DNA from: Oceanispirochaeta sp.
GTDB lineage: Bacteria > Spirochaetota > Spirochaetia > DSM-2461
DNA length: 64,000 bases
Reading direction: 5' to 3'
Assembly: GCA_963663385.2 (NCBI GenBank)
Contig: CAXXXD010000003.1
Span: 1,585,649-1,649,648 of the forward strand
Shown: in pieces, positions 1 through 64,000 of the stretch
How positions within the stretch are numbered: position 1 is the stretch's first letter
How the letters are laid out: every line of letters begins with the position of its first letter
Program-made: the position numbers and the translations under genes
The notes under the pieces: generated by a model
Told to the model about the DNA's origin: nothing
The model's input: the letters and a program-made list of their open reading frames with translations, nothing else
Databases searched by the model: none

Positions 1-3000
1 GGACGGTTTCCCTTGGCGTAAACGACTTCCAGAGATCCGCGGCACACCCCTTCTGTCAGGGTTCCCGCATTATTGCGGCCGTCCCAGCTCAGAGTGGATG
101 GTACGGAACCCTCTCCTCTGATACTTTTCACACTGCTGCCGGATTCATCAAGGATATTCAGAACCCATCGGTCAATGCCGACCGGATTGGTTACATGAGC
201 CGTGAAAACCTGCTCGGGCAGTTCCTCCGAAACCGGAGAGAAAATGGTATTTTTTGCTGTCAGATAAACAGGAGTGGGTTTGGTATCCACTTCTATACCA
301 CGGATTTCCACCCTGCTGGTATTGCCTGCTGAGTCTGTAGAACTGACACTGTAGTTGTAGATCCCGTCGGGTGCCATATTCCCGTTCTCATCCGTACCGT
401 CCCAGTCCAGGCTCTCAAGGTTCTCTTTCCAGAACCAGCTTCTGACTGTCTGACCGGTTGAATCCTTAAGCTCAGCCTCAAATCCCTGTTCCGTACTGGA
501 AACCTGGGAAATCCGGATTATATCCTTATTGCCGTCTCCGTCGGGAGAGAAAAGGGTTGTACTGGCACTGCTGCTTATGCGGGGTGCCTCCGTATCTTTC
601 AGGAATTCCGTGGAACGGGCCCTGGGTTTGTTCCCCTTGGCATAAACAGCCCGGATTTCGGCTATATACAATCCATCCGCCGCAGCCGCACCTTCGTTAT
701 TTTTACCATTCCATACATATTCAGAAGATGGGGCCCCGGTTCCTGTCCAGGTTTTAACGGGCGAAGCATCTCCTGATTCATCAGCAGAGAGAACCGATAA
801 GGTCCAGTCCGTAATGTTTTCCGGGTCATCAATAACAGTGTACAGAGTCAGACTATCTTTAACACCATTGCTGTCAGGAGAGAAAGCTCCTTCGCTGACT
901 GAGATCTGAACAGACATTTCCCTGGTATCCAGCTGTATACGGTGGGGGCTGGAAACACCGCGGTTTCCCGCTTTGTCCATTGCTTCAAGAACCATATAAT
1001 AGGAACCGTCTGGTATGGGTTTACCCTGGTTATCACTGCCGTTCCATACAACTCTGGGATCAGCTTTTCCTCTCCAGAAAAAGGATTTGACCGTTTCATT
1101 ATTTTCATTGCGGATAAAACCTTCCCAGTAATCCTCTTCTGTTGTATTCAGATCGAGGGTCAGAGAGTACTGCCCTTCCTCTTCATTCAGTGTCAGGATG
1201 CTGTTTCCGCTTATATTTCCCCTGGGAGCTGTTGTATCCACGTTGAACCAGGGAGAAAGGGCTTCCGGTTTGTAACCGTTCTGATAGCGGACCGTCAGAT
1301 ACCCCTGATACTTACCTTCTTTCAGATACCCGCCGGCCTTGTCTTCACCGGTATAGGGAATCGTTTCGGGGACTTCCAGAACGCCTTCCTGCCGGCTGTT
1401 ATAGCTCCAGGCGGTATTGCCGCGGGCATCCAGAACCCGCAATTCCCACTCCATAATACCGGCTGTTACGGGGATTCCCGCTCCAAAACGGATGGAATCT
1501 ATTCCTTCCGTATTCCCCGGAGAAAGGTAGGAGTTGTCTATTGTCAGGTTAACAGGGGGTTTTTCCGTATTAATCAGGATATCAACCAGAGACTCTTCCA
1601 CGGTATTTCCTGCAGGGTCCGTGGAGTTGATTATATAGCTGTAAACACCATCGGGGACAATGGTTCCGGCATCATCTTTCCCATCCCACTCAAAAGAAGC
1701 GGGGGAACCGTTTTCCCAATGAAAAGTTCTGACAGGAGCGCCGGACAGATCCCGGATCTCACCTTCCCACAGATTTTCCGATGAACCTTCCTGCTGTATA
1801 GTCAGAACATCCTTGCTGCCGTCGCCATCGGGAGAGAATATAAGGTCAATCCCCTCCTGTTTTGCCAGAGTTATGGCAGGCTGAACCGTATCGATTTCAA
1901 AATGGTTGGATCCTGTTTCCGAAACATTGTCGTTATCATCCCAGAATTGCAGATTGTAGGTATATTTTCCATCGGGAGCCTTCTCTCCCGAATCCATGAC
2001 ACCGTCCCAGCGGAACGATTCAGGAAGGGTCGTCCCCTTCTTCTCGGAAAACATGCGGTCAAAAATGTTTTTGAAGGACTCATTTTCAGGCCGTTCATCC
2101 TTGTTCCGGAATTCCTTGACTATATCACCGTCCTCATTCCGGACTGCCATATAATATCCCATAACATAGCGCTCGTCATCAACGGTGAAGGGCATATTGA
2201 TTTCATCCTGAACACCGTTCAGATCGGGAGAGATATACACTGTATCCCCCTGCTCCAGAACGATTCTGGGTGGATTGGAATCTCTTACGCCGAATGGCAT
2301 GGTTGCGCCGATCCCTATCCCGTAAATATTGTCGTAAAATGGGGCATAGGCGGTCTGCATTTCGATTTCGCTGGTCTGCTGTTCGGTTTTTTCCTTGCTT
2401 CCGCCTTTGAAGCTATAATTATAGTAAATCCCCGCCGAAGGGATGAGAGTCTGATAGTTGCCATCCAGAAGATCCGTGAGAATCATGGAGGAAGAGAGGG
2501 CTATGCGAAGATTATTCTGAATTCGGAATTCCTGTCCGACTTCAAGACGGAAATCTGAAAATGCCGGAAAACCGACATCTCCGGTCATGGACCAGAGAAA
2601 TCCCTTCTTCTCTATAAGGTCAAATCCGGCTCCCACATTGAGACTGAGGTTTTCGGGAACAGCTTCAAAGTAACTGGTACTTGAACCATATTCCCAGCCG
2701 ATCCCGTTGAGAGATCCTCCCCATTCCAGATTTTTGAACCGTCCCATGGTACCCGGTTTATGAATAAAGCCCAGATTTAAACCGGCCCCCCAATCCAGAT
2801 CGGTACTCAAGGCTCCGTCTATACCGAAACCTGCGTAAAGGTCCTTATATATTTCCTTTGAAAAGGCTACATCCATGGAACCGAATGTTCCAAAGTTCAA
2901 TTCCGTATTACTAAAATCACTTGTTGTGGCAAAACGCAGGGCTCCGGTCAATACCCCGTATTTTCCGGGATAAGATATGGCCGTACTGACGGCATGTCCC

Positions 3001-3257
3001 ATACCTTCCATGCTGCCGTTCCATTCCTGAAGATTTATATACCCCAGATCCAGAATGAGCCGTTGAAAATTTCCTGCTGCCGCCGGGTTCAGTGAGACTG
3101 CCTGGGGCGTATCCATTCTGGTTACGGACGTTCCGCCTCCCAGAAAAAGGGGGGAGTAAAGGGATTTGACCAGTTCCCCGGAAGAATCCGCGTATATTCC
3201 TGTAAAACAGAGTATTAGTGTGAGTATTAATACTATCCTGCGGCTATTCTGTTTCAT
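1..3257 (-). CDS. Large secreted/outer-membrane protein with repeated FlgD-Ig-like (FSPxxDG) domains; runs off the left edge (partial)
   Basis: Missing from the ORF track because no stop codon lies in the window. ATG at 3257 follows an AGGAGG RBS. N-terminus MKQNSRRIVLILTLILFTGIYA is signal-like. Recurring motifs read in this frame: YISPDLNGVQD, IFSPDGDGSKD, ALSPWFNVD, AFSPDSNGVKD, LFSPDGDGNKD, IFSPVSEE. Confidence 0.8.
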   Translation of the reverse strand, partial: MKQNSRRIVLILTLILCFTGIYADSSGELVKSLYSPLFLGGGTSVTRMDTPQAVSLNPAAAGNFQRLILDLGYINLQEWNGSMEGMGHAVSTAISYPGKYGVLTGALRFATTSDFSNTELNFGTFGSMDVAFSKEIYKDLYAGFGIDGALSTDLDWGAGLNLGFIHKPGTMGRFKNLEWGGSLNGIGWEYGSSTSYFEAVPENLSLNVGAGFDLIEKKGFLWSMTGDVGFPAFSDFRLEVGQEFRIQNNLRIALSSSMILTDLLDGNYQTLIPSAGIYYNYSFKGGSKEKTEQQTSEIEMQTAYAPFYDNIYGIGIGATMPFGVRDSNPPRIVLEQGDTVYISPDLNGVQDEINMPFTVDDERYVMGYYMAVRNEDGDIVKEFRNKDERPENESFKNIFDRMFSEKKGTTLPESFRWDGVMDSGEKAPDGKYTYNLQFWDDNDNVSETGSNHFEIDTVQPAITLAKQEGIDLIFSPDGDGSKDVLTIQQEGSSENLWEGEIRDLSGAPVRTFHWENGSPASFEWDGKDDAGTIVPDGVYSYIINSTDPAGNTVEESLVDILINTEKPPVNLTIDNSYLSPGNTEGIDSIRFGAGIPVTAGIMEWELRVLDARGNTAWSYNSRQEGVLEVPETIPYTGEDKAGGYLKEGKYQGYLTVRYQNGYKPEALSPWFNVDTTAPRGNISGNSILTLNEEEGQYSLTLDLNTTEEDYWEGFIRNENNETVKSFFWRGKADPRVVWNGSDNQGKPIPDGSYYMVLEAMDKAGNRGVSSPHRIQLDTREMSVQISVSEGAFSPDSNGVKDSLTLYTVIDDPENITDWTLSVLSADESGDASPVKTWTGTGAPSSEYVWNGKNNEGAAAADGLYIAEIRAVYAKGNKPRARSTEFLKDTEAPRISSSASTTLFSPDGDGNKDIIRISQVSSTEQGFEAELKDSTGQTVRSWFWKENLESLDWDGTDENGNMAPDGIYNYSVSSTDSAGNTSRVEIRGIEVDTKPTPVYLTAKNTIFSPVSEELPEQVFTAHVTNPVGIDRWVLNILDESGSSVKSIRGEGSVPSTLSWDGRNNAGTLTEGVCRGSLEVVYAKGNR

Positions 3258-3367
3258 GAAAACCTCCTGAACTTGTAATTTCCGGCAAGAATCACTATGT
3301 TAACCATTATAATTTAATCAACACAATAACCCTATTGTAACAAAAAACAACAATTACGGAGAGTATT

Positions 3368-4123
3368 ATGGACAAAAAAAAGAAAGAACCGTGGTTTTCG
3401 GATGAATGGTTCTGGGAAACATACGGCCCTTTGATGTTTGACGAGAACCGCCTCTCCGAAACAGCCGGGGAAGTGGACGGGATAATCCGCCTGGCAGAGC
3501 TTCCTGAAAAGGCGGAGATTCTGGACTGCTGCTGCGGTATGGGACGGCACACCATGGAGTTCGCTTCAAGGGGCTATAAAATGACCGGTGTGGATTTGAG
3601 CAAAGTCTATCTTGACAAGGCAGTCCGGGAAGCAGCCGAAAAGGAACTGGATATCCGGTGGAGCCGTATGGATGTAAGAGACCTGGATTATATAAACCGT
3701 TTTGACAGTGTTATCAATATGTTCTCCTCATTCGGCTACTTTGAAGATCCGGACGATGATCTGCTTCTTTTGAAAAAGATCCGCAGGGCTCTTAAGGAAA
3801 AGGGAACCCTCTTTATCGAGATGTGGGGAAAAGAAGTGCTGGCCAGGGATTTTGAAGAGAGGGTATGGTTTGAAAGAGAAGGCATTAAGATTCTTCTGGA
3901 ATACTCTGTGGATCTGAACTGGACGGAACTGCATAACCGCTGGCTTTTCTATCAAAACGAAAAAATGACAGAGTACACCTTTCATCACAGGATATTTTCC
4001 GCTTCCGAAATGGCCTCTCTTCTATGGCAGGCGGGGTTTGAACAGGTCGATATATACGGCAGCTTCAAAGGAGATCTTTACGATCACAAGGCGGAGCGGC
4101 TAATTCTGGTTGCCCATAAATAG
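3368..4123 (+). CDS. Class I SAM-dependent methyltransferase
   Basis: ILDCCCGMGRH motif I, GVDLS motif, FDSVINMFSSFGYF. Confidence 0.9.
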   Translation: MDKKKKEPWFSDEWFWETYGPLMFDENRLSETAGEVDGIIRLAELPEKAEILDCCCGMGRHTMEFASRGYKMTGVDLSKVYLDKAVREAAEKELDIRWSRMDVRDLDYINRFDSVINMFSSFGYFEDPDDDLLLLKKIRRALKEKGTLFIEMWGKEVLARDFEERVWFEREGIKILLEYSVDLNWTELHNRWLFYQNEKMTEYTFHHRIFSASEMASLLWQAGFEQVDIYGSFKGDLYDHKAERLILVAHK

Positions 4124-5149
4124 GGTGTATTCCGAGCCGGGACTCAAACTGAAGCTGTCGCGAAGATTGGAGCTGATGTAAACCATATTGTCTTCATCCA
4201 CCATGATAACCCCGGTATCTTCAAGAGTTTCGGCCAGGGCCATGCCTTTTTTGATACCGAGGGAAAACAGGGCCGTGGATAAACCGTCTGCCATCAGACT
4301 GTCCTTATGGACAATGGTAGTGCTTATCAGACCGTTATCGACAGGATAACCGGTACTGCTGTCCAGTATATGGTGGTAGCGAACACCGTCTTCCATGAAA
4401 AACCTTTCGTAGATACCGGATGTTACAATAGCTTTTTCTTCCGTGCTCAGGATACCGAGGTATTCCCCCCGGACCTCTCTGGGATCCTGTATCCCGATTT
4501 TCCAGGGATCCCCCGAAGACTTTTCTCCCATAATCAGAACATTGCCGCCCAGATTGATAATAGCCCTTTTCACCCCTCGGGCAAGTAACAGAGACCTGAC
4601 ACGATCGGCTGCATATCCCTTGGCTATTCCGCCCAGATCAATCTGCGTACCCTTTTTATCAAGATAGACAGAGCTGCCTTCAATTCGTATGTTTTTATAC
4701 CCGACCCCGGTCAATACGTCCTGCAGTTCCGATGCCGAAGGAACGGCGGCATGATCCGATCCGATCCCCCAGAGGGATACCAGTGCTCCCACAGAGGGAT
4801 CAAAACGACCTTCGGAGAGTTTTGCTATTTTCAAGGCAGATTCAAGTACAGTGAGGACCTCTTCTTCTGCCTGAATGCCTGCAGCGGGATTCTGATTAAT
4901 CCTGCTGAGGTTGCTTCCGTCCAGATTTACACTCATACTCCGTTCAATAGTATCGATCAGGGCAAAAGCATCAGCCAGAATGCTGTCCGGATCTGATTTC
5001 TCATCCCATTCCTGGAGTGTTATCATGCAGCTCGTACCCAGTAAAAATTCATTACCCTGACGGGGCTCCTGAATTTTCTGTTTTCCGCAGGATACAGCCA
5101 GTAACAGGATAGATATATATAAACTGATAATTCTGAAGTTCTTTTTCAT
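4100..5149 (-). CDS. apbE: FAD:protein FMN transferase (ApbE lipoprotein)
   Basis: Lipobox LAVSC; DLGGIAKGYAAD, NLGGNV, TSGIYERF, YHHILD, ADGLSTALF motifs. Confidence 0.93.
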   Translation of the reverse strand: MKKNFRIISLYISILLLAVSCGKQKIQEPRQGNEFLLGTSCMITLQEWDEKSDPDSILADAFALIDTIERSMSVNLDGSNLSRINQNPAAGIQAEEEVLTVLESALKIAKLSEGRFDPSVGALVSLWGIGSDHAAVPSASELQDVLTGVGYKNIRIEGSSVYLDKKGTQIDLGGIAKGYAADRVRSLLLARGVKRAIINLGGNVLIMGEKSSGDPWKIGIQDPREVRGEYLGILSTEEKAIVTSGIYERFFMEDGVRYHHILDSSTGYPVDNGLISTTIVHKDSLMADGLSTALFSLGIKKGMALAETLEDTGVIMVDEDNMVYISSNLRDSFSLSPGSEYTLFMGNQN

Positions 5150-5313
5150 GCGGGTGATTATGAAAGGGAAGCATAAAAATGTAAAGTTACTACTGGAGTA
5201 TTCAAAAAAAGAGTAGCGATTTACCGGCCCTCTATGTTAAGCTGTTTTCTGCCGAAATTCAAATAGAAATAATGTAAATTTGAATCTGCTGCTCATAAAT
5301 GCGCTCTGGAGCT

Positions 5314-7368
5314 ATGATGAAAGTAAAAAGCAAACTCATTCTGCTGAACCTGGCTGTATTTACCCTTTTCTCGTCAACTTTTTTTGTTTTCTATTTTTCT
5401 GCCGTCAGATTAATGGATCTTAAGGATTTACAGAAGGAGATTAAAGAACTCAGAAGCACAATCCTCCGGTATGAATATGCCAATAATGCCCTGTTGGTCT
5501 CAAAGGATATCCCTGTCAATGGAATCGGGTGGCTTTACGATGAACTGGGCAGGGATCTTGACAGCCTGTCGGAACAGAAAACCCTGAAATACCTTGATGA
5601 CCTTACAGCCAAAAAGATTCAGGATAATTACACGTTTATCAAAGGCAGGAGTTTTGATCGGTACTTCAGTAATATACACAGTGAAATTATCCGCTTTAAA
5701 CCCATGATACCGGATACATCCATAGAGATGGTATATCAGAACTGGAAGAACGGTATCACCATTGACAGGGAGCTCTATGACAGGATAATGACCACAAGGC
5801 TCAGGATTACAGAATATATTAACTGGTATCACCCTTTTTCTGAACAGTTCCGGATTATTACCAACGAAGTGTATAATACAATTGCGATTCAAATCAGGCG
5901 GATCCTGTTCCGTACAGGGCTGACACTCTTTCTGAGTCTGTTTGTTTCCATAGTATTCATTCTCCTGGTTTATAAAAATATGATTCAGAAAATCCGGAAC
6001 GTACGTACAGGAATAGAGCTGATATCGGGGGGCAACTTAAGCACCCGAATCCGGATAGAATCAAATGACGAGCTGGCAACAATGGGTGAGAATTTCAATA
6101 CCCTGACTGAAACAATCTGGCAGAGGTTGAATACGGTTGGAAAGATTATTCATGATATCGGACAGTCATTGACGGAAAATCCCGATCCGGGTCATCTGGA
6201 GAGAACCATCCTTCAACTGGCCATTGAGAATACACAGGCTGAAAATGGAGCTTTTTACAAACATATAAAGGAGAGGCAGGTTCTTGTCCCCGTCCACAGG
6301 ACCGACCGATTCGCCCTTCCCTATGATGAAGGACAATACCGGGAGGAAGTTCCCATTGGAAAAACCATTCTGGGTATGTCCGCCGTATCAGGGGAGCCGT
6401 ATTTTGTAAAGGAACCGGGAGGCCATAACCTTATTCCCCAGAGAACAAGCTTCGACAGACACTTCATATCCTCCTGTATCATTCTGCCACTGATTTCGGA
6501 AAGGGAAGTTGTAGGAATTATCTGCCTTGAGAAAAACAGCGACAGAAACCGGTTCAGGGATATGGATTTCTCCAATATTCAATCGTTTATCGAATTCAGC
6601 GCCGTAACCCTTAAAAACCTGGAAAAATATTCAGAACTCCTTCAGTCTACCGGTTTGAACAGGGAAATGCAGATTGCATCTGATATCCAGAAGAGCCTGC
6701 TGCCTCCCAAAATTCCCAAAGTTCCCAATTTTGATATTGCTGCGAACACATACTCCGTAAAAGGTATGAGCGGTAATATCTATGATTTTTTTCAGGTTGA
6801 TAAGAGCCGCTGGCTGTTTTGCATGGCAGAAGTAAAAGAGATGGGGATCGCGTCATCCATGATGCTGGTTATCCTCAGAACACTGGTACGTATTCTTGTC
6901 AGGGTGGATCAGGAACCAGCGGAGCTGCTTGAAGATCTTCTACGGAATTTCAGGGAAACAACCGGTTTGGATACTGAAATCAGTATAAATCTCTGCCTGA
7001 TGGAACCGGGAGATAAGCGTTATTCCTACTGCGGAACGAAAGAACAGAATATGCTTGTGTTTTCCGATAAGAACGATACCATGAATCTTGTTAAAGCAGA
7101 AATAAGCGATCATAACGAATATAAAACCATAAAGGGACAATTGGGAGATAAGGATTACCTTGTACTTATGACTGATGGGTTTTACAAATCAGTCAATAAA
7201 TCCGGGGAGGCTTACGGCTGGGATCCGGTTCGGCAGATTCTTAGAAAATATAAACAACGGAACAGCCGCTGGCTTCAGGAAGCCATTGTAAAAGATATCA
7301 GTTTTTTCGAGAAAGAGATGGAGCAGCACCAGGACAGGACCATGTTCATAGCAGGTTTCAGGGAGTAG
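5314..7368 (+). CDS. Membrane HAMP-GAF-SpoIIE (PP2C-like) protein with degenerate catalytic motifs
   Basis: Two TM segments, HAMP (NDELATMGENFN), GAF, EMQIASDIQKSLLP linker and a SpoIIE-like C-terminus. Start taken at the ATG after the GGAG RBS. Confidence 0.85.
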   Translation: MMKVKSKLILLNLAVFTLFSSTFFVFYFSAVRLMDLKDLQKEIKELRSTILRYEYANNALLVSKDIPVNGIGWLYDELGRDLDSLSEQKTLKYLDDLTAKKIQDNYTFIKGRSFDRYFSNIHSEIIRFKPMIPDTSIEMVYQNWKNGITIDRELYDRIMTTRLRITEYINWYHPFSEQFRIITNEVYNTIAIQIRRILFRTGLTLFLSLFVSIVFILLVYKNMIQKIRNVRTGIELISGGNLSTRIRIESNDELATMGENFNTLTETIWQRLNTVGKIIHDIGQSLTENPDPGHLERTILQLAIENTQAENGAFYKHIKERQVLVPVHRTDRFALPYDEGQYREEVPIGKTILGMSAVSGEPYFVKEPGGHNLIPQRTSFDRHFISSCIILPLISEREVVGIICLEKNSDRNRFRDMDFSNIQSFIEFSAVTLKNLEKYSELLQSTGLNREMQIASDIQKSLLPPKIPKVPNFDIAANTYSVKGMSGNIYDFFQVDKSRWLFCMAEVKEMGIASSMMLVILRTLVRILVRVDQEPAELLEDLLRNFRETTGLDTEISINLCLMEPGDKRYSYCGTKEQNMLVFSDKNDTMNLVKAEISDHNEYKTIKGQLGDKDYLVLMTDGFYKSVNKSGEAYGWDPVRQILRKYKQRNSRWLQEAIVKDISFFEKEMEQHQDRTMFIAGFRE

Positions 7369-7372
7369 ACAG

Positions 7373-9496
7373 ATGAAAATACAGAGTAAAATAAGTCTTG
7401 CAAGTTTTCTCCTGATTATGGGATTACTCCTGTCGTCAGCCCTTTTTTTCATCAGGATTTTTACGGTTTACCAGCTTAAGGAATACTCGGAAAAAACGGT
7501 AGAAGTGGAAATATCAATGCACCGGTTTATCAACAGGAATTTATCCCTTTTTACAGAGCCGGCTCCTGCTATCGAAATGACTTCAGCCTGGTTTGACGAT
7601 CTGATAGCCTTCAACGACGATCTGGACATCGTTCTGAATTCTCCCCTAATCAAACGTCTCAGTAAGGACTATCAGAAATTGATCGGCACAAGAAAGACAT
7701 CCTGGGAAGAGATGATTCATAATGTTATAAATCCCCTTCAGCTGGATATGAATAAATTCAGCGGATCCAAGCTCGGACTGGAGTCCGGAAAAGACGGGTT
7801 TTATACAACTCTGCTCAAGAAAAAGACGGAAGGCGATACGATAGCGGTCAAAGAGCTTGAAACCATCCAGGATCATCAGGACAATTTATATATCCACCTT
7901 TCAACCTTCTCTTTTAAGCTGGAATCCCTGATTGAACAATCCGACAGGGAGATTGGCTTATATACCCAGAACAGTATCATTATGACCATTATAACCGTTT
8001 CCCTTATTCTTCTTGGTATTCTCGTCTTCAGTTTCCGGGTATCCAACAATCTGGTGCGCCGTATTACAGAAACGAATAAACATGTACAGGACATTGCACA
8101 GGGACGCCTCAATTTTGATATGGATAAGAAAAAGGACAAGGATGAGTTTGATGAACTTCTCCGCAATTACAATATTTTTTCCAGAATACTGTCAGACAGG
8201 CTGGATTCGCTGAAGTACCTTTTACAGGATATCGGAAATACGCTTGGAACAGAGACGGATATCACACAGCTTCAGGAAACCATAGTTGAGCTGGGAATGG
8301 ACTCCATCAGCGCTGACAGCGGGATGCTCTTTCTGGCGGATGCCGAATCAGAATCTCTTGAACTGGTTCAGCGGACAGGATTCTGCCCTCCCCCCTTCCA
8401 TATGGATAAAAGAATAACCATGAACCGCTCCAATGTTGAAAACTACTATGAGACCCATCGTGTTGATAAATCTTCTCCCGTTTTCGGGGCTGTTATGACA
8501 GAAGGATCGGGGCTGTTTATCAAAGATAACGAGACAGAACGTATATTCCCGCAGAATTGCGATCCCTATGAATGGCTTTTCATCTCCTCTCTGGTTGCCC
8601 AGCCGCTGATTGTTTCCAACCGTCTTCTGGGGATGCTTGTTTTTTACAAAACGAAACAGGGAGAAACATTCTCAGACCTTGACTATACATTCTTCCGGGC
8701 CTATACGGACTATACGGCCCAGTCGGTGGATAATGTTTACAAATACCATACTCTCCTGGAGAACAGGGAAATACAAAAAGAGATTGACGTAGCTGCGGGT
8801 ATTCAGAAAAGGCTCCTCCCCGAAAATCTCCCGGCCTTCAACACTGGTTCGGCAAAGATTTATTCCCTTCCCGCAAGAGGAATAAGCGGTGACTATTTTG
8901 ACGCCATAAAACTGGATGAAACCAGAATCCTGTATACGATTTGTGATGTTGCCGGCAAAGGTGTTCCTGCGTCCATGCTGATGATTATGATCAGGACGAT
9001 CCTTCATACAATCAGTCACAAACACAAATCCGCCCATACTCTTCTGAAAGAACTGAACTATCATATCGCCGGAAGAATCGGAGTGGATCAGTATGCGACA
9101 ATGGCTGTTTTCATCCTTGATACCGGAAAAAATGAGATTTCCTACTCCAATGCGGCTCACCATCCCCTTTACCTCTACAGAAAGAGGGAACAGCAGTTCA
9201 GAAGCTTTGACACGGAAGGGCTGCCTATTGGAGTGGACAAACAGGGACAATTCGGACACAAAAGGATAAAGCTTCACAGGGGTGACTATATATTCCTGTT
9301 TACAGACGGACTCCCCGAAGCCCGTAACAACCTGGGTGAAGAGTTATCCAATGACAGGCTCCTCCTGTTCCTTGCAAAGAACTCACACAGGGAACCGGAA
9401 GAACTGACTGATGCTGTAACAGGATTCATCAATAAATTTGCCTCAGGGGCCAAACAGCATGATGACCAGACATTCCTGGCACTCAAGATTTCCTAG
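7373..9496 (+). CDS. Membrane HAMP-GAF-SpoIIE (RsbU-like) PP2C phosphatase
   Basis: IQKRLLP, SGDYFD, CDVAGKGVPAS, FTDGL and HDDQT motifs all intact. Confidence 0.9.
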   Translation: MKIQSKISLASFLLIMGLLLSSALFFIRIFTVYQLKEYSEKTVEVEISMHRFINRNLSLFTEPAPAIEMTSAWFDDLIAFNDDLDIVLNSPLIKRLSKDYQKLIGTRKTSWEEMIHNVINPLQLDMNKFSGSKLGLESGKDGFYTTLLKKKTEGDTIAVKELETIQDHQDNLYIHLSTFSFKLESLIEQSDREIGLYTQNSIIMTIITVSLILLGILVFSFRVSNNLVRRITETNKHVQDIAQGRLNFDMDKKKDKDEFDELLRNYNIFSRILSDRLDSLKYLLQDIGNTLGTETDITQLQETIVELGMDSISADSGMLFLADAESESLELVQRTGFCPPPFHMDKRITMNRSNVENYYETHRVDKSSPVFGAVMTEGSGLFIKDNETERIFPQNCDPYEWLFISSLVAQPLIVSNRLLGMLVFYKTKQGETFSDLDYTFFRAYTDYTAQSVDNVYKYHTLLENREIQKEIDVAAGIQKRLLPENLPAFNTGSAKIYSLPARGISGDYFDAIKLDETRILYTICDVAGKGVPASMLMIMIRTILHTISHKHKSAHTLLKELNYHIAGRIGVDQYATMAVFILDTGKNEISYSNAAHHPLYLYRKREQQFRSFDTEGLPIGVDKQGQFGHKRIKLHRGDYIFLFTDGLPEARNNLGEELSNDRLLLFLAKNSHREPEELTDAVTGFINKFASGAKQHDDQTFLALKIS

Positions 9497-9685
9497 ACTG
9501 TAAGTTTTTTGATACCAGCGTTTTCTGCCAGACTTTGCGTTTATAATAGACCGTCCCCTCTCAATCTCCCGCCCTCTTTCTATCTCCAAAGGGAAAAGTA
9601 GATGCTTTTACCCCCTCTTGGAGAGGCAGGGGGAAGCCGGGAGAAGTCATATAAGTTCCCCCTGATTTACAGGAAATGAATTATA

Positions 9686-10252
9686 TCAGTGAGGAGTCGT
9701 TCTGTTGGACAGGGCTCTTGCAACCAGAAAGATACCGCTGAAGAGAGAAAGGGTTCCTATTATCCGGAACAGCAGCAATGCTGAAAAAACAGGTGCAAAA
9801 CAGAGAAGTATACCCATAAGCACTGTCAACAGGCTTCCGATCCGTTCCCGCCTGTCCTTTGAACGGAAATCCGGATTTAAAAGATCCTGCATGCTGTTTA
9901 TAATCAGAAATATTCCCCCTGCAATAAGCGGTATTCCCATCCCGATTTTTGCAAAGCTGAAGGGGTACCACAGTATAAAAATACCAGCAATAAGCATCAG
10001 AATACTCCTGACAAGAAGCTTCCACCAATGATCTTTAACGCTGCTGAGCTTGAAAGCCAGAACCGTCTGCCCCAGACCGAGCATAAACAGATAAAGTCCG
10101 AACATAACAGACATGAATATCAAACCGACTTTGGGGAAAATCAGCAGAATTATTCCTGCAAGGGAAACAATCCCCCCCTGTATAAGGGGGTATAACCAGA
10201 GACTTCTGTAAAAATCACCGCTCTCACCGGCATCTTCAATAGTAACCTTCAT
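9686..10252 (-). CDS. HdeD/DUF308-family membrane protein
   Basis: Six hydrophobic segments with a repeated GIxLLxxP pattern. Confidence 0.7.
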   Translation of the reverse strand: MKVTIEDAGESGDFYRSLWLYPLIQGGIVSLAGIILLIFPKVGLIFMSVMFGLYLFMLGLGQTVLAFKLSSVKDHWWKLLVRSILMLIAGIFILWYPFSFAKIGMGIPLIAGGIFLIINSMQDLLNPDFRSKDRRERIGSLLTVLMGILLCFAPVFSALLLFRIIGTLSLFSGIFLVARALSNRTTPH

Positions 10253-10255
10253 ACA

Positions 10256-10705
10256 CTACTCCAAAACTTTTACCAGCACCTCCGGTTCCAGTCTGAAGGA
10301 AGAACCTTTTCCCTCCAGAAAATGATGTTTCTGCATCAGATGGAGAGACAAAGCTGAAACCATAACGGAAGAACCATTAGCAATATTCTTAATCTCAGTC
10401 GTGATCTTTCTATGGATCCCGTCTTCAAAAGGACAGGCAAGATGCCCACGGGCTTCCGTAGTCTGAACCAGCCATTTTTCATCTATGGTAATCGGCTCGC
10501 CCAGACCATTGCGTCCTTCTTCCATAAGATTCTTCAGAATTTGCACCGTATCGTCAAGATCCAGTTTGTAATAGCGCATCAGTTCTTCATCTTCCGTGAT
10601 GATATCCTGAAGCGGCCTTTTATCTTCGCCCAGGAATCCGTCTGCGGTGATAACACCCGGAAACATATTCTCCTGGGCTTTTCTCATGTTAGGTGACATT
10701 TTCAT
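10256..10705 (-). CDS. Conserved hypothetical protein, co-oriented downstream of the nqr-like operon
   Basis: AGGAGG RBS before ATG 10705; RGHLACPF and HHFLEGKGSSFRLEP segments. Confidence 0.7.
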   Translation of the reverse strand: MKMSPNMRKAQENMFPGVITADGFLGEDKRPLQDIITEDEELMRYYKLDLDDTVQILKNLMEEGRNGLGEPITIDEKWLVQTTEARGHLACPFEDGIHRKITTEIKNIANGSSVMVSALSLHLMQKHHFLEGKGSSFRLEPEVLVKVLE

Positions 10706-10729
10706 GATTCGCACCTCCTGCTCCTGATA

Positions 10730-11842
10730 TCAGGCAAACTTATCATAATATATCTTTTCCAATGGGATATTATTGGCGGTCATTACATTATTGCAGGCAT
10801 TGATCATCCCGGGGCTGCCGCACAGGTATCCTTCCATATCCTTATCAGGACCAATTTTTTCTTTAATATAACGATCAAGAACATCTGTAATCAGTCCGGT
10901 ATCTCCGGTCCAGTTATCTTCAGGCTGCGGTTCGGATAGAGCCGGTATAAAGTGAAAATTCGGCAGCCGTGCTTCGAGTTCCTTCATTTCATCCAGATAG
11001 AACATATCCTTCAGGGAACGGGCCCCGAAGAAGTACCAGACATCCCGATCGGTTATTTCCCTGTCTGCCATATCATGCAGAATGGATTTGAAAGGAGCCA
11101 TCCCCGAACCGCCTGCGACACAGACCATAACAGCCTTTGTATCCGATCGCTGAAACTCTCCAAAGGGACCGATCAAATCCATGGTATCCCCTTCTTTCAG
11201 ATGCTTATGAACATATGTTGTCGCTATTCCGCCGGGAACCAGACGGATAAGCACCTCTACCCTGTTGTTATCCAAGGGACGGGAAGACATGGAATAGGCT
11301 CTCTGGGTTGTTCCCTTTACTTTGTCGTAAGGAGGAATCACAACCTGTATATACATCCCCGATTCAAAATTTATTGTATCCTCTCCCAGATCAAAAAGGA
11401 CTTCCTTTATATCGTAGGTCAGATCCCTGATACTTATGACTTTGGCCTTGAACTGTTTTACATTAAAGAGAGAGTCGGGAATCTCAATACTGATATCCGC
11501 TTTTACCTTAACCTGACAGGAAAGGCGGATATTGTCGGCAATTTCCCGGTTAGACAGATAGGGAGTTTCTGTCGGGAGATGGGGACCTATATTGCTTAGA
11601 ACCCGGCATTTACAGGCTCCGCAGCTTCCTCTTCCCCCACAGGCGGAAGGCAGGAAAATACCTTCCGAAGCCAGAAGGGAGAGAAGCGGTTCACCTCCTT
11701 TTACATTCAGTTCCTTCTTTCCGTTGTTTATGTCAATTTTCACCTCGCCATAGTTATTGACAATGCTGTCCACAATGGCAATCAAAGCTGCCAGAACAGC
11801 TGATATACCGGCAATGGTTAAAGGTGCTATAATAAAACTCAT
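10730..11842 (-). CDS. nqrF: NqrF-like NADH oxidoreductase subunit (2Fe-2S, FAD, NAD binding)
   Basis: N-terminal TM; SACGGRGSCGACKC and RLSCQ 2Fe-2S ligands; RAYSMSS; AGGSGMAP; YLCGSP. Confidence 0.85.
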   Translation of the reverse strand: MSFIIAPLTIAGISAVLAALIAIVDSIVNNYGEVKIDINNGKKELNVKGGEPLLSLLASEGIFLPSACGGRGSCGACKCRVLSNIGPHLPTETPYLSNREIADNIRLSCQVKVKADISIEIPDSLFNVKQFKAKVISIRDLTYDIKEVLFDLGEDTINFESGMYIQVVIPPYDKVKGTTQRAYSMSSRPLDNNRVEVLIRLVPGGIATTYVHKHLKEGDTMDLIGPFGEFQRSDTKAVMVCVAGGSGMAPFKSILHDMADREITDRDVWYFFGARSLKDMFYLDEMKELEARLPNFHFIPALSEPQPEDNWTGDTGLITDVLDRYIKEKIGPDKDMEGYLCGSPGMINACNNVMTANNIPLEKIYYDKFA

Positions 11843-11866
11843 CCTGTTTAAACCTCCCTTTCCGTT

Positions 11867-12460
11867 CTACTGAACACTCAGCATTCCGGAGAATCCAATA
11901 AAAGCCATTGCCATGAATCCAATTGTAATCAGGGTAATACCCGGACCTTCCAGACCCGCCGGAACAGGTGATTTCATCAGTTTCTTCTGAATGGCGGCCA
12001 GGGCCATAATAGCCAGCCACCAGCCCAGTCCGGAGCCCAGTCCGTAAAAAAGGGTTTGAAGAAGATCGTATTGACGTATCTCCATAAAGAGGGCCACACC
12101 CAGAATGGCGCAGTTAACTGTAATCAGAGGCAGAAAGATTCCCAGAGAGAGATACAGAGCAGGAGAAACCCGGTCTATTACCATTTCAAGAATCTGAACC
12201 GTAGCAGCAATAACAATGATAAACACGATATATCGCAGATAGAGCAGATTCAGCGGAATAAGTAGATAATTCAGAACAGCCCAGTTTATGACAGCCGTTA
12301 TGGCAAGAACCACCGTAACGGCCATCCCAAGTCCATTGGCAGATTTAATATCCTTGGAAATGGAAATAAACGAACACATGCCCAGAAAATTGGATAGTAG
12401 GATATTACTGGTAAATATGGAAGCAAAGAGAAGAACCACTGGGTGTATGTCAGGAGTCAT
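11867..12460 (-). CDS. nqrE: NqrE/RnfA-family membrane subunit
   Basis: FLGMCSF and FLPLITVNCAILG motifs. Confidence 0.85.
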   Translation of the reverse strand: MTPDIHPVVLLFASIFTSNILLSNFLGMCSFISISKDIKSANGLGMAVTVVLAITAVINWAVLNYLLIPLNLLYLRYIVFIIVIAATVQILEMVIDRVSPALYLSLGIFLPLITVNCAILGVALFMEIRQYDLLQTLFYGLGSGLGWWLAIMALAAIQKKLMKSPVPAGLEGPGITLITIGFMAMAFIGFSGMLSVQ

Positions 12461-13068
12461 TTTGCCCCTCCTTTCTTAAGCATAATCGATTTTACGATCC
12501 AGAGAAATGTTCCCAGGAGAAAAAAGGCGCTGGGGGCCATAACCATAATGGTCCATTTTATAAAACTGTCCGGCAGTACGGGAAAACCGAAAAGTGTACC
12601 GAATCCCAGCAGCTCCCTGATAAAAGCAATTATCATCAGAACCCACATATAACCCAGACCGGATGTAACACCGTCCCAGAACGACAAGAATGGGCTGTTT
12701 GACTGGGCGAAAGCTTCTGCCCGCCCCATGATAATACAGTTTGTAATGATCAACCCTACATAGGGCCCGAGGGATTTGCTGATTTCAGGCAGGTAGGCCC
12801 GCAGGAGTATATCTACAATAATCACATAGAAAGCTATAATAAGAGTCTGAACAATCATTCGAACCTTTCGGGGAATCAGACTTTTCAGAAGTGAAACCGT
12901 AAAATTGGTAAAAGCGGATACAAAAACCAGTCCCAGAGTCATGATCATGGTATTGGCCATGTTATTTGTCACAGCCAGGGTAGAACAGATTCCCAGAATC
13001 TGTATAAAAACCGGATTATTATGCCAGATATTCTCTTTAAGTATGGCGGAAGGGCTTTTTTCGTTCAT
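12457..13068 (-). CDS. nqrD: NqrD/RnfE-family membrane subunit
   Basis: NNPVFIQILGICSTLAVT and GLIITNCIIMGRAEAFA motifs. Confidence 0.88.
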   Translation of the reverse strand: MNEKSPSAILKENIWHNNPVFIQILGICSTLAVTNNMANTMIMTLGLVFVSAFTNFTVSLLKSLIPRKVRMIVQTLIIAFYVIIVDILLRAYLPEISKSLGPYVGLIITNCIIMGRAEAFAQSNSPFLSFWDGVTSGLGYMWVLMIIAFIRELLGFGTLFGFPVLPDSFIKWTIMVMAPSAFFLLGTFLWIVKSIMLKKGGAK

Positions 13069-13670
13069 TGATCCGCACCTCCCTTTTTCAGAATCTCCAA
13101 TTGGGAATTTAGAATTTTTTCAACGGATTGACTGGTTTGGGAAGCGCCTGTTATACCGTCGACAACCCCGTTGGCAGAGTCGGTATCTTTTTGGCCGCTT
13201 CCTTTGCGTACCGTTATCCGCCCCTCAACAATCCTCTCATTGCGGAACTGCTCCTTAAACCAGTCCTCGTCAATTCGTCCGCCCAGACCGGGGGTCTCAT
13301 TGTGAGAGATAATCTCAAGCCCCCTGATGGTTTTAAGATCCTTATCCACAGCCAGGATGCCGCTGATAGTTCCCCACAATCCCGGACCACTGTAATACTT
13401 GACAAGAATAGACGTGCTATTCAAATCGGTTTTCATCAAATCCCCGGGATCCGGAATTTTATTAAAACGCATCGCATATTCAGATAAGACGGCTTCTTTA
13501 TCAGAGGGAAGGATCCCCAGAGCTGACAGAACAGCCGCCTGAACAGCTATCTCCTTATTCTCTTCAACACGGGCTGAAGTTGCACCATTGGCCAGAGAAA
13601 GGAGAAAGACAAAAAAGAATGCTGTTACAAATGTAAAAAGGACTGTATAGGTTAATCCGTTTTTCTTCAT
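13065..13670 (-). CDS. nqrC: NqrC/RnfG-family FMN-binding subunit
   Basis: GLWGTI, HNETPGLGGRI and VDGITGAS flavinylation motif; start MKKNG overlaps the upstream stop. Confidence 0.85.
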   Translation of the reverse strand: MKKNGLTYTVLFTFVTAFFFVFLLSLANGATSARVEENKEIAVQAAVLSALGILPSDKEAVLSEYAMRFNKIPDPGDLMKTDLNSTSILVKYYSGPGLWGTISGILAVDKDLKTIRGLEIISHNETPGLGGRIDEDWFKEQFRNERIVEGRITVRKGSGQKDTDSANGVVDGITGASQTSQSVEKILNSQLEILKKGGADQ

Positions 13671-14575
13671 TTTCCGCCCCCCTTTTCTGTTTTGGAAGGA
13701 GTAGACCATTCATCAAGAAGTGAGGCAAAAGTATTCCCCATCAGGACTCCGAAGCTGGTTCCCTCCGGAAAAAGTGAAAATATCCTGACCAGACAGGTTA
13801 CGGTTCCTATAAGGATGCCGTAAAGAATCTGTGCCCTGTTTTTTTTGGGAGCCGATACGGGATCCGTAGCCATAAAAACAATAACAAAAAGAACACTACC
13901 CGACAGAAGAGCTTCCAGAGGAGGAAAAGAAGCGGGTATCCCCGCAAAAAACAGGATTGTGGAAAGAACACCGAAGCTGAGAACCGAAGACAATATGATA
14001 CGCCAACTGGCTGTTTTAGTAAAAATCAGATACACCGCTGCCAATACGATAAGTATGATGGCGCTCTCTCCAAGGGAGCCGGAGCGGATTCCCATTATAA
14101 GATCAGCTATATCCGGCAGTCCGCCGCTGCGCATGACTTCCAGGGGAGTAGCGGTACTGACGGCATCCACCCCTGCCCTTCCGAAATGCCCCGGAACTTT
14201 CCAGGAAGATGTCATATAGGAGGGGAATGTTATGTAGACAAACAGACGCCCCGTAATAGCCGGATTAAAGATGTTTCTTCCGAATCCCCCGAAAATACAT
14301 TTACCGAAGAGAACCCCGAAAACAATACCTATAACAGCTAACCATAAAGGGACCAGGGGGGGCATGGAAAGGGCGTATAAGCCGCAGGTTACCAGAACCG
14401 CCTCGGATACTTTCTTCCCTCTGGACTTCATGAAAAAGTATTCCGTTCCAATCCCTGCTGCAAAAACAACTAAATGAATCAGGAGAGAACGAAGCCCGTA
14501 AAGGTATACGGAAAATATCATGATTGGTATAAGCGAGTAGAGGACCCGCCGCATCATGATCTGTTTTTGAAACAC
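13667..14575 (-). CDS. nqrB: NqrB/RnfD-family membrane flavoprotein subunit
   Basis: FGGFGRNIFNPA, VDAVSTATPL (FMN-Thr), GSLGE, FMATDPVSAP; GTG start after GGAGG. Confidence 0.85.
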   Translation of the reverse strand: MFQKQIMMRRVLYSLIPIMIFSVYLYGLRSLLIHLVVFAAGIGTEYFFMKSRGKKVSEAVLVTCGLYALSMPPLVPLWLAVIGIVFGVLFGKCIFGGFGRNIFNPAITGRLFVYITFPSYMTSSWKVPGHFGRAGVDAVSTATPLEVMRSGGLPDIADLIMGIRSGSLGESAIILIVLAAVYLIFTKTASWRIILSSVLSFGVLSTILFFAGIPASFPPLEALLSGSVLFVIVFMATDPVSAPKKNRAQILYGILIGTVTCLVRIFSLFPEGTSFGVLMGNTFASLLDEWSTPSKTEKGGGK

Positions 14576-14773
14576 TTTATAACCTCCGGGTAAGAACAAG
14601 GTTCAATATCTCCCTGAGGAGAACTGTTCTTTAATAATAAAATGATCATAAATAAAATTTCAAAAAGAAATCAATCAATTTTTTATTTTATTATATCTGA
14701 TATTTGATTCGAAAGATGTTTTACATTTATATTTCAAGAGTATCTTATGAAACAGAATAATGAGGGAATTCCA

Positions 14774-15190
14774 ATGATTAAGGCAATCGTGCAGGAAATT
14801 TCAAACAGGAAAACAGTATTCCGGATACTGGGCAGCGATGGTCAATGCAGCTCCGGATCCTGTGAAAGATGCCAATGCTCACGCTCAATAAAAAGGGTAT
14901 CCCTCTCTTCGGAGAGCTGTCCGAATCTTGAAAAGGGTATGAAGGTAGAACTGCAAAGGAGTCCTGTCTACAGGCTCCATTTCGCACTAATGATTGTTCT
15001 GCCCCTTGCGGTTCTTGCTGTTGTGCCCATCCTGCCTGTATGGAACAGTACTTTAAGCAAAGAGGCTCTTAATGCGATTTCACTGGGATCCGGTTTCGGG
15101 ACTTTTCTGGTTACTGCGGTTTTAATAAAGTTTTTCGGTAAAAAAGAAACCGTTACGGTGCTTCCCATACAGGAGGATCACCGGGATTAA
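14774..15190 (+). CDS. RseC/MucC-family protein
   Basis: Cys cluster (CSSGSCERCQC), GMKVEL and two C-terminal TM helices; divergent from the nqr/rnf-type operon. Confidence 0.6.
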   Translation: MIKAIVQEISNRKTVFRILGSDGQCSSGSCERCQCSRSIKRVSLSSESCPNLEKGMKVELQRSPVYRLHFALMIVLPLAVLAVVPILPVWNSTLSKEALNAISLGSGFGTFLVTAVLIKFFGKKETVTVLPIQEDHRD

Positions 15191-16518
15191 TCCAGGCGGC
15201 AGCTATTGGCATACCGGCTCATATCCACCCACTCGGCATCAAGCCGGGAAACAGGGATTTTTCCTTTTTCATAGACTGCCGGATTCCCCCTGTCCAGAAA
15301 TGGTTCGATTTTCTGCCAGGAAAGTTCCGTCTCCTCTGCACTTACAAAAAGAGTCTGGTCCCCTTTCAGGGCATCCAGAAGCAGTTTCTGATAGGCCTCA
15401 GGTACTGCACCTTCAAAAGTATCGGCGTAACAGAAATCCATATCTGTGGTGGTAATCTCCATTTCACTGCCGGGGATCTTGGTCGAATGATCAATAAAGA
15501 TTCCGGACCGAGGCTGAATATGAAATATTATCCGGTTGTTATCCAGTTTCCCGTCCTTATTGAACAGGAGGGGGGGAACTTTTTTGAATGTAATGGCAAT
15601 ACTGGTCTGTTTCTCGCCTACGGCTTTACCCGTCCGGATATAGATCGGCATCCCCGACCAGCGGAAAGTATCAATGGAAAGTTTCATTTCCGCATAGGTT
15701 TCCGTCTGGGAATTCCCGGATATTTTCGATTCCAGACGGTATCCTTCATACTGCTGGATATGACACTCCTTAACCGTCAGCGCCCTGAGTATATTCAGTT
15801 TCTGATGCCGAATGCTCTCAGGCTCCAGAGAAACTGGGGCTTCCATGGTTATCAGGGCCAGCAGCTGTAGAAGATGGTTCTGTATCATATCCCGGATAAT
15901 CCCGGATTTATCAAAGTAGGCTCCCCGTGACTCTACTCCGATCTCCTCAAAGGCATTAATCTGTATGGATTCAATATAGGAGCTGTTCCATACTGGATAG
16001 AATATATTGTTGGCAAAACGGAAAACCAGAATATTCTGAACCGCCTCCTTGGCCAGATAATGATCTATCCGGTATATCTGTTTTTCAGTATAGAATTCCT
16101 TAAGATGCCGGTTCAGTTCCCGGGCGGTCTGATAATCGCTGCCGAAAGGCTTCTCAATGATAATACGCACATTGTAACGAAAGCCGCTCCTGTAGAGGGC
16201 TTCAGCGGTTTTTCCGTATACTCCGGGGGGTAGTGCCATAAAAACTATGATCTGGGAAAATTCACCACAGGAACAGACCTTCTCATAGAGTCCGTCCATT
16301 CCCTGATGATAGGAAAAAAAAGAGGCGAATTTCCCGGGGACAGCAATATGCTCCCGGAAGGAGACATCCGAGTAATCAGTCCGTCCCGAACCGATTACCC
16401 GGCAGTCTCCGGCTATGGATCCATTTTCCAGCAGCCTGATCAATGCGGGAATCAGCTTTCTTTTTGCCAGGTCCCCCGATGCGCCGAGTATGACGATTGC
16501 CGCACTGTTCACTGCCAC
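15187..16518 (-). CDS. zwf: Glucose-6-phosphate 1-dehydrogenase
   Basis: GASGDLAKRKLIP, IIEKPFG, RIDHYLAKE, RDMIQNHLLQ. Confidence 0.95.
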   Translation of the reverse strand: MAVNSAAIVILGASGDLAKRKLIPALIRLLENGSIAGDCRVIGSGRTDYSDVSFREHIAVPGKFASFFSYHQGMDGLYEKVCSCGEFSQIIVFMALPPGVYGKTAEALYRSGFRYNVRIIIEKPFGSDYQTARELNRHLKEFYTEKQIYRIDHYLAKEAVQNILVFRFANNIFYPVWNSSYIESIQINAFEEIGVESRGAYFDKSGIIRDMIQNHLLQLLALITMEAPVSLEPESIRHQKLNILRALTVKECHIQQYEGYRLESKISGNSQTETYAEMKLSIDTFRWSGMPIYIRTGKAVGEKQTSIAITFKKVPPLLFNKDGKLDNNRIIFHIQPRSGIFIDHSTKIPGSEMEITTTDMDFCYADTFEGAVPEAYQKLLLDALKGDQTLFVSAEETELSWQKIEPFLDRGNPAVYEKGKIPVSRLDAEWVDMSRYANSCRLD

Positions 16519-16534
16519 TGTAAACCTCCAAAAA

Positions 16535-18238
16535 CTATTTTTTCTGTATTTTTGCCCAGGAGTCCTTCAAGGCTACGGTTCTGTTGAATACGGGAGTTTC
16601 ACTGCTGTGATCCTTATTATCCGCAATAAAGTACCCCTGTCTCAGAAACTGAAAGGACTTTCCTGCCGGGGTTTCCGCCAGAGAAGGTTCAACGATACAT
16701 TTTTTGACAATCAGAGACTCCGGATTAAGATAATCCTTATAATCCTTCCCCTCCTCCATGTCATCCATGTTTTCCAGAGTAAAGAGGTTATTATACAGAC
16801 GAACTTCCGCCTCCCGGCCTTTTTCCGCAGAAACCCAGTGAAGGGTTCCCTTCACCTTTCTTCCATCGGGGGAATCACCTCCTCTGGTAGCCGGATCGTA
16901 GGTACACCGCAGTTCGACAACTTTGCCCTTTTCATCTTTAATGACCTCGTCACAGGTTATGAAATAGGCATGTTTCAGACGGACTTCCATACCCGGAGCC
17001 AGTCGGAAGAACTTCCGGGGAGGCTCTTCCATAAAATCATCCTGCTCAATGTATATTTCCCGTCCGAAAGGCACCATCCGGCTGCCTGCTTCGGCACTTC
17101 CGGGGTTGTTTTCCGCTTCCAGTTCTTCAATCTGTCCCTCGGGGTAGTTTGTGATAACAACCTTCAGGGGATCGATAACAGCCATGGCGCGATCCGCCGT
17201 TTCGTTCAGTTCCTCCCGTATGATATACTGCAGAAAGTTTATATCCACCAGGCTGTTTACCTTGGATACACCTATCTCGCTGCAGAAACGGCGGATGGAT
17301 GCCGGCGTATAACCTCTGCGTCTGAATCCGGAAAGGGTTGGCATTCTTGGGTCATCCCAGCCGTTTACGTAATTCTCTTTAACCAGTTCCAGGAGTTTCC
17401 TTTTGCTCATTACGGTATAGCTGATATTCAGTCTGGCGAATTCCACCTGCCGCGGGTGACAGGGAGCGCTCACATTCTCCAGAAACCAGTTGTAAAGGGG
17501 ACGGTGGTTTTCAAACTCAAGGGTGCAGATCGAGTGGGTTATCCCCTCGATGGCATCCTCATACCCATGAGCAAAGTCATACATAGGGTAAATATTCCAT
17601 TTATCCCCGGTTCTGTGATGACTGGCTTTTCTGATCCGGTACATGGCGGGATCCCGCATATTCATATTCTGATGGGCCATATCTATTTTTGCCCTGAGGA
17701 TACACTCGCCCTCCTCCAGCTCGCCGGCCCGCATTTTTTCAAAAAGTTCCAGGTTTTCCTCTACAGACCGGTTTCTATAGGGAGAGTCCGTACCGGGAAC
17801 GGTGGGAGTCCCCCTTGTTTCACGGATCTTATCAGCGGTCTGGCTGTCCACATAGGCTTTTCCGCTATTGATCAACTCAAGGGCCCAGGCATACAGCTGA
17901 TCGAAGTAGTCCGAGGCAAAGTAGATTTTCCTGTCCGCATTGAAGCCGAGCCACCGTACATCCTCCACAATAGAGTCTACATATTCCTGTTCTTCCTTGG
18001 AAGGATTGGTATCGTCAAACCGGAGTTTGCAGACTCCGTTATAATCTTCTGCTATCCCGAAATTCAGACATATGGACTTTGCATGCCCGATATGAAGGTA
18101 TCCGTTGGGTTCAGGGGGGAATCTTGTTTGAACCGTGTGAGGAACCTTCCCGTCTTTAATATCGTCGTTGATTATCTGACGAACAAAGTCCACACCTTTT
18201 TTTGATTCGTTTTCCGTATTTTCGCTCAAGTTAGCCAT
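16535..18238 (-). CDS. glnS: Glutamine--tRNA ligase
   Basis: [17 protein letters not shown] (HIGH), [26 protein letters not shown]. Confidence 0.97.
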
Positions 18239-18321
18239 TCCACACCTCTACTAAAGTTGCGGTACCCGAAGGGCACCAAATAAGAAATGATTTTATCACA
18301 AACCCTTTTCAGGTAGAAGTA

Positions 18322-18591
18322 CTAGACGTTAATCTGATGCCCCCGCCCCTTCTTTTCTTTAACGACCCCGACCCTGTTGAGGATGGCATCCAGCCAGGTA
18401 TCCGCCTCCGCCCTTGTGGGAAAAGACTTCGAATACACCTTCCGGTTGGATTTATCCGCCAGGCTTCTGTCCCGCTCCTCAACATGGGAAGAGGAAAAGA
18501 CCCACACGCCCTTATTGTTGTAGCTCTTGTAGGTTATGGAAAAGATGTTTTCAAGATTAACATAACTGCCGTCATCAACTTCAATAAACAC
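18322..18591 (-). CDS. Small hypothetical protein
   Basis: GTG start preceded by AAGGAG; plausible composition. Confidence 0.6.
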   Translation of the reverse strand: MFIEVDDGSYVNLENIFSITYKSYNNKGVWVFSSSHVEERDRSLADKSNRKVYSKSFPTRAEADTWLDAILNRVGVVKEKKGRGHQINV

Positions 18592-18679
18592 AACAGACTC
18601 CTTTAATGCGGCTTGTAATCAAGCGGCATTATAAGTTTATATTAGGGGTATCTATCGGTGCAAGAGAGGATTGCCTGTT

Positions 18680-19636
18680 ATGAAAATTGTTTTTCCGGAT
18701 GCCGGTTCCCTGGGATCCGATCTTGATCTTTCCATCTTCCGTAAGGCGGGAGATTTTTTCCATTGGGAAAACACAGCTAAAGAGGAGCTTCCTTCCCGCA
18801 TCCGGGAGGCAAATGTAATCATTACCAACAGGGTTAACCTGGGAGAGGCAGAGCTGAAAAATGCGCCGGATCTTGCCCTGATTACCCTGACTGCCACCGG
18901 ATATAATAATGTGGATATCGAATACTGCCGCAAACGGAAAATCGCTGTTGCCAATGTGGCCGGGTACTCTACCGAAAGTGTCGCCCAGCACACATTGGCC
19001 ATGCTGCTTTATCTGTTGGAGCACACCCGCTATTACGATGATTACATCAGGGAGCAGAGGTACCTGGCAGATCAGCGTTTTGCGGATGTATCAAAGCCAT
19101 GGAACGAGATAGCCGGAAAGAACTGGGGTATTATCGGCATGGGCAGTATCGGACGGAAAGTCGCTTCCATAGCCGAAGCATTCGGAGCCCGCGTCTGTTA
19201 TGCCAGTACGTCCGGGATAAAACGGGACGAGGCCTATGAAGCTGTGACGCTTGAGGAACTTCTAAGGCGATCGAATATTGTTTCCATTCATGCGCCGTTA
19301 AATGAAAATACGGAGAATCTTATCAACAGAAGCAGGCTCTCACTCATGAAAAAAAGCGCCATACTCCTTAATCTGGGCCGCGGAGCCATTGTCAATGAAG
19401 AGGATTTGATTGAAGCCCTCAAGAGTGATAAGATTGGCGCAGCCGGACTGGATGTGCTCAGGGAAGAACCGCCGCAGAAAGATTCGGACCTTCTGGGTCT
19501 GATTGATACGGGGAAACTCCTGGTAACGCCTCATAATGCCTGGGGCAGTCTGGAATCGCGGCGCAGACTGGTCCGGGAGGTATTTGAAAACATCCGGGCC
19601 TTTGCCGGCAATGAAAAAAGAAACAGGATTGTATAA
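18680..19636 (+). CDS. D-2-hydroxyacid dehydrogenase (glycerate dehydrogenase-like)
   Basis: ATGYNNVD, GIIGMGSIG, LNLGRG, LDVLREEP, VTPHNAW. Confidence 0.92.
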   Translation: MKIVFPDAGSLGSDLDLSIFRKAGDFFHWENTAKEELPSRIREANVIITNRVNLGEAELKNAPDLALITLTATGYNNVDIEYCRKRKIAVANVAGYSTESVAQHTLAMLLYLLEHTRYYDDYIREQRYLADQRFADVSKPWNEIAGKNWGIIGMGSIGRKVASIAEAFGARVCYASTSGIKRDEAYEAVTLEELLRRSNIVSIHAPLNENTENLINRSRLSLMKKSAILLNLGRGAIVNEEDLIEALKSDKIGAAGLDVLREEPPQKDSDLLGLIDTGKLLVTPHNAWGSLESRRRLVREVFENIRAFAGNEKRNRIV

Positions 19637-19660
19637 GGAACAGCTGTCAGGGAGATAAAC

Positions 19661-21034
19661 ATGAAAAAAATCGTAGTGAAATTCGGGGGATCCAATCTGA
19701 AAACCCGTGAAGATATTCAGAAGATTGTAGAGACCGTCAAGATCTACAACAGACCTCTTGTTATTGTAGTATCGGCATTTTACGGTATTACCAACTATCT
19801 GACAGAAGGAATCTGGACAGTCCGGAACGACAATAAACATATTCATAAAATGATCAATTACCTCAAAACGATGAAAGAGGATACCATAGAGCAGAACATT
19901 CAGGATTCTGCAACCAAGGAAGAAGCCTACAGGCTGATTTCCGAACGGCTGGATCAGGTGGAACGGTTTCTTCTGGGAATCCACTACATAGGGGATATTC
20001 CCAACTTCATTCAGGACAGGATACTCAGCTACGGAGAAAAGTTAAGCTCCCTCCTTCTGACCATAATTCTGAAATACAACGGTATTGATGCCGAGGAGTG
20101 CCTCCCCGAAGATATGGGTCTGATGACCGACGGGGAATTCCGGAATGCCACCATAGATTTCGACAAATCCATCTCCCAGGTCAGCAAAGCTTTAAAAGCT
20201 GACAAGGTTTTTGTTGTGCCCGGGTTTTACGGAATCTCCGAAGAGGGCAAAATAACCCTCCTGGGAAGAGGCGGGAGCGACTACTCGGCGGCCGGCATCG
20301 CCCGCTGTATCAAAGCGGAGTCCCTGGATATCTGGAAAGATGTTAACGGGTATATGACGGCAGATCCTAAAATGGTAAAGCAGCCCAGACGGGTTAAGAA
20401 ACTCAGCTATACCGAAGCGGCGGAGCTGTCCTACTTCGGGGCCAAAATACTCCATCCCAGAACGGTAGAACCCCTGGAAGACATGGGTATACCGGTCCGG
20501 ATCTTCAATATTGATAAAAAAAAGCGGGACCTGGATCCCCTCTCCTTTATATCCGGAAAATCGGAAACCGGAACGGAACCGGCCAAAAGCGTTACCTGCA
20601 GCGATGATTTTGCCATCCTTAGAATAAGCGGTCCCGGGGTGGGAATAAAGCCTGGCATACTGGCCAAGGTTACGTCCTGCCTGGACGGACGCTCTATCAA
20701 TATCAAGTCGGTTGTGACATCCCAGACTGCCATTAACCTTTACCTGGAATCTGCCGACCTGCCCCGGGCCGCCCAACTGGTCAGGAGCCTGAACAACAGC
20801 ACCATAACTCATCTGACGGAAATTGACGATATGGCTATAGTCGCACTCGTTGGATCGGGAATTGTTCATGAACCGGGTATCGCAGACAGGATGCTCAAGG
20901 CACTGGCGGAAAAAAGGATCAATACACAGATCGTATCCATCGGCGCATCGGATGTAGCCTCCTATGTAGTTGTAAAACGGACTGATAAAAAAGAGGCGGT
21001 CCGTTCCATACATAAAGAGTTTTTTGAAAACTGA
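19661..21034 (+). CDS. lysC: Aspartate kinase
   Basis: VVKFGGS, LGRGGSDYSA, ELSYFGAKILHP, two C-terminal ACT domains. Confidence 0.9.
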   Translation: MKKIVVKFGGSNLKTREDIQKIVETVKIYNRPLVIVVSAFYGITNYLTEGIWTVRNDNKHIHKMINYLKTMKEDTIEQNIQDSATKEEAYRLISERLDQVERFLLGIHYIGDIPNFIQDRILSYGEKLSSLLLTIILKYNGIDAEECLPEDMGLMTDGEFRNATIDFDKSISQVSKALKADKVFVVPGFYGISEEGKITLLGRGGSDYSAAGIARCIKAESLDIWKDVNGYMTADPKMVKQPRRVKKLSYTEAAELSYFGAKILHPRTVEPLEDMGIPVRIFNIDKKKRDLDPLSFISGKSETGTEPAKSVTCSDDFAILRISGPGVGIKPGILAKVTSCLDGRSINIKSVVTSQTAINLYLESADLPRAAQLVRSLNNSTITHLTEIDDMAIVALVGSGIVHEPGIADRMLKALAEKRINTQIVSIGASDVASYVVVKRTDKKEAVRSIHKEFFEN

Positions 21035-21070
21035 TTCCTGTACTGACTCAAGAACGGAAAGGAGCCTGAA

Positions 21071-21805
21071 ATGAAATACAAACTGGAAACCATCCCCGTA
21101 TGGGATGCCTTCGGAGAGGAGGGTGAGTGCCCCTTCTGTCTATTAATGGAAAAGGCCCGGGACCGGTATGTTAAATACTATCTTGGGAACTCGGCCATGA
21201 ACCCGGAAACCCGTGTTGAAGTCAATAGAAGCGGTTTCTGTCCGGAACACTTCAGTCAGCTCCTCCTGGCCCGGAATCCCCAGCACCTGGGATTGATTGC
21301 CCATACCCATCTGCAGGACTGGATGACAGATATTAACAAATCCTTCCCCGGAGGAAGCGGAAAAAGTTTTCTGGGAAGTCTGAACAGAAAAGGGACTTCT
21401 CCTGCGGCACTTTTTTCCGATCATGTGGATGAACGGAAGAACAGCTGTCTGATTTGCGACCGGATCGACAGAACCCTCAAGCGCTATACCTTTACAACGA
21501 TTTATCTGTGGAAACAAAAAGAAGAGGATTTCCGGGATACCCTGGCTGAATCCAGGGGCTTCTGTCTTCCCCATATGAAGGAGCTGCTTCTGATGGCCGA
21601 AGAAATCCTGAGTGCTAAGGAACAGGCGGAATTCTTCCCGTTTATCAAAGGAATTCAGGAAAAGAATCTCAAGCGCCTGGAAGAGGAAATTAACTGGTTT
21701 ACCCAGAAGTTCAAATCAGAAAATCATGACAAGCCCTGGGGAACCGCAGAGGATGCCCACTACCGGGTTGTTCAGAAGCTGACAGGAAAAATTACATTTC
21801 ACTAA
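21071..21805 (+). CDS. DUF6062-like Cys/His-rich protein
   Basis: Duplicated CxxC...GFCxxH motifs (CPFC/GFCPEH and CLIC/GFCLPH). Confidence 0.7.
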   Translation: MKYKLETIPVWDAFGEEGECPFCLLMEKARDRYVKYYLGNSAMNPETRVEVNRSGFCPEHFSQLLLARNPQHLGLIAHTHLQDWMTDINKSFPGGSGKSFLGSLNRKGTSPAALFSDHVDERKNSCLICDRIDRTLKRYTFTTIYLWKQKEEDFRDTLAESRGFCLPHMKELLLMAEEILSAKEQAEFFPFIKGIQEKNLKRLEEEINWFTQKFKSENHDKPWGTAEDAHYRVVQKLTGKITFH

Positions 21806-21839
21806 AGGGGATTCCCCTTTTCCCGATGAATTCACACTG

Positions 21840-21871
21840 AAAAAACCTCCGGACTGACCGGAGGTTTTTTT
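21840..21871. terminator. Bidirectional intrinsic terminator
   Basis: AAAAAA-CCTCCGG-actga-CCGGAGG-TTTTTTT between convergent genes. Confidence 0.9.
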
Positions 21872-21883
21872 AATGATTAAAGA

Positions 21884-24529
21884 CTATTTCTGCAGTTCAG
21901 CCAGATAGACACCCATCTTTTCTATGGCATTGCGGAACTCTTCCATTTTCTCCTTCTCCTTGGCGATTACCGCCTCGGGGGCATTGGATGCAAACTTGTC
22001 ATTGGACAGTTTCTTTTCTGTCTGGATCAGCAGCTTTTTATTCTTGTCCAGGTTTTTCTGCAGCCGGGCTTTCTCCTTATCCACGTCAATAAGATCACGG
22101 ATAAAGAGGTAGGCTTCAAATGACTTGCCAACCGCCGCAACAGCGCCCTCATGGTGTTCTCCTTCCGCCAGTACGGCAAAGTCATCGGATTTAAACAGGG
22201 ACGAAACCAGACTGCCTTCTGTAGCCAGGAAACCGGCAAAGGCATTATCTTCTGTTTTTACCCTGACCTTGATAGACCTGGAGGGTGGAATATTAAACTC
22301 GGACCGAAAGGTACGTACAGCCTGAACCAGCTCCTGCATCTGCGCAAACTGGCCTTCCAGATCACTGTTATCCAGACCGGAATCCGCTTCAGGATAGGGG
22401 GCTACAATAAGAGGACCGTCAGTACCGGGGATTTTCTGATATATCTCTTCGGTCAGAAAGGACATAAACGGGTGCAGCAGACGCAGTGACTTGTTCAGAA
22501 CGTCCAGAAGGATTGTAACAGCACGATCCTTTTCAGATTCGTCCTTACTATAGAGGTACAGCTTACTGGCTTCTATATACCAGTCACAGAAATCATTCCA
22601 GAAAAACTCATACACACTATGAGACATGTCATCAAAACGGTAAGCTTCCACCGCCTTTTCCACACTGCGGATAGCGCCGTTCAGCCGGTGATAGATCCAT
22701 CTGTCAGCAGCTTTCAATTCTACCTCGGAAGGATCTTTCAGCTCCCGTCCCTCCAGGTTCATCAGGATGTAACGGGCGGCATTCCAAACCTTGTTGCAGA
22801 AACGGCTTCCCAGTTTGATATCATCCATATCCAGAGGGATATCCTGTCCCTGGGCGGAAAGATAAGCCAGGGTAAACTTCATGGCATCCGCTCCGTATTT
22901 GTCCACTATATCAAGGGGATCGATCCCGTTTCCAAGGGATTTGGACATTTTCCGCCCCTGCTTGTCCCTGACAAGGGGGGTAATATAAATATCCCTGAAA
23001 GGAGCTTCTTCAAGGAACTCCTCCGATGCCATTATCATCCTTGCCACCCAGAAAAAGATAATATCGTATCCCGTAACCAGAGTGGATGTGGGGAAAAACT
23101 TTTTCAGATCGTCCGTTTTTTCAGGCCAGCCCAGAGTGGAGAACGGCCAGAGCCAGGAGCTGAACCAGGTGTCCAGAACATCGGGGTCCTGTTTCAGATC
23201 AGAACAGCCGCAGCGGCTGCACTCAGTGGGATCATTTCTATCTACAATCAGGTGACCGCACTCACTGCAGGTCCAGGCGGGTATACGGTGCCCCCACCAG
23301 AGCTGCCGGGAAATACACCAGTCACGGATTCCGCCGAGCCAGTGTTTATAGGTATTTTCCCAGCGTTTGGGATAGAATCGGATCCGGTCATTTTCCCAGG
23401 CGTTCATGGCCTTTTCCGCCATGCCTTCCATCTTAACAAACCACTGATCCGACATGTAGGGTTCAATCACCGTATTACAGCGGTAGCAGTGTCCCACCTG
23501 ATGGGGCTGATCCTCGATTTTAGTCAGGAATCCTCCCTCTTCCAGAGCTTTAATGGTGGCTTTCCGGGCTGTTTTAACATCCATCCCCACAAACTGTTCG
23601 GGAACATTTCCGTTAAGAGTTCCATCCCCGTTCAGTATATTGATCCGTTCCAGATTATGTCTGTTTCCGATCTCCCAGTCGTTGGGGTCATGGGCCGGGG
23701 TGATTTTCACGGCACCAGAACCGAAATCCATTTTACAGTAACTGTCGGTAATAATTTCTATTTTCCGGTCTGTAAGGGGCAGGTCAAGTGTTTTGCCTAC
23801 CACATCCTTATACCGTTCATCATCGGGATGAACGGCAACTGCCGTGTCCCCGAACATGGTTTCAGGCCTGGTTGTGGCTACTTCGATAAATCCGCTTCCG
23901 TCAGTGAGGGGGTATTTCACATGGTGCAGGGCTCCGGGAGCCTCTTCGTGCTCAACTTCATCATCCGCCAGAGCCGTACCGCAGGAGGGGCACCAGTTAA
24001 CCAGGTACTCACCTTTATAAATCAAATCCCTTTCATAGAGGGTGACGAAAACTTCACGGACCGCTCCGGAGAGACCATCATCCATGGTGAATCGTTCCCG
24101 GCTCCAGTCGCAGGATGCCCCGATTTTTTTCAGCTGTCTGGTGATGATGCTGTGGTGCTCGTCCTTTACCTTCCAGGTTTCCTCAAGGAATTTTTCCCTG
24201 CCCAGATCATGCCTGGACTGACCCTTGGCCTTCAGTTTGCGTTCCACCACATTCTGTGTGGCAATACCGGCGTGATCCGTTCCGGGAACCCAGAGTGTGG
24301 GTCTTCCCTGCATGCGGTGATAGCGAATCAGAATATCCTGGAGAGAGTTGTTAAGACCGTGCCCCATATGGAGAACACCGGTAACATTGGGGGGCGGGAT
24401 AACTATGACAAAGGGGTCTTTCGAATCGTCCCCGGCAGGCTGAAAATACTTTCCTTCCTCCCAGAACTGGTAGATTCTGTCTTCGAATTCACCCGGATTA
24501 TAAGTTTTCTCAAGTTCAATAGCCTTCAT
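21884..24529 (-). CDS. valS: Valine--tRNA ligase
   Basis: PPPNVTGVLHMGH, DWCISRQLWWGH, KMSKS, C-terminal coiled coil. Confidence 0.98.
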   Translation of the reverse strand: MKAIELEKTYNPGEFEDRIYQFWEEGKYFQPAGDDSKDPFVIVIPPPNVTGVLHMGHGLNNSLQDILIRYHRMQGRPTLWVPGTDHAGIATQNVVERKLKAKGQSRHDLGREKFLEETWKVKDEHHSIITRQLKKIGASCDWSRERFTMDDGLSGAVREVFVTLYERDLIYKGEYLVNWCPSCGTALADDEVEHEEAPGALHHVKYPLTDGSGFIEVATTRPETMFGDTAVAVHPDDERYKDVVGKTLDLPLTDRKIEIITDSYCKMDFGSGAVKITPAHDPNDWEIGNRHNLERINILNGDGTLNGNVPEQFVGMDVKTARKATIKALEEGGFLTKIEDQPHQVGHCYRCNTVIEPYMSDQWFVKMEGMAEKAMNAWENDRIRFYPKRWENTYKHWLGGIRDWCISRQLWWGHRIPAWTCSECGHLIVDRNDPTECSRCGCSDLKQDPDVLDTWFSSWLWPFSTLGWPEKTDDLKKFFPTSTLVTGYDIIFFWVARMIMASEEFLEEAPFRDIYITPLVRDKQGRKMSKSLGNGIDPLDIVDKYGADAMKFTLAYLSAQGQDIPLDMDDIKLGSRFCNKVWNAARYILMNLEGRELKDPSEVELKAADRWIYHRLNGAIRSVEKAVEAYRFDDMSHSVYEFFWNDFCDWYIEASKLYLYSKDESEKDRAVTILLDVLNKSLRLLHPFMSFLTEEIYQKIPGTDGPLIVAPYPEADSGLDNSDLEGQFAQMQELVQAVRTFRSEFNIPPSRSIKVRVKTEDNAFAGFLATEGSLVSSLFKSDDFAVLAEGEHHEGAVAAVGKSFEAYLFIRDLIDVDKEKARLQKNLDKNKKLLIQTEKKLSNDKFASNAPEAVIAKEKEKMEEFRNAIEKMGVYLAELQK

Positions 24530-24678
24530 TATCCCATCCTTAAAAAATGTATCACCGAATAGTACATAATAGAGGCTAAAAAATCAATCTGTATGGGAAA
24601 AGAGGAGCAGGCCGGTTATAAATATTCCCTATTGAAATAGGCGCAAAGACAGGGCATAATACAGGTTTGCGAGGTTAT

Positions 24679-25101
24679 ATGGCAACGGAACATACAGAAA
24701 CTGCAAGGGAACTACTCAAAAGAGGCAGCTATGCCAGCATTGCCATCACAGACGGAAATGAACCTTATATCATAGCCCTTAATTACGGACTCGATGAGGA
24801 AGAGGACATCCTCTATTTTTGCACGGAAAAAAGCGGTATGAAACTGGATTTCCTTAAAAGCAACTCCTACGTCTGCGGCTCCGTAATTATTGGAACAGAG
24901 AGAGGATCCGACGAAGCATACTCCTCTTTCGAATCCTGCATCTTCAGGGGTATTATGGAAGTCATACATAACAGCGAGGAACAACAGAGAGCGGTAAAAA
25001 CGATCCGTTATCGTCCCGATACTGCTGCCATGACAAATCCCATGATCATGCGCCTGGAAATTGAGGAGATGGAAAGACGAAACAGAAACATGCCCCGCTG
25101 A
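24679..25101 (+). CDS. Pyridoxamine 5'-phosphate oxidase-like (NimA-type) flavin-binding protein
   Basis: PYIIALNYG...LYF...GMKLDFLKSN...FESCIFRG pattern. Confidence 0.75.
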   Translation: MATEHTETARELLKRGSYASIAITDGNEPYIIALNYGLDEEEDILYFCTEKSGMKLDFLKSNSYVCGSVIIGTERGSDEAYSSFESCIFRGIMEVIHNSEEQQRAVKTIRYRPDTAAMTNPMIMRLEIEEMERRNRNMPR

Positions 25102-25677
25102 TCAGCGCTCGTCTATCAGAAGTCTTCCCATAAGCCTTTTAGGCACATGGTGCACATCATTTTCATCCCGATAGTAAGCGGTACTGCCCTGCTCTTTCAT
25201 ATCTTCCAGAATGACCTTTTCTCCGGAATACCCGAATGCCATAACCAGACAGGGATCCTGGTGTTCTTCCAGCCCCAGAGCAACCTTCACGGAACTCTTC
25301 CCGAATGACCCGATCATACAGCAGCCTACACCTTCCGCCGCTGCTCCCAGAACCATACTCTGCCCCACGATACCATGGTCACAGCTTGGGTTGGCGCTTA
25401 TCTGTTTATCCAGCACAATAACCACATAACCAGTGGGCTGCTCATTCTCTGCCGGTCCATCCCAGTCTTCCAGAGCCTTGGCCCATGCCAGCAAAGGAAA
25501 CAGCTTATCCCGGTTTTCCTTTTTTTCTATGGTGATGAACTTCAGAAACTGCATATTTCCGGAACTTGGACTGAGACGGGCATACTGTACCATCCTGTTC
25601 AGAAAACCCTCAGGCAGGGGTTTCTGATCGAATCGTCTATACGTTCTGGCGCGGCTGATCAATTCGATAAATTTCAT
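25102..25677 (-). CDS. Nitroreductase family protein
   Basis: RTYRRF, ARLSPSSGNMQ, GVGCCMIG, VPKR. Confidence 0.9.
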   Translation of the reverse strand: MKFIELISRARTYRRFDQKPLPEGFLNRMVQYARLSPSSGNMQFLKFITIEKKENRDKLFPLLAWAKALEDWDGPAENEQPTGYVVIVLDKQISANPSCDHGIVGQSMVLGAAAEGVGCCMIGSFGKSSVKVALGLEEHQDPCLVMAFGYSGEKVILEDMKEQGSTAYYRDENDVHHVPKRLMGRLLIDER

Positions 25678-25775
25678 TGATTTTCTCCTTTTACCGAATT
25701 ATAAAAAAAAGAAACGGCCCCCGCAAGGAGTCCGTTCCTGTTATTACAAATCCGGGACGAAAAATCGGACAGGAT

Positions 25776-26834
25776 TTATTTTTTCTTCTTTTTCTTCTCT
25801 TTGGTTTTCTTCTTTCTGGCAGTAGCTTCGGCTATCTCCTCGGCTGTCTGTTTAACAGCGTCTTCCTTGGGAGCCGCTTTTTTTTCCGGAGCAGTTTTTA
25901 CCGCAGCTGGCTCCCTGGCACTGGAAGAAGCTACCGCTTTCGCTTTCTTCACCTCTGCATCATGCCAGCCCAGAAGGATAGTGGATGCAATAAAGATAGA
26001 AGAGTATGTACCGACGATTATACCGACGATCAGACTCAGAGCAAAAGTCCTGATGGTCCCCGTTCCAATCAAAAAGATAAACAGTACCGCAATAAAGGTT
26101 GTAAAAGAAGTAATCAGGGTTCTTCTCAGAGACTGGGTAATGGAAATATTGATAATTTCCATAAACTTTTTGTCCTTGATAAGTCTTGTGTTTTCCCTGA
26201 TTCTATCGAAAATAACAATTGTATCATTCAATGAGTAACCTACGATGGTCAGTACCGCAGCAATGGTAGCTGTTGAAAACTCCAGCTGCATTACACCGAT
26301 AAATCCCATAAGGAACAGCACGTCATGAACAATGGCCACAATAGCGGAAACAGCATAATTCAAACGGAAACGGAACCAGATATAAATCAGGATCAGCGTC
26401 ATTGCCACAATAGTCAGAAAAAATGTCTGGGATGACAGGTTTCCGGCCAGTCGGGCACCGACAAACTCGGTTGAAAGCACCTCTACAGAAGAGGCCCCGA
26501 ACTTATCTTCCAGAGAAGACTTGATCTTCTCTTCTGCGACTGCCTGAAAGTTTTTAACACTTTCATCTTCACCTACACGAATCATGTAGTTGTTGTCTGC
26601 AGGATCACCGATGGTCTGTACCTGCAGGGCGTCAATTCCGCTAAGGGCAGCCTTTACATCCGCAATATCATCTGCCCCCTTAACCTCAACCCTCTGGCTG
26701 AGACCTGACCGGAAATCAATACCGAAGTTGAAACCGCCCTGAACATATGTTCCTGCCCAGAAGAGGACAATCAAACCGACGGAAACAGCCAGCCAGATAA
26801 ATCTGCTTTTGGTGAAATTAATAACTTTATCCAT
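25776..26834 (-). CDS. secF: Protein translocase subunit SecF
   Basis: FNFGIDF, GYSLNDTIVIFDRIRE, GTYSSIFIA. Confidence 0.95.
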   Translation of the reverse strand: MDKVINFTKSRFIWLAVSVGLIVLFWAGTYVQGGFNFGIDFRSGLSQRVEVKGADDIADVKAALSGIDALQVQTIGDPADNNYMIRVGEDESVKNFQAVAEEKIKSSLEDKFGASSVEVLSTEFVGARLAGNLSSQTFFLTIVAMTLILIYIWFRFRLNYAVSAIVAIVHDVLFLMGFIGVMQLEFSTATIAAVLTIVGYSLNDTIVIFDRIRENTRLIKDKKFMEIINISITQSLRRTLITSFTTFIAVLFIFLIGTGTIRTFALSLIVGIIVGTYSSIFIASTILLGWHDAEVKKAKAVASSSAREPAAVKTAPEKKAAPKEDAVKQTAEEIAEATARKKKTKEKKKKKK

Positions 26835-28558
26835 TATTTGCGCCCCCAACCGATGCTGATACTATCTCTTTTCATCACATCAGTTCCGAAATCGAAAATC
26901 AGACGGGAAACAAAAATGGCTGTAAAGAGTGAGCAGACGATACCGACAGCAAGAGTAACGGCGAATCCCTGAACGGGGCCTTTACTGAGCTGTGACAGAA
27001 AGATCGCTGCAATAAAAGTTGTAATGTTGGCATCCATAATCGTCCAGAAAGCCTTCTTGAAACCGGCTTCCACGGCGGCTGCCCGGGATTTTCCCAGAGC
27101 CAGTTCTTCACGGATACGTTCAAATATAATAACGTTGGCATCCACCGCCATACCCACATTAAGAATAAGACCGGCGATACTGGTCATTGTCAATGTCATA
27201 TTAAAAGAGGATAGAATGGCAACGATAAAAACCAGGTTTAAAATAAGAGCCAGGTCGGCAACCAGTCCGGCGCCTTTATAGTAGAGAAGCATGAAAACAA
27301 ATACGGCGATAAATCCGTACATAATCGCTCTCAAACCGGATTCAATGGCATCGCTTCCGAGGGACGCTCCGACAGCCTGTTCATTGATGATTTCGAGATC
27401 AACAGGAAGAGCTGCAGTTCTGAGAACCAGTTCAAGGTCGTTGGCTTCAGCTGTATCAAACCCTGTAATTCGGACTGAATCCCTGATGGGTTCGGAAATC
27501 CTTGCTGCAGCCTTTACCTTTTCGTCCATTACGACGGCCAGTGTTTTTCCGGTATTATCAGAGGTAAATTTGTAGAAAATCTCTCCTCCTTCAGAATCCA
27601 GATTAAAAATAACATTAGGCTGTCCCGTTACCTGATCGGCAATGGTATCGGCCTGCTGAATATGGCTTCCTTCCAGACCTACTTCTTCATTAATGACAAT
27701 GTATCTCTGAAACTGATCGATTCCGTAGCTGTCTTTCTTATAGAATCCGAGAACCTTAAGACCCGCTTCAAGCAGTTCCGGATCGGCAGGCCGTCCGTTT
27801 TCAAAAACCGCACCGGGATTGGCGGCAACATACTTGGCTATCCTGCTCGTGGCCGCATCATCAACGATATGAAAGTTCAGGGTACCTTTTCCCATCAGAA
27901 ATGAGTTAACCCTTTCAGGATCGACTTCACCGGGAATCTCTATAAGGATCTGATCATTGGACTGTTTCCGGATGGAGGGTTCTGTAACACCGAACTTGTC
28001 AATTCTGTTATTCAGGATTTCCATTGCCAGAGTAATGGCATCCTGCAGATCCTGTTCGGAAGGAGTTTCACCCAGGCGTTCCGCCAGGCTGTCTTCATCC
28101 GCCTGAACAACGACACTCATACCTCCGGACAAGTCCAGACCCAGAAGAAGTGTTTTATTCTTCATCTCTTTCAGACCGAGGATATCGTCTCTATAGTGCT
28201 GTTCAAGTGTATTAAACACTTCGTTACCGGATTGAAATCCCTGCAGAACATTCTTGACAGTCCACTCGGCAGGAAGATCTTTCTTTTCCAGTTTATAATT
28301 TTCTTTGGCCTGATCAATCAGAAAACTGATATCTTCAGGGAATAATGCATCAGGATCATCCTTAACCAGTACGGTAAGGGTTTCCAGATCTTCAGATGCC
28401 GTAACTTTGGCATATTTCTGAATTTCTTCCTTTGATCCATTTGCAAGCGTTTTCTTTTCCTGAGGGGTAAGAAAGTACCATTTAACTGTCGGTAACAGGA
28501 AATACGCACCTAACCCCAGAAAGAAAAGAACAACGACGAATCTCAATCGTTTGTTCAT
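26834..28558 (-). CDS. secD: Protein translocase subunit SecD
   Basis: LGLDLSGG, RIDKFGVTEP, GMAVDANVIIFERIREE. Confidence 0.97.
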   Translation of the reverse strand: MNKRLRFVVVLFFLGLGAYFLLPTVKWYFLTPQEKKTLANGSKEEIQKYAKVTASEDLETLTVLVKDDPDALFPEDISFLIDQAKENYKLEKKDLPAEWTVKNVLQGFQSGNEVFNTLEQHYRDDILGLKEMKNKTLLLGLDLSGGMSVVVQADEDSLAERLGETPSEQDLQDAITLAMEILNNRIDKFGVTEPSIRKQSNDQILIEIPGEVDPERVNSFLMGKGTLNFHIVDDAATSRIAKYVAANPGAVFENGRPADPELLEAGLKVLGFYKKDSYGIDQFQRYIVINEEVGLEGSHIQQADTIADQVTGQPNVIFNLDSEGGEIFYKFTSDNTGKTLAVVMDEKVKAAARISEPIRDSVRITGFDTAEANDLELVLRTAALPVDLEIINEQAVGASLGSDAIESGLRAIMYGFIAVFVFMLLYYKGAGLVADLALILNLVFIVAILSSFNMTLTMTSIAGLILNVGMAVDANVIIFERIREELALGKSRAAAVEAGFKKAFWTIMDANITTFIAAIFLSQLSKGPVQGFAVTLAVGIVCSLFTAIFVSRLIFDFGTDVMKRDSISIGWGRK

Positions 28559-28579
28559 TTACACATCTCCGGTAAGCAA

Positions 28580-28957
28580 TTATTTTTTTTCGGCTTTTTC
28601 TTTCTGGTCTTTCTTGTTGTCTTTCTTCTCCGCTTCTGCATTCAGTACGGCAGATACGGCAGACTTGTTGAATTCCAGCTTGGTATTCTCATCAACCTTG
28701 ATGATCACAGTCTCATCTTTTACAGATTGGACCGTACCTCTGATACCGCCGATAGTAACAACCTTATCGCCCTTTTTCATGGCATTGATCATTGCCTGGG
28801 TATCTTTTTGTTTCTTGTTCTGGGGCCGGATAATCAGAAAATAAAAAATTCCGATTACCAGGGCAAACGTTACTAAACTGGTGGTCATAGATCCCGCAGA
28901 AGAAGCTCCTGCTCCAGCGGGGGCGCCCATCAGTAAAGCCAGATTAAAATATTCCAT
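28580..28957 (-). CDS. yajC: Preprotein translocase subunit YajC
   Basis: FYFLIIRPQ, KGDKVVTIGGI; immediately upstream of secDF. Confidence 0.95.
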   Translation of the reverse strand: MEYFNLALLMGAPAGAGASSAGSMTTSLVTFALVIGIFYFLIIRPQNKKQKDTQAMINAMKKGDKVVTIGGIRGTVQSVKDETVIIKVDENTKLEFNKSAVSAVLNAEAEKKDNKKDQKEKAEKK

Positions 28958-29026
28958 AATATTCTATCCTCGGATTTTAAAGATTTGGTAAAATTATCAC
29001 AGAAAATCTGTTCCCGTCAAGAAACG

Positions 29027-29320
29027 TCAAATCCTCTTGACTCGGCTTATTCCTTCCGGAACAATAAACACACCGAAGAGTCTTTTCAATTCCTCAACAG
29101 ATGAATACCGGGACCCGCAATCTGCATTGTAGCTCCTCAGAACAGCCTCCTGATCTTCAACGCTCCCCTTATAGAGGGCTTTACTGAATGCCTGCTTATA
29201 CAGTCCTTTTTCCAATAGCTGACCAACGTCCATGCTACCGTACTTATTCAGATTGCCCTTATCAACTATGGAAGAGTTTCCCGAGTATCCGATGGTATTG
29301 CTGAATTCCTCGATTTTCAT
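29027..29320 (-). CDS. Hypothetical protein
   Basis: GAGG RBS, 97 aa ORF between groL and yajC. Confidence 0.7.
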   Translation of the reverse strand: MKIEEFSNTIGYSGNSSIVDKGNLNKYGSMDVGQLLEKGLYKQAFSKALYKGSVEDQEAVLRSYNADCGSRYSSVEELKRLFGVFIVPEGISRVKRI

Positions 29321-29395
29321 CTAAACCTCTCTGCTTGAATGATTCTATCAGCACTGTAATAAAAAGTATACAGATAATTTCAATTGTTTCGGCCC

Positions 29396-29425
29396 AAAAA
29401 AAGGGGAAGCTTAACGCCTCCCCTT
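29396..29425 (-). terminator. Intrinsic terminator downstream of groL
   Basis: AAGGGGAAGC/GCCTCCCCTT stem followed on the minus strand by a U-run. Confidence 0.7.
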
Positions 29426-29457
29426 CCCTTAAACAGGTAGGACTGCATCAGGGGGAA

Positions 29458-31194
<1,737 letters not shown>

Positions 31195-31225
31195 TCAAAT
31201 CATCAAGGAATATTTAGCTAAATAA

Positions 31226-31990
31226 TTATGAAAATTTTCCGGAATGATAACCGGGAAAGCGAATCTCGCCGGCCAGAACGGTTTTGGTCATTCCGGAAGA
31301 CAGCTCTTTGACAGTAAGAAAACCTTCTTCTGAAAGCCCTTCAATTCGGACAGAAATATCCTTTCCCTCTTCTGCGGAGCCCTCCCGGAAGACAACAACT
31401 CTGTTTAAACCGTAAAGCCGGGCGTTTATTTTCCGTTTCCAGTCGGTTGATTCATATACAGCCCGCAACTCGGCCAGAAGAGCGGGGAGAACAAAACCCG
31501 GCGAACACTTTTTATCCGTATTCTGGGCAATCGAAGTGGAAGATCTTTTAAATTCTCCTTCAAACCTGCTTTGCAGACAGTTCAGTCCAATTCCGACATC
31601 AATGTATTCCTTCCGGGATTCACAGAGGATGCCGGAAATTTTCTTACCGTCCACAAGTACATCATTGGGCCATTTAATCCGGGAATCCAGGCCGTATTCT
31701 TTCCGAAGCAGCTCTGAGATGCCAAGACCTGTCAGAAGGGGGATCCGATAGGGAGGGTGTTTCATCATTCCCGCTTCCAGCTGCAGAGTCATCAGGAGAT
31801 TCTGATCCGATTCGGATTCCCATTTCCGTCCGGGGATCCGGCCCCGTCCCTTCTCCTGAAACCCTGTGAACAGGACTGTCCCGTGACCATATTCACGCAG
31901 GGATGTAATATCGTGCATTGTGGACCCGGTTATATCCTTATAAAATACAGGAGACGGTCCGAAGGGATTATTCACTTCAGTTTTTATCAT
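31226..31990 (-). CDS. birA: Biotin--[acetyl-CoA-carboxylase] ligase (no HTH domain)
   Basis: QEKGRGR, IKWPNDV, KKISGILCE. Confidence 0.92.
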   Translation of the reverse strand: MIKTEVNNPFGPSPVFYKDITGSTMHDITSLREYGHGTVLFTGFQEKGRGRIPGRKWESESDQNLLMTLQLEAGMMKHPPYRIPLLTGLGISELLRKEYGLDSRIKWPNDVLVDGKKISGILCESRKEYIDVGIGLNCLQSRFEGEFKRSSTSIAQNTDKKCSPGFVLPALLAELRAVYESTDWKRKINARLYGLNRVVVFREGSAEEGKDISVRIEGLSEEGFLTVKELSSGMTKTVLAGEIRFPGYHSGKFS

Positions 31991-32064
31991 GAAAAGGATT
32001 ATACCGGAATTGTATTTTATAAAACAGGTTGATCTTTCCGGCGACTTAGATTAATAAATAACAT

Positions 32065-32706
32065 ATGCTAAAAAAGACCTTCCTTCTGATTGCCCTGTTA
32101 ACCGGTTTTTTTTCCCTGACCGGTCAGGAAGCCAGAGATATGTTCAGAGCCATAGCCAATGCAGATTACCTGACGGCCGAAAGCCTGCTTGCTCAGGGGC
32201 TCGACCCCAATGTCAGAGATGGAAGGGACAGATCTGCTCTTCATTTGGCCATTTTATATGAAAATGATCAGATCGGCGCCATTCTGGTTCTGGGAGGAGC
32301 CGATACGGACGGATACGACAGCGATGGAGACTCACTCCTCTACCTTGCCGTTCTCAGGGGGATGGAACAGACCGCTACCGCCATGATTCGAAATGGCGCC
32401 GATCCGAATTTTATTAATCAGTACGGCAACAGTGTCCTGGTAATGTCCATTATAAAAGGTATGATACTGACATCCCGGGAGCTTGTCCTTCACGGGGCCG
32501 AACCCAATACGGTCTCCAATGCGGGAATATCCTGTTTGATGCTTTCTGTAAAGAAAGGGCTGAGGGAAACAGCCGAAGAGCTGGTCATAAGAGGTGCAGA
32601 GGTAAATGTTCATGACAGCAACGGCTACACTCCCCTCATGATAGCCACATGGCGTCAGTATGAAACCCTCCGCAGGCTGCTCATAGAGTACGGAGCCGTT
32701 AAATAA
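32065..32706 (+). CDS. Secreted ankyrin-repeat protein
   Basis: Signal peptide plus about five ankyrin repeats (SALHLA...GAD, GYTPLMIA). Confidence 0.88.
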   Translation: MLKKTFLLIALLTGFFSLTGQEARDMFRAIANADYLTAESLLAQGLDPNVRDGRDRSALHLAILYENDQIGAILVLGGADTDGYDSDGDSLLYLAVLRGMEQTATAMIRNGADPNFINQYGNSVLVMSIIKGMILTSRELVLHGAEPNTVSNAGISCLMLSVKKGLRETAEELVIRGAEVNVHDSNGYTPLMIATWRQYETLRRLLIEYGAVK

Positions 32707-32756
32707 AACCAATCCTCAAGTTTTTATTAAAATAATCTTGCATAATACTGGCAATG

Positions 32757-32774
32757 GCTGTATGTTTATACAAA
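32757..32774. promoter_or_regulatory. Putative ARG box (ArgR operator)
   Basis: TGTATGTTTATACA fits TGnATnnnnATnCA, about 30 bp upstream of argR; a weaker second box begins at 32739. Confidence 0.6.
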
Positions 32775-32803
32775 ATTAAGGAATAAATATACGACACAGT
32801 AAT

Positions 32804-33277
32804 ATGAATAGCAGAACAGCAAGATTGAAGTCCATAAAACGGATTATAAGTGAATACCATATAACAAGTCAGGAACAGCTCCTTGCCTTCCTTGAGAAGG
32901 AAAGTGTCAGTGTTACTCAGGCAACACTGTCCCGGGACTTGAAACTTCTCAAGGTAGGAAAAGTTTCGGACGGTAACAATGGATACTATTATACCCTTCC
33001 GCGCAATAGAAAAGAGATGGAAACAACCCAGCAGTATCTTCATGATATAACCAGGGGTTTCCTTTCCATCAGTTTTTCCGGGAACCTCTGTATCATGAAA
33101 ACTCTGGCAGGTCATGCCGATACTGTAGCGATAGCTCTGGACAACCTTGAGATGGATGAAATTCTCGGCACCATTGCCGGAGACGATACAATTCTTATTG
33201 TCCTGAAGGAAAATCTCAGCAGCAAACAGTTTGTTTCCGTTTTAAAAAGTACGATTCCCGAATTGGAGTTGGAATAA
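32804..33277 (+). CDS. argR: Arginine repressor
   Basis: VTQATLSRDL, GTIAGDDT. Confidence 0.96.
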   Translation: MNSRTARLKSIKRIISEYHITSQEQLLAFLEKESVSVTQATLSRDLKLLKVGKVSDGNNGYYYTLPRNRKEMETTQQYLHDITRGFLSISFSGNLCIMKTLAGHADTVAIALDNLEMDEILGTIAGDDTILIVLKENLSSKQFVSVLKSTIPELELE

Positions 33278-34308
33278 TGAAAGCAGCCATACTGGGAACA
33301 ACCGGATACACAGGGCAGATCCTTCTCAGGCAGTTAAGCTGCCATAAGGATATAGACACTCTCATCCCTGTATCCTCATCAAGAGCAGGTGAGTCCGTCC
33401 TTAAAGCGGATCCCGGTCTCCACCCTTCTGTTACAGACAAAATGGATACAGGAGACTATGTGTCTGTCGAAAAAGCAGCCGCTTTGAAACCGGATGTGGT
33501 TTTTGCCGCCCTGCCCCATCTTGCTTCGGCCGAATTCTGCGCGCCATTTCTGGGTAAATCCGTAGTCATAGATCTCTCTGCGGATTTCAGAATTGAAGAT
33601 CCCGTGCTTTTTCAGAAAGCCTATGGAGAAAAACCGCCCCGTGAGGATCTTCTGGATCAGGCAGTATACGGACTTTGCGAATGGTACGGCGAAAGGATTA
33701 AATCATCCGATCTTATAGCTAATCCCGGATGTTATCCAACCGCATCCCTGCTACCCCTCCTTCCGCTTGCCTCAAAGGGCCTTTTAAAATCTGATCCGGT
33801 TATCAATGCCTTATCCGGGATTTCCGGAGCAGGAAGGAAAGCCCGGATCGGGAACCTTCTGGTGGAAAGATCGGAGAACATCTGCGCCTACTCTCCGGGG
33901 ACACAGCACAGACACTCCTGGGAGATCTGGAAGGAGCTGCAGAAAGCCGACAGTTCCCTTCAATTACAGTTCATTCCTCATCTTGTTCCCATGAAGCGGG
34001 GAATGGCCATTACAACTTCTGTTGCAGTGGATCCTTCTGTGGATGACACGGTACTGGAACAGATATATGCAAAGGCATACGGTTCCGCCCCCTTTGTAAA
34101 AATAGCCTACCCGGGTATTCCCGAAACGAAGCAGGTATGGGGCTCCAACCGCTGTGATATCAGCTGGCATCTGGAAGAAAACAGGCTCATCCTTTTCTCT
34201 GTTATCGATAATCTGATAAAAGGCGCTTCCGGTCAGGCTGTACAGAACATGAATATCCGTTTCGGTTTCAATGAAACCGAAGGACTGAACCTGCATGGTG
34301 AAATATAG
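33277..34308 (+). CDS. argC: N-acetyl-gamma-glutamyl-phosphate reductase
   Basis: IDLSADFR, IANPGCYPT, DNLIKGASGQAVQNMN. Confidence 0.96.
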   Translation: MKAAILGTTGYTGQILLRQLSCHKDIDTLIPVSSSRAGESVLKADPGLHPSVTDKMDTGDYVSVEKAAALKPDVVFAALPHLASAEFCAPFLGKSVVIDLSADFRIEDPVLFQKAYGEKPPREDLLDQAVYGLCEWYGERIKSSDLIANPGCYPTASLLPLLPLASKGLLKSDPVINALSGISGAGRKARIGNLLVERSENICAYSPGTQHRHSWEIWKELQKADSSLQLQFIPHLVPMKRGMAITTSVAVDPSVDDTVLEQIYAKAYGSAPFVKIAYPGIPETKQVWGSNRCDISWHLEENRLILFSVIDNLIKGASGQAVQNMNIRFGFNETEGLNLHGEI

Positions 34309-35087
34309 TGAAGACAGTAATAATAAAAATCGGCGGTAAACCCGCTGAATCCCGGAAGGCGATAGAAGGACTTTCCCGGGAGATAAAACAGATGCAGGAC
34401 AAAGGTTCCTACCGTTTTATATTTGTACACGGCGGGGGGACGACTGTCTCGGCCATACAGAAACAGTATGGAATAGAGCCTGTTTTTGTTGACGGCAGGA
34501 GAAGGACTTCTGCCGGAGAAATGGATCTGGTCGATATGGGACTGGCGGGAAAAGTCAATAAATCCCTGGTGAGGACCTTTCATCTAAACGGTTTGAATGC
34601 AGTAGGTTTGTGCGGATCCGACGGGGGTACATTTCTTTCGGCAGACGCAGTGGGAAACGGTAGGGAGGAGAACAGAACCGGATCCATAATCCATACGGAT
34701 GACCGGCTGTTGAACCTTCTTCTGGACTCAGGCTATTTTCCTGTTGTCAGTTCCGTATGCAGTGATTCCTGCGGCAGGGGTATGAATATAAATGCCGACG
34801 AGGCAGCCCTTGCCATAGCCGGATCCCTTCAGGCCGAAAGTTTGATCTTTATTTCCGACATCCCCGGGATTATCATTAAGAAAGAAGTCCGCAGCAATAT
34901 GAATGAAGCGGAGATAGAAAAGTATATAGCCGAAGGAGATATTCAGGGCGGTATGATTCCTAAAGTCAGGTCTTCCCTGGCAGCATTACGAGGCGGTATC
35001 CGGCGGATTCAGATAACCAATTATGAAAAACAGGGTGATTTGAAACTGATTACGCGCGGAGAAAAAGGAACCACAATCGTACTTTAA
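34308..35087 (+). CDS. argB: Acetylglutamate kinase
   Basis: IKIGG, VHGGG, NINADEAA, GGMIPKV. Confidence 0.94.
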   Translation: MKTVIIKIGGKPAESRKAIEGLSREIKQMQDKGSYRFIFVHGGGTTVSAIQKQYGIEPVFVDGRRRTSAGEMDLVDMGLAGKVNKSLVRTFHLNGLNAVGLCGSDGGTFLSADAVGNGREENRTGSIIHTDDRLLNLLLDSGYFPVVSSVCSDSCGRGMNINADEAALAIAGSLQAESLIFISDIPGIIIKKEVRSNMNEAEIEKYIAEGDIQGGMIPKVRSSLAALRGGIRRIQITNYEKQGDLKLITRGEKGTTIVL

Positions 35088-35104
35088 GCATAGGAGATTA
35101 CTAC

Positions 35105-36319
35105 ATGAATGATACTTGTGACACGGCCATGATCAAAAATCCCCCTTTTCCAAAAAATTATGCAGATACCTTTCTGCAGATTGAAGGGGGCGAAGGGGTA
35201 TATTTATTTGATACAGCCGGTAAAAAATACCTGGATTTCGGTTCGGGGATTGCTGTAAACGCCCTTGGTTACGGCCGGGAAGACCTGGCTGAGATAGCGG
35301 CATCACAGATGAGGAAACTGATCCATATTTCCAATCTCTACACAACCGAGCCGGCGGTTAAGCTGGCGGAAGCTCTCACCGCCGCGGGTGATTTTGCGGC
35401 TGTTCATTTTGGAAACAGCGGCGCTGAGGCCAATGAAGCGGCTCTGAAATATGCCAGGCTCTATTCGCTCACAAGAAAGGGAGAAGGCCACCATAAATTC
35501 CTTTCCTTCTCAAACGGATTCCACGGCCGGACAATGGGAGCCCTCAGCGTTACGGCAACCGAAAAATATAAAAAACCTTTTACCCCCCTGCTGCCTGGAT
35601 GTGATGTGATCGACTATAACAGCGTGGAACAGCTCAGGGAATTAAAAAACCCTGACGAATATGCCGCCGTGATAGTGGAGGTTGTTCAGGGAGAGGGAGG
35701 TCTTGTATCCCTATCCGATGAGATGGTCCGGGAACTGAACAGCTTCTGCGCTGAAAATGACGTGCTTCTTATTGCGGATGAAATACAGACAGGAGTGGGC
35801 AGAACAGGATCTGTGTTCGCTTCAGCCGGAGCCGGGCTGAAGGCTGACATTATAACCCTTTCAAAACCTCTGGCGGCCGGACTGCCCCTATCCGCCACAC
35901 TGATCCCTTCCAGAGTCAACGATCTGCTGAAGCCCGGTGATCACGGGACAACCTTCGGAGGGGGACCTGTAACAACAGCTGTTGCCTTTAAAATCTGGGA
36001 GATCCTGACAGATCCGGCTTTTCTGCAGTCTGTTAATGAAAAAAGTTCCATTCTCAGAAAGCTTCTGCAGGAAGAACTGGAAAAACAGGGGCTTAAGGGG
36101 GAAATCCGCGGGAAAGGCCTTTTATGCGGACTGGTTCTTGATGTGATAACAGCCGAGAAAATCCCCGTACTGCTTAATGCCTGCCGGGAAAAAGGGCTTC
36201 TGCTTCTGCGTTCCGGCAGTAATGTCATCAGGATGGCCCCCCCTCTCATTATAAATGAAAAAGAACTCCGGGAAGGAGTCAATATACTTTTTAATACAAT
36301 CAAGGAGATTGAAAAATGA
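35105..36319 (+). CDS. argD: Acetylornithine aminotransferase
   Basis: SGAEANEAALK, FHGRTMG, QGEGG, ADEIQTG, HGTTFGG; arg operon context. Confidence 0.92.
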   Translation: MNDTCDTAMIKNPPFPKNYADTFLQIEGGEGVYLFDTAGKKYLDFGSGIAVNALGYGREDLAEIAASQMRKLIHISNLYTTEPAVKLAEALTAAGDFAAVHFGNSGAEANEAALKYARLYSLTRKGEGHHKFLSFSNGFHGRTMGALSVTATEKYKKPFTPLLPGCDVIDYNSVEQLRELKNPDEYAAVIVEVVQGEGGLVSLSDEMVRELNSFCAENDVLLIADEIQTGVGRTGSVFASAGAGLKADIITLSKPLAAGLPLSATLIPSRVNDLLKPGDHGTTFGGGPVTTAVAFKIWEILTDPAFLQSVNEKSSILRKLLQEELEKQGLKGEIRGKGLLCGLVLDVITAEKIPVLLNACREKGLLLLRSGSNVIRMAPPLIINEKELREGVNILFNTIKEIEK

Positions 36320-37590
36320 AAGACAATAACATTAAGAAAATCGCCCTGGCCTACTCCGGAGGACTGGATACATCCATAATCATCCCCTGGCTGAAGGAAA
36401 ACTATAACAATGCGGAAATTATCGCAATTTGTACCAATGTAGGACAGGATGAAGACTGGGACGGAATGGAACAGAAAGCCCTGAATGCGGGGGCTTCCAA
36501 ATACTTTCTGGCAGACCTGAGAGAAGAACTGACTACCGATTACATTTACCCCATGGTAAGGGCCGGAGCCATTTACGAAGGCCACTACCTTATGGGAACA
36601 TCCATAGCCAGACCGCTGCAGGCAAAATATCAGGTGGATATAGCCCTTCAGGAAGGCTGTGACGCCCTCTGTCACGGGTGTACGGGAAAGGGAAATGATC
36701 AGGTTCGTTTCGAATTGACCTATAAAGCTCTGGCTCCCCACCTGAAAGTAATCGCCCCCTGGAGAATCTGGGACATCAGATCCAGAGAAGATGCCATTGA
36801 GTTTGCGGAGAAACGCGGCATCAACCTGGGAAACATCTCAAAAAAGAATATTTATTCCAGAGACTGGAATATCTGGCATATGAGTCATGAGGGAGGCGAT
36901 CTGGAAGATCCCTGGAACAGACCTCAGGATCCCATGTTCCAGCTGACGAAATCTCCCAGGGAAGCTCCGGATGAAGAAACGGAAGTGATTATAGACTTTG
37001 AAAAAGGTATCCCCGTTGGTATCAACGGGAATAAGATGGAGGCTTACAAGCTGCTCCAGGAACTGAACAAACTGGCTTCCGTGAACGGAATCGGCCGGGT
37101 GGACATTGTTGAGACCAGACTGGTGGGGATGAAGAGCCGCGGTGTATACGAAACTCCTGCGGGGACACTCCTGCACATAGCTCTGAGAGACCTGGAGATG
37201 TTTACCATCAATAACGATGCCCTGCATATGAAACACAAACTGGCTATCGATTATGCAGACCTTCTTTATGCGGGAAAGTGGTACACAACAGCCCGGTATG
37301 CCCTGGAAGAGTTCATGAAAAAAACCACCGAATACACAACCGGATCGGTCAGACTGATACTCTATAAGGGCAGCGCCACTGTAGCAGGAAGAAAATCTCC
37401 CTACGCCCTCTATCTGGAAGACCTGGCGTCCTTCGGTGAGTCCAGCTACGATCACCACGATGCGGAAGGATTTATCAACCTCTATGGTCTGTCCACCGGT
37501 GTCACGGCAATGGTTCAGAAAAAACTGCAGGATGATTCCGGGCAGGCTGTGGAAATCAAGGCAACCGCGGCATCTTTCCATGACAAATAA
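36316..37590 (+). CDS. argG: Argininosuccinate synthase
   Basis: LAYSGGLDTS, HGCTGKGNDQVRFE, KSRGVYETP. Confidence 0.97.
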   Translation: MKDNNIKKIALAYSGGLDTSIIIPWLKENYNNAEIIAICTNVGQDEDWDGMEQKALNAGASKYFLADLREELTTDYIYPMVRAGAIYEGHYLMGTSIARPLQAKYQVDIALQEGCDALCHGCTGKGNDQVRFELTYKALAPHLKVIAPWRIWDIRSREDAIEFAEKRGINLGNISKKNIYSRDWNIWHMSHEGGDLEDPWNRPQDPMFQLTKSPREAPDEETEVIIDFEKGIPVGINGNKMEAYKLLQELNKLASVNGIGRVDIVETRLVGMKSRGVYETPAGTLLHIALRDLEMFTINNDALHMKHKLAIDYADLLYAGKWYTTARYALEEFMKKTTEYTTGSVRLILYKGSATVAGRKSPYALYLEDLASFGESSYDHHDAEGFINLYGLSTGVTAMVQKKLQDDSGQAVEIKATAASFHDK

Positions 37591-37619
37591 GTTTTTACCA
37601 TAAAAATATTTACAAGTAT

Positions 37620-37649
37620 AAAAAACCTGCCCTTTCGGGCAGGTTTTTT
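37620..37649 (+). terminator. Intrinsic terminator of the arg operon
   Basis: AAAAACCTGCCC-tttc-GGGCAGGTTTTT. Confidence 0.9.
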
Positions 37650-37796
37650 ATACACATACAGTGGGAACGGGATTTAAACCCGGAATTAATGAAACCCGTT
37701 TATTGTCTCCCCTTTGGGGAGATTGAGAGGGGCCTGGTATTGAAATTCCGGCAGTATTCCGCCTATGATGAAACATAAAATAGATGGAGGAATAAT

Positions 37797-39374
37797 ATGT
37801 CTCTTGAATATAAAAACCTTGATAAGACAGCAGCTTTTACCAGTCTCAAAGAAAAAAATGAAAAGGTGTCCCTTAAGGATCTTCTTACGGCAGATCGTAT
37901 CAGAGAGTGCCGGATACCTGCAGGAGGCGGCCTGGAATACAATTACGCAGCCAAAAGCGTAAACGATTCCCTGTTGTCCGCTCTCCAGGCTTTAGCTGAG
38001 GAGCAGCAAATAATTGAAAAGTATAAAGAGCTTCTTAACGGGGCATTTGTAAATACAGGGGAAAACAGAATGGTCCTGCATCAGCTTACACGCGGACAAC
38101 AGGGCATGGATGTTCTTTTTGAAGGAAAGAATCAGAGGGAGTTCTACACTTCCCAGCTTGACCGGATCAGGTCCTTTGTTAAAGACATACACAGCGGAAA
38201 AATCAAAGGTTCAACCGGCAAGGTATTTGATACGGTAGTACAGATCGGAATCGGCGGTTCCGACCTGGGCCCCAGAGCCCTCTACCTTGCTCTGGAGAAT
38301 CTCTGTGAATCTTTCATGAAGGCCCATTTCATCTCCAACGTTGACCCCGACGATGCCAATGCGGTACTGTCCGGCCTGAATCTTGAAACCTCCCTGTTTA
38401 TCCTGGTTTCAAAAAGCGGAACAACCCAGGAAACACTGGCAAACAGGAATTTTGTCATTGAAAAAACAAAACAGGCCGGGATCAGGGGCTTCAACCCTGC
38501 CGTCCACATGATTGCCGTAACAAGCGAAACCAGCCCTCTTGCGGGATCTCCCGACGTTCTGGATTCCTTCTATATGGATGATTTTATCGGCGGACGCTAC
38601 TCTTCAACCAGCGCCGTTGGCGGAGCTGTTCTGTCTCTGGCTTTCGGAACCGAAGTATTCGAGGAGATCCTGAAGGGAGCCGCAGAGGCCGACAAGCTGG
38701 CTCTGAATCCTGAGATGAAGATGAATGCTTCCATGATGGATGCCATGATCGGTGTTTATGAAAGGAATATTCTCGGATTTCCCTCAACCGCCGTACTGCC
38801 CTACAGCCAGGCCCTTTCCCGCTTCCCCGCGCATCTGCAGCAGATGGATATGGAAAGCAATGGTAAATCTGTCAACCGCGCAGGAGAGGCTGTTGACTAT
38901 GCGACAGGCCCGGTAATATTCGGGGAACCCGGAACAAACGGACAGCATTCTTTTTACCAGCTCCTGCATCAGGGAACCGATATCATACCCCTTCAGTTTA
39001 TCGGATTCCGTAACGCTCAGATTGCGTCGGATCTGGACTATGAGGGATCAACCAGCCAGCAGAAACTGAAAGCGAATCTTGTCGCACAGATTGTTGCTTT
39101 TGCCAAAGGAAAAGACGACAGCAACCCCAACAAGAACTTTGCCGGAGAGCGTCCTTCTTCCGTCATTACAGGTGATCAGCTGACACCGGCGGCGCTGGGA
39201 GCGCTGCTGGCACACTTTGAGAATAAAGTAATGTTTCAGGGTTTTATCTGGAATTTAAATTCCTTTGACCAGGAAGGTGTTCAGCTGGGCAAGGTGCTGG
39301 CCGGCAAGGTGCTGGCCGGCGGCGAGGATATGGATCCCGTTCTGAAGGCCTACACGGATCTTCTTTCCATATAG
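37797..39374 (+). CDS. pgi: Glucose-6-phosphate isomerase
   Basis: IGIGGSDLGP, SKSGTTQET, GGRYS, MESNGK, FDQEGVQLGK. Confidence 0.97.
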   Translation: MSLEYKNLDKTAAFTSLKEKNEKVSLKDLLTADRIRECRIPAGGGLEYNYAAKSVNDSLLSALQALAEEQQIIEKYKELLNGAFVNTGENRMVLHQLTRGQQGMDVLFEGKNQREFYTSQLDRIRSFVKDIHSGKIKGSTGKVFDTVVQIGIGGSDLGPRALYLALENLCESFMKAHFISNVDPDDANAVLSGLNLETSLFILVSKSGTTQETLANRNFVIEKTKQAGIRGFNPAVHMIAVTSETSPLAGSPDVLDSFYMDDFIGGRYSSTSAVGGAVLSLAFGTEVFEEILKGAAEADKLALNPEMKMNASMMDAMIGVYERNILGFPSTAVLPYSQALSRFPAHLQQMDMESNGKSVNRAGEAVDYATGPVIFGEPGTNGQHSFYQLLHQGTDIIPLQFIGFRNAQIASDLDYEGSTSQQKLKANLVAQIVAFAKGKDDSNPNKNFAGERPSSVITGDQLTPAALGALLAHFENKVMFQGFIWNLNSFDQEGVQLGKVLAGKVLAGGEDMDPVLKAYTDLLSI

Positions 39375-39399
39375 ACCTTTTTTCTTTAGAGTTTATTAA

Positions 39400-39439
39400 A
39401 GCAGGATGACAAGGAAGACAGTCATCCTGCTATTTTTTT
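39400..39439 (+). terminator. Intrinsic terminator downstream of pgi
   Basis: AGCAGGATGAC/GTCATCCTGCT stem followed by a T-run. Confidence 0.85.
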
Positions 39440-39540
39440 ACAGAAATCAATGGATTGTTTCATACCCGGGAAATACAGGTAACAGGAAAAAAAGGACCGG
39501 AGGAATATTTATGTGATCCTTCGGCCCCCCTTTGAAGGCT

Positions 39541-40314
39541 CTACTCTTTCCAGGGAAAAATCGTCCCTTTCAGGGTTCGTTTCCCGATTTTTTCCCTTTC
39601 TTCCCTTAACAGGGCATTCCAGGGAATTTTTTTTCTGTCCGCATCAGGAGTCTCTTCCAGATAATCATATTTCATCATCAACAGCTTCATTCCGCTCTCC
39701 AGAAGCACCAGGATCCCGCCGATACCTGGCAGGATAAAGGCCAGAACAATAGACAGGGCGGCATTAAACACCAGTCCGATTAAGAGAAACAGGGCAACAG
39801 CCGTATTATCAAAAAGAAGGATAAAGCATTTTTTCAGTATCTTCCGGACATCCCTGTCAAGGCTGTTCAGAACGGGGAAAAAGTAAACGGATCCCAGACT
39901 GACCAATACAAAGATCCAGAAAAGGAATGCCATCCCGATCAGTCCCATCATATTGCCGATCTGACTATAAAACCTGAAACCGATAAAACAGACAAAGTAA
40001 AAAGCCAGGGCCGCCGCTCCGAAAAAGAGACTCTGCTTCCAGGTTTCCTTTATATAGCGTACAATATCCTTAATTTCAGGAGAAGTATAATAGATCAGAT
40101 CTTTTATATACCGGGAGGCTCCCCCGATATAGATAAAAATAGCCAGAACCCCCGCTACAAGAACAGCCATACTAAGTAAGGGAATTCCGACTAGCCATTG
40201 GGGAACAAATATCGGGATAATCAGCAGCACGATCATACCTAGGTTGACAAGAAGAATCCTTCCCATATTATCCCAGGTATCCCAGAATGCCTTTTTAAAT
40301 AAAAAACCAATCAA
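39541..40314 (-). CDS. Integral membrane protein (DUF624/YesL-like)
   Basis: Five to six TM segments; TTG start after a GGAG RBS. Confidence 0.65.
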   Translation of the reverse strand: MIGFLFKKAFWDTWDNMGRILLVNLGMIVLLIIPIFVPQWLVGIPLLSMAVLVAGVLAIFIYIGGASRYIKDLIYYTSPEIKDIVRYIKETWKQSLFFGAAALAFYFVCFIGFRFYSQIGNMMGLIGMAFLFWIFVLVSLGSVYFFPVLNSLDRDVRKILKKCFILLFDNTAVALFLLIGLVFNAALSIVLAFILPGIGGILVLLESGMKLLMMKYDYLEETPDADRKKIPWNALLREEREKIGKRTLKGTIFPWKE

Positions 40315-40361
40315 AATCAGTCTCCTTAATATTTATTTTATAAATGTACCAAACAAAACTA

Positions 40362-42488
40362 CTAATTTAAACCTTTCATGGAAAGGGAAATCCTTTTACG
40401 TTTCAAATCTACCTCCAGAACACGGACTTCCACTTTCTGGCCGACTTTTACAATCTCCGAGGGATCATTAACAAAACGGTCCGCCAGTTGGGATATATGA
40501 ACCAGACCGTCCTGGTGTACTCCGATATCCACAAAAGCACCAAAAGCAGTCACATTCGTCACAATCCCGGGAAGAACCATCTCCTCTGCCAGATCTTCCG
40601 GCGTTTCCACATCTTCAGAGAATTCAAAAACAGAGAAGGATTCTCTCGGATCCCTTCCCGGCTGTTTCAATTCATTAAGGATATCCTGGATTGTCTCCTT
40701 CCCGCAATCGCCGCTGATATAATCCTGCCATTTAAGATTTTTCAATCCGGCAGATTCATGAATAAGCTCACTCAGTTTTACGCCCAGGTCGCTGGCAAAG
40801 CGGGCAACCAGAGCATACCGTTCCGGATGGATACCCGTGTTATCCAGCGGATTCTCGCCGTTTCGTATACGCAGAAATCCCGATGCCTGTTCAAAAGCCT
40901 TAGCGCCTACACCTTTGACTTGTAAAAGCTCCTTCCTGTTTTTAAAGGGACCGTTTATTTCCCTGTGGGCAACAATGGAAGCGGCAGATTTTCTGTTTAG
41001 CCCGGAAACGTAGGATAACAGCTGAACACTTGCGGTATTCAGCTCCACCCCGACTTTATTTACACAATTAACAACGACCACATCCAGGGCGTCCTTCAAG
41101 GATTTCTGGTCCACATCATGCTGATATTGACCGACACCTATGGCACAGGGATCAATTTTAACCAGCTCTGCCAGAGGATCCATCAGCCTGCGGCCTATTG
41201 AAACAGCTCCCCTGACCGTTATATCATGGTTGGGGAATTCTTCTCTGGCTGCTTCCGAAGCCGAATAGACAGATGCCCCGCTCTCACTGACCATAATGAC
41301 CGGTATGTCCTGCAGACAGCCAAGATTCCGGCAAAAAGATAGAATCTCCCTTCCCCCGGTTCCATTTCCGGTTGCCACAGCCTGGATTTTATACTTTTTG
41401 ACAAGACCGGCTATCCTGGTTCCGGCCTCTTCTGTTTTATTATAGGGAGCAAGCGGATAGATAACATCATTGTACAGAAGATCTCCCTGCGCATTAAGAC
41501 AGACAATCTTGCATCCGGTTCTTAATCCCGGGTCAACAGCCAGAATGTTTTTCTGTCCCAGAGGAGCATCCATCAGAAGCTCCTTCAGATTCTCCGAAAA
41601 GATCCTGATGGCCTCTGTATCGGCAGACTCTTTAAGACTTTTCCGGGTTTCGGTTTCAAGGGACGGAGCCAGGAGTCTTTTGTAGGAATCCTGCATCACC
41701 TCCTCCACAAGTTTATGCCAGCGGGAAGCATCCAGACCGCTCTCTCTTTCCAGACGACTAAGGGCTGTCTGCTCTTCCGGTTTTATTTTAACCCTGAGTA
41801 CACCCTCATTCATACCACGGTACATAGCCAGGATCCGGTGAGAAGGAATACGGTCAACCGACTCGCTCCAGTCAAAATAATCACGGAATTTCTGTCCCTC
41901 CTCCTCTTTTCCTTTAATTATGGAGGACTGAAACCGGGAACGATTTCTGAAGAGCTGGCGTAAAGTCTCCCGTACGGCTCGGTTTTCATTTATTTCTTCT
42001 GCCAGTATATCCGAGGCGCCGGAGAGAGCTTCTTCCCAGCTTCCGGCCTGGTTTTCAGATCCGAAATATGCGGATTTTTCTATTTTATCCAGGGGCGTAT
42101 TTTTTCTGATAAGATCGGCAAGGGGTTGAAGCCCCTTCTCTCGGGCTGCCATGCCTCTTGTTTTTTTGCGCGGCTTATACGGCAGATAGAGATCTTCCAG
42201 AGCTGTACTGTCCTGAATAGACATAATCTGTCTTTTCAATTCATCCGTCAGTTTACCCTGGGATTCTATTGTTTTCAGGATTGTCTGTTTCCGCTTTTCC
42301 ATTTCCCGGAGCTTTTCAGCCGTTTCCAGGACATTCCTGATCTGGACTTCATCAAGATTTCCCGTTCTTTCTTTTCTGTAACGGGCCATAAAGGGAACCG
42401 TAGCCCCTTCGTCAGCCATCTTCAGGATTTCATTAACCGATTCTTTACGAAGACCAAGATCTTCTGCTGTTTTGATTACTAGATTCAT
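40362..42488 (-). CDS. tex: Tex-family RNA-binding transcriptional accessory protein
   Basis: GATVPFMARYRKE, DPGLRTGCK, IGVGQYQHDV, C-terminal S1 domain. Confidence 0.95.
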   Translation of the reverse strand: MNLVIKTAEDLGLRKESVNEILKMADEGATVPFMARYRKERTGNLDEVQIRNVLETAEKLREMEKRKQTILKTIESQGKLTDELKRQIMSIQDSTALEDLYLPYKPRKKTRGMAAREKGLQPLADLIRKNTPLDKIEKSAYFGSENQAGSWEEALSGASDILAEEINENRAVRETLRQLFRNRSRFQSSIIKGKEEEGQKFRDYFDWSESVDRIPSHRILAMYRGMNEGVLRVKIKPEEQTALSRLERESGLDASRWHKLVEEVMQDSYKRLLAPSLETETRKSLKESADTEAIRIFSENLKELLMDAPLGQKNILAVDPGLRTGCKIVCLNAQGDLLYNDVIYPLAPYNKTEEAGTRIAGLVKKYKIQAVATGNGTGGREILSFCRNLGCLQDIPVIMVSESGASVYSASEAAREEFPNHDITVRGAVSIGRRLMDPLAELVKIDPCAIGVGQYQHDVDQKSLKDALDVVVVNCVNKVGVELNTASVQLLSYVSGLNRKSAASIVAHREINGPFKNRKELLQVKGVGAKAFEQASGFLRIRNGENPLDNTGIHPERYALVARFASDLGVKLSELIHESAGLKNLKWQDYISGDCGKETIQDILNELKQPGRDPRESFSVFEFSEDVETPEDLAEEMVLPGIVTNVTAFGAFVDIGVHQDGLVHISQLADRFVNDPSEIVKVGQKVEVRVLEVDLKRKRISLSMKGLN

Positions 42489-42507
42489 ACCTCACAGTAT
42501 ATCAGGA

Positions 42508-42930
42508 TTATCGATCCCATTGAAGGTAAATTTCGGATCCTTCCTTACGGATTATCAGGGTTTCGCTCCACCGGCTCGTCCCCCCCGGATAAACGGAACG
42601 GATTCTGAGGAACACCATTTCCGATTTCACATTGGAAAGAGAAAATGTATTCCCCCGCAACGTCCAGTTCTGAAGAGAAGAGTTAAAATCCGCTTTATCC
42701 GATACCTGCACCTCGTAACTCCTGGCTCCCTTGACTTCTTCCCAGCTCAGCAATACCGGCAGAGTGGCCCGGGAGGACTCCAGAAGGATTTTCGGCCGTG
42801 ACATATATAAAGGTTCATCATTCAATGACCGGGGGGACTCTACTGCTGTTCTGCAGGAAAAAAACAGACATGTGATCATAAAAGAAAGTATAGCTATTTT
42901 GACATTTTTAAACATTTTGTAATTAAACAT
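42508..42930 (-). CDS. Putative lipoprotein with an FN3-like domain
   Basis: Spirochaete-type lipobox LFFSC; LSWEEVKGARSYEVQVS...SRWSE resembles FN3. Confidence 0.6.
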   Translation of the reverse strand: MFNYKMFKNVKIAILSFMITCLFFSCRTAVESPRSLNDEPLYMSRPKILLESSRATLPVLLSWEEVKGARSYEVQVSDKADFNSSLQNWTLRGNTFSLSNVKSEMVFLRIRSVYPGGTSRWSETLIIRKEGSEIYLQWDR

Positions 42931-43085
42931 TCTCTACCTGAAAATAAAAATTTTCAGACAATATAATCCTTTTATAACGAGGCTGTAAAGGTCTGACCTG
43001 AAAGACAATTTTGTAATTAAACTTGACATGTTATTTAAGTAAACGTATCGTATAATTCAGAATATAGAAACCCTAAGGAGAAATT

Positions 43086-44129
43086 ATGAAAAAACTGTCG
43101 ATTCTTTTTATCGCTTTTTTCTGCCTTGCTTCCTTCGCTTTTGCCGGCGGACAGCAGGAATCAGCCGGTACAGATAGCGCTGCCGCTGTAGAAAAAAAGA
43201 TGTCTATTACAATGGTTACCGATGTCGGAGGAGTTAACGACCAGTCTTTTAACCAGTCCGCATGGGAAGGTCTCCAGAAAGTAGGAGACGATCTTGGAGT
43301 AAACGTATCCTACAAAGAATCAAAACAGAATGCCGACTATGCTCCTAATATGGAAACTGCCGTTGACGGTGATAATGATCTTATCTGGGCTATCGGTTTC
43401 ATGATGGCAGATGCTATTCTCGAAGCGGCTCAGAACAACCCTGAACAGAACTTTGCTATTATCGACAGCGCATTCGAAAATACTCCCTCAAACCTGGTTG
43501 GTGTTGTATTTGAAGCAGAACAGTGTTCCTACCTGGTTGGTTATATTGCCGGTAAAATGTCTCAGACCGGAAAAGTCGGTTTTATCGGCGGAATCGAATT
43601 CTTCCTGATTCAGGAGTTTGAATATGGTTTCAAGGCCGGTGTAAAACAGGCTGGAGCGGATATCGAAATTCTGACACAGTATGCTGAATCCTTCACTGAT
43701 GCTGCCAAAGGTAAATCCATTGCCAACAGTATGTATCAGCAGGGTGCGGACATCATTTTCCATGCTGCCGGCGGTGTTGGAAACGGTCTGATCGAAGCTG
43801 CCAAAGAGCAGGGTAAATGGGCGATCGGTGTTGACAGAGACCAGAACGACCTGGCTCCCGACAACGTTCTGACCTCTGCCATGAAAAGAGTTGACAACGG
43901 TATCTACAATCTGTCCAAAGACCTGGTAGACGGAAAATTCCCCGGAGGATCTACTGTTTCCTACGGTCTGGCCGAAGGCGGTGTAGGAATTGCACCCACC
44001 AGTGCAAAACATGTTCCCGCGGACATCCTTGCAGAAGTTGAAAAGCTCGAGAAGCTGATCATTGATGGTGCATTTGTTGTTCCCAATACAGCAGAAACCT
44101 ACGAAGCTTATACTCCTGTAAAACTTTAA
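43086..44129 (+). CDS. BMP-family ABC transporter substrate-binding protein (nucleoside-type)
   Basis: DVGGVNDQSFNQSAWEG, GADIIFHAAG, IGVDRDQ, TSAMKRVD. Confidence 0.93.
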   Translation: MKKLSILFIAFFCLASFAFAGGQQESAGTDSAAAVEKKMSITMVTDVGGVNDQSFNQSAWEGLQKVGDDLGVNVSYKESKQNADYAPNMETAVDGDNDLIWAIGFMMADAILEAAQNNPEQNFAIIDSAFENTPSNLVGVVFEAEQCSYLVGYIAGKMSQTGKVGFIGGIEFFLIQEFEYGFKAGVKQAGADIEILTQYAESFTDAAKGKSIANSMYQQGADIIFHAAGGVGNGLIEAAKEQGKWAIGVDRDQNDLAPDNVLTSAMKRVDNGIYNLSKDLVDGKFPGGSTVSYGLAEGGVGIAPTSAKHVPADILAEVEKLEKLIIDGAFVVPNTAETYEAYTPVKL

Positions 44130-44220
44130 TTACAGGAAATATAATTATTTAACAAAAAAGGGGCGCCCTGTAAGTCATCTTATCGGGCAGCCCCTTAATT
44201 TATCTATCCGGAGGGGCTCT

Positions 44221-45747
44221 TTGAATAATTACGATTCAAATCAAATCGTGGTTGACATGAAAGGGATCACTCAGAAGTTCGGAACCCTGGTTGCCAACGA
44301 CAATATAAATCTGACAGTACATAAAGGAGAGGTCCATGCCCTTCTCGGTGAGAATGGTGCAGGAAAGACCACATTGGTAAACTCTCTATACGGGCTCTAT
44401 CATCCGACTTCCGGTGAAATTTTCATCAATGGCGAAAAAGTCATAATGGACAATCCCAATGTTGCGATTCAGCATGGGATTGGTATGGTTCATCAGCATT
44501 TTATGCTGGTTCAGCCTTTTACAGTAGTAGAAAACATCGTTTTAGGGATGGAACCCCATAAGTACGGTGTTCTTGATATGAAAACAGCAACCGAAAAGGT
44601 TGTAGCTCTATCTGAGCAATATGGATTATCTATAGATCCGAATGCCTGTATCCAGGATATTACAGTCGGAATGCAGCAGAGAGTGGAAATCCTTAAAACC
44701 CTGTATAGAGGAGCCGACATACTCATCCTGGATGAACCAACGGCTGTTCTGACTCCCCAGGAGATTCTGGACCTTATTCAGATTATCAACAATCTGACAG
44801 AACAGGGAAAGACGATTATCATTATCACTCATAAACTGAAAGAGATAAAAGACGTTTCGGATTTCTGTACAATAATCCGGCGCGGAAAAAGAATAGATAC
44901 GGTTAAAGTTTCCGATGTTACCGAATCCGATCTGGCATCCATGATGGTGGGACGTGAAGTCAATTTTAAAGTGGACAAGGAAGAGAGAACGCCCGGAGAT
45001 ATTGTTCTGGAAGTAAAGAACCTTTATGTAAGGGACAACAGAGATATCCCGGCTCTGAGAGGATTGAACCTGACCGTACGGAAAGGGGAAATTGTCGGAA
45101 TTGCCGGAGTAGACGGAAACGGCCAGAATGAACTGGAAGAGGCTCTGATGGGTATCCGCAAATCCGAATCCGGTTCCATCAAGGTTGACGGCGTGGAAAT
45201 GATCGGGAAAACACCCAGGGAAATTCTGGACAGCAGGGTTGGCACGATTCCCTCCGACCGGCAGAGACGGGGTCTTGTTCTTGATTATACCATTGCGGAA
45301 AACATGATTATTGAAAACTATAAAAAGGAACCTTTCTCAAAAAGAGGCTGGCTTCAGTTTGATGCCATCAAAAACTTTGCAAAAAAACTGGTAGAAGAGT
45401 TTGATGTCCGGCCGGCAGACGAAAATTACCGTTCAGGTTCCCTTTCCGGCGGTAATCAGCAGAAAGTTATTATTGCCAGAGAGATCTCCAACAACCCCGA
45501 TCTGCTTATTGCGGTTCAGCCGACAAGAGGTCTGGATGTGGGCGCTATCGAGTATGTTCATAAATCCCTGGTTGCCCAGAGGGACAAAGGAAAAGCCGTA
45601 CTGCTTATCTCCCTTGAACTGGATGAGGTTATCAATGTATCAGACAGGATTGCCGTGATTTACGAAGGAGAGATAGTGGGCGAAGTAAAGGCCGATGGAG
45701 CAGATGAAAACGAGCTCGGGCTGATGATGGCGGGAGGAAGCAGGTAA
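44221..45747 (+). CDS. ABC transporter ATP-binding protein (two NBDs)
   Basis: GENGAGKT, LDEPT, LSGGNQQK, QPTRGLD. Confidence 0.95.
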   Translation: MNNYDSNQIVVDMKGITQKFGTLVANDNINLTVHKGEVHALLGENGAGKTTLVNSLYGLYHPTSGEIFINGEKVIMDNPNVAIQHGIGMVHQHFMLVQPFTVVENIVLGMEPHKYGVLDMKTATEKVVALSEQYGLSIDPNACIQDITVGMQQRVEILKTLYRGADILILDEPTAVLTPQEILDLIQIINNLTEQGKTIIIITHKLKEIKDVSDFCTIIRRGKRIDTVKVSDVTESDLASMMVGREVNFKVDKEERTPGDIVLEVKNLYVRDNRDIPALRGLNLTVRKGEIVGIAGVDGNGQNELEEALMGIRKSESGSIKVDGVEMIGKTPREILDSRVGTIPSDRQRRGLVLDYTIAENMIIENYKKEPFSKRGWLQFDAIKNFAKKLVEEFDVRPADENYRSGSLSGGNQQKVIIAREISNNPDLLIAVQPTRGLDVGAIEYVHKSLVAQRDKGKAVLLISLELDEVINVSDRIAVIYEGEIVGEVKADGADENELGLMMAGGSR

Positions 45748-46853
45748 TGTCAGAAAAGAAGAAACTTACAGATTCACCTGTCTGGATTACAATAATATCG
45801 ATTACCCTGGGACTTGTGTTCGGTGCTATTATACTTCTACTGATTGGGTACAACCCTTTAAAAGCCTATTCTGTAATTATTACAGGTATTTTCAGTAAAC
45901 CCAAATATATGTCCTGGACAATAATTTACGCTACTCCGATTATACTGACCGGTCTATCTGTTGCCTTTGCCTTTAAGACCGGGCTTTTCAATATAGGTGC
46001 GGAAGGACAGTATATAGTTGGAGCCGTTACGGCTGCTCTGGCAGGATACTTTTTTCACCTTCCCTTATTTCTTCATATCCCTTTTGTAATTATCCTCAGT
46101 ATAGCAGCCGGTGCCTTCTGGGGTAGTATAGCCGGTTACCTGAAAGCCAAATACGGAGTAAATGAAGTTATTTCTACCATAATGCTCAACTGGATGGCTT
46201 TCTATCTGAACAACTTCATTGTTCTTCATGAAGGAATCAAAAGAGAAGGTTCCGAATCCACCAATAAAATCCAGAATACGGCCCAGTTAATATTTGCCAA
46301 CAACTGGAAAGGAACAGATGCGGGCCTGGCTTTCAGAAAGGCACACCCCTTCCTCGGCGATATCCTCAAGACTCCTGCCAATGCGGGATTCCTGATTGCT
46401 ATTTCTGCCGCCGTGATTGTTCTGATTATTCTGAACCGTACCACCCTGGGCTACAGCCTGAGGGCTGTCGGATACAATCGTGATGCCGCTGAATTCGGCG
46501 GGATAAATGTTCCCCGCAACATGATCAGCGCCATGGCTATCGCCGGAGGACTTTCCGGACTGGCCGGGGCTGTACAGATTATGGGATTTACAAGGCAGGC
46601 TTCCGCCCTTTCCGCTTCGGAAGGTTACGGGTTCGAAGGGATCTCTGTTGCTCTGATCGGAGCAAATCATCCCATAGGCTGTATCCTGGCCGGGCTTCTC
46701 TATGGCGCCCTGAAATACGGCGGTGCCAAGATTCAGCCTGCTATTGGAGCGCCCTATGAAATAATCAGCATTATCATGGGTATGATCGTTCTGTTCATAG
46801 CCATGCCGAAACTGATAAAAACTGTTAAACTCAATAAAAAGGGGGATAAGTGA
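45747..46853 (+). CDS. ABC transporter permease
   Basis: GLFNIGAEGQ; multiple TM segments. Confidence 0.93.
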   Translation: MSEKKKLTDSPVWITIISITLGLVFGAIILLLIGYNPLKAYSVIITGIFSKPKYMSWTIIYATPIILTGLSVAFAFKTGLFNIGAEGQYIVGAVTAALAGYFFHLPLFLHIPFVIILSIAAGAFWGSIAGYLKAKYGVNEVISTIMLNWMAFYLNNFIVLHEGIKREGSESTNKIQNTAQLIFANNWKGTDAGLAFRKAHPFLGDILKTPANAGFLIAISAAVIVLIILNRTTLGYSLRAVGYNRDAAEFGGINVPRNMISAMAIAGGLSGLAGAVQIMGFTRQASALSASEGYGFEGISVALIGANHPIGCILAGLLYGALKYGGAKIQPAIGAPYEIISIIMGMIVLFIAMPKLIKTVKLNKKGDK

Positions 46854-47782
46854 TGCTGTTGGAAAGTATTGCCTTTATTCTCGGTACAACCCTTATGTAT
46901 GCCACTCCTCTGATCTATACATCCCTGGGCGGCACCATATCCGAAAACTCAGGCGTTGTTAACATCGGCCTGGAAGGAATTATGTTTATGGGTGCCTTTA
47001 TAGGTGCGGGGATCGGATATTATGCTCATAGCGGCTGGATCGGATTCCTGGCGGCCGGTGTTGTGGGGGGGCTTTTCGGTCTGCTCCATGCGGTAGCCTG
47101 TATAACCTTTTCTGCGGATCAGGTGGTTTCGGGAATCGCCATCAACTTTCTGGGTCCGGGATTTGCCCTGCTCCTCAGCCGGTTGATGTTCGACGGGGCT
47201 GCCATGACCATTCCCCTTCCCCTGGATGAGAAAATCACACGCCCTCTGAACGGCCTGTTCCCGCAGAACTCTTTCTTTGATGTTATCTTTAACCGCTATT
47301 CTACGGTTTACCTGGCCTTTCTGCTGGTATTCCTGATGTGGTTCCTTCTGTATAAAACCCGTCTGGGACTTCGTATCAGAGCCGTGGGAGAACATCCCGA
47401 GGCTGCTGAAACCCTGGGTATCGATGTCTACAAAGTCCGGTACTTCTCTGTTACCATGTCCGGTTTTCTGGCCGGTCTGGGAGGAGCTGCCATGAGTGTT
47501 GCCATCGTATCCCAGTTCAGGGTCACCCTCATTTCCGGTCAGGGATTTATTGCCCTGGCGGCCATGATCTTCGGAAAGTGGAAACCCCAGGGAGCCATGT
47601 GGGCCTGTCTGCTCTTCGGTCTGGCCCAGGGAATCGTTATCTACATGCCCCGTACGGGACTGGAGATTTCCTCCCAGCTGCTCAGCATGCTGCCCTATCT
47701 GCTGACTCTGATCCTGCTGGTGGTATTCGTAGGCAAGTCTGTTGCGCCCAGCGCAGACGGCGAGATTTACGAAAGAAACTAG
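46850..47782 (+). CDS. ABC transporter permease
   Basis: SGVVNIGLEG, RAVGEHP, GFIALAAMIFGKW. Confidence 0.93.
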   Translation: MMLLESIAFILGTTLMYATPLIYTSLGGTISENSGVVNIGLEGIMFMGAFIGAGIGYYAHSGWIGFLAAGVVGGLFGLLHAVACITFSADQVVSGIAINFLGPGFALLLSRLMFDGAAMTIPLPLDEKITRPLNGLFPQNSFFDVIFNRYSTVYLAFLLVFLMWFLLYKTRLGLRIRAVGEHPEAAETLGIDVYKVRYFSVTMSGFLAGLGGAAMSVAIVSQFRVTLISGQGFIALAAMIFGKWKPQGAMWACLLFGLAQGIVIYMPRTGLEISSQLLSMLPYLLTLILLVVFVGKSVAPSADGEIYERN

Positions 47783-47799
47783 GGTCTCTTTTCAGAGAT

Positions 47800-47850
47800 A
47801 AAAACGCCCCCCTCTCGGCAGCGCTCGAGGATCCTGGGGGCGTTTTTTTT
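47800..47850 (+). terminator. Intrinsic terminator ending the ABC operon; marks the left edge of the accessory region
   Basis: AAAAACGCCCCC...GGGGGCGTTTTTTTT. Confidence 0.85.
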
Positions 47851-47877
47851 GTTGGTAGTCTTACGGAAAAATGATCT

Positions 47878-48780
47878 TTGTCTTATTATAGCAGTATGTC
47901 TTTCAACTATGATTCATGTTTATCCCTTTCCGGGGAAATCGATGCTGCTACTGGATTATACTACTACAATGCACGGTGGTATGATGCGGGGACCGGAAGG
48001 TTTATATCGGAAGACCCGGCTAGAGACGGCCAAAACTGGTTCAATTATGTATCAAACAACCCTCTAAAATTTGTCGATCCTACAGGAATGCGCCGTGTTG
48101 ATGGCGATAGTGCTGATGATGAAAGAGATCGAGAGCAGAGAAATACGGAATATGAAAAAAAGAAAAGCGATAGAAAAGATAGAAGAGATGCACAAGGCAG
48201 AGAAGATCGAAGAAATGATCTTAAAGATAAAAAAGATGATCTGATTAATTCCGGTATGGATAATGACCGAAATATAGATCGGCTTAATGAACAGATTCAA
48301 GCAGTTGAAGATGAGATAATGGATAATATAACTGAAGCTGCATATGATGAAATATCTGAAACGGTTGATGAAATCCTTAACAATGGTTTGGCCGAAACAG
48401 CGAAATCGTTTGTAGGTGGTAATTATCATTCTGGTGGAGAAACTCCATCACCTGAAGGACAAGGATTAGACTGTTCTTCGACATCTATGATTTCAGCTGA
48501 AACAGTAAGTGGTGTTGGTATTGGTGATCGAACTGCTGATGAAATGGCCAATGATCCTAACCTACTGAAACCGGGAAATGGTGGAGTGGGTTCTCAAAAC
48601 TTTTATGATTGGGATGGTGATGGTGTTTACGATCATGTTACGACAGTTACAGAAGCAGGAGAAGTTCATCCATCATCAAATGCTGGTAAAATTAATATGG
48701 TTGAAAATGGCTTCTTAGATCAATATGCAAAGAAAAAGATAAATAAAAACTACAATTGGGGTTATATTTTATGGGATTGA
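47878..48780 (+). CDS. Orphan Rhs core plus C-terminal toxin 1 (NlpC/P60-like peptidoglycan hydrolase); 5'-truncated, start uncertain
   Basis: EIDAATGLYYYNARWYD...GRFISEDP...YVSNNPLKFVDPTG Rhs core. C-terminus AKSFVGGNYHSGG...GLDCSS...YDHV...EVHPSS follows the NlpC/P60 Cys-His-His order. Confidence 0.8.
   Translation: MSYYSSMSFNYDSCLSLSGEIDAATGLYYYNARWYDAGTGRFISEDPARDGQNWFNYVSNNPLKFVDPTGMRRVDGDSADDERDREQRNTEYEKKKSDRKDRRDAQGREDRRNDLKDKKDDLINSGMDNDRNIDRLNEQIQAVEDEIMDNITEAAYDEISETVDEILNNGLAETAKSFVGGNYHSGGETPSPEGQGLDCSSTSMISAETVSGVGIGDRTADEMANDPNLLKPGNGGVGSQNFYDWDGDGVYDHVTTVTEAGEVHPSSNAGKINMVENGFLDQYAKKKINKNYNWGYILWD
47959..48130 (+). repeat. Rhs-core direct repeat, copy 1 (pairs with 57116-57293)
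   Basis: 40 bp exact match, 48001-48040 = 57158-57197; similarity runs from the YYYN codons through DPTGMRRVDG...DDERD. Confidence 0.9.
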
Positions 48781-49232
48781 GGAATATTTTTCTAATAACA
48801 GTACAAATCCTTTTATTTTCATCAGTAATATTTTCTGATGATATAATATTATTAAATAAAAAGTCTGCTGACTTCGAATTAATAATAGATGATGACATTG
48901 TTCAGATTTACACTGATTATTATTCTGATTCAGACATATGTGAAAGCTTCATAGGTGTTCTGAAGTCTGATATTAATCGGGATCATGTAATTTATTTTCA
49001 TGATGATATACTTGAAGATGCAACAGGGAAAATCTTGATATCATTTAAGAATCATGAGTTAATCTTTTATGGATTTAAGATGAAATTGTCTTACCCAAAT
49101 AATAAAGAATATTCTCCGGGTATAGTTTTAACTCCTTATTTTGCCTCTGGAAATTCTGTAGGAGATACTAAGACATTTAATTGGGATTATAAGAATAAAA
49201 CCTTTAAAGATGCTTTTTCTCACATTCCGTAA
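48771..49232 (+). CDS. Putative immunity protein 1 (exported)
   Basis: Overlaps the toxin stop codon; AT-rich; N-terminus MGLRNIFLITVQILLFSSVIFS is signal-like. Confidence 0.75.
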   Translation: MGLRNIFLITVQILLFSSVIFSDDIILLNKKSADFELIIDDDIVQIYTDYYSDSDICESFIGVLKSDINRDHVIYFHDDILEDATGKILISFKNHELIFYGFKMKLSYPNNKEYSPGIVLTPYFASGNSVGDTKTFNWDYKNKTFKDAFSHIP

Positions 49233-49234
49233 AT

Positions 49235-49292
49235 TCATAACGTCCATGCTCACCTGCAGGCTTGCCTGTCTGGTGCAGCACTGTTGTTATGA
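49235..49292. repeat. attC-like imperfect palindrome, copy 1 (58 bp)
   Basis: TCATAAC-gtccat-GCTCACC...GGTGCAGC-actgtt-GTTATGA: complementary outer boxes and one unpaired base in the inner arm. Confidence 0.7.
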
Positions 49293-49580
49293 CCCCTAAT
49301 TTTATTTTTCGCCGGAATGACATTTCACGTTGAAAAAGCTTTTCCGGCAGTAACCGCAGGCCGAACCTCCGCCGTCGTGGCTCCGGTTCTGATCAGAAAA
49401 TCCGTTATCTGCAGCTGCCGTCCCTGGCAGCTGTCCGCTTCGCCATATAACGAATTCTCTGTTCACCTGCTTTTAGTGGTAAGTTTATAGATTCCAGAAT
49501 AATTTTATACAGGAGCTGGCGGAGTGTTTTCTCTTTTTATCATAATTGCAAAAATGTAGTTACAATAGTATAATTATATT

Positions 49581-49868
49581 ATGACCTTTGAATGGGATAA
49601 AGAAAAAGACATAATCAACCAGAAGAAACACGGATTGTCATTCAAAGACGCCAAGTATGTTTTTGCCGACCCGTTTGCCCTGGTTCGTGAGGATTACACG
49701 GATTCAGAGCCCCGTCAGCAAATTATGGGGCATATCGGCGGCATTCTGCTGGTGCTTGTGGTTTACACCATGAGAGATCAGCAGGATGAAGACGTTTTCA
49801 GAATAATATCTGCCCGAAAAGCAACAACGGCAGAGAGGAGGAAGTATGAAGCAGGAAAATGGTTTTAG
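49581..49868 (+). CDS. BrnT-family toxin
   Basis: FEWDKEK...NQKKHGLSF...RIISARKAT..ERRKY. Confidence 0.92.
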   Translation: MTFEWDKEKDIINQKKHGLSFKDAKYVFADPFALVREDYTDSEPRQQIMGHIGGILLVLVVYTMRDQQDEDVFRIISARKATTAERRKYEAGKWF

Positions 49869-50139
49869 TCCTATGGATGAAGACACAAAGGCAAGACTCG
49901 CCAAGCTTGCCGAATTACCCGACTCCGAAATAGATACCAGTGACATAAAAGAGTGGTCTGATGAGGATTTTTCCAGGGCCGTCCCTTTTCACGATATTTA
50001 CAAGCCCAGGAAAGAGCAGATAACCACCCGAATCGATGCGGACATTCTTCTTTGGCTAAAAAGTCATGGTAAAGGGTATCAGACTTTGCTGAATGATTTA
50101 CTTCGAAAAGAGATGAATATGGAATGCAGTAAGCAGTAA
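49846..50139 (+). CDS. BrnA-family antitoxin
   Basis: IDTSDI...KEQITTRIDADILLWLKSHGKGYQT; overlaps brnT. Confidence 0.9.
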   Translation: MKQENGFSPMDEDTKARLAKLAELPDSEIDTSDIKEWSDEDFSRAVPFHDIYKPRKEQITTRIDADILLWLKSHGKGYQTLLNDLLRKEMNMECSKQ

Positions 50140-50191
50140 GCAGGGTTAGGTTTCTCATTCTCTTTGTAATAGCCGGATATCGAAAGAATAT

Positions 50192-50587
50192 CTATTTGGA
50201 TTGATTTTCCTTTAATTCATTCATGGCTCTCAAATCCTTGATATGCTCAAGGATTTTTTTTTGGTCTGCCGGTGGGAGTTCTTCCAGTTCTTTCAGGCGT
50301 TTTGTAAGTTTCAGATTTGTATCCTGTGCAAGAATATTTTCATCCTTCAGCCCGAAAAGAGTGTCAGTCGAGACATTCAGAGCAATGGCGAATCTTGCTA
50401 TCATTTCATCATAAAGTCGGACTCTTCCGCTTTCATAGGCAGATAATGCGGTTCTTGTAATGCCAATTGTTTCAGCCAATTCAAGCTGTGTAAGTCCTCT
50501 CTGTTTTCTTATTTTGGCAATGATTTCACCAATGCTTTTGTCACTGATTTTTAAAGGGGGTAATTCTTTCTTCGGTACTTGAGGCAT
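50192..50587 (-). CDS. XRE-family HTH transcriptional regulator
   Basis: IRKQRGLTQLELAETIGITRTALSAYESG; divergent from the replication operon. Confidence 0.92.
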   Translation of the reverse strand: MPQVPKKELPPLKISDKSIGEIIAKIRKQRGLTQLELAETIGITRTALSAYESGRVRLYDEMIARFAIALNVSTDTLFGLKDENILAQDTNLKLTKRLKELEELPPADQKKILEHIKDLRAMNELKENQSK

Positions 50588-50830
50588 GATTTATCTTATC
50601 ATATAACTTGACGAGTGATACATGATGTGTCATTATTAAACAGTCAAATGCTACTTGACACACTTTTGAAATATTGCCGTTGGCAATAAAAAAGCCCGTT
50701 TCCGAGTGTTTGGCGACCTTCGGGAAACAGGCTTAAAAACAACATAGGAGTAGAACTCCATGCACTTACAATTCTACCATAAATTCTTATCCCCGCAAAT
50801 GCCGTTCTGCTCCTTCCGATGGAGTAAAGA

Positions 50831-51115
50831 ATGGAAATCCGCACCAGCGACCTGTACGAGGCCGCCTACTACCTGACTAAAGGGGTAACGCCCCACCTGG
50901 TTACCTGCCGCCTTCTGGCCGGGAACGTCACCAAAGATATCATCTGCGACTTCTACTTCGAAGGAGAAGTCATTCCTCATCTTCAAAGCGACTTTTTGAG
51001 AAGTGAAGCGGTTGTCAATCTGGTTCTCTTCCGCCGTTGTTACGGAGAGATCAACAACTACGCCAACAATGCCAAGCGGGACTACCGGAAAAGCATGAAA
51101 GGGGGCCACCAGTGA
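50831..51115 (+). CDS. Small hypothetical protein (DUF5659-like)
   Basis: GGAG RBS; TSDLYEAAYYLTKG motif; first gene of the coupled operon. Confidence 0.65.
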   Translation: MEIRTSDLYEAAYYLTKGVTPHLVTCRLLAGNVTKDIICDFYFEGEVIPHLQSDFLRSEAVVNLVLFRRCYGEINNYANNAKRDYRKSMKGGHQ

Positions 51116-51378
51116 AAGACAGCCTCATAACAGCCAACCTGGCCGAAGTCGCCTACCTTTTGGATCAGCACCACCGGCTGGTCGATGTTTACCTGAGCAT
51201 GGGAACCCTGGGAGCCCAGGAGATGGTTTTCACTCTGGAAGGAGAGAACATTACCGGAGACCGTAAACTTTTTCTGGGTACCTGCCGGACTCCTTTGAAG
51301 AAGATCCCCGAGACTCTGGAAGTGATCCGGAACCTCCTCTGGAAGAAGGAAGAGGAGGCCCAGTGTGAATCTAGATAA
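51112..51378 (+). CDS. Small hypothetical protein, probable paralogue of the upstream ORF
   Basis: GTGA start/stop overlap; TANLAEVAYLL...FTLEGE aligns with TSDLYEAAYYL...FYFEGE. Confidence 0.65.
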   Translation: MKDSLITANLAEVAYLLDQHHRLVDVYLSMGTLGAQEMVFTLEGENITGDRKLFLGTCRTPLKKIPETLEVIRNLLWKKEEEAQCESR

Positions 51379-52171
51379 AATGGGTGATGCAAAGCATCAG
51401 GGCCCCATTCTTAGTCGCCAAAAGATCGTATTTACCAACCAGAAAGGCGGGGTCGGCAAGACCACCATGACAAGAGAACTGGGCTGTTACCTGGCCCATG
51501 ATAAAGGGCTGAAAACCCTTCTGGTAGACTGTGACAGCCAAGGCAACCTTTCCAGAAGTTTCTTCGACCAGCCGGGAAAAGGACTGTACGAGGCCATTAC
51601 AGAAGATGAAATTCACGTTCAAAGTGTCAGTGAGAATCTTGAGATCCTTTCCGGATCGATCTATCTCAGCCTGCTGGAAAAACAGCTTGTGGGAGAGTTC
51701 GACGGCTATGTACGGTTTAAGGAGCTTTTCGAACGGGAGGAGTTCGAATCCTACGATTTTATCCTGATGGATACTCCCCCTTCCCTGGGAATCCTCACGG
51801 GCAATGCCCTTGTAGCCGCCGATCACCTTGTGATGCCCATTACAGCCAGTCAGTACGCCCTGCAGGGAGCTTCGGACCTTCTGGAAACCATGGAGAAGAT
51901 CAGGCGGAGCCTGAACCCGACTCTTTACGCCCTGGGAGTCGTCCTTAACAGCTACAACCCGGTTACCCTGATCGGCCGGGAGCTGAAAGCCGAACTGACC
52001 GGGTTCTTCGGAGAAACCTGTTTTGAGACCGTGATCAGCCGGTCGATCCGGATCGAGGAAGCCATTGCCGAGAGGAAGGGCCTGGTCCAGCTGTCCGGTA
52101 ACCAATGGAAAAGGCCCGCGGAGGAAGTAAGGGCTCTGGGGAATGAACTTTTATCCCGGTGCGGTCTATGA
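51365..52171 (+). CDS. ParA/Soj-family ATPase
   Basis: NQKGGVGKTT, VDCDSQGN, DFILMDTPPSLG. Confidence 0.93.
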   Translation: MNLDKMGDAKHQGPILSRQKIVFTNQKGGVGKTTMTRELGCYLAHDKGLKTLLVDCDSQGNLSRSFFDQPGKGLYEAITEDEIHVQSVSENLEILSGSIYLSLLEKQLVGEFDGYVRFKELFEREEFESYDFILMDTPPSLGILTGNALVAADHLVMPITASQYALQGASDLLETMEKIRRSLNPTLYALGVVLNSYNPVTLIGRELKAELTGFFGETCFETVISRSIRIEEAIAERKGLVQLSGNQWKRPAEEVRALGNELLSRCGL

Positions 52172-54828
52172 CTTCTTCAAAGCTGAAAGGCAGGAGCCCT
52201 TTGAAGGGGGCTTCCCTGCTGGACGAGTTTGAAAAAGACCGGATCAAGGCACAAACCGATATAGTCAGTGTGATTACCTCCTATGGTATCTCTCTCGAGA
52301 AGAAAGGCTCTTCTTTCATGGGGCTGTGCCCCTTCCATGAGGACAAGAATCCTTCTCTTTCGGTGGACCAGTCCAAGGGACTGTTTCACTGTTTCGGCTG
52401 CGGGGCCGGCGGGGATGTGTTTGACTTTGTGATGAGGCACCAGGGCGTGGAGTTTAAAGAGGCTCTGGCTATCTTGAAAGGAGATGAGGGAAAGGCATTC
52501 AGGCCGAAGGAGGTACCGGCTCCGCCGGTGCCACTGGAGGGCGAACCTCTGCTTAAAACAACCTCATTGGAAGATGTAACGGATTACTATCACCGTCAGC
52601 TCTCCCATCCGGAAGCAGTTTCCTACCTGAAAAAACGGGGGATCTATGCTCCGGAGCTTCTGGGACGGCTGAAAGTCGGCTACTGCCCCGGAGACTTGAA
52701 AGACAAACTGTCCGAAGTCCAGTTTCAGGAGCTGAAAGAGGCGGGCCTCTTTACGGAAAAGAACCTTGAAACCTTCCGGGACTGCATTGTTTTCCCACTC
52801 TATTCTTCCGATGGGAAAGTCCGGAGATTTTACGGCAGGAAGATAAATGAAAGGTCCAGGGTGAAACACCTTTATTTGAAAGGGCCCCACCGGGGCCTGT
52901 TTAACCACCAGGCATTCAAGGTTTACCCGGACCGGATGATCCTGACAGAATCGGTGATTGATGCCTTTTCGCTGATGGTTTTGGGATGCGAAAATGTTTC
53001 CTGCTCTTACGGCGCCAACGGGGTGACCAGTCACCTTGTAGAAGCTTTGAAAGAAAACCGTACAAAGGAAGTTGTCCTTGCTTTCGACGGTGATGAAGCG
53101 GGCCGGGAGGCTGCAGAAAAGGTCGGAAAAACTCTTTTCGAAAAGGGTATTGCCGTCAGAACCATCTTCCCGCCTTCCAAGGACTGGAATGAGTCATTAC
53201 CAAAAATCACAAAGGAACAAGTTCTATCCCTGATCGAGAGCAGCATTCTGAAACCGCCGGAGGGTGATAAAAGGCCACTGGTGGCCGATGGTAAGTACCT
53301 GTTTCATTGTTCTTCTCTGGATTACCGGATCATCGGAGTTAAAGAAGGATTTGTCAGTTCCCTGAAGGTGAATGTCCGCTGTCAGAGGCCGGCGGATGAT
53401 ACTGTCAAGTTCATCGACAATGTAGACCTCTTCTCCGCCCGGAGCCGGACCCTTTTCTCTGTCGCGGTCGCTCGCCGGTTCGGCGAGGAATCCGCCAGGA
53501 TTGAAAAGGATTTACTGGATATCCTGGACTATTTGGAAGAAGAGTCTGAACGGGCCCTTTCGGATACCGGTTTAAAGAAGGGGTCTTTGACCCCTGAGGA
53601 AGAGGCAGCTGGCCTCTCCCTTTTACAGGATCCCAATCTTTTCGACAGGATTGTCAGGGATACGGAAGCTCTGGGCTACGTGGGAGAGGAGGAAAACAAG
53701 ATCCTTATGTACCTGGCCGCCTCCTCCCGTCTGATGGCCGATCCGGTAAGCGTAATCGTCATCTCCCAGTCCGCCGCTGGTAAAAGCTTTCTGATCGATA
53801 CGGTAAAAAAGCTGATGCCCGAAGAGGATGTGATTTCCATGACCAGCCTTTCCGACCAGGCCTTGAACTACCTTCCCGATGAAGCTCTGCTGCACAAGTT
53901 TCTGGTCATGGGAGAGGCGGTCCACTCGGAGAGCGTAGATCATCAGATGCGGGAGATGTTATCCGGAAAAGAGCTGTCCCGATTGGTGACCACCAAGGAT
54001 GAGAAGACCGGAAGAATGACCAGCAAGCTGGTACGGAAAAAAGTCATTGTTTCCGCCGTGATGTCCTCCACTTCGACGGAGATCAACCCGGAGAACGCCT
54101 CCCGCTGCTTTGTGGTAAACACAGACGAGAGCCGGGAGCAGACCAGGGAGATCCACCGGAGGCAGAGGGAGAAGTACACCCTGGAAGCCTACCGGAAGAA
54201 GGAAGAAGATCTCCCGGAAATCATTAAGACCCACCAGGCCGCCCAAAGGCTCCTGAAAAACCGGGTAATTGTTAATCCTTTCGCCGGGGAGCTGGACTTT
54301 CCCTCTTCCATGATGCGGAGCCGGCGGGACCATGAACGGTTTGTAGACCTCATTGCCTGCGTGTGCTTCCTGAGGCAGTACCAGAAACAGGAGAAGAATG
54401 ATCAGGGGAAGCATTACATAGAGTGCGACCTGGAAGACTACAAGGTGGCTTACCGGATCATGAAGACCCTGCTTTCTTCCACCATGACCACTTTACCCCG
54501 TTCGGCTGTCATTTTGTATGAGGAGCTCCGGGATCTTCTTAAAAGCAAAGCGGAGAAGGACGGGCTATTCCTGACCGATATCTGGGTGACCCAGCGGGAG
54601 ATCCGGGAGGTCTCCGGATTCTCCCATGAGCTGATCAAGAAGAATATGAGGCTTTTGACAGAGTATGAATACATCCGGAGCAAAGGATCGGGCCGGGGTA
54701 TGACCAGGCGTTACGGACTGGCGGCTGATTCTGACCTAGTTCTTTTCGATGACTCGGTGATTCCTTCACCTGACCATTTAACCAGGGAACCGGGTACAAA
54801 GCGGGTACGGAATGATGAAAAACAATAA
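52168..54828 (+). CDS. DnaG-type primase (CHC2 zinc finger + Toprim) fused to a C-terminal P-loop ATPase/helicase-like domain
   Basis: CPFHEDKNPS...FHCFGC; ILTESVIDA and AFDGDEAG (Toprim); SQSAAGKS Walker A; ATGA overlap with parA. Confidence 0.9.
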   Translation: MTSSKLKGRSPLKGASLLDEFEKDRIKAQTDIVSVITSYGISLEKKGSSFMGLCPFHEDKNPSLSVDQSKGLFHCFGCGAGGDVFDFVMRHQGVEFKEALAILKGDEGKAFRPKEVPAPPVPLEGEPLLKTTSLEDVTDYYHRQLSHPEAVSYLKKRGIYAPELLGRLKVGYCPGDLKDKLSEVQFQELKEAGLFTEKNLETFRDCIVFPLYSSDGKVRRFYGRKINERSRVKHLYLKGPHRGLFNHQAFKVYPDRMILTESVIDAFSLMVLGCENVSCSYGANGVTSHLVEALKENRTKEVVLAFDGDEAGREAAEKVGKTLFEKGIAVRTIFPPSKDWNESLPKITKEQVLSLIESSILKPPEGDKRPLVADGKYLFHCSSLDYRIIGVKEGFVSSLKVNVRCQRPADDTVKFIDNVDLFSARSRTLFSVAVARRFGEESARIEKDLLDILDYLEEESERALSDTGLKKGSLTPEEEAAGLSLLQDPNLFDRIVRDTEALGYVGEEENKILMYLAASSRLMADPVSVIVISQSAAGKSFLIDTVKKLMPEEDVISMTSLSDQALNYLPDEALLHKFLVMGEAVHSESVDHQMREMLSGKELSRLVTTKDEKTGRMTSKLVRKKVIVSAVMSSTSTEINPENASRCFVVNTDESREQTREIHRRQREKYTLEAYRKKEEDLPEIIKTHQAAQRLLKNRVIVNPFAGELDFPSSMMRSRRDHERFVDLIACVCFLRQYQKQEKNDQGKHYIECDLEDYKVAYRIMKTLLSSTMTTLPRSAVILYEELRDLLKSKAEKDGLFLTDIWVTQREIREVSGFSHELIKKNMRLLTEYEYIRSKGSGRGMTRRYGLAADSDLVLFDDSVIPSPDHLTREPGTKRVRNDEKQ

Positions 54829-54954
54829 TTGTTGTTCTGGTAAGGGATTAGCCGAAAGTGGGAAAACCGGGTACAGGCCGACTATTCGGCTTAAAGTTAA
54901 ATCCGGTAAAGGTTTAGGAGAAAGTGGGTACAAAATCCCGGAGAGAGACAGAGC

Positions 54955-56001
54955 ATGAATAATGATAAAAGGCTGACGCGAGAGCGTCAGGGTTCCTTTT
55001 CTCATAAAGCGGCAGGAACTTCCCGAAGGGAAGTGTCCGGAAGCGCAGGAAACATACATAAAGCCCATCAAACCCTGCTAGACAGCTATCTGGAAGAGAA
55101 AAAAGCCCTGGGAGCTTCTTCCCAGGCTCTCCGGAACGCCCACAGCCGGATTCCCCATTTTCTGGCCTATCTGGAAGAAGAAGGACTGACGGCGGATCAG
55201 ACGGACATCCGGGCGGCCAGAGGCTTCATGGCACACCTTACAGAACGGGGAACCGGAAGCGGAGAAGACTACAGGGTAAACACCCTGGCTTCCTACCGTC
55301 AGGCCGCTTCCTCCTTCAGCCGGTGGATGAGGGATTCGGGAAAGCTTGTTTCCGATCCCTTTACCGCCGTCAAAGCTCCCCGGGGTGAAAGGATCATTCC
55401 CAGGGATTTACCCATGGAGAAAGAACTGGCCCGGCTTCTCTCCCGTCTGGCGGACTTCTCTGCCGTGAAGGGACTGAAAGCCCGGAAAAGGCGGTATTTG
55501 ACCCATGTGCTGGCCGAGCTGCTTTACGCCTCGGGCCTCCGAATCAGCGAAGCGGCTGACCTTCAGGAAGAGAACCTGAATCTTGAAAGGAAAGAGATCA
55601 CCGTTATCTCCGGCAAGGGAGGATTCGACCGGAAGGTCTACCTGAACGACTACGCCGCCAGTGTATTAAGGCGGTTTCTAACCGTTCGGGATGAGATCCT
55701 GACCGGCAAGAGCAACAGGGAAAGGCTTTTCGGCTCTTCCTCGGATGAACTGGGAAAGGCTTTCAACAGGGATCTGAAAGAGGCTTGCGAAGAAGTCGGA
55801 ATTCCTTTTATGACAGCCCACAGCCTCCGGCACTGTCTGGGCTACCATCTTCTGAAACAAGGCTGCCCCTTGAGGCAGATTCAGCAGATCCTGGGGCACC
55901 GGGCCATCGGGAACACCGAGATTTACACCAAAGTGGATGTGAAAGAGGTAAAGGAGCAGCTGGACCGCCACCATCCCAGACAGCTGGGAAAAAGGAGATG
56001 A
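54955..56001 (+). CDS. Tyrosine recombinase 1 (XerC/D-like)
   Basis: YASGLRISE, GKGG, HSLRH, LGH, TEIY; start could lie further downstream. Confidence 0.92.
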   Translation: MNNDKRLTRERQGSFSHKAAGTSRREVSGSAGNIHKAHQTLLDSYLEEKKALGASSQALRNAHSRIPHFLAYLEEEGLTADQTDIRAARGFMAHLTERGTGSGEDYRVNTLASYRQAASSFSRWMRDSGKLVSDPFTAVKAPRGERIIPRDLPMEKELARLLSRLADFSAVKGLKARKRRYLTHVLAELLYASGLRISEAADLQEENLNLERKEITVISGKGGFDRKVYLNDYAASVLRRFLTVRDEILTGKSNRERLFGSSSDELGKAFNRDLKEACEEVGIPFMTAHSLRHCLGYHLLKQGCPLRQIQQILGHRAIGNTEIYTKVDVKEVKEQLDRHHPRQLGKRR

Positions 56002-57017
56002 AAAGACTCTCAAGGCAGAAAGCCCTTTCCCTTTTCGCCGGATACCTGAAGGCCCAGGGATTTAAAGAGGGAACTATTCGGACAAAGAAAGCTCAGCTTA
56101 CCCCCTTCTTTACCTTTTTGGATGAAACTGGCACGAAAGACATCCGGGATGTGAAAAGGAGTGATATTGTCTCCTTCCTTTCCTGGCTGCAGGAGCATCC
56201 CGGAGAGAGAGGACGGGGCTACAAGGACTCAACGAGGATGAGTATTTTCACCTCCGTGAAAAAGTTCTATCTCTGTTTGTATGAAAACAACCTGGTTTTG
56301 TCCTCACCGGTGGAGACAGTCCGCTTCGGGAAACGGCAGGAGCGGATCAAAGAAGTTTTGAGTGAGGACGAGACCGCACTCTTTCTGGATTCCATCGATA
56401 TTCACCAGCCCCTGGGGCTCCGGGACAGGGCCCTGTTTGAACTGATTTACTCTTCCGGTCTCCGGTCTTCCGAAGCGGCCCATCTGGATGTGAAAGATTA
56501 CGATCCGGCCAGCCGGTTATTGTGGATCCACCAGAGCAAGTTTTCCAAGGACCGCCGGGTCCCAGTGACCAAGGCGGCCGCCTGGTTTCTGGATAAGTAT
56601 CTGGAAGGCGTGAAAGCACACCACAGGCCTCTGATCCTTTCCGGGGGCTACCGGTTTACTCACGGAGGGATCAACAAACGGTTTAAACTGCTGAGTGAAA
56701 AGTGCGGACTCTACCGGAAAGGGCTGACCGTCCACTCCCTCCGGCACGGCTGTGCTTCCCATCTTCTGGCCCACGGGGCGGAGATCCGCTATGTTCAGGA
56801 GCTTTTGGGGCATGAATCGGTGGAAACCACGGTGGTTTACTCCCGGCAAAGCGAAGAGAACATCAAGGCTTCCTACAGGCAGTACCATCCCAGGGAGAAT
56901 TTCCATTTCGCCGAGGTGACCGACTCCTATCTTGATTCACTGGAAACTCTGGTTCGGGACAGTCTGAAGCAAAGAGAGAAGAATAGAAAAGCGCTTGCCC
57001 GTAAGATAGGTAAATGA
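55998..57017 (+). CDS. Tyrosine recombinase 2 (XerC/D-like)
   Basis: ATGA overlap and AGGAG RBS; LRDRALFELIYSSGLRSSE, SKFSKDR, HSLRH, LGH, TVVY. Confidence 0.93.
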   Translation: MKRLSRQKALSLFAGYLKAQGFKEGTIRTKKAQLTPFFTFLDETGTKDIRDVKRSDIVSFLSWLQEHPGERGRGYKDSTRMSIFTSVKKFYLCLYENNLVLSSPVETVRFGKRQERIKEVLSEDETALFLDSIDIHQPLGLRDRALFELIYSSGLRSSEAAHLDVKDYDPASRLLWIHQSKFSKDRRVPVTKAAAWFLDKYLEGVKAHHRPLILSGGYRFTHGGINKRFKLLSEKCGLYRKGLTVHSLRHGCASHLLAHGAEIRYVQELLGHESVETTVVYSRQSEENIKASYRQYHPRENFHFAEVTDSYLDSLETLVRDSLKQREKNRKALARKIGK

Positions 57018-57034
57018 TAGTTTATTAACGTACC

Positions 57035-57994
57035 ATGACAGCTACTAGAGAAATTCCAGTTTCAACGCCTCCTTGCAGGTCTCCTTTTTGCAACGATTTA
57101 GGGGGAGAGGGTGATTATTACTACAATGCAAGGTGGTATGATGCGCAGACGGGGAGATTTATATCGGAAGACCCGGCTAGAGACGGCCAAAACTGGTATT
57201 CATATGTAACAAATAATCCGCTGAAATACATAGATCCTACCGGAATGCGCCGTGTTGATGGTGATGGTGATGGTGCAGATGATGAGAGAGATCAGAAAGA
57301 TCGTCAACGAGAACAGCGAGAAAGAAATCGAGAAGCAAAGAAGAAAACAAAAATAAGAGATACTACTGATAGGATTAAAGACCTTCAGGAAAATGGAACT
57401 GGTGGATTATGGGATCGGTTTAGAATTTCCAATAATAAAGCGAGATTGAAAAATCAATTGAAATCTCTTGCATCAACTGGCTCTGATAATGCCAGAGACT
57501 GGATTAAAGCAAATACTGAAATCAATATTACCCGTGGTGTATATGAAACACCTGGTAGCGATGATTGGGATGGCCAAATGAATCTAGATTTTCAAGGTGT
57601 TACTTTGGAATCAATAAGAGTTCAAACTTGGGCTGATGATGAAAATCAAGAATTTGGAATCGATGGTACTATAGCTACAGGTATAAGTATTCAAGGTGAA
57701 TTACTTGATTGGGGAAATAATCCTGATAGAATTTATCTTTTTGATCCTGGATTTAATATTCATGGACTACCTGAGGGTGTGACAAATCCAGGAAGTTTAG
57801 GATGTATAATTGGCCAAAATGGAGATTATACTAACTTCACTTCAACAATGAAGGATATTGGTTTCAGATTTGGAACAAGTGCAAAGAGTCTTAATGATCC
57901 ATCAGATCTGATAAATGTTAATATAAAAACAGTTAATCCATATGATCGAGGTCTTCATAATCTAGGATATATGCTACCGAGGGGAAATAGATGA
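57035..57994 (+). CDS. Orphan Rhs core plus C-terminal toxin 2 (L,D-transpeptidase-fold, Tlde1/DUF2778-like)
   Basis: YYYNARWYD...GRFISEDP...NNPLKYIDPTG core; C-terminal GFNIHG-x8-SLGCI motif; the first 27 aa are not Rhs-like. Confidence 0.78.
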   Translation: MTATREIPVSTPPCRSPFCNDLGGEGDYYYNARWYDAQTGRFISEDPARDGQNWYSYVTNNPLKYIDPTGMRRVDGDGDGADDERDQKDRQREQRERNREAKKKTKIRDTTDRIKDLQENGTGGLWDRFRISNNKARLKNQLKSLASTGSDNARDWIKANTEINITRGVYETPGSDDWDGQMNLDFQGVTLESIRVQTWADDENQEFGIDGTIATGISIQGELLDWGNNPDRIYLFDPGFNIHGLPEGVTNPGSLGCIIGQNGDYTNFTSTMKDIGFRFGTSAKSLNDPSDLINVNIKTVNPYDRGLHNLGYMLPRGNR

Positions 57995-58833
57995 AGAAAA
58001 GAGTATTATATCTGTTCTTTTGTTTTGTCTGTTATCCTTTATTTTCAAATAATATTTTAGAGGGTAAAACATATAGTTCTGATGTGAATGGATTAAGGCA
58101 GATAATTGAATTTAGTGACGGTACATTGAAATATACCGCGTATTATGACGGAGATAAGGATGAAGAATATTCCACTACTTATCGAGTTGAAGAAAATGAG
58201 GGTATTTCATATTTAGTATTAGGTAAAGAATCAGAAAAATGGCTTGCTATGTTATCTGAAGATTATATCTTTCTGTATAAGGAAGATGGCGAGCCTTTTT
58301 TTGATGGATGGTGGACTGGATCAAAATTTGACCCGACATTATTCAATTACTATAGTAAAGACCTTTTTGAGACTGACAGTTTTCTTATTGAAGAAATAGA
58401 CAATAAGAAAATATCATACCCTTCAGCAAATCTAGGAACAATTGCAATACCATATCCATGGGTAGAAGGTGATGAGAATGATGGTGTCGGGGTACACATT
58501 ACAGGACTCTTTAATTCAGGAGAAAGATTCCAGCATTACTTAGTGTTTTCAAATGGTTATGTCTCATATAAAAGGCCTGACTTATACAGAAAGAATGGTA
58601 GAATTAAAAAAATTCGTATAACAGATATTGAATTGGGTAAATCAAAAGATGTTGATATTAAAGATACTCCAAATCTACAGTATATTTATGTTTCTGATAT
58701 TATAACAGGTAATAAAGGTTTTACGATTGAGATCTTAGAAACATATAGTGGAAGTAAATACAATGATACTTGTATCAATTTCCTGGGAGTCTATTATGTT
58801 CATAATACAAGCCCCTTATTTGATTATAAATAA
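57991..58833 (+). CDS. Putative immunity protein 2 (exported; C-terminal discoidin/NADase-type glycan-binding-like domain)
   Basis: ATGA overlap with the toxin; signal peptide MKKRVLYLFFCFVCYPLFS; PWVEG...NGY...LYRKNGRIKKI...IEILETYSGSKYNDTCI. Confidence 0.72.
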   Translation: MKKRVLYLFFCFVCYPLFSNNILEGKTYSSDVNGLRQIIEFSDGTLKYTAYYDGDKDEEYSTTYRVEENEGISYLVLGKESEKWLAMLSEDYIFLYKEDGEPFFDGWWTGSKFDPTLFNYYSKDLFETDSFLIEEIDNKKISYPSANLGTIAIPYPWVEGDENDGVGVHITGLFNSGERFQHYLVFSNGYVSYKRPDLYRKNGRIKKIRITDIELGKSKDVDIKDTPNLQYIYVSDIITGNKGFTIEILETYSGSKYNDTCINFLGVYYVHNTSPLFDYK

Positions 58834-58912
58834 CCATGAGCTCACCTGCCCAACTGCTGAACAATCCGTTCCGGAACCAGTAAAACGGACAGGTGCAGCG
58901 CTCTTGTTATGA
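58828..58912. repeat. attC-like imperfect palindrome, copy 2 (85 bp)
   Basis: AAATAAC-catga-GCTCACCTG...CAGGTGCAGC-gctctt-GTTATGA; the immunity stop codon TAA lies inside the left box. Confidence 0.7.
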
Positions 58913-59201
58913 TTCCCAATTTAATTCTTTCGCCGGAATAACATTTCACGTTGAAGAAGTCTTACCGGCAGTAATCGCAGGCCGAACCTCCGCCGTCGTG
59001 GCTCCGGTTCTAAACAGAAAATGCGTTATCTGCAGCTGCCGTCCCTGGCAGCTGTCCGCTTCGCCATATAACGAATTCTCTGTTCACCTGCTTTTAGTGG
59101 TAAGTTTATAGATTCCAGAATAATTTTATACAGGAGCTGGCGGAGTGTTTTCTCTTTTTATCATAATTGCAAAAATGTAGTTACAATAGTATAATTATAT
59201 T

Positions 59202-59489
59202 ATGACCTTTGAATGGGATAAAGAAAAAGACATAATCAACCAGAAGAAACACGGATTGTCATTCAAAGACGCCAAGTATGTTTTTGCCGACCCGTTTGCC
59301 CTGGTTCGTGAGGATTACACGGATTCAGAGCCCCGTCAGCAAATTATGGGGCATATCGGCGGCATTCTGCTGGTGCTTGTGGTTTACACCATGAGAGATC
59401 AGCAGGATGAAGACGTTTTCAGAATAATATCTGCCCGAAAAGCAACAACGGCAGAGAGGAGGAAGTATGAAGCAGGAAAATGGTTTTAG
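59202..59489 (+). CDS. BrnT-family toxin (copy 2)
   Basis: Translation identical to 49581-49868. Confidence 0.92.
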   Translation: MTFEWDKEKDIINQKKHGLSFKDAKYVFADPFALVREDYTDSEPRQQIMGHIGGILLVLVVYTMRDQQDEDVFRIISARKATTAERRKYEAGKWF

Positions 59490-59760
59490 TCCTATGGATG
59501 AAGACACAAAGGCAAGACTCGCCAAGCTTGCCGAATTACCCGACTCCGAAATAGATACCAGTGACATAAAAGAGTGGTCTGATGAGGATTTTTCCAGGGC
59601 CGTCCCTTTTCACGATATTTACAAGCCCAGGAAAGAGCAGATAACCACCCGAATCGATGCGGACATTCTTCTTTGGCTAAAAAGTCATGGTAAAGGGTAT
59701 CAGACTTTGCTGAATGATTTACTTCGAAAAGAGATGAATATGGAATGCAGTAAGCAGTAA
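59467..59760 (+). CDS. BrnA-family antitoxin (copy 2)
   Basis: Translation identical to 49846-50139. Confidence 0.9.
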   Translation: MKQENGFSPMDEDTKARLAKLAELPDSEIDTSDIKEWSDEDFSRAVPFHDIYKPRKEQITTRIDADILLWLKSHGKGYQTLLNDLLRKEMNMECSKQ

Positions 59761-59812
59761 GCAGGGTTAGGTTTCTCATTCTCTTTGTAATAGCCGGATA
59801 TCGAAAGAATAT

Positions 59813-60208
59813 CTATTTGGATTGATTTTCCTTTAATTCATTCATGGCTCTCAAATCCTTGATATGCTCAAGGATTTTTTTTTGGTCTGCCGGTGGGAGT
59901 TCTTCCAGTTCTTTCAGGCGTTTTGTAAGTTTCAGATTTGTATCCTGTGCAAGAATATTTTCATCCTTCAGCCCGAAAAGAGTGTCAGTCGAGACATTCA
60001 GAGCAATGGCGAATCTTGCTATCATTTCATCATAAAGTCGGACTCTTCCGCTTTCATAGGCAGATAATGCGGTTCTTGTAATGCCAATTGTTTCAGCCAA
60101 TTCAAGCTGTGTAAGTCCTCTCTGTTTTCTTATTTTGGCAATGATTTCACCAATGCTTTTGTCACTGATTTTTAAAGGGGGTAATTCTTTCTTCGGTACT
60201 TGAGGCAT
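59813..60208 (-). CDS. XRE-family regulator (copy 2)
   Basis: Translation identical to 50192-50587. Confidence 0.92.
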   Translation of the reverse strand: MPQVPKKELPPLKISDKSIGEIIAKIRKQRGLTQLELAETIGITRTALSAYESGRVRLYDEMIARFAIALNVSTDTLFGLKDENILAQDTNLKLTKRLKELEELPPADQKKILEHIKDLRAMNELKENQSK

Positions 60209-60451
60209 GATTTATCTTATCATATAACTTGACGAGTGATACATGATGTGTCATTATTAAACAGTCAAATGCTACTTGACACACTTTTGAAATATTGCCG
60301 TTGGCAATAAAAAAGCCCGTTTCCGAGTGTTTGGCGACCTTCGGGAAACAGGCTTAAAAACAACATAGGAGTAGAACTCCATGCACTTACAATTCTACCA
60401 TAAATTCTTATCCCCGCAAATGCCGTTCTGCTCCTTCCGATGGAGTAAAGA

Positions 60452-60736
60452 ATGGAAATCCGCACCAGCGACCTGTACGAGGCCGCCTACTACCTGACTA
60501 AAGGGGTAACGCCCCACCTGGTTACCTGCCGCCTTCTGGCCGGGAACGTCACCAAAGATATCATCTGCGACTTCTACTTCGAAGGAGAAGTCATTCCTCA
60601 TCTTCAAAGCGACTTTTTGAGAAGTGAAGCGGTTGTCAATCTGGTTCTCTTCCGCCGTTGTTACGGAGAGATCAACAACTACGCCAACAATGCCAAGCGG
60701 GACTACCGGAAAAGCATGAAAGGGGGCCACCAGTGA
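60452..60736 (+). CDS. Small hypothetical protein (DUF5659-like, copy 2)
   Basis: Translation identical to 50831-51115. Confidence 0.65.
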   Translation: MEIRTSDLYEAAYYLTKGVTPHLVTCRLLAGNVTKDIICDFYFEGEVIPHLQSDFLRSEAVVNLVLFRRCYGEINNYANNAKRDYRKSMKGGHQ

Positions 60737-60999
60737 AAGACAGCCTCATAACAGCCAACCTGGCCGAAGTCGCCTACCTTTTGGATCAGCACCACCGGCT
60801 GGTCGATGTTTACCTGAGCATGGGAACCCTGGGAGCCCAGGAGATGGTTTTCACTCTGGAAGGAGAGAACATTACCGGAGACCGTAAACTTTTTCTGGGT
60901 ACCTGCCGGACTCCTTTGAAGAAGATCCCCGAGACTCTGGAAGTGATCCGGAACCTCCTCTGGAAGAAGGAAGAGGAGGCCCAGTGTGAATCTAGATAA
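60733..60999 (+). CDS. Small hypothetical paralogue (copy 2)
   Basis: Translation identical to 51112-51378. Confidence 0.65.
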   Translation: MKDSLITANLAEVAYLLDQHHRLVDVYLSMGTLGAQEMVFTLEGENITGDRKLFLGTCRTPLKKIPETLEVIRNLLWKKEEEAQCESR

Positions 61000-61792
61000 A
61001 ATGGGTGATGCAAAGCATCAGGGCCCCATTCTTAGTCGCCAAAAGATCGTATTTACCAACCAGAAAGGCGGGGTCGGCAAGACCACCATGACAAGAGAAC
61101 TGGGCTGTTACCTGGCCCATGATAAAGGGCTGAAAACCCTTCTGGTAGACTGTGACAGCCAAGGCAACCTTTCCAGAAGTTTCTTCGACCAGCCGGGAAA
61201 AGGACTGTACGAGGCCATTACAGAAGATGAAATTCACGTTCAAAGTGTCAGTGAGAATCTTGAGATCCTTTCCGGATCGATCTATCTCAGCCTGCTGGAA
61301 AAACAGCTTGTGGGAGAGTTCGACGGCTATGTACGGTTTAAGGAGCTTTTCGAACGGGAGGAGTTCGAATCCTACGATTTTATCCTGATGGATACTCCCC
61401 CTTCCCTGGGAATCCTCACGGGCAATGCCCTTGTAGCCGCCGATCACCTTGTGATGCCCATTACAGCCAGTCAGTACGCCCTGCAGGGAGCTTCGGACCT
61501 TCTGGAAACCATGGAGAAGATCAGGCGGAGCCTGAACCCGACTCTTTACGCCCTGGGAGTCGTCCTTAACAGCTACAACCCGGTTACCCTGATCGGCCGG
61601 GAGCTGAAAGCCGAACTGACCGGGTTCTTCGGAGAAACCTGTTTTGAGACCGTGATCAGCCGGTCGATCCGGATCGAGGAAGCCATTGCCGAGAGGAAGG
61701 GCCTGGTCCAGCTGTCCGGTAACCAATGGAAAAGGCCCGCGGAGGAAGTAAGGGCTCTGGGGAATGAACTTTTATCCCGGTGCGGTCTATGA
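60986..61792 (+). CDS. ParA-family ATPase (copy 2)
   Basis: Translation identical to 51365-52171. Confidence 0.93.
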   Translation: MNLDKMGDAKHQGPILSRQKIVFTNQKGGVGKTTMTRELGCYLAHDKGLKTLLVDCDSQGNLSRSFFDQPGKGLYEAITEDEIHVQSVSENLEILSGSIYLSLLEKQLVGEFDGYVRFKELFEREEFESYDFILMDTPPSLGILTGNALVAADHLVMPITASQYALQGASDLLETMEKIRRSLNPTLYALGVVLNSYNPVTLIGRELKAELTGFFGETCFETVISRSIRIEEAIAERKGLVQLSGNQWKRPAEEVRALGNELLSRCGL

Positions 61793-64000
61793 CTTCTTCA
61801 AAGCTGAAAGGCAGGAGCCCTTTGAAGGGGGCTTCCCTGCTGGACGAGTTTGAAAAAGACCGGATCAAGGCACAAACCGATATAGTCAGTGTGATTACCT
61901 CCTATGGTATCTCTCTCGAGAAGAAAGGCTCTTCTTTCATGGGGCTGTGCCCCTTCCATGAGGACAAGAATCCTTCTCTTTCGGTGGACCAGTCCAAGGG
62001 ACTGTTTCACTGTTTCGGCTGCGGGGCCGGCGGGGATGTGTTTGACTTTGTGATGAGGCACCAGGGCGTGGAGTTTAAAGAGGCTCTGGCTATCTTGAAA
62101 GGAGATGAGGGAAAGGCATTCAGGCCGAAGGAGGTACCGGCTCCGCCGGTGCCACTGGAGGGCGAACCTCTGCTTAAAACAACCTCATTGGAAGATGTAA
62201 CGGATTACTATCACCGTCAGCTCTCCCATCCGGAAGCAGTTTCCTACCTGAAAAAACGGGGGATCTATGCTCCGGAGCTTCTGGGACGGCTGAAAGTCGG
62301 CTACTGCCCCGGAGACTTGAAAGACAAACTGTCCGAAGTCCAGTTTCAGGAGCTGAAAGAGGCGGGCCTCTTTACGGAAAAGAACCTTGAAACCTTCCGG
62401 GACTGCATTGTTTTCCCACTCTATTCTTCCGATGGGAAAGTCCGGAGATTTTACGGCAGGAAGATAAATGAAAGGTCCAGGGTGAAACACCTTTATTTGA
62501 AAGGGCCCCACCGGGGCCTGTTTAACCACCAGGCATTCAAGGTTTACCCGGACCGGATGATCCTGACAGAATCGGTGATTGATGCCTTTTCGCTGATGGT
62601 TTTGGGATGCGAAAATGTTTCCTGCTCTTACGGCGCCAACGGGGTGACCAGTCACCTTGTAGAAGCTTTGAAAGAAAACCGTACAAAGGAAGTTGTCCTT
62701 GCTTTCGACGGTGATGAAGCGGGCCGGGAGGCTGCAGAAAAGGTCGGAAAAACTCTTTTCGAAAAGGGTATTGCCGTCAGAACCATCTTCCCGCCTTCCA
62801 AGGACTGGAATGAGTCATTACCAAAAATCACAAAGGAACAAGTTCTATCCCTGATCGAGAGCAGCATTCTGAAACCGCCGGAGGGTGATAAAAGGCCACT
62901 GGTGGCCGATGGTAAGTACCTGTTTCATTGTTCTTCTCTGGATTACCGGATCATCGGAGTTAAAGAAGGATTTGTCAGTTCCCTGAAGGTGAATGTCCGC
63001 TGTCAGAGGCCGGCGGATGATACTGTCAAGTTCATCGACAATGTAGACCTCTTCTCCGCCCGGAGCCGGACCCTTTTCTCTGTCGCGGTCGCTCGCCGGT
63101 TCGGCGAGGAATCCGCCAGGATTGAAAAGGATTTACTGGATATCCTGGACTATTTGGAAGAAGAGTCTGAACGGGCCCTTTCGGATACCGGTTTAAAGAA
63201 GGGGTCTTTGACCCCTGAGGAAGAGGCAGCTGGCCTCTCCCTTTTACAGGATCCCAATCTTTTCGACAGGATTGTCAGGGATACGGAAGCTCTGGGCTAC
63301 GTGGGAGAGGAGGAAAACAAGATCCTTATGTACCTGGCCGCCTCCTCCCGTCTGATGGCCGATCCGGTAAGCGTAATCGTCATCTCCCAGTCCGCCGCTG
63401 GTAAAAGCTTTCTGATCGATACGGTAAAAAAGCTGATGCCCGAAGAGGATGTGATTTCCATGACCAGCCTTTCCGACCAGGCCTTGAACTACCTTCCCGA
63501 TGAAGCTCTGCTGCACAAGTTTCTGGTCATGGGAGAGGCGGTCCACTCGGAGAGCGTAGATCATCAGATGCGGGAGATGTTATCCGGAAAAGAGCTGTCC
63601 CGATTGGTGACCACCAAGGATGAGAAGACCGGAAGAATGACCAGCAAGCTGGTACGGAAAAAAGTCATTGTTTCCGCCGTGATGTCCTCCACTTCGACGG
63701 AGATCAACCCGGAGAACGCCTCCCGCTGCTTTGTGGTAAACACAGACGAGAGCCGGGAGCAGACCAGGGAGATCCACCGGAGGCAGAGGGAGAAGTACAC
63801 CCTGGAAGCCTACCGGAAGAAGGAAGAAGATCTCCCGGAAATCATTAAGACCCACCAGGCCGCCCAAAGGCTCCTGAAAAACCGGGTAATTGTTAATCCT
63901 TTCGCCGGGGAGCTGGACTTTCCCTCTTCCATGATGCGGAGCCGGCGGGACCATGAACGGTTTGTAGACCTCATTGCCTGCGTGTGCTTCCTGAGGCAGT
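61789..64000 (+). CDS. CHC2-Toprim primase/ATPase (copy 2, partial)
   Basis: Sequence matches 52168-54379; cut by the window edge. Confidence 0.9.
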   Translation, partial: MTSSKLKGRSPLKGASLLDEFEKDRIKAQTDIVSVITSYGISLEKKGSSFMGLCPFHEDKNPSLSVDQSKGLFHCFGCGAGGDVFDFVMRHQGVEFKEALAILKGDEGKAFRPKEVPAPPVPLEGEPLLKTTSLEDVTDYYHRQLSHPEAVSYLKKRGIYAPELLGRLKVGYCPGDLKDKLSEVQFQELKEAGLFTEKNLETFRDCIVFPLYSSDGKVRRFYGRKINERSRVKHLYLKGPHRGLFNHQAFKVYPDRMILTESVIDAFSLMVLGCENVSCSYGANGVTSHLVEALKENRTKEVVLAFDGDEAGREAAEKVGKTLFEKGIAVRTIFPPSKDWNESLPKITKEQVLSLIESSILKPPEGDKRPLVADGKYLFHCSSLDYRIIGVKEGFVSSLKVNVRCQRPADDTVKFIDNVDLFSARSRTLFSVAVARRFGEESARIEKDLLDILDYLEEESERALSDTGLKKGSLTPEEEAAGLSLLQDPNLFDRIVRDTEALGYVGEEENKILMYLAASSRLMADPVSVIVISQSAAGKSFLIDTVKKLMPEEDVISMTSLSDQALNYLPDEALLHKFLVMGEAVHSESVDHQMREMLSGKELSRLVTTKDEKTGRMTSKLVRKKVIVSAVMSSTSTEINPENASRCFVVNTDESREQTREIHRRQREKYTLEAYRKKEEDLPEIIKTHQAAQRLLKNRVIVNPFAGELDFPSSMMRSRRDHERFVDLIACVCFLRQ

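Follow-up and report, generated by a model that had tools for sequence, protein, structure and literature searches.

A candidate integrative element that may deliver toxin tips to Rhs genes, found as a tandem array in Oceanispirochaeta sp.

A 9–10 kb unit in the genome of Oceanispirochaeta sp. (G000) is probably an integrative element that encodes its own Xer-type recombinases, by which a predicted circle would be inserted at a fixed site in the Rhs core. The unit is thus a likely vehicle, long looked for, by which toxin warheads are exchanged and the previous tip is shifted downstream. Since the displacement model of 2009 it has been an open question by what route new Rhs and CdiA tips come in and old ones are displaced; a candidate vehicle can now be named, with its ends given to the base, and it is present in E. 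coli. In the available text of Jackson et al. 2009 (PMC2935791), a single crossover with an incoming circle gives the rhs gene a new tip, while the old one is shunted downstream and orphan arrays build up; that text postulates the circle and names no vehicle. If the proposal is true, the unit would provide a natural example of a recombinase system that swaps domains in frame, and also of a replicon built on a DnaG-MCM fusion. No published description of the element was found in the literature searched (main texts, mostly from outside the subscription journals). Its parts are annotated singly in RefSeq, so specialists may have noticed the neighbourhood.

Layout and copy number of the array

The window, meaning the whole 64,000-nucleotide stretch that was analysed, contains the following features.

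47878..48780, +, tip 1: truncated Rhs core (TIGR03696, E 8e-18) and C-terminal domain, possibly NlpC/P60-like (lead only)
47959..47972, +, left junction, attL-like: 14-bp stretch, Rhs core codons YY[YF]NA; last mismatch to contig C4 at 47961
48756..49232, +, putative immunity gene 1, from position and composition: AT-rich, hydrophobic N-terminus
49235..49292, +, attC-like hairpin after immunity 1: perfect 7-bp terminal boxes; fold z -3.5 and -2.8
49293..49452, +, conserved spacer after the hairpin, found behind all seven tips of the genome
49581..50139, +, BrnT/BrnA toxin-antitoxin pair (PF04365, PF14384)
50192..50587, -, XRE-family repressor (PF01381; RstR-like below cut-off), divergent from the backbone operon
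50831..51378, +, two small ORFs of no known family
51365..52171, +, ParA-type ATPase (PF13614, phrog_164)
52159..54828, +, DnaG-type primase (CHC2 and Toprim) fused to a predicted MCM-like helicase, 889 aa
54955..56001, +, tyrosine recombinase 1, XerC/D-like (PF00589; catalytic motifs)
56001..57017, +, tyrosine recombinase 2, XerC/D-like (PF00589)
57018..57115, +, element right end: leader whose ATG at 57035 opens a 27-codon frame that runs on into the displaced tip
57035..57994, +, tip 2: leader, truncated core (TIGR03696, E 5e-15) and C-terminal domain; weak Tlde1-like lead
57116..57129, +, unit 1/unit 2 junction, attR-like: the C4 copy departs from 57130; 9,157 bp from the left junction
57991..58833, +, putative immunity gene 2, NADase-type glycan-binding domain (NF047619 above cut-off)
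58828..58912, +, attC-like hairpin after immunity 2, 85-bp type: z -3.0 on the minus strand, -1.3 on the plus strand
58913..64000, +, backbone copy 2, from spacer to partial primase; it goes on in contig C2 with both recombinases and tip 3

An earlier note, made from the sequence alone, had described this order, and open reading frames and domain matches bear it out for the window: tip 1, immunity 1, BrnT/BrnA, XRE, two small ORFs, ParA, primase and two tyrosine recombinases, followed by Rhs-core tip 2, immunity 2 and the second backbone copy. The repeat that it placed at +9,621 bp was recovered as 5,109 bp at 99.7%, with the differences between the copies (15 mismatches and one gap) confined to 49280-49402. 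Each tip module consists of a truncated core, a variable tip and an immunity gene, and its low GC (0.33 vs 0.53 in the backbone) agrees with the AT-rich cargo reported. The cargoes were also called unrelated, which holds beyond the shared core except for a weak N-terminal similarity between the two tips (27%, E 2e-4). Two recombinases per backbone are seen for copy 1; the window stops where contig C3 stops, part-way through the second primase, and the recombinases of copy 2 therefore lie outside it, on C2.

Extension of the contig, a check that the note had proposed, showed that the array continues. The end of C2 overlaps that of C3 over 5,057 bp at 99.96%, includes the variants of copy 2 and adds the second recombinase pair and a third tip; the part of the array on C2 holds three tips. 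The genes that border the array are adjacent, or separated by one small gene, in four of eight genus relatives, which supports the C3/C2 join. In two runs, contig depth was 102-108 and 169 for the backbone, 81 and 146 for tip 1, 42 and 49 for tip 2, and 44 and 65 for the left flank. These values agree with roughly three backbones and with a tip 1 that is present twice; an assembly duplication therefore does not account for the repeat. Contig overlap, the synteny of relatives and depth together exclude such a duplication as the cause of the repeat. Further collapsed copies may lie within the gap between C3 and C2.

The toxin-antitoxin slot of the backbone is occupied by other pairs at other loci. 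The first small ORF is kept in relatives, with 29-38% identity in distant loci, and neither small ORF has a Pfam, NCBIfam or PHROG match. No ParB was recognised in the backbone. A structural model of the primase-helicase (pLDDT 75.5) matches DnaG and MCM structures, and its helicase half is predicted to be MCM-like. Judging from PF00589 and the catalytic motifs, both Xer-type recombinases are intact. Among 13 proteins there was no relaxase or conjugation gene, the TraI match being a zinc finger alone at 21 bits. The window contains no tRNA gene, and so no tRNA target, and an Rfam search gave nothing at gathering score.

The functions of the tips can be suggested as leads. In the ESM Atlas, tip 1 scores 0.90 to NlpC/P60 clusters with 138-144 shared features, and tip 2 scores 0.79 to DUF2778. 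Comparison with solved structures gave no match, profile searches found no family for immunity gene 1, and tips 3-6 match no Pfam family; no longer homologues of the tips were found, which is a weak negative. The source genome (98% complete assembly) contains no YD repeats and no long Rhs, so its tips are orphans; transfer genes are absent from it as well.

Unit boundaries, junctions and relatives

All junctions coincide with one 14-bp stretch in the Rhs core, and the unit is therefore tip-immunity-backbone. Unit 1 (tip 1, immunity 1 and backbone) measures 9,157 bp and has a second identical copy on C4, ahead of another tip: 47962-57129 is 100% identical there, and both the left flank and the following tip differ. 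Since the unit starts inside the core, a tip precedes the backbone with which it travels, and a tip behind a backbone is a displaced resident. The opposite order, backbone and then tip, is disfavoured by the C4 copy and by four A,A,B arrays. Tandem loci G281, G289, G345, G411 and G415 have different or related tips and leave the order undecided; at L203 the downstream tips are repeated, but the second and third backbones are alike.

The four arrays belong to relatives (G416, G409, G438 and G439) in which the arrangement is X, A-backbone, A-backbone, B. In G416, G438 and G439, X is a full-length Rhs protein ending in tip A; in G416 the first orphan is the same as the final 282 residues of this protein. 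The array lies downstream of an intact rhs gene in G415, G416, G438, G439 and E. coli, but not in the source genome. The change of warhead that the earlier note had proposed is seen in relatives only, as the source genome has no full-length Rhs to re-arm.

The leader is identical ahead of tips 2, 3 and 4, and G415 and G416 likewise have 27-codon leaders. The junction is constant within a family and varies between families (YY[YF]NA, FTGK, WY|EY, YGY|DD, |DPIG, |VENN). In 24 of 26 motif sites, with non-coding leaders and non-Rhs flanks among them, a GG pair occupies positions 6 and 5 upstream of the motif, although these sites are related and the pattern was noticed after the fact. The E. coli junction is symmetric and dif-like: at the leader junctions of E. 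coli and Lonsdalea, the inverted arms on either side of a 6-bp centre match at 5-6 of 6 positions in 9/9 cases, against 0-3 of 6 at the 10 other sites. The window's own junction has no clear arm symmetry or fold (z -0.4). In G409 (its contig C3), a unit starts exactly at the motif after ordinary terminator DNA, and this site is empty in G000. To the left of the unit, both in the window and on C4, 30-50 bases of Rhs-like DNA are retained that the empty sites of relatives do not have; this counts against the model as it stands and points to an earlier step.

Related units follow full-length Rhs and CdiA genes in bacteria that range from spirochaetes to E. coli. In E. coli, backbone homologues stand behind Rhs in 56 of 5,426 genomes; behind CdiA, such homologues occur at its VENN motif. 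Among 75 loci surveyed, a recombinase follows the primase in all 35 with room for one. A same-strand core lies upstream in 15/22 loci, 10 of them ending long Rhs frames, and no core in 7/22; downstream, a core is present in 15/26 and absent in 11/26. Some homologous backbones (L038, L040 and L086) carry other cargo. The tie between backbone and variable Rhs tips, on which the earlier note had depended, thus extends across phyla, and its claim that each tip has its own primase/recombinase backbone is supported. Repeated insertion, as it had proposed, is likewise the best explanation of the array.

Proposed mechanism and competing explanations

The unit would be excised, its DnaG/MCM-like protein would replicate it, and the XRE repressor would exert control. 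Partition and addiction, which the earlier note had added, would be further predicted traits. Its predicted circular form would be recombined, by the element's recombinases, into the pre-toxin motif of an rhs core. A full-length rhs gene would gain the tip of the element, and the old tip with its immunity gene would move behind the backbone. Every insertion would recreate the core site, so that more units could stack. Where units share a backbone but differ in tip, homologous exchange within the spacer or backbone is the probable origin. In the source genome the targets would be headless cores or look-alike sites, and the element would thus persist selfishly, with orphan tips and their immunity genes as its load. 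Slightly more likely than not is a broader reading, in which a cross-phylum family of self-replicating integrative elements, with recombinases that use the pre-toxin motif (Rhs core, CdiA VENN) as attachment site, is the episomal tip reservoir postulated in 2009: it would re-arm host toxins, keep the old immunity, collect displaced tips and leave orphan arrays after backbone loss.

Contigs of four runs list neither a back-joint (circle) nor a skip-joint (empty site) for 47959/57116, and contigs drop rare variants. Two small circular records contain backbone, leader junction and tips. An 8.8-kb record is a one-piece match between two primase copies of a chromosome and may therefore be a collapsed repeat or a homologous pop-out; a 13-kb Leptospira record has fragmented frames and no core match. 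In the part of the contexts covered, no genome was found with a displaced tip still on full-length Rhs; that tip occurs in six genomes, five of them on the xerC list.

Homologous recombination deserves the most attention among the alternatives. Here the backbone would be a small integrative replicon hitch-hiking in rhs loci, and RecA would swap tips and resize arrays by recombination between core copies and between backbones, in line with the models of Jackson and Koskiniemi. One unit separates E. coli MP1 from R12, and the crossover falls within the leader, some 700 bp ahead of the core site, so copy number changed there by homologous recombination; backbones in the genus are mosaic (in G409, ParA 98% and XRE 65%), and tandem duplications form readily. 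In the available text on Salmonella (PMC3967940), an orphan Rhs tip is activated at one locus by duplication and homologous recombination over 522 bp of near-identity. However, the element end lacks Rhs homology upstream of the junction, so the shared sequence begins at a fixed point; some insertions follow non-Rhs DNA, as in G409, and the fixed family-specific sites and the 9/9 symmetric leader arms also speak against this reading, which we consider unlikely.

A giant integron cassette (backbone-tip-immunity-attC), moved or shuffled at the hairpins by the host IntI or the element recombinases, is much less probable. Attractive here are the attC-like hairpins, of three interchangeable types and with terminal boxes and fold that suit an attC, which close 7/7 tips in G000 and occur in G409-G411; a true IntI in G000 (C2:1688005), outside the unit; and a tip adjoining intI in G410. 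Yet copies 1 and 2 (one pair of copies) go on differing for 110 bp beyond the hairpin, which places their most recent swap elsewhere than at the hairpin's crossover point. In relatives it is the upstream tip that is duplicated, the tips of G415 and G416 were found to have no hairpin of this kind behind them, and the element recombinases score 90 and 102 bits against the IntI profile TIGR02249, whose cut-off is 265. Eight attC-like sites of the host, once aligned, varied too much to be modelled.

Hardly any credence is given to a phage satellite or defence island, a helper-dependent replicon with the toxin-antitoxin pair and the tip/immunity genes as cargo and the Rhs core as landing site, for which an integrase, a primase-helicase and a repressor without transfer genes are satellite-like and some homologous backbones lack Rhs, but against which the helicase half has no match in 50,697 phage records, the small ORFs have no PHROG match and the element always restores an in-frame toxin end. 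As a transfer route, it is compatible with the integrative-element explanation.

Comparison with known systems

As far as the available text of PMC2935791 goes, the integrative element resembles the displacement model in that a tip is installed, the old tip moves downstream and an orphan array is built, and differs from it in having recombinases, a primase-helicase and a fixed junction. Classical orphan rhs arrays, with which it shares a truncated core, a variable tip, an immunity gene and low GC, consist of bare cassettes with variable core length and no recombinase, whereas here a fixed junction and an 8-kb backbone are present. With Salmonella orphan activation, in the available part of PMC3967940, it shares the exchange of core tips with the old immunity kept, but that system has no mobile backbone. 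As in integron arrays, an attC-like hairpin stands behind each immunity gene, the cargo is AT-rich and stacking occurs at one site; unlike them, the unit lacks IntI, the swap point tested is off the hairpin and each cargo has its own 8-kb backbone.

P4/PICI-like satellites and IMEs combine a tyrosine recombinase, a primase-helicase and a repressor, and carry a replacement end for their target gene. The unit likewise has an integrase, a repressor and a primase-helicase, but the end that it supplies to its target gene is a different toxin domain. Genes for a relaxase, a terminase, capsid remodelling or helper exploitation (terS, capsid-size, Psu) were not recognised with Pfam, NCBIfam or PHROG. 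The site-specific recombinase and the att junctions defined by sequence comparison are ICE/IME-like, and relaxase and conjugation genes are absent. In the rAID arrays of Bacteroidales, one XerD-like recombinase is followed by immunity genes without toxins; the unit similarly places an XerD-like recombinase beside polymorphic-toxin-related cassettes, but retains the toxin tips and gives each its own backbone. RIT elements have three tandem tyrosine recombinases, whereas there are two here and one in the enterobacterial form, whose xerC in E. coli matches tyrosine recombinase 2 at 28%.

The tandem array and its unit

The gene order that the earlier note had described for the window is correct, and its backbone repeat at +9,621 bp was borne out by a comparison of the copies, which differ by 15 mismatches and one gap, every difference lying inside 49280-49402. 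The array continues on contig C2 of the source genome (G000), the end of which shares a 5,057 bp overlap with the end of the window (contig C3), including the variants of copy 2. This extension, also proposed in the note, supplies both recombinases as well as a third tip with its immunity gene and a PIN-type pair. The array in its entirety is an insertion, since the left-flank permease is followed by the right-flank gene, directly or one small gene on, in 4 of 8 permease-bearing genus relatives. Among named loci, the nearest carry the label Oceanispirochaeta sp. (primase identity 86-87%); because their gene order and tips match those of two genus loci, they were not counted separately.

A third backbone on contig C4 is identical to the window over 47962-57129, including tip 1 and its immunity gene, with a different left neighbour and a different tip after the backbone; the two genes flanking this site are adjacent in 6 of 9 relatives examined. 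Both breakpoints between C4 and the window fall at one particular Rhs-core stretch of 14 bp, and unit 1 is therefore tip, immunity gene and backbone. Unit 1 measures 9,157 bp and unit 2 9,621 bp. The stretch occurs 8 times in G000, against 0.5 expected, with seven occurrences at the seven Rhs cores. The right end of the element is a 27-codon leader, in frame with whatever tip comes next. The architecture and boundaries of the element are shown by the sequence comparisons.

Several smaller observations concern these contigs and sites. In run X1, the backbone contig continues beyond 57130 unbranched, although the C4 junction should produce a branch there (window 57130-57144); this hints at a different arrangement in the sample. 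The starts of C1 and C2 overlap in a long stretch with internal repeats (units of ~370 bp and 2 kb), which is probably the gene of a giant repeat protein. The orthologous site past the permease in G403 (L170) holds a RelE-like gene resembling that of the element in the relative G416, and this site may be a hot spot. At L164 (G409 C1, ~7296 in the locus), the left part of an Rhs gene and the motif are fused to non-Rhs DNA, a structure that may be the reciprocal of an off-target insertion.

Orphan tips, hairpins and integron features

Each of the seven Rhs cores in G000 is truncated, and the assembly, which is 98% complete, contains neither YD repeats nor a long Rhs. The orphan tips are genuine Rhs tips: in G438, an Rhs frame of 3,580 residues has an end 40% identical to tip 5. 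An attC-like hairpin plus one common spacer closes each of the seven, and a toxin-antitoxin pair follows most of them; for this reason the terminal tips resemble the heads of older units whose backbones have since been lost. The hairpin comes in three types and is also present in three other genus members. The immunity genes of tips 1-3 begin with hydrophobic stretches, and tips 1 and 2 gave weak cell-wall-enzyme leads at most. Elsewhere, orphan tips carry the element leader without a backbone (L154 in G415 C1; G345 C5 30-35 kb), suggesting how bare orphan arrays arise. Another genome, G436, has twenty Rhs cores, most inside 65 kb (C2:137-201 kb), and no match to the window recombinase at E 1e-60.

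G000 also encodes a true IntI. Its chromosomal integron (L189, C2:1670000-1688955) combines IntI and AT-rich cassettes, between which stand three copies of a group II intron-like 426-aa reverse transcriptase gene; a further copy is found within an attC cluster at C3:727-747 kb (L188). In G410, an Rhs tip-immunity pair is placed between intI and the cassette array (L167:7694-10853).

Backbone proteins, junctions and circular records

The enzymology of the element is inferred. The 889-residue backbone protein carries a CHC2 finger and a Toprim domain, and its model (pLDDT 75.5, pTM 0.45) resembles both DnaG structures and those of MCM helicases. Catalytic motifs are kept in both tyrosine recombinases. 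Family profile comparison rejected them as integron integrases. A treponeme-type variant (L048, L049, L053, L065) has a 565-650 aa protein matching the helicase half alone (residues about 380-880), with the primase domain absent.

Several features of the junctions favour site-specific over homologous recombination. The junction position is constant within each family and different between families. In G409 C3, a unit begins at the motif directly after terminator DNA, and the same DNA is empty in G000. A GG stands at a fixed distance upstream of the motif in 24 of 26 sites, also without protein constraint, a pattern noticed after the fact in sites that are related. The eighth motif match in G000 (C3:37064) is unoccupied and lacks this GG. 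In E. coli and Lonsdalea, two inverted 6-bp arms flank a 6-bp centre at 9/9 leader junctions, against arm matches of 0-3 of 6 at other sites (n=10). Xer sites are laid out in this way. A dif sequence is given in PMC10210955. The window's own junction has no symmetry comparable to these arms.

On the homologous side, E. coli MP1 and R12 are one unit apart, and the crossover between them lies within the leader (between R12 positions 16182 and 16248); homologous recombination thus alters arrays as well. A tip swap by crossover at attC is disfavoured for the window: the differences between backbone copies 1 and 2 extend 110 bp past the hairpin, with identity from 49403 on, a position inside the stretch common to backbone-less heads. 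Homologous exchange within the spacer would place different tips on the same backbone and fits this divergence pattern.

The unit is presumably excised and replicated. Circular records with backbone, leader junction and tips exist for Lonsdalea (11,289 bp) and Shigella (8,758 bp); since the Shigella record matches in one piece between two primase copies of an E. coli chromosome, each of the two may be a collapsed repeat. The depth of four contig sets over 47400-58890 fits the assembled array, and no joint between the two window junctions was found in these sets over that span.

Relatives and published systems

In G416, a 3,384-residue Rhs is followed by two 9.9-kb copies (99.9%) beginning within its core; the last 282 residues of this Rhs are identical to the first orphan, and a different tip lies behind the second backbone. 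The pattern is repeated downstream of full-length Rhs genes in G438 (a complete Brucepastera genome) and G439, and is spread over two contigs, behind non-Rhs DNA, in G409. In G415, two differing backbones lie behind a full-length Rhs. The arrangement in three independent genomes strongly implies tip replacement on full-length Rhs genes.

The primase was found at E 1e-80 in 14 of 401 genomes of the phylum sample. A primase-profile scan gave 75 loci from the best 80 of 377 hits, in cases several per genome. A recombinase was present in 35/35 loci with 3 kb of room, and two in 29. The synteny with Rhs proposed in the note was recovered: a same-strand core lay <=8 kb upstream in 15/22 loci (10 end frames with >=450 residues before the core) and a core <=4 kb downstream in 15/26, as counted with a home-made profile (threshold 18 bits, decoy maximum 8 bits) that misses junctions late in the core. 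No opposite-strand core appeared among the 34 loci listed. Homologous backbones carry non-Rhs cargo at L038, L040, L041 and L086, the first two sharing a small gene downstream of the recombinases. Two inverted backbones flank a RelE/HTH pair beside a long Rhs (L028-L029, G216 C4), possibly an inversion or assembly artefact.

The element would work like the displacement circle postulated by Jackson et al. 2009. It falls outside every family tested, rAID, RIT and satellite among them. No description of it was found in the openly accessible papers searched. Koskiniemi et al. 2014 (PMC3967940) showed homologous exchange following duplication, and Starsta et al. 2020 (PMC7043789) showed that Rhs tips can be expressed internally as toxin-antitoxin modules, as may also hold for the leader-fused tips here.

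Beyond spirochaetes, the window primase shares 32% identity across its length with the primase in the ansP-yddH rhs locus of E. coli, whose genes run vgrG, dcrB, Rhs, immunity, SymE, XRE, primase, one xerC, leader and orphan tip. This xerC occurs in 56 of 5,426 genomes, at a median of four places. An Enterobacter plasmid carries the same backbone in tandem downstream of CdiA, and its orphans are attached at the VENN motif; in Janthinobacterium and Ralstonia it lies downstream of long Rhs-type genes.

Follow-up and report, generated by a model that had tools for sequence, protein, structure and literature searches.

The window, a stretch of 64,000 nucleotides from Oceanispirochaeta sp., contains a 9621-bp unit bracketed by two successive hairpins in the same orientation (Table 1). 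From left to right the unit carries a conserved stretch called the P region, a BrnTA toxin-antitoxin pair, a repressor-like gene, ParA, a primase, two Xer-like recombinases, an Rhs tip and a putative immunity gene. The P region includes the inverted repeats GCCGGAA..TTCCGGC and CAGCTGCC..GGCAGCTG and a promoter-like site at 49546-49574, immediately upstream of brnT. The two small ORFs matched no known family in Pfam/NCBIfam searches, and tblastn placed them at the same position in the relatives G003, G007, G017 and G019. A longer frame for recombinase 2, starting at 55785, overlaps recombinase 1 and has stop codons in relatives. A second tandem unit follows, with the P region 95% identical to 58915-59214 and the remainder of the unit 99.7% identical; beyond the contig end it is resumed by contig C2 in its reverse strand, where 1873023-1865147 matches 49325-57199. 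The window's contig and C2 overlap at their ends inside this one array. What lies between the hairpins, regarded in a preliminary description of this DNA as exchangeable cargo, is no small cassette but the whole 9621-bp unit with its replication and recombinase genes.

Table 1. Features at and around the 9621-bp unit, in window coordinates
Feature	Position	Strand	Evidence or remark
Orphan Rhs C-terminal tip 0	47878..48780	+	TIGR03696 Rhs_assc_core, 64.7 bits
Putative immunity gene 0, 158 aa	48756..49232	+	Role from position only
Candidate attC-type hairpin, sequence type 1 (site 1)	49235..49292	+	58 nt; model R1, 65.8 bits
Conserved P region behind hairpin	49293..49580	+	AT-rich run and further inverted repeats
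BrnT/BrnA toxin-antitoxin pair	49581..50139	+	PF04365, 4e-23; PF14384, 1e-15
HTH_3 (Cro/cI-type) regulator	50192..50587	-	PF01381, 4e-14
Two small ORFs, 94 and 113 aa	50831..51378	+	Conserved across element family
ParA-type ATPase	51365..52171	+	PF13614, 4e-42
DnaG-type primase, 889 aa, long C-terminal extension	52159..54828	+	PF01807 (CHC2 zinc finger), PF13155 (Toprim); TIGR01391, 211.6 bits
Tyrosine recombinase 1, Xer-like	54955..56001	+	PF00589, 1e-30
Tyrosine recombinase 2, Xer-like	55998..57017	+	XerD, 189 bits
Orphan Rhs tip A	57035..57994	+	TIGR03696, 55.7 bits
Putative immunity gene A, 280 aa	57991..58833	+	PF25302, 6e-16; NF047619, 82 bits
Candidate attC-type hairpin, sequence type 2 (site 2)	58828..58912	+	85 nt; 41-nt loop; model R1, 19.1 bits
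Second tandem unit, start	58915..64000	+	99.7% identical to 49272-54379

The "toxin cassettes" of the preliminary description are more precisely pairs whose upstream genes are orphan Rhs C-terminal tips, starting with the conserved core-end YYYNARWYDA. Tip 0, of which a copy with 99.9% identity lies on contig C4, consists of a short core-end (..TGLYYYNARWYDA) and a putative toxin domain that matched no Pfam family; its immunity gene had no match in Pfam or NCBIfam. Tip A has its own ATG and a 25-codon leader ahead of the core-end, a leader that is kept in G003 and G007, and immunity gene A encodes an NADase-type glycan-binding (discoidin-like) domain. The genome holds seven Rhs core-end matches, all in frames of 278-330 aa and each paired with one hairpin. 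In relatives the element lies in tandem directly behind full-length rhs genes; the arrays are immediately preceded by open frames that measure 3443, 3390, 1683 and 3418 aa (G019, two loci of G017, G003).

The only recent rearrangement that can be traced is a 9251-bp duplicate, 99.9% identical, with both breakpoints in the Rhs core-end and none in a hairpin, which does not bear out the earlier proposal that cargo is exchanged at the hairpins. Contigs of public runs likewise contained no joints at hairpins, a point against an attC reading, and the depth of run X4 (169 over the backbone, 65 over the single-copy flank) fits three integrated copies with no excess. Tips could conceivably move only by homologous recombination between the core-end and the hairpin plus P region, as in C-terminal displacement, the hairpin being mere homology; both ends of the duplicate lie in YYYNAR-coding core-end, and circles arising by homologous recombination have been proposed (PMC2935791). 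We consider this decidedly unlikely, because homology alone does not explain the compensatory changes, the fixed unpaired bases and the confinement of divergence to spacers and loops described below, and because conservation rightward of the hairpin extends over little sequence, 0 to ~180 bp at solo sites.

Both hairpins lie where they were first reported, and re-reading the sequence gave the same spacers, 6/6 in site 1 (TCATAAC / GTCCAT / GCTCACC..GGTGCAGC / ACTGTT / GTTATGA) and 5/6 in site 2 (AAATAAC / CATGA / GCTCACC..GGTGCAGC / GCTCTT / GTTATGA). The "single unpaired base" stood as a C in the 3' arm, 3 bp above the spacer, but a second one, 6 bp further in (T in site 1, A in site 2), had been overlooked. 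The loop of site 1 is only 13 nt, whereas the long loop of site 2, together with an outer box that forms 5 of its 7 pairs, accounts for the low score of that site with model R1. Chance does not explain the two hairpins, as their right half (GGTGCAGC-N6-GTTATGA, at most one mismatch) has two matches in the window against 0.01 in shuffles. As single-stranded DNA, site 1 folds at -13.3 kcal/mol on the + strand (z -3.5) and -11.9 on the - strand (z -2.8), and site 2 at -10.5 (z -1.3) and -14.8 (z -3.0), respectively; the folds overall range from -10.5 to -16.2 kcal/mol, and in the bottom-strand-like sense six of the seven strands folded reach z -3.0 to -3.5, site 2 with its z of -1.3 being the exception.

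At each site the hairpin begins 0-12 nt past the stop codon of the preceding gene, a tight packing that favors an attC reading. The same position directly behind a stop codon would suit a purely transcriptional or RNA signal, a terminator or insulator that keeps transcription of the rhs tip and immunity genes from running on into the toxin-antitoxin and replication genes, with the likeness to attC arising by descent or convergence. The G+C-rich inner stem is followed by T-rich sequence (..CTTGTTAT.., with ATTTTATTTTT 6 nt later) and G-T pairs form on the sense strand, as such a signal would have it, but the T-rich sequence comes only past the spacer and R box, and neither site is among the + strand calls of a terminator scan, which gave 16 sites over 12 kb versus 13.2 in shuffles. 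A terminator would also have no need for non-complementary spacers of fixed length, a fixed unpaired C or an invariant AAC/GTT box, and we judge a signaling role alone to be quite unlikely.

Model R1, built from the hairpins and applied with E values up to 10, finds seven hairpins genome-wide, one behind each of the seven Rhs tip/immunity modules, a constant association that favors the attC reading. Relatives carry further hairpins of the same family, including those behind the solo tips in G007:C1 and G008, so that the search for more copies behind cargo suggested in the preliminary description had a positive outcome at all seven modules and beyond. The family comprises at least four sequence types, 58-87 nt long and with compensatory changes. 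We parsed 25 sites, 20 from this family and 5 attCs from the genome's resident integron arrays, and one scheme fits all of them, again in favor of attC: the 5' half consists of a 7-bp outer box, 4-6 unpaired bases, 3 bp, 6 bp and the variable loop, and the 3' half of an unpaired T or A, 6 bp, an unpaired C, 3 bp, the spacer and the outer box. The central spacer is unpaired over 4-6 nt per side in every parsed site, its 3' side usually ending in TT ahead of the R box, and the unpaired C 3 bp above it is present in 24/25. The T or A adjoining the 6-bp stem is a second unpaired base in types 1, 2 and 4 and in G017 (longer stem) and the final loop base in type 3. AAC/GTT occupies the R box of 19 of the 20 family sites (G017_C1_R has AAG/CTT), and loop length is 13, 14-15 or 35-42 nt among family members, compared with 54-92 nt for the resident attCs.

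A covariation test on eight sequences found that 96.1% of cells pair, with three pairs changed on both sides; the score was reached by 0/500 shuffles, and slid controls pair at 25-75%. Across the 20 sites stem pairs 1-3 change in concert, and in the 3-bp box the middle pair is C-G in 10, T-A in 9 and A-T in 1. Differences between species are confined to spacers, unpaired base and loop, and spacer sequence differs between hairpins that are otherwise identical. The pairing appears to be under selection, which we count toward the attC reading, as we do the apparent reassortment of hairpins against neighboring sequence: each of types 1-3 occurs with the following inverted repeat, ~20 nt distant, in its long as well as its short form, and behind differing upstream genes, and in G007:C1 similarity ends exactly at the right R box.

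The hairpin and P region might instead form the replication origin of the unit, the hairpin providing a single-strand initiation signal for the DnaG-type primase beside an AT-rich unwinding stretch. In RSF1010 and phage G4 hairpins of this kind are recognized by primases, the element has genes for a primase and ParA but none for an initiator recognizable in family searches, and an AT-rich run with more inverted repeats does lie behind the hairpin. An origin is nevertheless highly improbable given that the hairpin is kept at solo tips in genomes without the primase, that depth shows no copies beyond the integrated ones and that the match to resident attCs would have to be coincidence.

An attC site is defined by an R box cleaved within 5'-AAC-3' and an L box, with an unpaired central spacer between them, together with 2-3 extrahelical bases and a terminal structure that varies (PMC11641012), and the hairpins share with it the imperfect palindrome of ~60-150 nt, the AAC/GTT R box, unpaired spacer, L box, extrahelical bases and variable loop (PMC11641012), as well as the location directly behind a gene. 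The attC layout originally claimed is thus borne out, down to details common to the genome's own integron attCs: the five resident sites parsed have the same layout, and shared with the hairpins are the R box ..ATAAC/GTTAT.., the TT before GTT and a stem ending in CTG. The extrahelical base, a G in textbook attC sites, is a C in hairpins and resident attCs alike. An Rfam search returned no relevant family, and a loose scan for the bare layout gave 545 matches in the genome versus 456 in the shuffled genome; since the layout is not rare by chance, the attC case rests on conservation and not on layout alone.

Several observations count against the attC reading. Model R1 finds none of the resident attCs in the genome, the 3' spacer is mostly 6 nt in hairpins versus 5 nt in resident attCs, and group II introns sit in resident attCs but in 0/7 hairpins. 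Compared with resident cassettes the hairpins are inverted relative to the tip genes; the strand resembling the recombined strand of resident attCs is inverted with respect to the tip and immunity genes, in agreement with the earlier suspicion that the canonical strand is the minus strand. In G017:C1 the hairpins on either side of one unit point in opposite directions, one of them with AAG/CTT in place of AAC/GTT, and in G019 distant relatives of the element have another conserved block at the hairpin position.

Isolated attCs far from intI are known outside integrons (CALIN, SALIN), single attCs without an integrase are common, and IntI inserts attC-bearing plasmids into genomes outside att sites (10.1101/2022.09.11.507474). 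The window sites, 9621 bp apart, form neither a cassette array beside intI nor a cluster of closely spaced attCs; integron cassettes are small and promoterless, whereas successive sites here enclose a replicon-like unit with two recombinases of its own. Judged by their sequence, the hairpins appear to be real attC-type sites in a new setting, and we infer that they recombine and which enzyme would act on them.

Neither local recombinase is an IntI, as was recognized at the outset: recombinases 1 and 2 score 90.3 and 103.3 bits with the integron integrase model TIGR02249 (cut-off 265), and both align with a gap where the genome's IntI has the ~40 extra residues of the IntI insertion. The best NCBIfam matches of recombinase 1 are XerD/XerC at 154 bits, under their cut-offs. 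The absence of IntI initially reported holds for the window but not for the genome, where a search found an IntI with the insertion (G000:C2:1688005-1688940, 381 bits), ~175 kb from the end of the array on C2. IntI scores over the cut-off in four of the five element-bearing genomes tested, so that an enzyme would be at hand, although its frequency in the clade (24/41 relatives) means that co-occurrence with the element says little.

The hairpin could also be the attachment site of the element's own Xer-like pair, with one recombinase on the outer box and the other on the inner box and no role for IntI, a model likened to XerC and XerD acting on the folded single-stranded attP of phage CTX. That attP forms a stem from two inverted half-sites, unpaired at its centre, and tandem arrays are typical; folded stem, Xer-type recombinases and tandem arrays all have counterparts here, but the unit lacks phage genes and a rolling-circle replication protein and copies the host attC layout. 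The order of two adjacent Xer-like recombinases and then an Rhs tip is conserved across genera at 34-40% protein identity, G003, G007, G017, G019 and L068 all have tandem arrays, the differing outer and inner box sequences suit a heterodimer, and in G019 the divergence of the recombinases is matched by a different block behind the immunity gene. Yet the G019-type block also lies behind tips in a G019 rhs locus without the element backbone, and in G008 the hairpin is intact but a search with recombinase 2 yields only housekeeping Xer proteins (best E 2e-32). The detailed copying of host integron attCs, and the Rhs core-end ~100 bp behind recombinase 2, which is a more usual att place and holds the only traced breakpoints, likewise make a Xer-only attachment site unlikely.

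The reading we prefer, with a probability of roughly 40%, is that the hairpins represent attC sites of the integron type, whose recombination likely takes place on folded single strands and is most probably carried out by the genome's IntI in trans. If two hairpins recombined, the unit would come out as a circle that carries, besides one hairpin and one Rhs core-end, genes for its own replication and partition. The circle could integrate again at a further hairpin or at an rhs core-end, and in the latter case would fuse the new tip to the resident Rhs and push the old tip downstream. A more doubtful extension is that this 9.6-kb unit, as a self-replicating and partitioned episome, might be the missing vehicle of Rhs tip displacement, bringing a spare tip and an integron-type hairpin for leaving and entering the chromosome, the fold being used by IntI, the Xer-like pair or both.

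Comparable arrays in another phylum are those of recombinase-associated acquired interbacterial defence (rAID). In these Bacteroidales clusters one predicted tyrosine recombinase heads an array of small genes, with co-oriented orphan immunity genes and conserved intergenic motifs as here, but as described in the accessible part of the source they lack genes for replication or partition as well as a folded layout resembling attC (PMC12247911). The Rhs displacement model of 2009 postulates an episomal circle with a core fragment, a tip and intervening genes (Jackson et al. 2009, PMC2935791). It needed a stable circular carrier, and in the accessible portion of that paper no integrase was then known to travel with Rhs (PMC2935791). 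Displaced-tip arrays behind an rhs gene, each tip with a short core fragment, are common to that model and the loci of relatives, and the 9251-bp duplicate bounded by core-ends has exactly the shape of the postulated circle, to which the unit here adds a primase, ParA, two tyrosine recombinases and a putative attC-type site. A literature search found no description of an integron-type site linked to Rhs tip displacement.

Polymorphic toxins, Rhs proteins included, diversify through swapping of their C-terminal tips, and this element family offers a candidate circular carrier with replication, partition and recombinase genes, in which every tip is tagged by a site with the architecture of the host's integron attCs. 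Were the hairpins active, single-strand recombination of the integron type would extend past small cassettes to a 9.6-kb replicon, the spread of toxin tips between loci and species would be explained, and the family would be a natural test case for the use of attC-like folds by Xer-like enzymes. Should the episome reading be true, integron chemistry would be tied to polymorphic toxins and the attC fold would serve whole replicons too.

Every Rhs tip module of this Oceanispirochaeta genome (G000) is closed by an attC-type fold that is under selection. The two hairpins claimed in the preliminary description are both present in the window, where their right half (GGTGCAGC-N6-GTTATGA) gives 2 matches against 0.01 in shuffles. 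A strict pattern search of the whole genome (5.3 Mb) returned 4 hairpin copies, and a covariance model built from 8 hairpins returned 7 matches, with no others at E up to 10. A model of the Rhs core-end also gave exactly 7 genome matches, every one in a frame of 278 to 330 aa, and the order at all 7 is tip (an orphan Rhs C-terminal domain), second ORF, and hairpin, the last starting 0 to 12 nt past the stop codon. Copies of the motif after cargo, which the preliminary description had proposed to look for, stand behind all 7 modules. Solo modules at unrelated loci comprise a tip, an immunity gene, a hairpin, and 0 to 180 bp of the P region (the conserved noncoding stretch behind the hairpin), often with a toxin-antitoxin pair.

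Among related genomes, G008 has kept a well-formed hairpin behind a solo tip, and a recombinase 2 search found no element copy in that genome. On contig C1 of G017, two hairpins border one unit in mutually inverted orientation, one of them with AAG/CTT. A different conserved block occupies the hairpin position in G019, also between the tips of an rhs locus without backbone. The G019 block behind a tip module is ∼300 nt long and G+C rich, with many inverted repeats and a terminal stem plus T-run, and resembles a structured RNA; the displaced tips of a second rhs locus (L155) are separated by a related block. Scanning metagenomes with the left half-site gave 120 stretches, 80 of which were searched with the hairpin model; 3 of these 80 matched weakly (23 to 26 bits), none with element genes and one between housekeeping genes.

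We parsed 20 sites from G000, G003, G007, G008, G017, and two metagenome contigs, and all 20 share a common layout. From the outside, this consists of a 7-bp R box (mostly TCATAAC/GTTATGA), 4 to 6 unpaired bases, a 3-bp box, a 6-bp stem, a loop of 13 to 42 nt with T or A beside the stem, and the returning 6-bp stem, followed by an unpaired C (19 of 20 sites; A once), 3 bp, a spacer, and the R box. The sites fall into at least 4 sequence types. The 3-bp box occurs as GCT/AGC, GTT/AAC, or GAT/ATC and the stem as CACCTG, CTGCTG, or AACCTG, each with its complement, and since the variants match on both arms, pairing has been preserved through two-sided changes. In an alignment of 8 sequences, 96.1% of cells pair and 3 pairs are altered on both sides; none of 500 shuffles reached the covariation score, and slid controls gave 25 to 75% pairing. 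Stem position 5 is free (T-T in 8 sites, T-A in 8, T-G in 4), and within one hairpin type, differences across species are confined to the spacers, the unpaired base, and the loop. This pattern of change indicates that selection acts on the fold, beyond sequence alone. That the hairpins are terminators and nothing else is distinctly unlikely, given that a terminator scan calls neither site. An Rfam search over 47000 to 64000 (E up to 1) gave three weak, irrelevant matches and nothing for the hairpins, and the window contains no tRNA. Loose structural searches for the layout by itself were too noisy to use, with 545 genome hits versus 456 in a shuffled genome, and a search of the window alone was as noisy. 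We also dropped a dif-like interpretation of the right half (GGTGC..TTATG) because the spacing is off by two and the motif is absent from type 3.

The hairpins share the attC layout of the host, whose IntI lies elsewhere in the genome. The preliminary description had reported no IntI, which holds for the window; a true integron integrase is encoded on contig C2 (381 bits, cutoff 265). To its left, defense-type cassettes occupy the opposite strand, with group II introns breaking up their series, and intact resident attCs are located on C3 and C4. Four resident attCs and one from the IntI-adjoining array in G017 follow the same scheme as the hairpins, with the unpaired C in the same place, an ..ATAAC/GTTAT.. 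R box, GTT preceded by TT, and a stem whose top is CTG. The accessible text of PMC11641012 defines attC sites by these same parts and locates the cut within the R-box AAC. The resident sites differ from the hairpins in having 5-nt spacers of conserved sequence and longer loops, and the covariance model built from hairpins recovers no resident attCs. The strand that has its unpaired bases in the 3′ arm runs antisense to the cassette genes of the IntI-adjoining array, whereas for the tips in the window this strand is the sense one; the polarity is thus opposite, and we agree with the preliminary description that the canonical attC reading is on the minus strand. In that reading, and presuming the usual arm to be cut, the crossover would sit at the left edge of the hairpin, by the immunity stop codon. 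IntI exceeds the cutoff in 4 of the 5 element-bearing genomes tested and also in 24 of 41 relatives, so its co-occurrence with the element is uninformative.

The cassette array adjoining IntI (L009) contains PIN_8, DUF2441, and Abi_alpha genes and is broken up by four ends of one group II intron, IS66, and IS21. Wherever an attC is recognizable, the introns lie directly after ..TTG of its right arm; 0 of the 7 Rhs-linked hairpins hold an intron, despite the same ..CTTG ending.

What the preliminary description called toxins we identify as orphan Rhs tips with putative immunity genes. The tips open with a conserved Rhs shell end (..TGLYYYNARWYDA..TGRF) and continue into unrelated C-terminal domains. 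Between successive hairpins, the 9,621-bp unit carries the noncoding P region, BrnT/BrnA, a Cro/cI-type regulator on the opposite strand, two small conserved ORFs, ParA, an 889-aa DnaG-type primase, two Xer-like tyrosine recombinases, and the next tip with its immunity gene. Within such a replicon-like unit the hairpin could serve as a replication signal, which we consider highly improbable. Both recombinases match XerD/XerC best (154 to 189 bits, below cutoffs) and score 90 and 103 bits with the integron integrase model; the alignment leaves gaps where the genome's IntI carries ∼40 extra residues, bearing out the earlier remark that they lack the IntI insertion. By these comparisons the local recombinases are Xer-like, not IntI-like. 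That this pair, encoded on the element itself, recombines the hairpins is unlikely. Tips on the element have their own ATG and a conserved 25-codon leader. G000 (98% complete) has 7 Rhs tips and no full-length rhs gene, and the element's tips may be produced on their own or be retained solely for the sake of the immunity genes. Behind tip A, the immunity position is occupied by a gene that encodes an NADase-type glycan-binding (discoidin-like) domain, unusual in an immunity protein.

In relatives, this replicon-like tandem element is located behind rhs genes. Recombinase 2 has close copies in G003 and G007 and relatives at 34 to 40% identity in G015, G017, G019, G031, G038, and three further spirochete contigs. 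Of 79 loci from a contig scan with recombinase 2, most encode ordinary Xer proteins and only 7 (L066 to L072) are members of this element family. All element copies keep the order primase, recombinase 1, recombinase 2, Rhs core-end; they are spaced 9 to 10.7 kb apart in G003, G007, G017, and G019, and L068 also has a second unit. The array is preceded at close range by the end of a full-length rhs frame (1,683 to 3,487 aa) in G019, G017 (two loci), and G003; a whole-genome Rhs core-end search found none left in G000. The arrays behind full-length rhs show the same arrangement as the C-terminal displacement described in the accessible part of PMC2935791.

Coordinates of hairpins, element genes, and related features
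Feature	Location	Strand	Remark
Hairpin 1	window 49235-49292
Hairpin 2	window 58828-58912
Recombinase 1	window 54955-56001	+
Recombinase 2	window 55998-57017	+
Tip A	window 57035-57994		leader 57035-57109
Immunity gene A	window 57991-58833
Segment repeated on C4	window 47949-57199		99.9% identical
Unit copy at C2 end	G000:C2:1865147-1873023	reverse	last 7.9 kb of C2
Array-end pair	G000:C2 ∼1862500-1863500	opposite	PIN-type (VapC-like)
Array-end pair	G000:C4 ∼1138300-1138900	opposite	RelE/Phd-like by reading of translations
Array-end pair	L045 16435-16936 (G007)	opposite	RelE/Phd-like by reading of translations
IS21 (istA/istB)	L045 12236-14292 (G007:C2)
IntI	G000:C2:1688005-1688940
IntI-adjoining array (L009)	G000:C2:1668001-1688000
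∼300-nt block	G019:C1:3388975-3389290 (L046 8975-9290)
Related block	L155 3030-3300, 4500-4770

The window makes up the terminal 64 kb of contig C3. The sequences that follow its two hairpins diverge by 5% over their first 300 bp. The second unit runs off the end of C3 and resumes on the reverse strand of C2, where the array ends with a third tip, a hairpin, and ∼180 bp of P; C4 carries a third copy of the backbone. Overlapping copies of one unit form the last 5.1 kb of C3 and the C2 end. Tandem units broke the assembly at window position 64000, where C3 and C2 probably join, which would put IntI on the replicon of the array, ∼185 kb past it. Each array closes with a partial unit that has another toxin-antitoxin-like pair at its end, encoded on the opposite strand; in this slot, full units hold BrnTA on the forward strand and G003 units ∼2.6 kb of other cargo. 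There is thus a second variable cargo slot directly behind the P region. In G007, an IS21 is inserted behind the last hairpin of the array.

Several traces of past recombination are readable. The C4 duplicate of the window segment has different left flanks and a different following tip, and both its ends lie inside the YYYNAR-coding core-end; thus, the last traceable move went through the core-end, by homologous or site-specific exchange. A hairpin that offers homology only is very unlikely in our view. The left border of between-site similarity is always the left R box, and dissimilar immunity genes stand upstream of one hairpin type. The next inverted repeat, ∼20 nt past the R box, has long and short forms, each found with types 1, 2, and 3, and on C1 of G007 similarity ends at the R box itself. 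Given these variable combinations on either side, the hairpin acts as a module with exchange-prone borders, which would fit an R-box crossover, the events being old and other causes possible. At the window's locus, empty-site comparison revealed no attachment site because relatives carry variable DNA behind the permease gene. The solo site on C4 measures 87 bp in G010, with no hairpin, versus ∼1.8 kb in G000, where the insert comprises a tip, an immunity gene, a hairpin, and 84 bp of P together with two genes similar to the G007 RelE/Phd pair.

Eight public runs are listed, all as contigs, and we compared four. Their depths fit three integrated backbones (in run X4, backbone 169 and flank 65), and their contigs, which cannot reveal rare circles, starts, or ends, contain no joint at a hairpin. 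The only joint near a hairpin, from 57144 to 58830, reflects a different cassette with identical flanks on either side. In run X3, one contig attaches a different, Rhs core-like sequence (translation ..GKQWDEDAQL) to the core-end at 57116, a junction absent from the assembly; a further rhs copy or variant may be present in the culture or sample that was sequenced. Across window 47868 to 58717, tip A and its immunity gene stand at 0.67 to 0.77 of single-copy flank depth in two runs, and the X3 backbone is at 1.7× versus 3× expected. These low depths may stem from base-composition bias or from a mixed population in which fewer units are present, two causes that contig depths do not separate.

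Taking IntI and the Xer-like pair together, the odds that the hairpins are recombined seem somewhat better than even. Our preferred reading is recombination by IntI in trans (probability roughly 0.4), the more likely enzyme because the host layout is copied, the G008 hairpin is intact, and there is precedent in the accessible part of 10.1101/2022.09.11.507474. Our literature searches turned up no account that ties attC-like sites to Rhs or other polymorphic toxins, and the closest parallel is the rAID clusters of Bacteroidales. Folded hairpin strands would be the recombination substrates, and the 9.6-kb unit would be the circle carrying new tips.

Follow-up and report, generated by a model that had tools for sequence, protein, structure and literature searches.

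The 64,000-nt stretch of Oceanispirochaeta DNA analyzed here, referred to as the window, carries two Rhs core ends with a pair of tyrosine recombinase genes between them, which raises the question of whether the intervening unit is mobile and at which nucleotides it joins the Rhs core. A first-pass annotation had placed a candidate attachment site at the codons for YYYNARWYD inside the core; the idea held, with the site itself shifted to an 11-bp segment at 57119–57129. The 9,157-bp unit (unit 1) is quite probably a mobile element with both ends at a fixed point of the Rhs core, likely inserted by site-specific integration of a circle through its own two tyrosine recombinases. This reading draws on the anatomy of the unit, the 11-bp exchange window, the occurrence of one tip and backbone at two loci, and in-frame fusions to rhs and cdiA genes in relatives.

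Both ends of unit 1 lie inside an Rhs core, and its genes are on the plus strand except where stated. The left chromosomal flank, outside the element, consists of a host ABC permease gene (46850–47782, +, PF02653), approximately 150 bp without a core match and, on the resident side of the left junction, an eight-codon stretch encoding EIDAATGL (47935–47958, +). These residues had been read as upstream core in the first pass, and they are a real remnant of an Rhs core: the stretch matches three other Rhs cores of the genome at 14–16 of 24 nt and the spacer described below at 5 of 24. Tip A follows (47959–48780), and then a candidate immunity gene (gene A, 48756–49232), whose immunity function is suggested by its position and low GC content and which matched no family in Pfam or NCBIfam. 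An attC-like hairpin with ATAAC...GTTAT ends stands 3' of gene A (49236–49292; DNA fold z = -3.8, reached by 0 of 200 shuffles). The backbone continues with a BrnT-BrnA toxin-antitoxin pair (49581–50139, PF04365 and PF14384), a divergent XRE/Cro-type regulator on the minus strand (50192–50587, PF01381), two small ORFs (50831–51378) without a match in Pfam, NCBIfam, or PHROGs, a ParA-like ATPase (51365–52171, PF13614), and a CHC2 zinc finger-Toprim primase-like protein of 889 aa with a large C-terminal domain (52159–54828, PF01807 and PF13155). The C-terminal 517 aa of the latter matched 1,336 clusters at E<=1e-30 and no solved structure.

The backbone closes with tyrosine recombinase 1 (54955–56001) and tyrosine recombinase 2 (55998–57017, stop codon at 57015–57017), both assigned to PF00589 and both with intact catalytic motifs (R, HxxR, and H...Y in recombinase 1), and with a 98-bp element spacer (57018–57115). 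The recombinases score 154–189 bits against the XerC/XerD models TIGR02224 and TIGR02225, below the cut-offs of 330–335, and the genome has a separate XerC/XerD pair at C2:1.53 Mb. They also fall below the cut-off of the IntI model TIGR02249 (90 and 103 bits versus 265). Directly behind the spacer, tip B (57116–57994) is at once the displaced tip of unit 1 and the own tip of unit 2. It is followed by candidate immunity gene B with a discoidin-like domain (57991–58833, PF25302 and NF047619), a second attC-like hairpin (58827–58916; z = -2.9 for the bottom and -1.5 for the top strand), and the unit 2 backbone (58892–64000), which is 99.7% identical to that of unit 1, leaves contig C3, and resumes on contig C2. 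Apart from these units, an intergenic 38-bp imperfect palindrome at 37616–37653 of the window is probably a terminator.

Each tip has an Rhs-associated core that ends in PxxxxDPxG and then a variable domain, with a small gene behind. Tips A and B score 64.7 and 55.7 bits against TIGR03696 (cut-off 32.5), with alignments beginning at model positions 23 and 29, respectively. The variable domain of tip A has no Pfam match and resembles NlpC/P60 clusters at 0.90 in the ESM Atlas, while tip B gave Tlde1/DUF2778 at 0.78, a weak lead; none of 17 tips exceeded a Pfam cut-off. On such leads, tips A and B may be regarded as candidate toxins.

The spacer is identical in all three copies of the genome and contains an ATG-led frame of 27 codons (from 57035) in phase with the displaced tip. 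This leader frame is kept in all five close variants. Pairs of variants differ by 1–4 synonymous and 1–5 altered codons, and a ribosome site is not evident, so that translation of the leader is at most suggested. Within 57013–57115, a second ATG, overlapping the recombinase 2 stop, is in frame with the tip and runs into a stop codon after four codons; in a relic of G001 (L132), the frame from the ATG at the recombinase 2 stop is open right into the tip. A promoter and terminator scan found neither element in the region before tip A.

The point of exchange can be located by comparing copies within the genome, with positions numbered relative to the initial base of the first Tyr codon (the YY codons). 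The copies of tip A on C3 and C4 are identical at 821 of 822 nt; differences lie at +2 (47961) and further upstream, and the following 819 nt agree. All three right junctions have one spacer in common, are identical up to 57129, and show their first difference at +14 (57130). Because the left junctions diverge at +2 and the right junctions at +14, the exchange is pinned to the 11 bp from +3 to +13, that is, 47962–47972 (+) at the left, attL-type junction and 57119–57129 (+) at the right, attR-type junction, with the same sequence, TACTACAATGC, at both. The first pass had correctly put the start of YYYNARWYD at 57116, 98 bp after the recombinase 2 stop, and this junction does lie inside the Rhs core, but it is the right-hand end of unit 1 rather than the left, which lies at 47962. 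Two right junctions of G003 with one spacer differ at +7, and the exchange would narrow to 57119–57122 if close relatives share the point. The perfect run common to the left and right junctions at the exchange measures 12 bp on C3 and 14 bp on C4. Cores of 11–13 bp are too short for RecA, which needs longer identity.

A 40-bp exact match between 48001–48040 and 57158–57197 (+), at an offset of 9157, had been reported in the first pass, and both coordinates and length are exact. As an attachment site or joining point, it was rejected: it belongs to the conserved core at +42 to +81, 29 bp downstream of the exchange window, and the lone cores C4b and C1, which carry different tips, share an exact run of 50 bp. 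Folding of the junction strand showed no special structure (z about 0), and a repeat finder returned nothing convincing at the junctions. The best dyad at the window's junction pairs 3 of 6 arm positions, and that of G003 4 of 6. Inverted arms around a 6-bp spacer were seen in one-recombinase lineages, namely Lonsdalea (6/6 and 5/6), E. coli (5/6), and Enterobacter (5/6). As the best over the 24 registers tried, a 5/6 dyad arises by chance in 12% of random windows.

The assembly is 98% complete, comprises four contigs, and contains seven Rhs core ends, all of them in open frames of 278–330 aa; no full-length YD-repeat delivery gene was found in the window or the assembly. With no resident rhs gene, fusion at the window locus joins the eight-codon relic only. 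The proposal that integration fuses the incoming tip in frame to a resident rhs gene therefore fails for the window itself, and it is borne out by full-gene fusions in G017, G452, E. coli, and, with cdiA, Enterobacter. As its targets in the Oceanispirochaeta genome were orphan core relics, the element there is probably no more than a passenger, retaining immunity genes but unable to arm a delivery protein.

Contig C3 breaks off in unit 2, where it shares 5,057 bp with the end of C2 at 99.96% identity. In six of the eight genus relatives that have the permease, it lies 26–660 bp from the gene flanking the C2 end of the array, with no Rhs core between the two genes. The contig overlap and the adjacency of the flanking genes in relatives establish the array order from C3 to C2 as permease, relic-tip A, backbone, spacer-tip B, backbone, spacer-tip C, and host gene. 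A third backbone, on C4, again has tip A at its left and a fourth tip at its right. Two loci thus carry tip A and the backbone together but differ in left flank and in displaced tip, and the tip-plus-backbone element is real and recently mobile. That contig C3 ends inside a repeat could point to a tandem created by misassembly, or to chance duplication of a decayed prophage beside Rhs fragments. However, unbroken contigs from independent runs cover each part and branch at the junction positions, the flanking genes are neighbors in the six relatives, and the same layout is found again in distantly related bacteria with complete genomes, so that an artefact or chance duplication is extremely unlikely. 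Contig depth, at about 2.4–3.1 times that of unique parts for the backbone and about 2 times for tip A, fits the assembly and gives no sign of amplified circles, although depth in these data does not equal copy number. Lone tips at C4:311712, C4:1140030, and C1:282885 start at (D)LKYTGK directly behind host stop codons, close to the site of the FTG lineage described below, and are possibly relics of another element.

Constancy of the breakpoint across units and homologues, which the first-pass annotation had named as the test of its proposal, was found to the nucleotide: in all nine recombinase 2 homologues of at least 92% identity, the core starts 98 bp after the stop with an identical junction. 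A total of 30 recombinase 2 matches were detected in 151 genomes, with an Rhs core at most 250 bp downstream in 19, further off in two, and none in six, while three lie at a contig edge; the six matches without a core are inferred to be housekeeping enzymes. Among 12 tabulated junctions of the YY-codon class, which were chosen by us from seven genomes, similarity to full cores is in every case lost at the first Tyr codon or no more than 6 nt from it, and GG at -6/-5 is always kept. Their upstream sequences are of several unrelated types that meet the same codon. In G007, the tip follows the end of a host gene at exactly the junction base. On contig C2 of G007 (from L037:10770), the final copy of the tip agrees with the others over 536 bp and then diverges, and the tips of G019 and G007 have near-identical starts.

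The breakpoint is fixed within a lineage only, and different lineages use different conserved codons. The sites are FTG, YYxNAR, DGL, and DPIG codons in Rhs and 13 bp of VENN codons in CdiA. In a 33-recombinase tree, enzymes with a common site group together three times with strong support: the FTG users G017 and G130 (100/99), the DPIG users (100/100), and the DGL users G019a and G017C1 (100/99). The tree does not show a single clade for the window's enzymes and the proteobacterial ones. The link between the window and proteobacterial elements is suggested instead by their architecture and by primases 30–34% identical along their length.

Full-length rhs genes were found in G003, G017, G019, and G452, and these relatives display the fusion that the window cannot. 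G017 has a full rhs (a 3,390-aa frame) joined to tip A, then spacer-tip A and spacer-tip B, at FTG codons; the exchange lies within -37 to -11, and the junctions share 27 bp. G452 shows the same pattern with a 2,751-aa frame and junctions that share 106 bp. Two distinct elements stand behind a full rhs in G019, one with its joint at DGL and the other at YFN. In the same genome (L111–L112, G019:C1 about 3431300–3433000), two spacer-tip units without a backbone stand behind a 3,487-aa rhs frame and are displaced tips whose element was lost. Loose contig ends in runs X2 and X3 match the full-length rhs and spacer of G019, so a G019-like carrier is present in both runs.

The one-recombinase version occurs in 56 of 5,426 complete E. 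coli genomes. There, 11 of 12 examined post-xerC junctions, drawn from eight genomes and one plasmid record of largely clonal kin, fall at one base at DPIG, at two different rhs loci; L076 lacks the junction. One E. coli tip is fused to a full rhs in L072 and found behind xerC in L155. On the Enterobacter plasmid L156, cdiA-tip A, leader-tip A, and leader-tip B share only 13 bp (VENN codons), and the in-frame leader of the displaced tip is again present. To the eye, the leader on displaced CdiA tips (L156:18862–19902 and L069:24862) resembles a lipoprotein signal peptide.

These junctions bear on a different account, in which the spacer-core junction is ancestral and has been passed on intact, RecA exchanges tips by way of the approximately 130-bp conserved core as in the model of Jackson et al., and the recombinases only resolve circle dimers. 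The runs common to the junctions of G017 and G452 are long enough for homologous recombination, the cores are 70–85% identical with exact runs of 40–50 bp, and the long variable core fragments of E. coli (478 and 1,460 bp) indicate that homologous recombination also acts in the arrays. Nevertheless, right junctions with the same spacer diverge at the first wobble positions (+7 and +14) and left junctions with the same tip at +2, the CdiA junctions have only their 13 bp in common, and one codon is met by several unrelated spacers. Swapping by RecA alone is accordingly considered unlikely, and site-specific integration by the element's recombinases is retained as the explanation of the junctions.

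The attC-like hairpins suggest another placement of the ends. Hairpins with ATAAC...GTTAT ends stand behind all seven tip-immunity pairs and, by BLAST, nowhere else in the genome: at C4:310393, C4:301267, C4:1138968, C2:1863778, and C1:281441, in addition to 49236–49292 and 58827–58916 of the window. They are of three types, often with toxin-antitoxin genes behind them, and a gene resembling integron integrases (IntI-like; family assigned by eye from the sequence) is located at C2:1688173. The hairpins or post-immunity repeats could accordingly be the true ends, with the tip-immunity pairs moved as integron-like cassettes by the host IntI-like enzyme and the Rhs junction passive. This is very unlikely, as the backbone carries tip A at its left at two loci while the right-hand tips differ in all three copies, identity between units 1 and 2 begins approximately 130 bp past the hairpin and not at its GTT, and the E. 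coli and CdiA junctions fall at toxin codons without reference to hairpins. An integron contribution, alongside the Rhs-core ends favored here, may still be made by the hairpins and the host gene. Each attC-like site of the window is followed by a repeat of 120–240 bp with a second hairpin (49293–49460 and 58917–59075), partial copies of which end lone tips; this repeat could be the place where backbones gain new tips.

The unit is best read, from the arrangement of its junctions, as a site-specific integrative element targeting toxin-tip boundaries, and established tyrosine-recombinase biology is the basis on which circle integration is proposed. A circle carrying spacer, tip, immunity gene, and backbone would recombine with the same codons of a resident core, so that the resident gene would receive the incoming tip and the old tip and its immunity gene would end up behind the recombinases. 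The displaced tip would thereby acquire an in-frame, ATG-led leader. Further circles entering at the regenerated left site could build up tandem arrays, replication and maintenance of the circle may fall to the primase-like protein and ParA, and recombination between backbones or post-immunity repeats might free a backbone with a different tip.

No free-circle or empty-site joint is listed among the contigs of four public runs, a form of data from which rare forms are dropped. The circular plasmid records of single units (L066–L068) are not diagnostic of excision. The 8.8-kb record L067 is the same as a single repeat of chromosomal tandems and contains a long fragment of core, and is no proof because homologous looping or assembly collapse explains the circle; the two spacer-type junctions of the 11.3-kb L066 fit excision as well as looping or assembly collapse.

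On balance, the comparison favors a wider reading: a widespread class of self-replicating integrative elements, from spirochaetes to approximately 1% of complete E. coli genomes, would have their attachment sites at toxin-tip-boundary codons (FTG, YYxNAR, DGL, and DPIG of Rhs; VENN of CdiA) and would constitute the predicted episomal tip pool. Their insertion would re-arm the delivery protein, keep the old immunity gene, and give the displaced tip an in-frame leader, with a lipoprotein-like signal in Enterobacter.

The described system closest to the backbone is PhRepA, the "phage-related repeat A" of Photorhabdus, a primase-integrase-HTH-SymE repeat beside haemagglutinin genes (Zamora-Lagos et al., 2018, PMC6267812). 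By its available description, PhRepA resembles the window element in a primase and integrase pair, a Cro/C1 HTH gene, tandem clusters in which one complete long gene accompanies truncated remnants, and copy-number differences between strains. It differs in having one recombinase, SymE, and a haemagglutinin gene, whereas the window element has two recombinases, ParA, BrnTA, and Rhs; no SymE or haemagglutinin-repeat gene was found among the scanned window ORFs. SymE occurs in the E. coli relatives and haemagglutinin genes in the Enterobacter relatives. The accessible text on PhRepA speaks of an "adhesion region," without an attachment site, a toxin-tip reading, or a mechanism, and in the one supplementary file searched, the term "attachment" is absent and VENN appears only as a table label (PMC6267812).

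In the C-terminal displacement model for rhs, a homologous circle delivers a new tip and displaces the previous one downstream; an episomal tip pool was predicted, and no integrase was known with Rhs (Jackson et al., 2009, PMC2935791). As far as the consulted portion goes, that model expects core fragments of variable length and no integrase, in contrast to the fixed start per lineage and the recombinases and primase seen here. For orphan cdiA-CT/cdiI arrays, integrase genes were noted among the orphans and modules were suggested to enter cdiA and displace the old one, without, in the sections available, a defined element, site, or recombinase family (Ruhe et al., 2016, PMC4927057). Salmonella orphan tips are reported to be expressed from internal promoters (PMC7043789). 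In rAID systems of Bacteroidales, a XerD-like enzyme accompanies immunity arrays with integron-like repeats (Ross et al., bioRxiv 10.1101/471110), and XerC/D adjoins polyimmunity loci (Zhang et al., 2012, PMC3482391). As described in the parts of these reports at hand, such loci likewise tie a XerD-like recombinase to genes of interbacterial conflict, but they are immunity-only arrays behind a fixed recombinase, with no toxin fusion, primase, or toxin-gene target.

RIT elements (recombinase in trio), with three adjacent tyrosine recombinases, are a different case, as the window element has two recombinases only. SXT is known to integrate at prfC. The dusA islands are integrative elements that enter a coding gene and replace its end (PMC4482086). 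As proposed for the window element, dusA islands and SXT integrate by a tyrosine recombinase within an open reading frame, which is restored; what they restore is a single housekeeping function, whereas the toxin domain supplied by the window element varies from case to case.

Searches of the open-access literature yielded no account of targeting at toxin-tip codons, and term searches of PMC8138268, PMC3150448, PMC5131962, PMC11606950, PMC4428218, and PMC11278526 returned no description of the element in the searchable text. Within that coverage, a backbone of this layout has been described once, as PhRepA, without sites or mechanism, and targeting at toxin-tip codons appears to be new. The origin of new Rhs and CdiA tips and of orphan arrays has stood unanswered since 2009; in the prevailing model, RecA acts on a postulated circle for which neither carrier nor integrase is known. 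The element offers a concrete carrier, a named enzyme pair, and a site mapped to 11 bp, which makes a plasmid recombination assay possible, and because E. coli genomes and CdiA plasmids carry elements of like design, tests can be run in ordinary strains. The element is a likely source of the "orphan" toxin arrays of many bacteria. If the proposal is true, recombinases have evolved recognition of motifs that encode protein, and the conserved codons recognized differ between lineages.

Full-length primase homologues at 30–34% identity occur on plasmids (33 records, 29 with at least 80% coverage). A metagenome scan with recombinase 2 gave 198 candidates, none confirmed, and a viral scan and phage search with the primase gave partial matches to the primase part only. 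By profile search, no Rhs core was found near related backbones in Leptospira plasmids, G374, G205, G461, G249, and G495, so not every member targets Rhs. In L071, L068, G205, G461, G249, G495, and G374, related primase-recombinase backbones of Leptospira plasmids and other spirochaetes stand in tandem beside large non-Rhs genes with variable ends.
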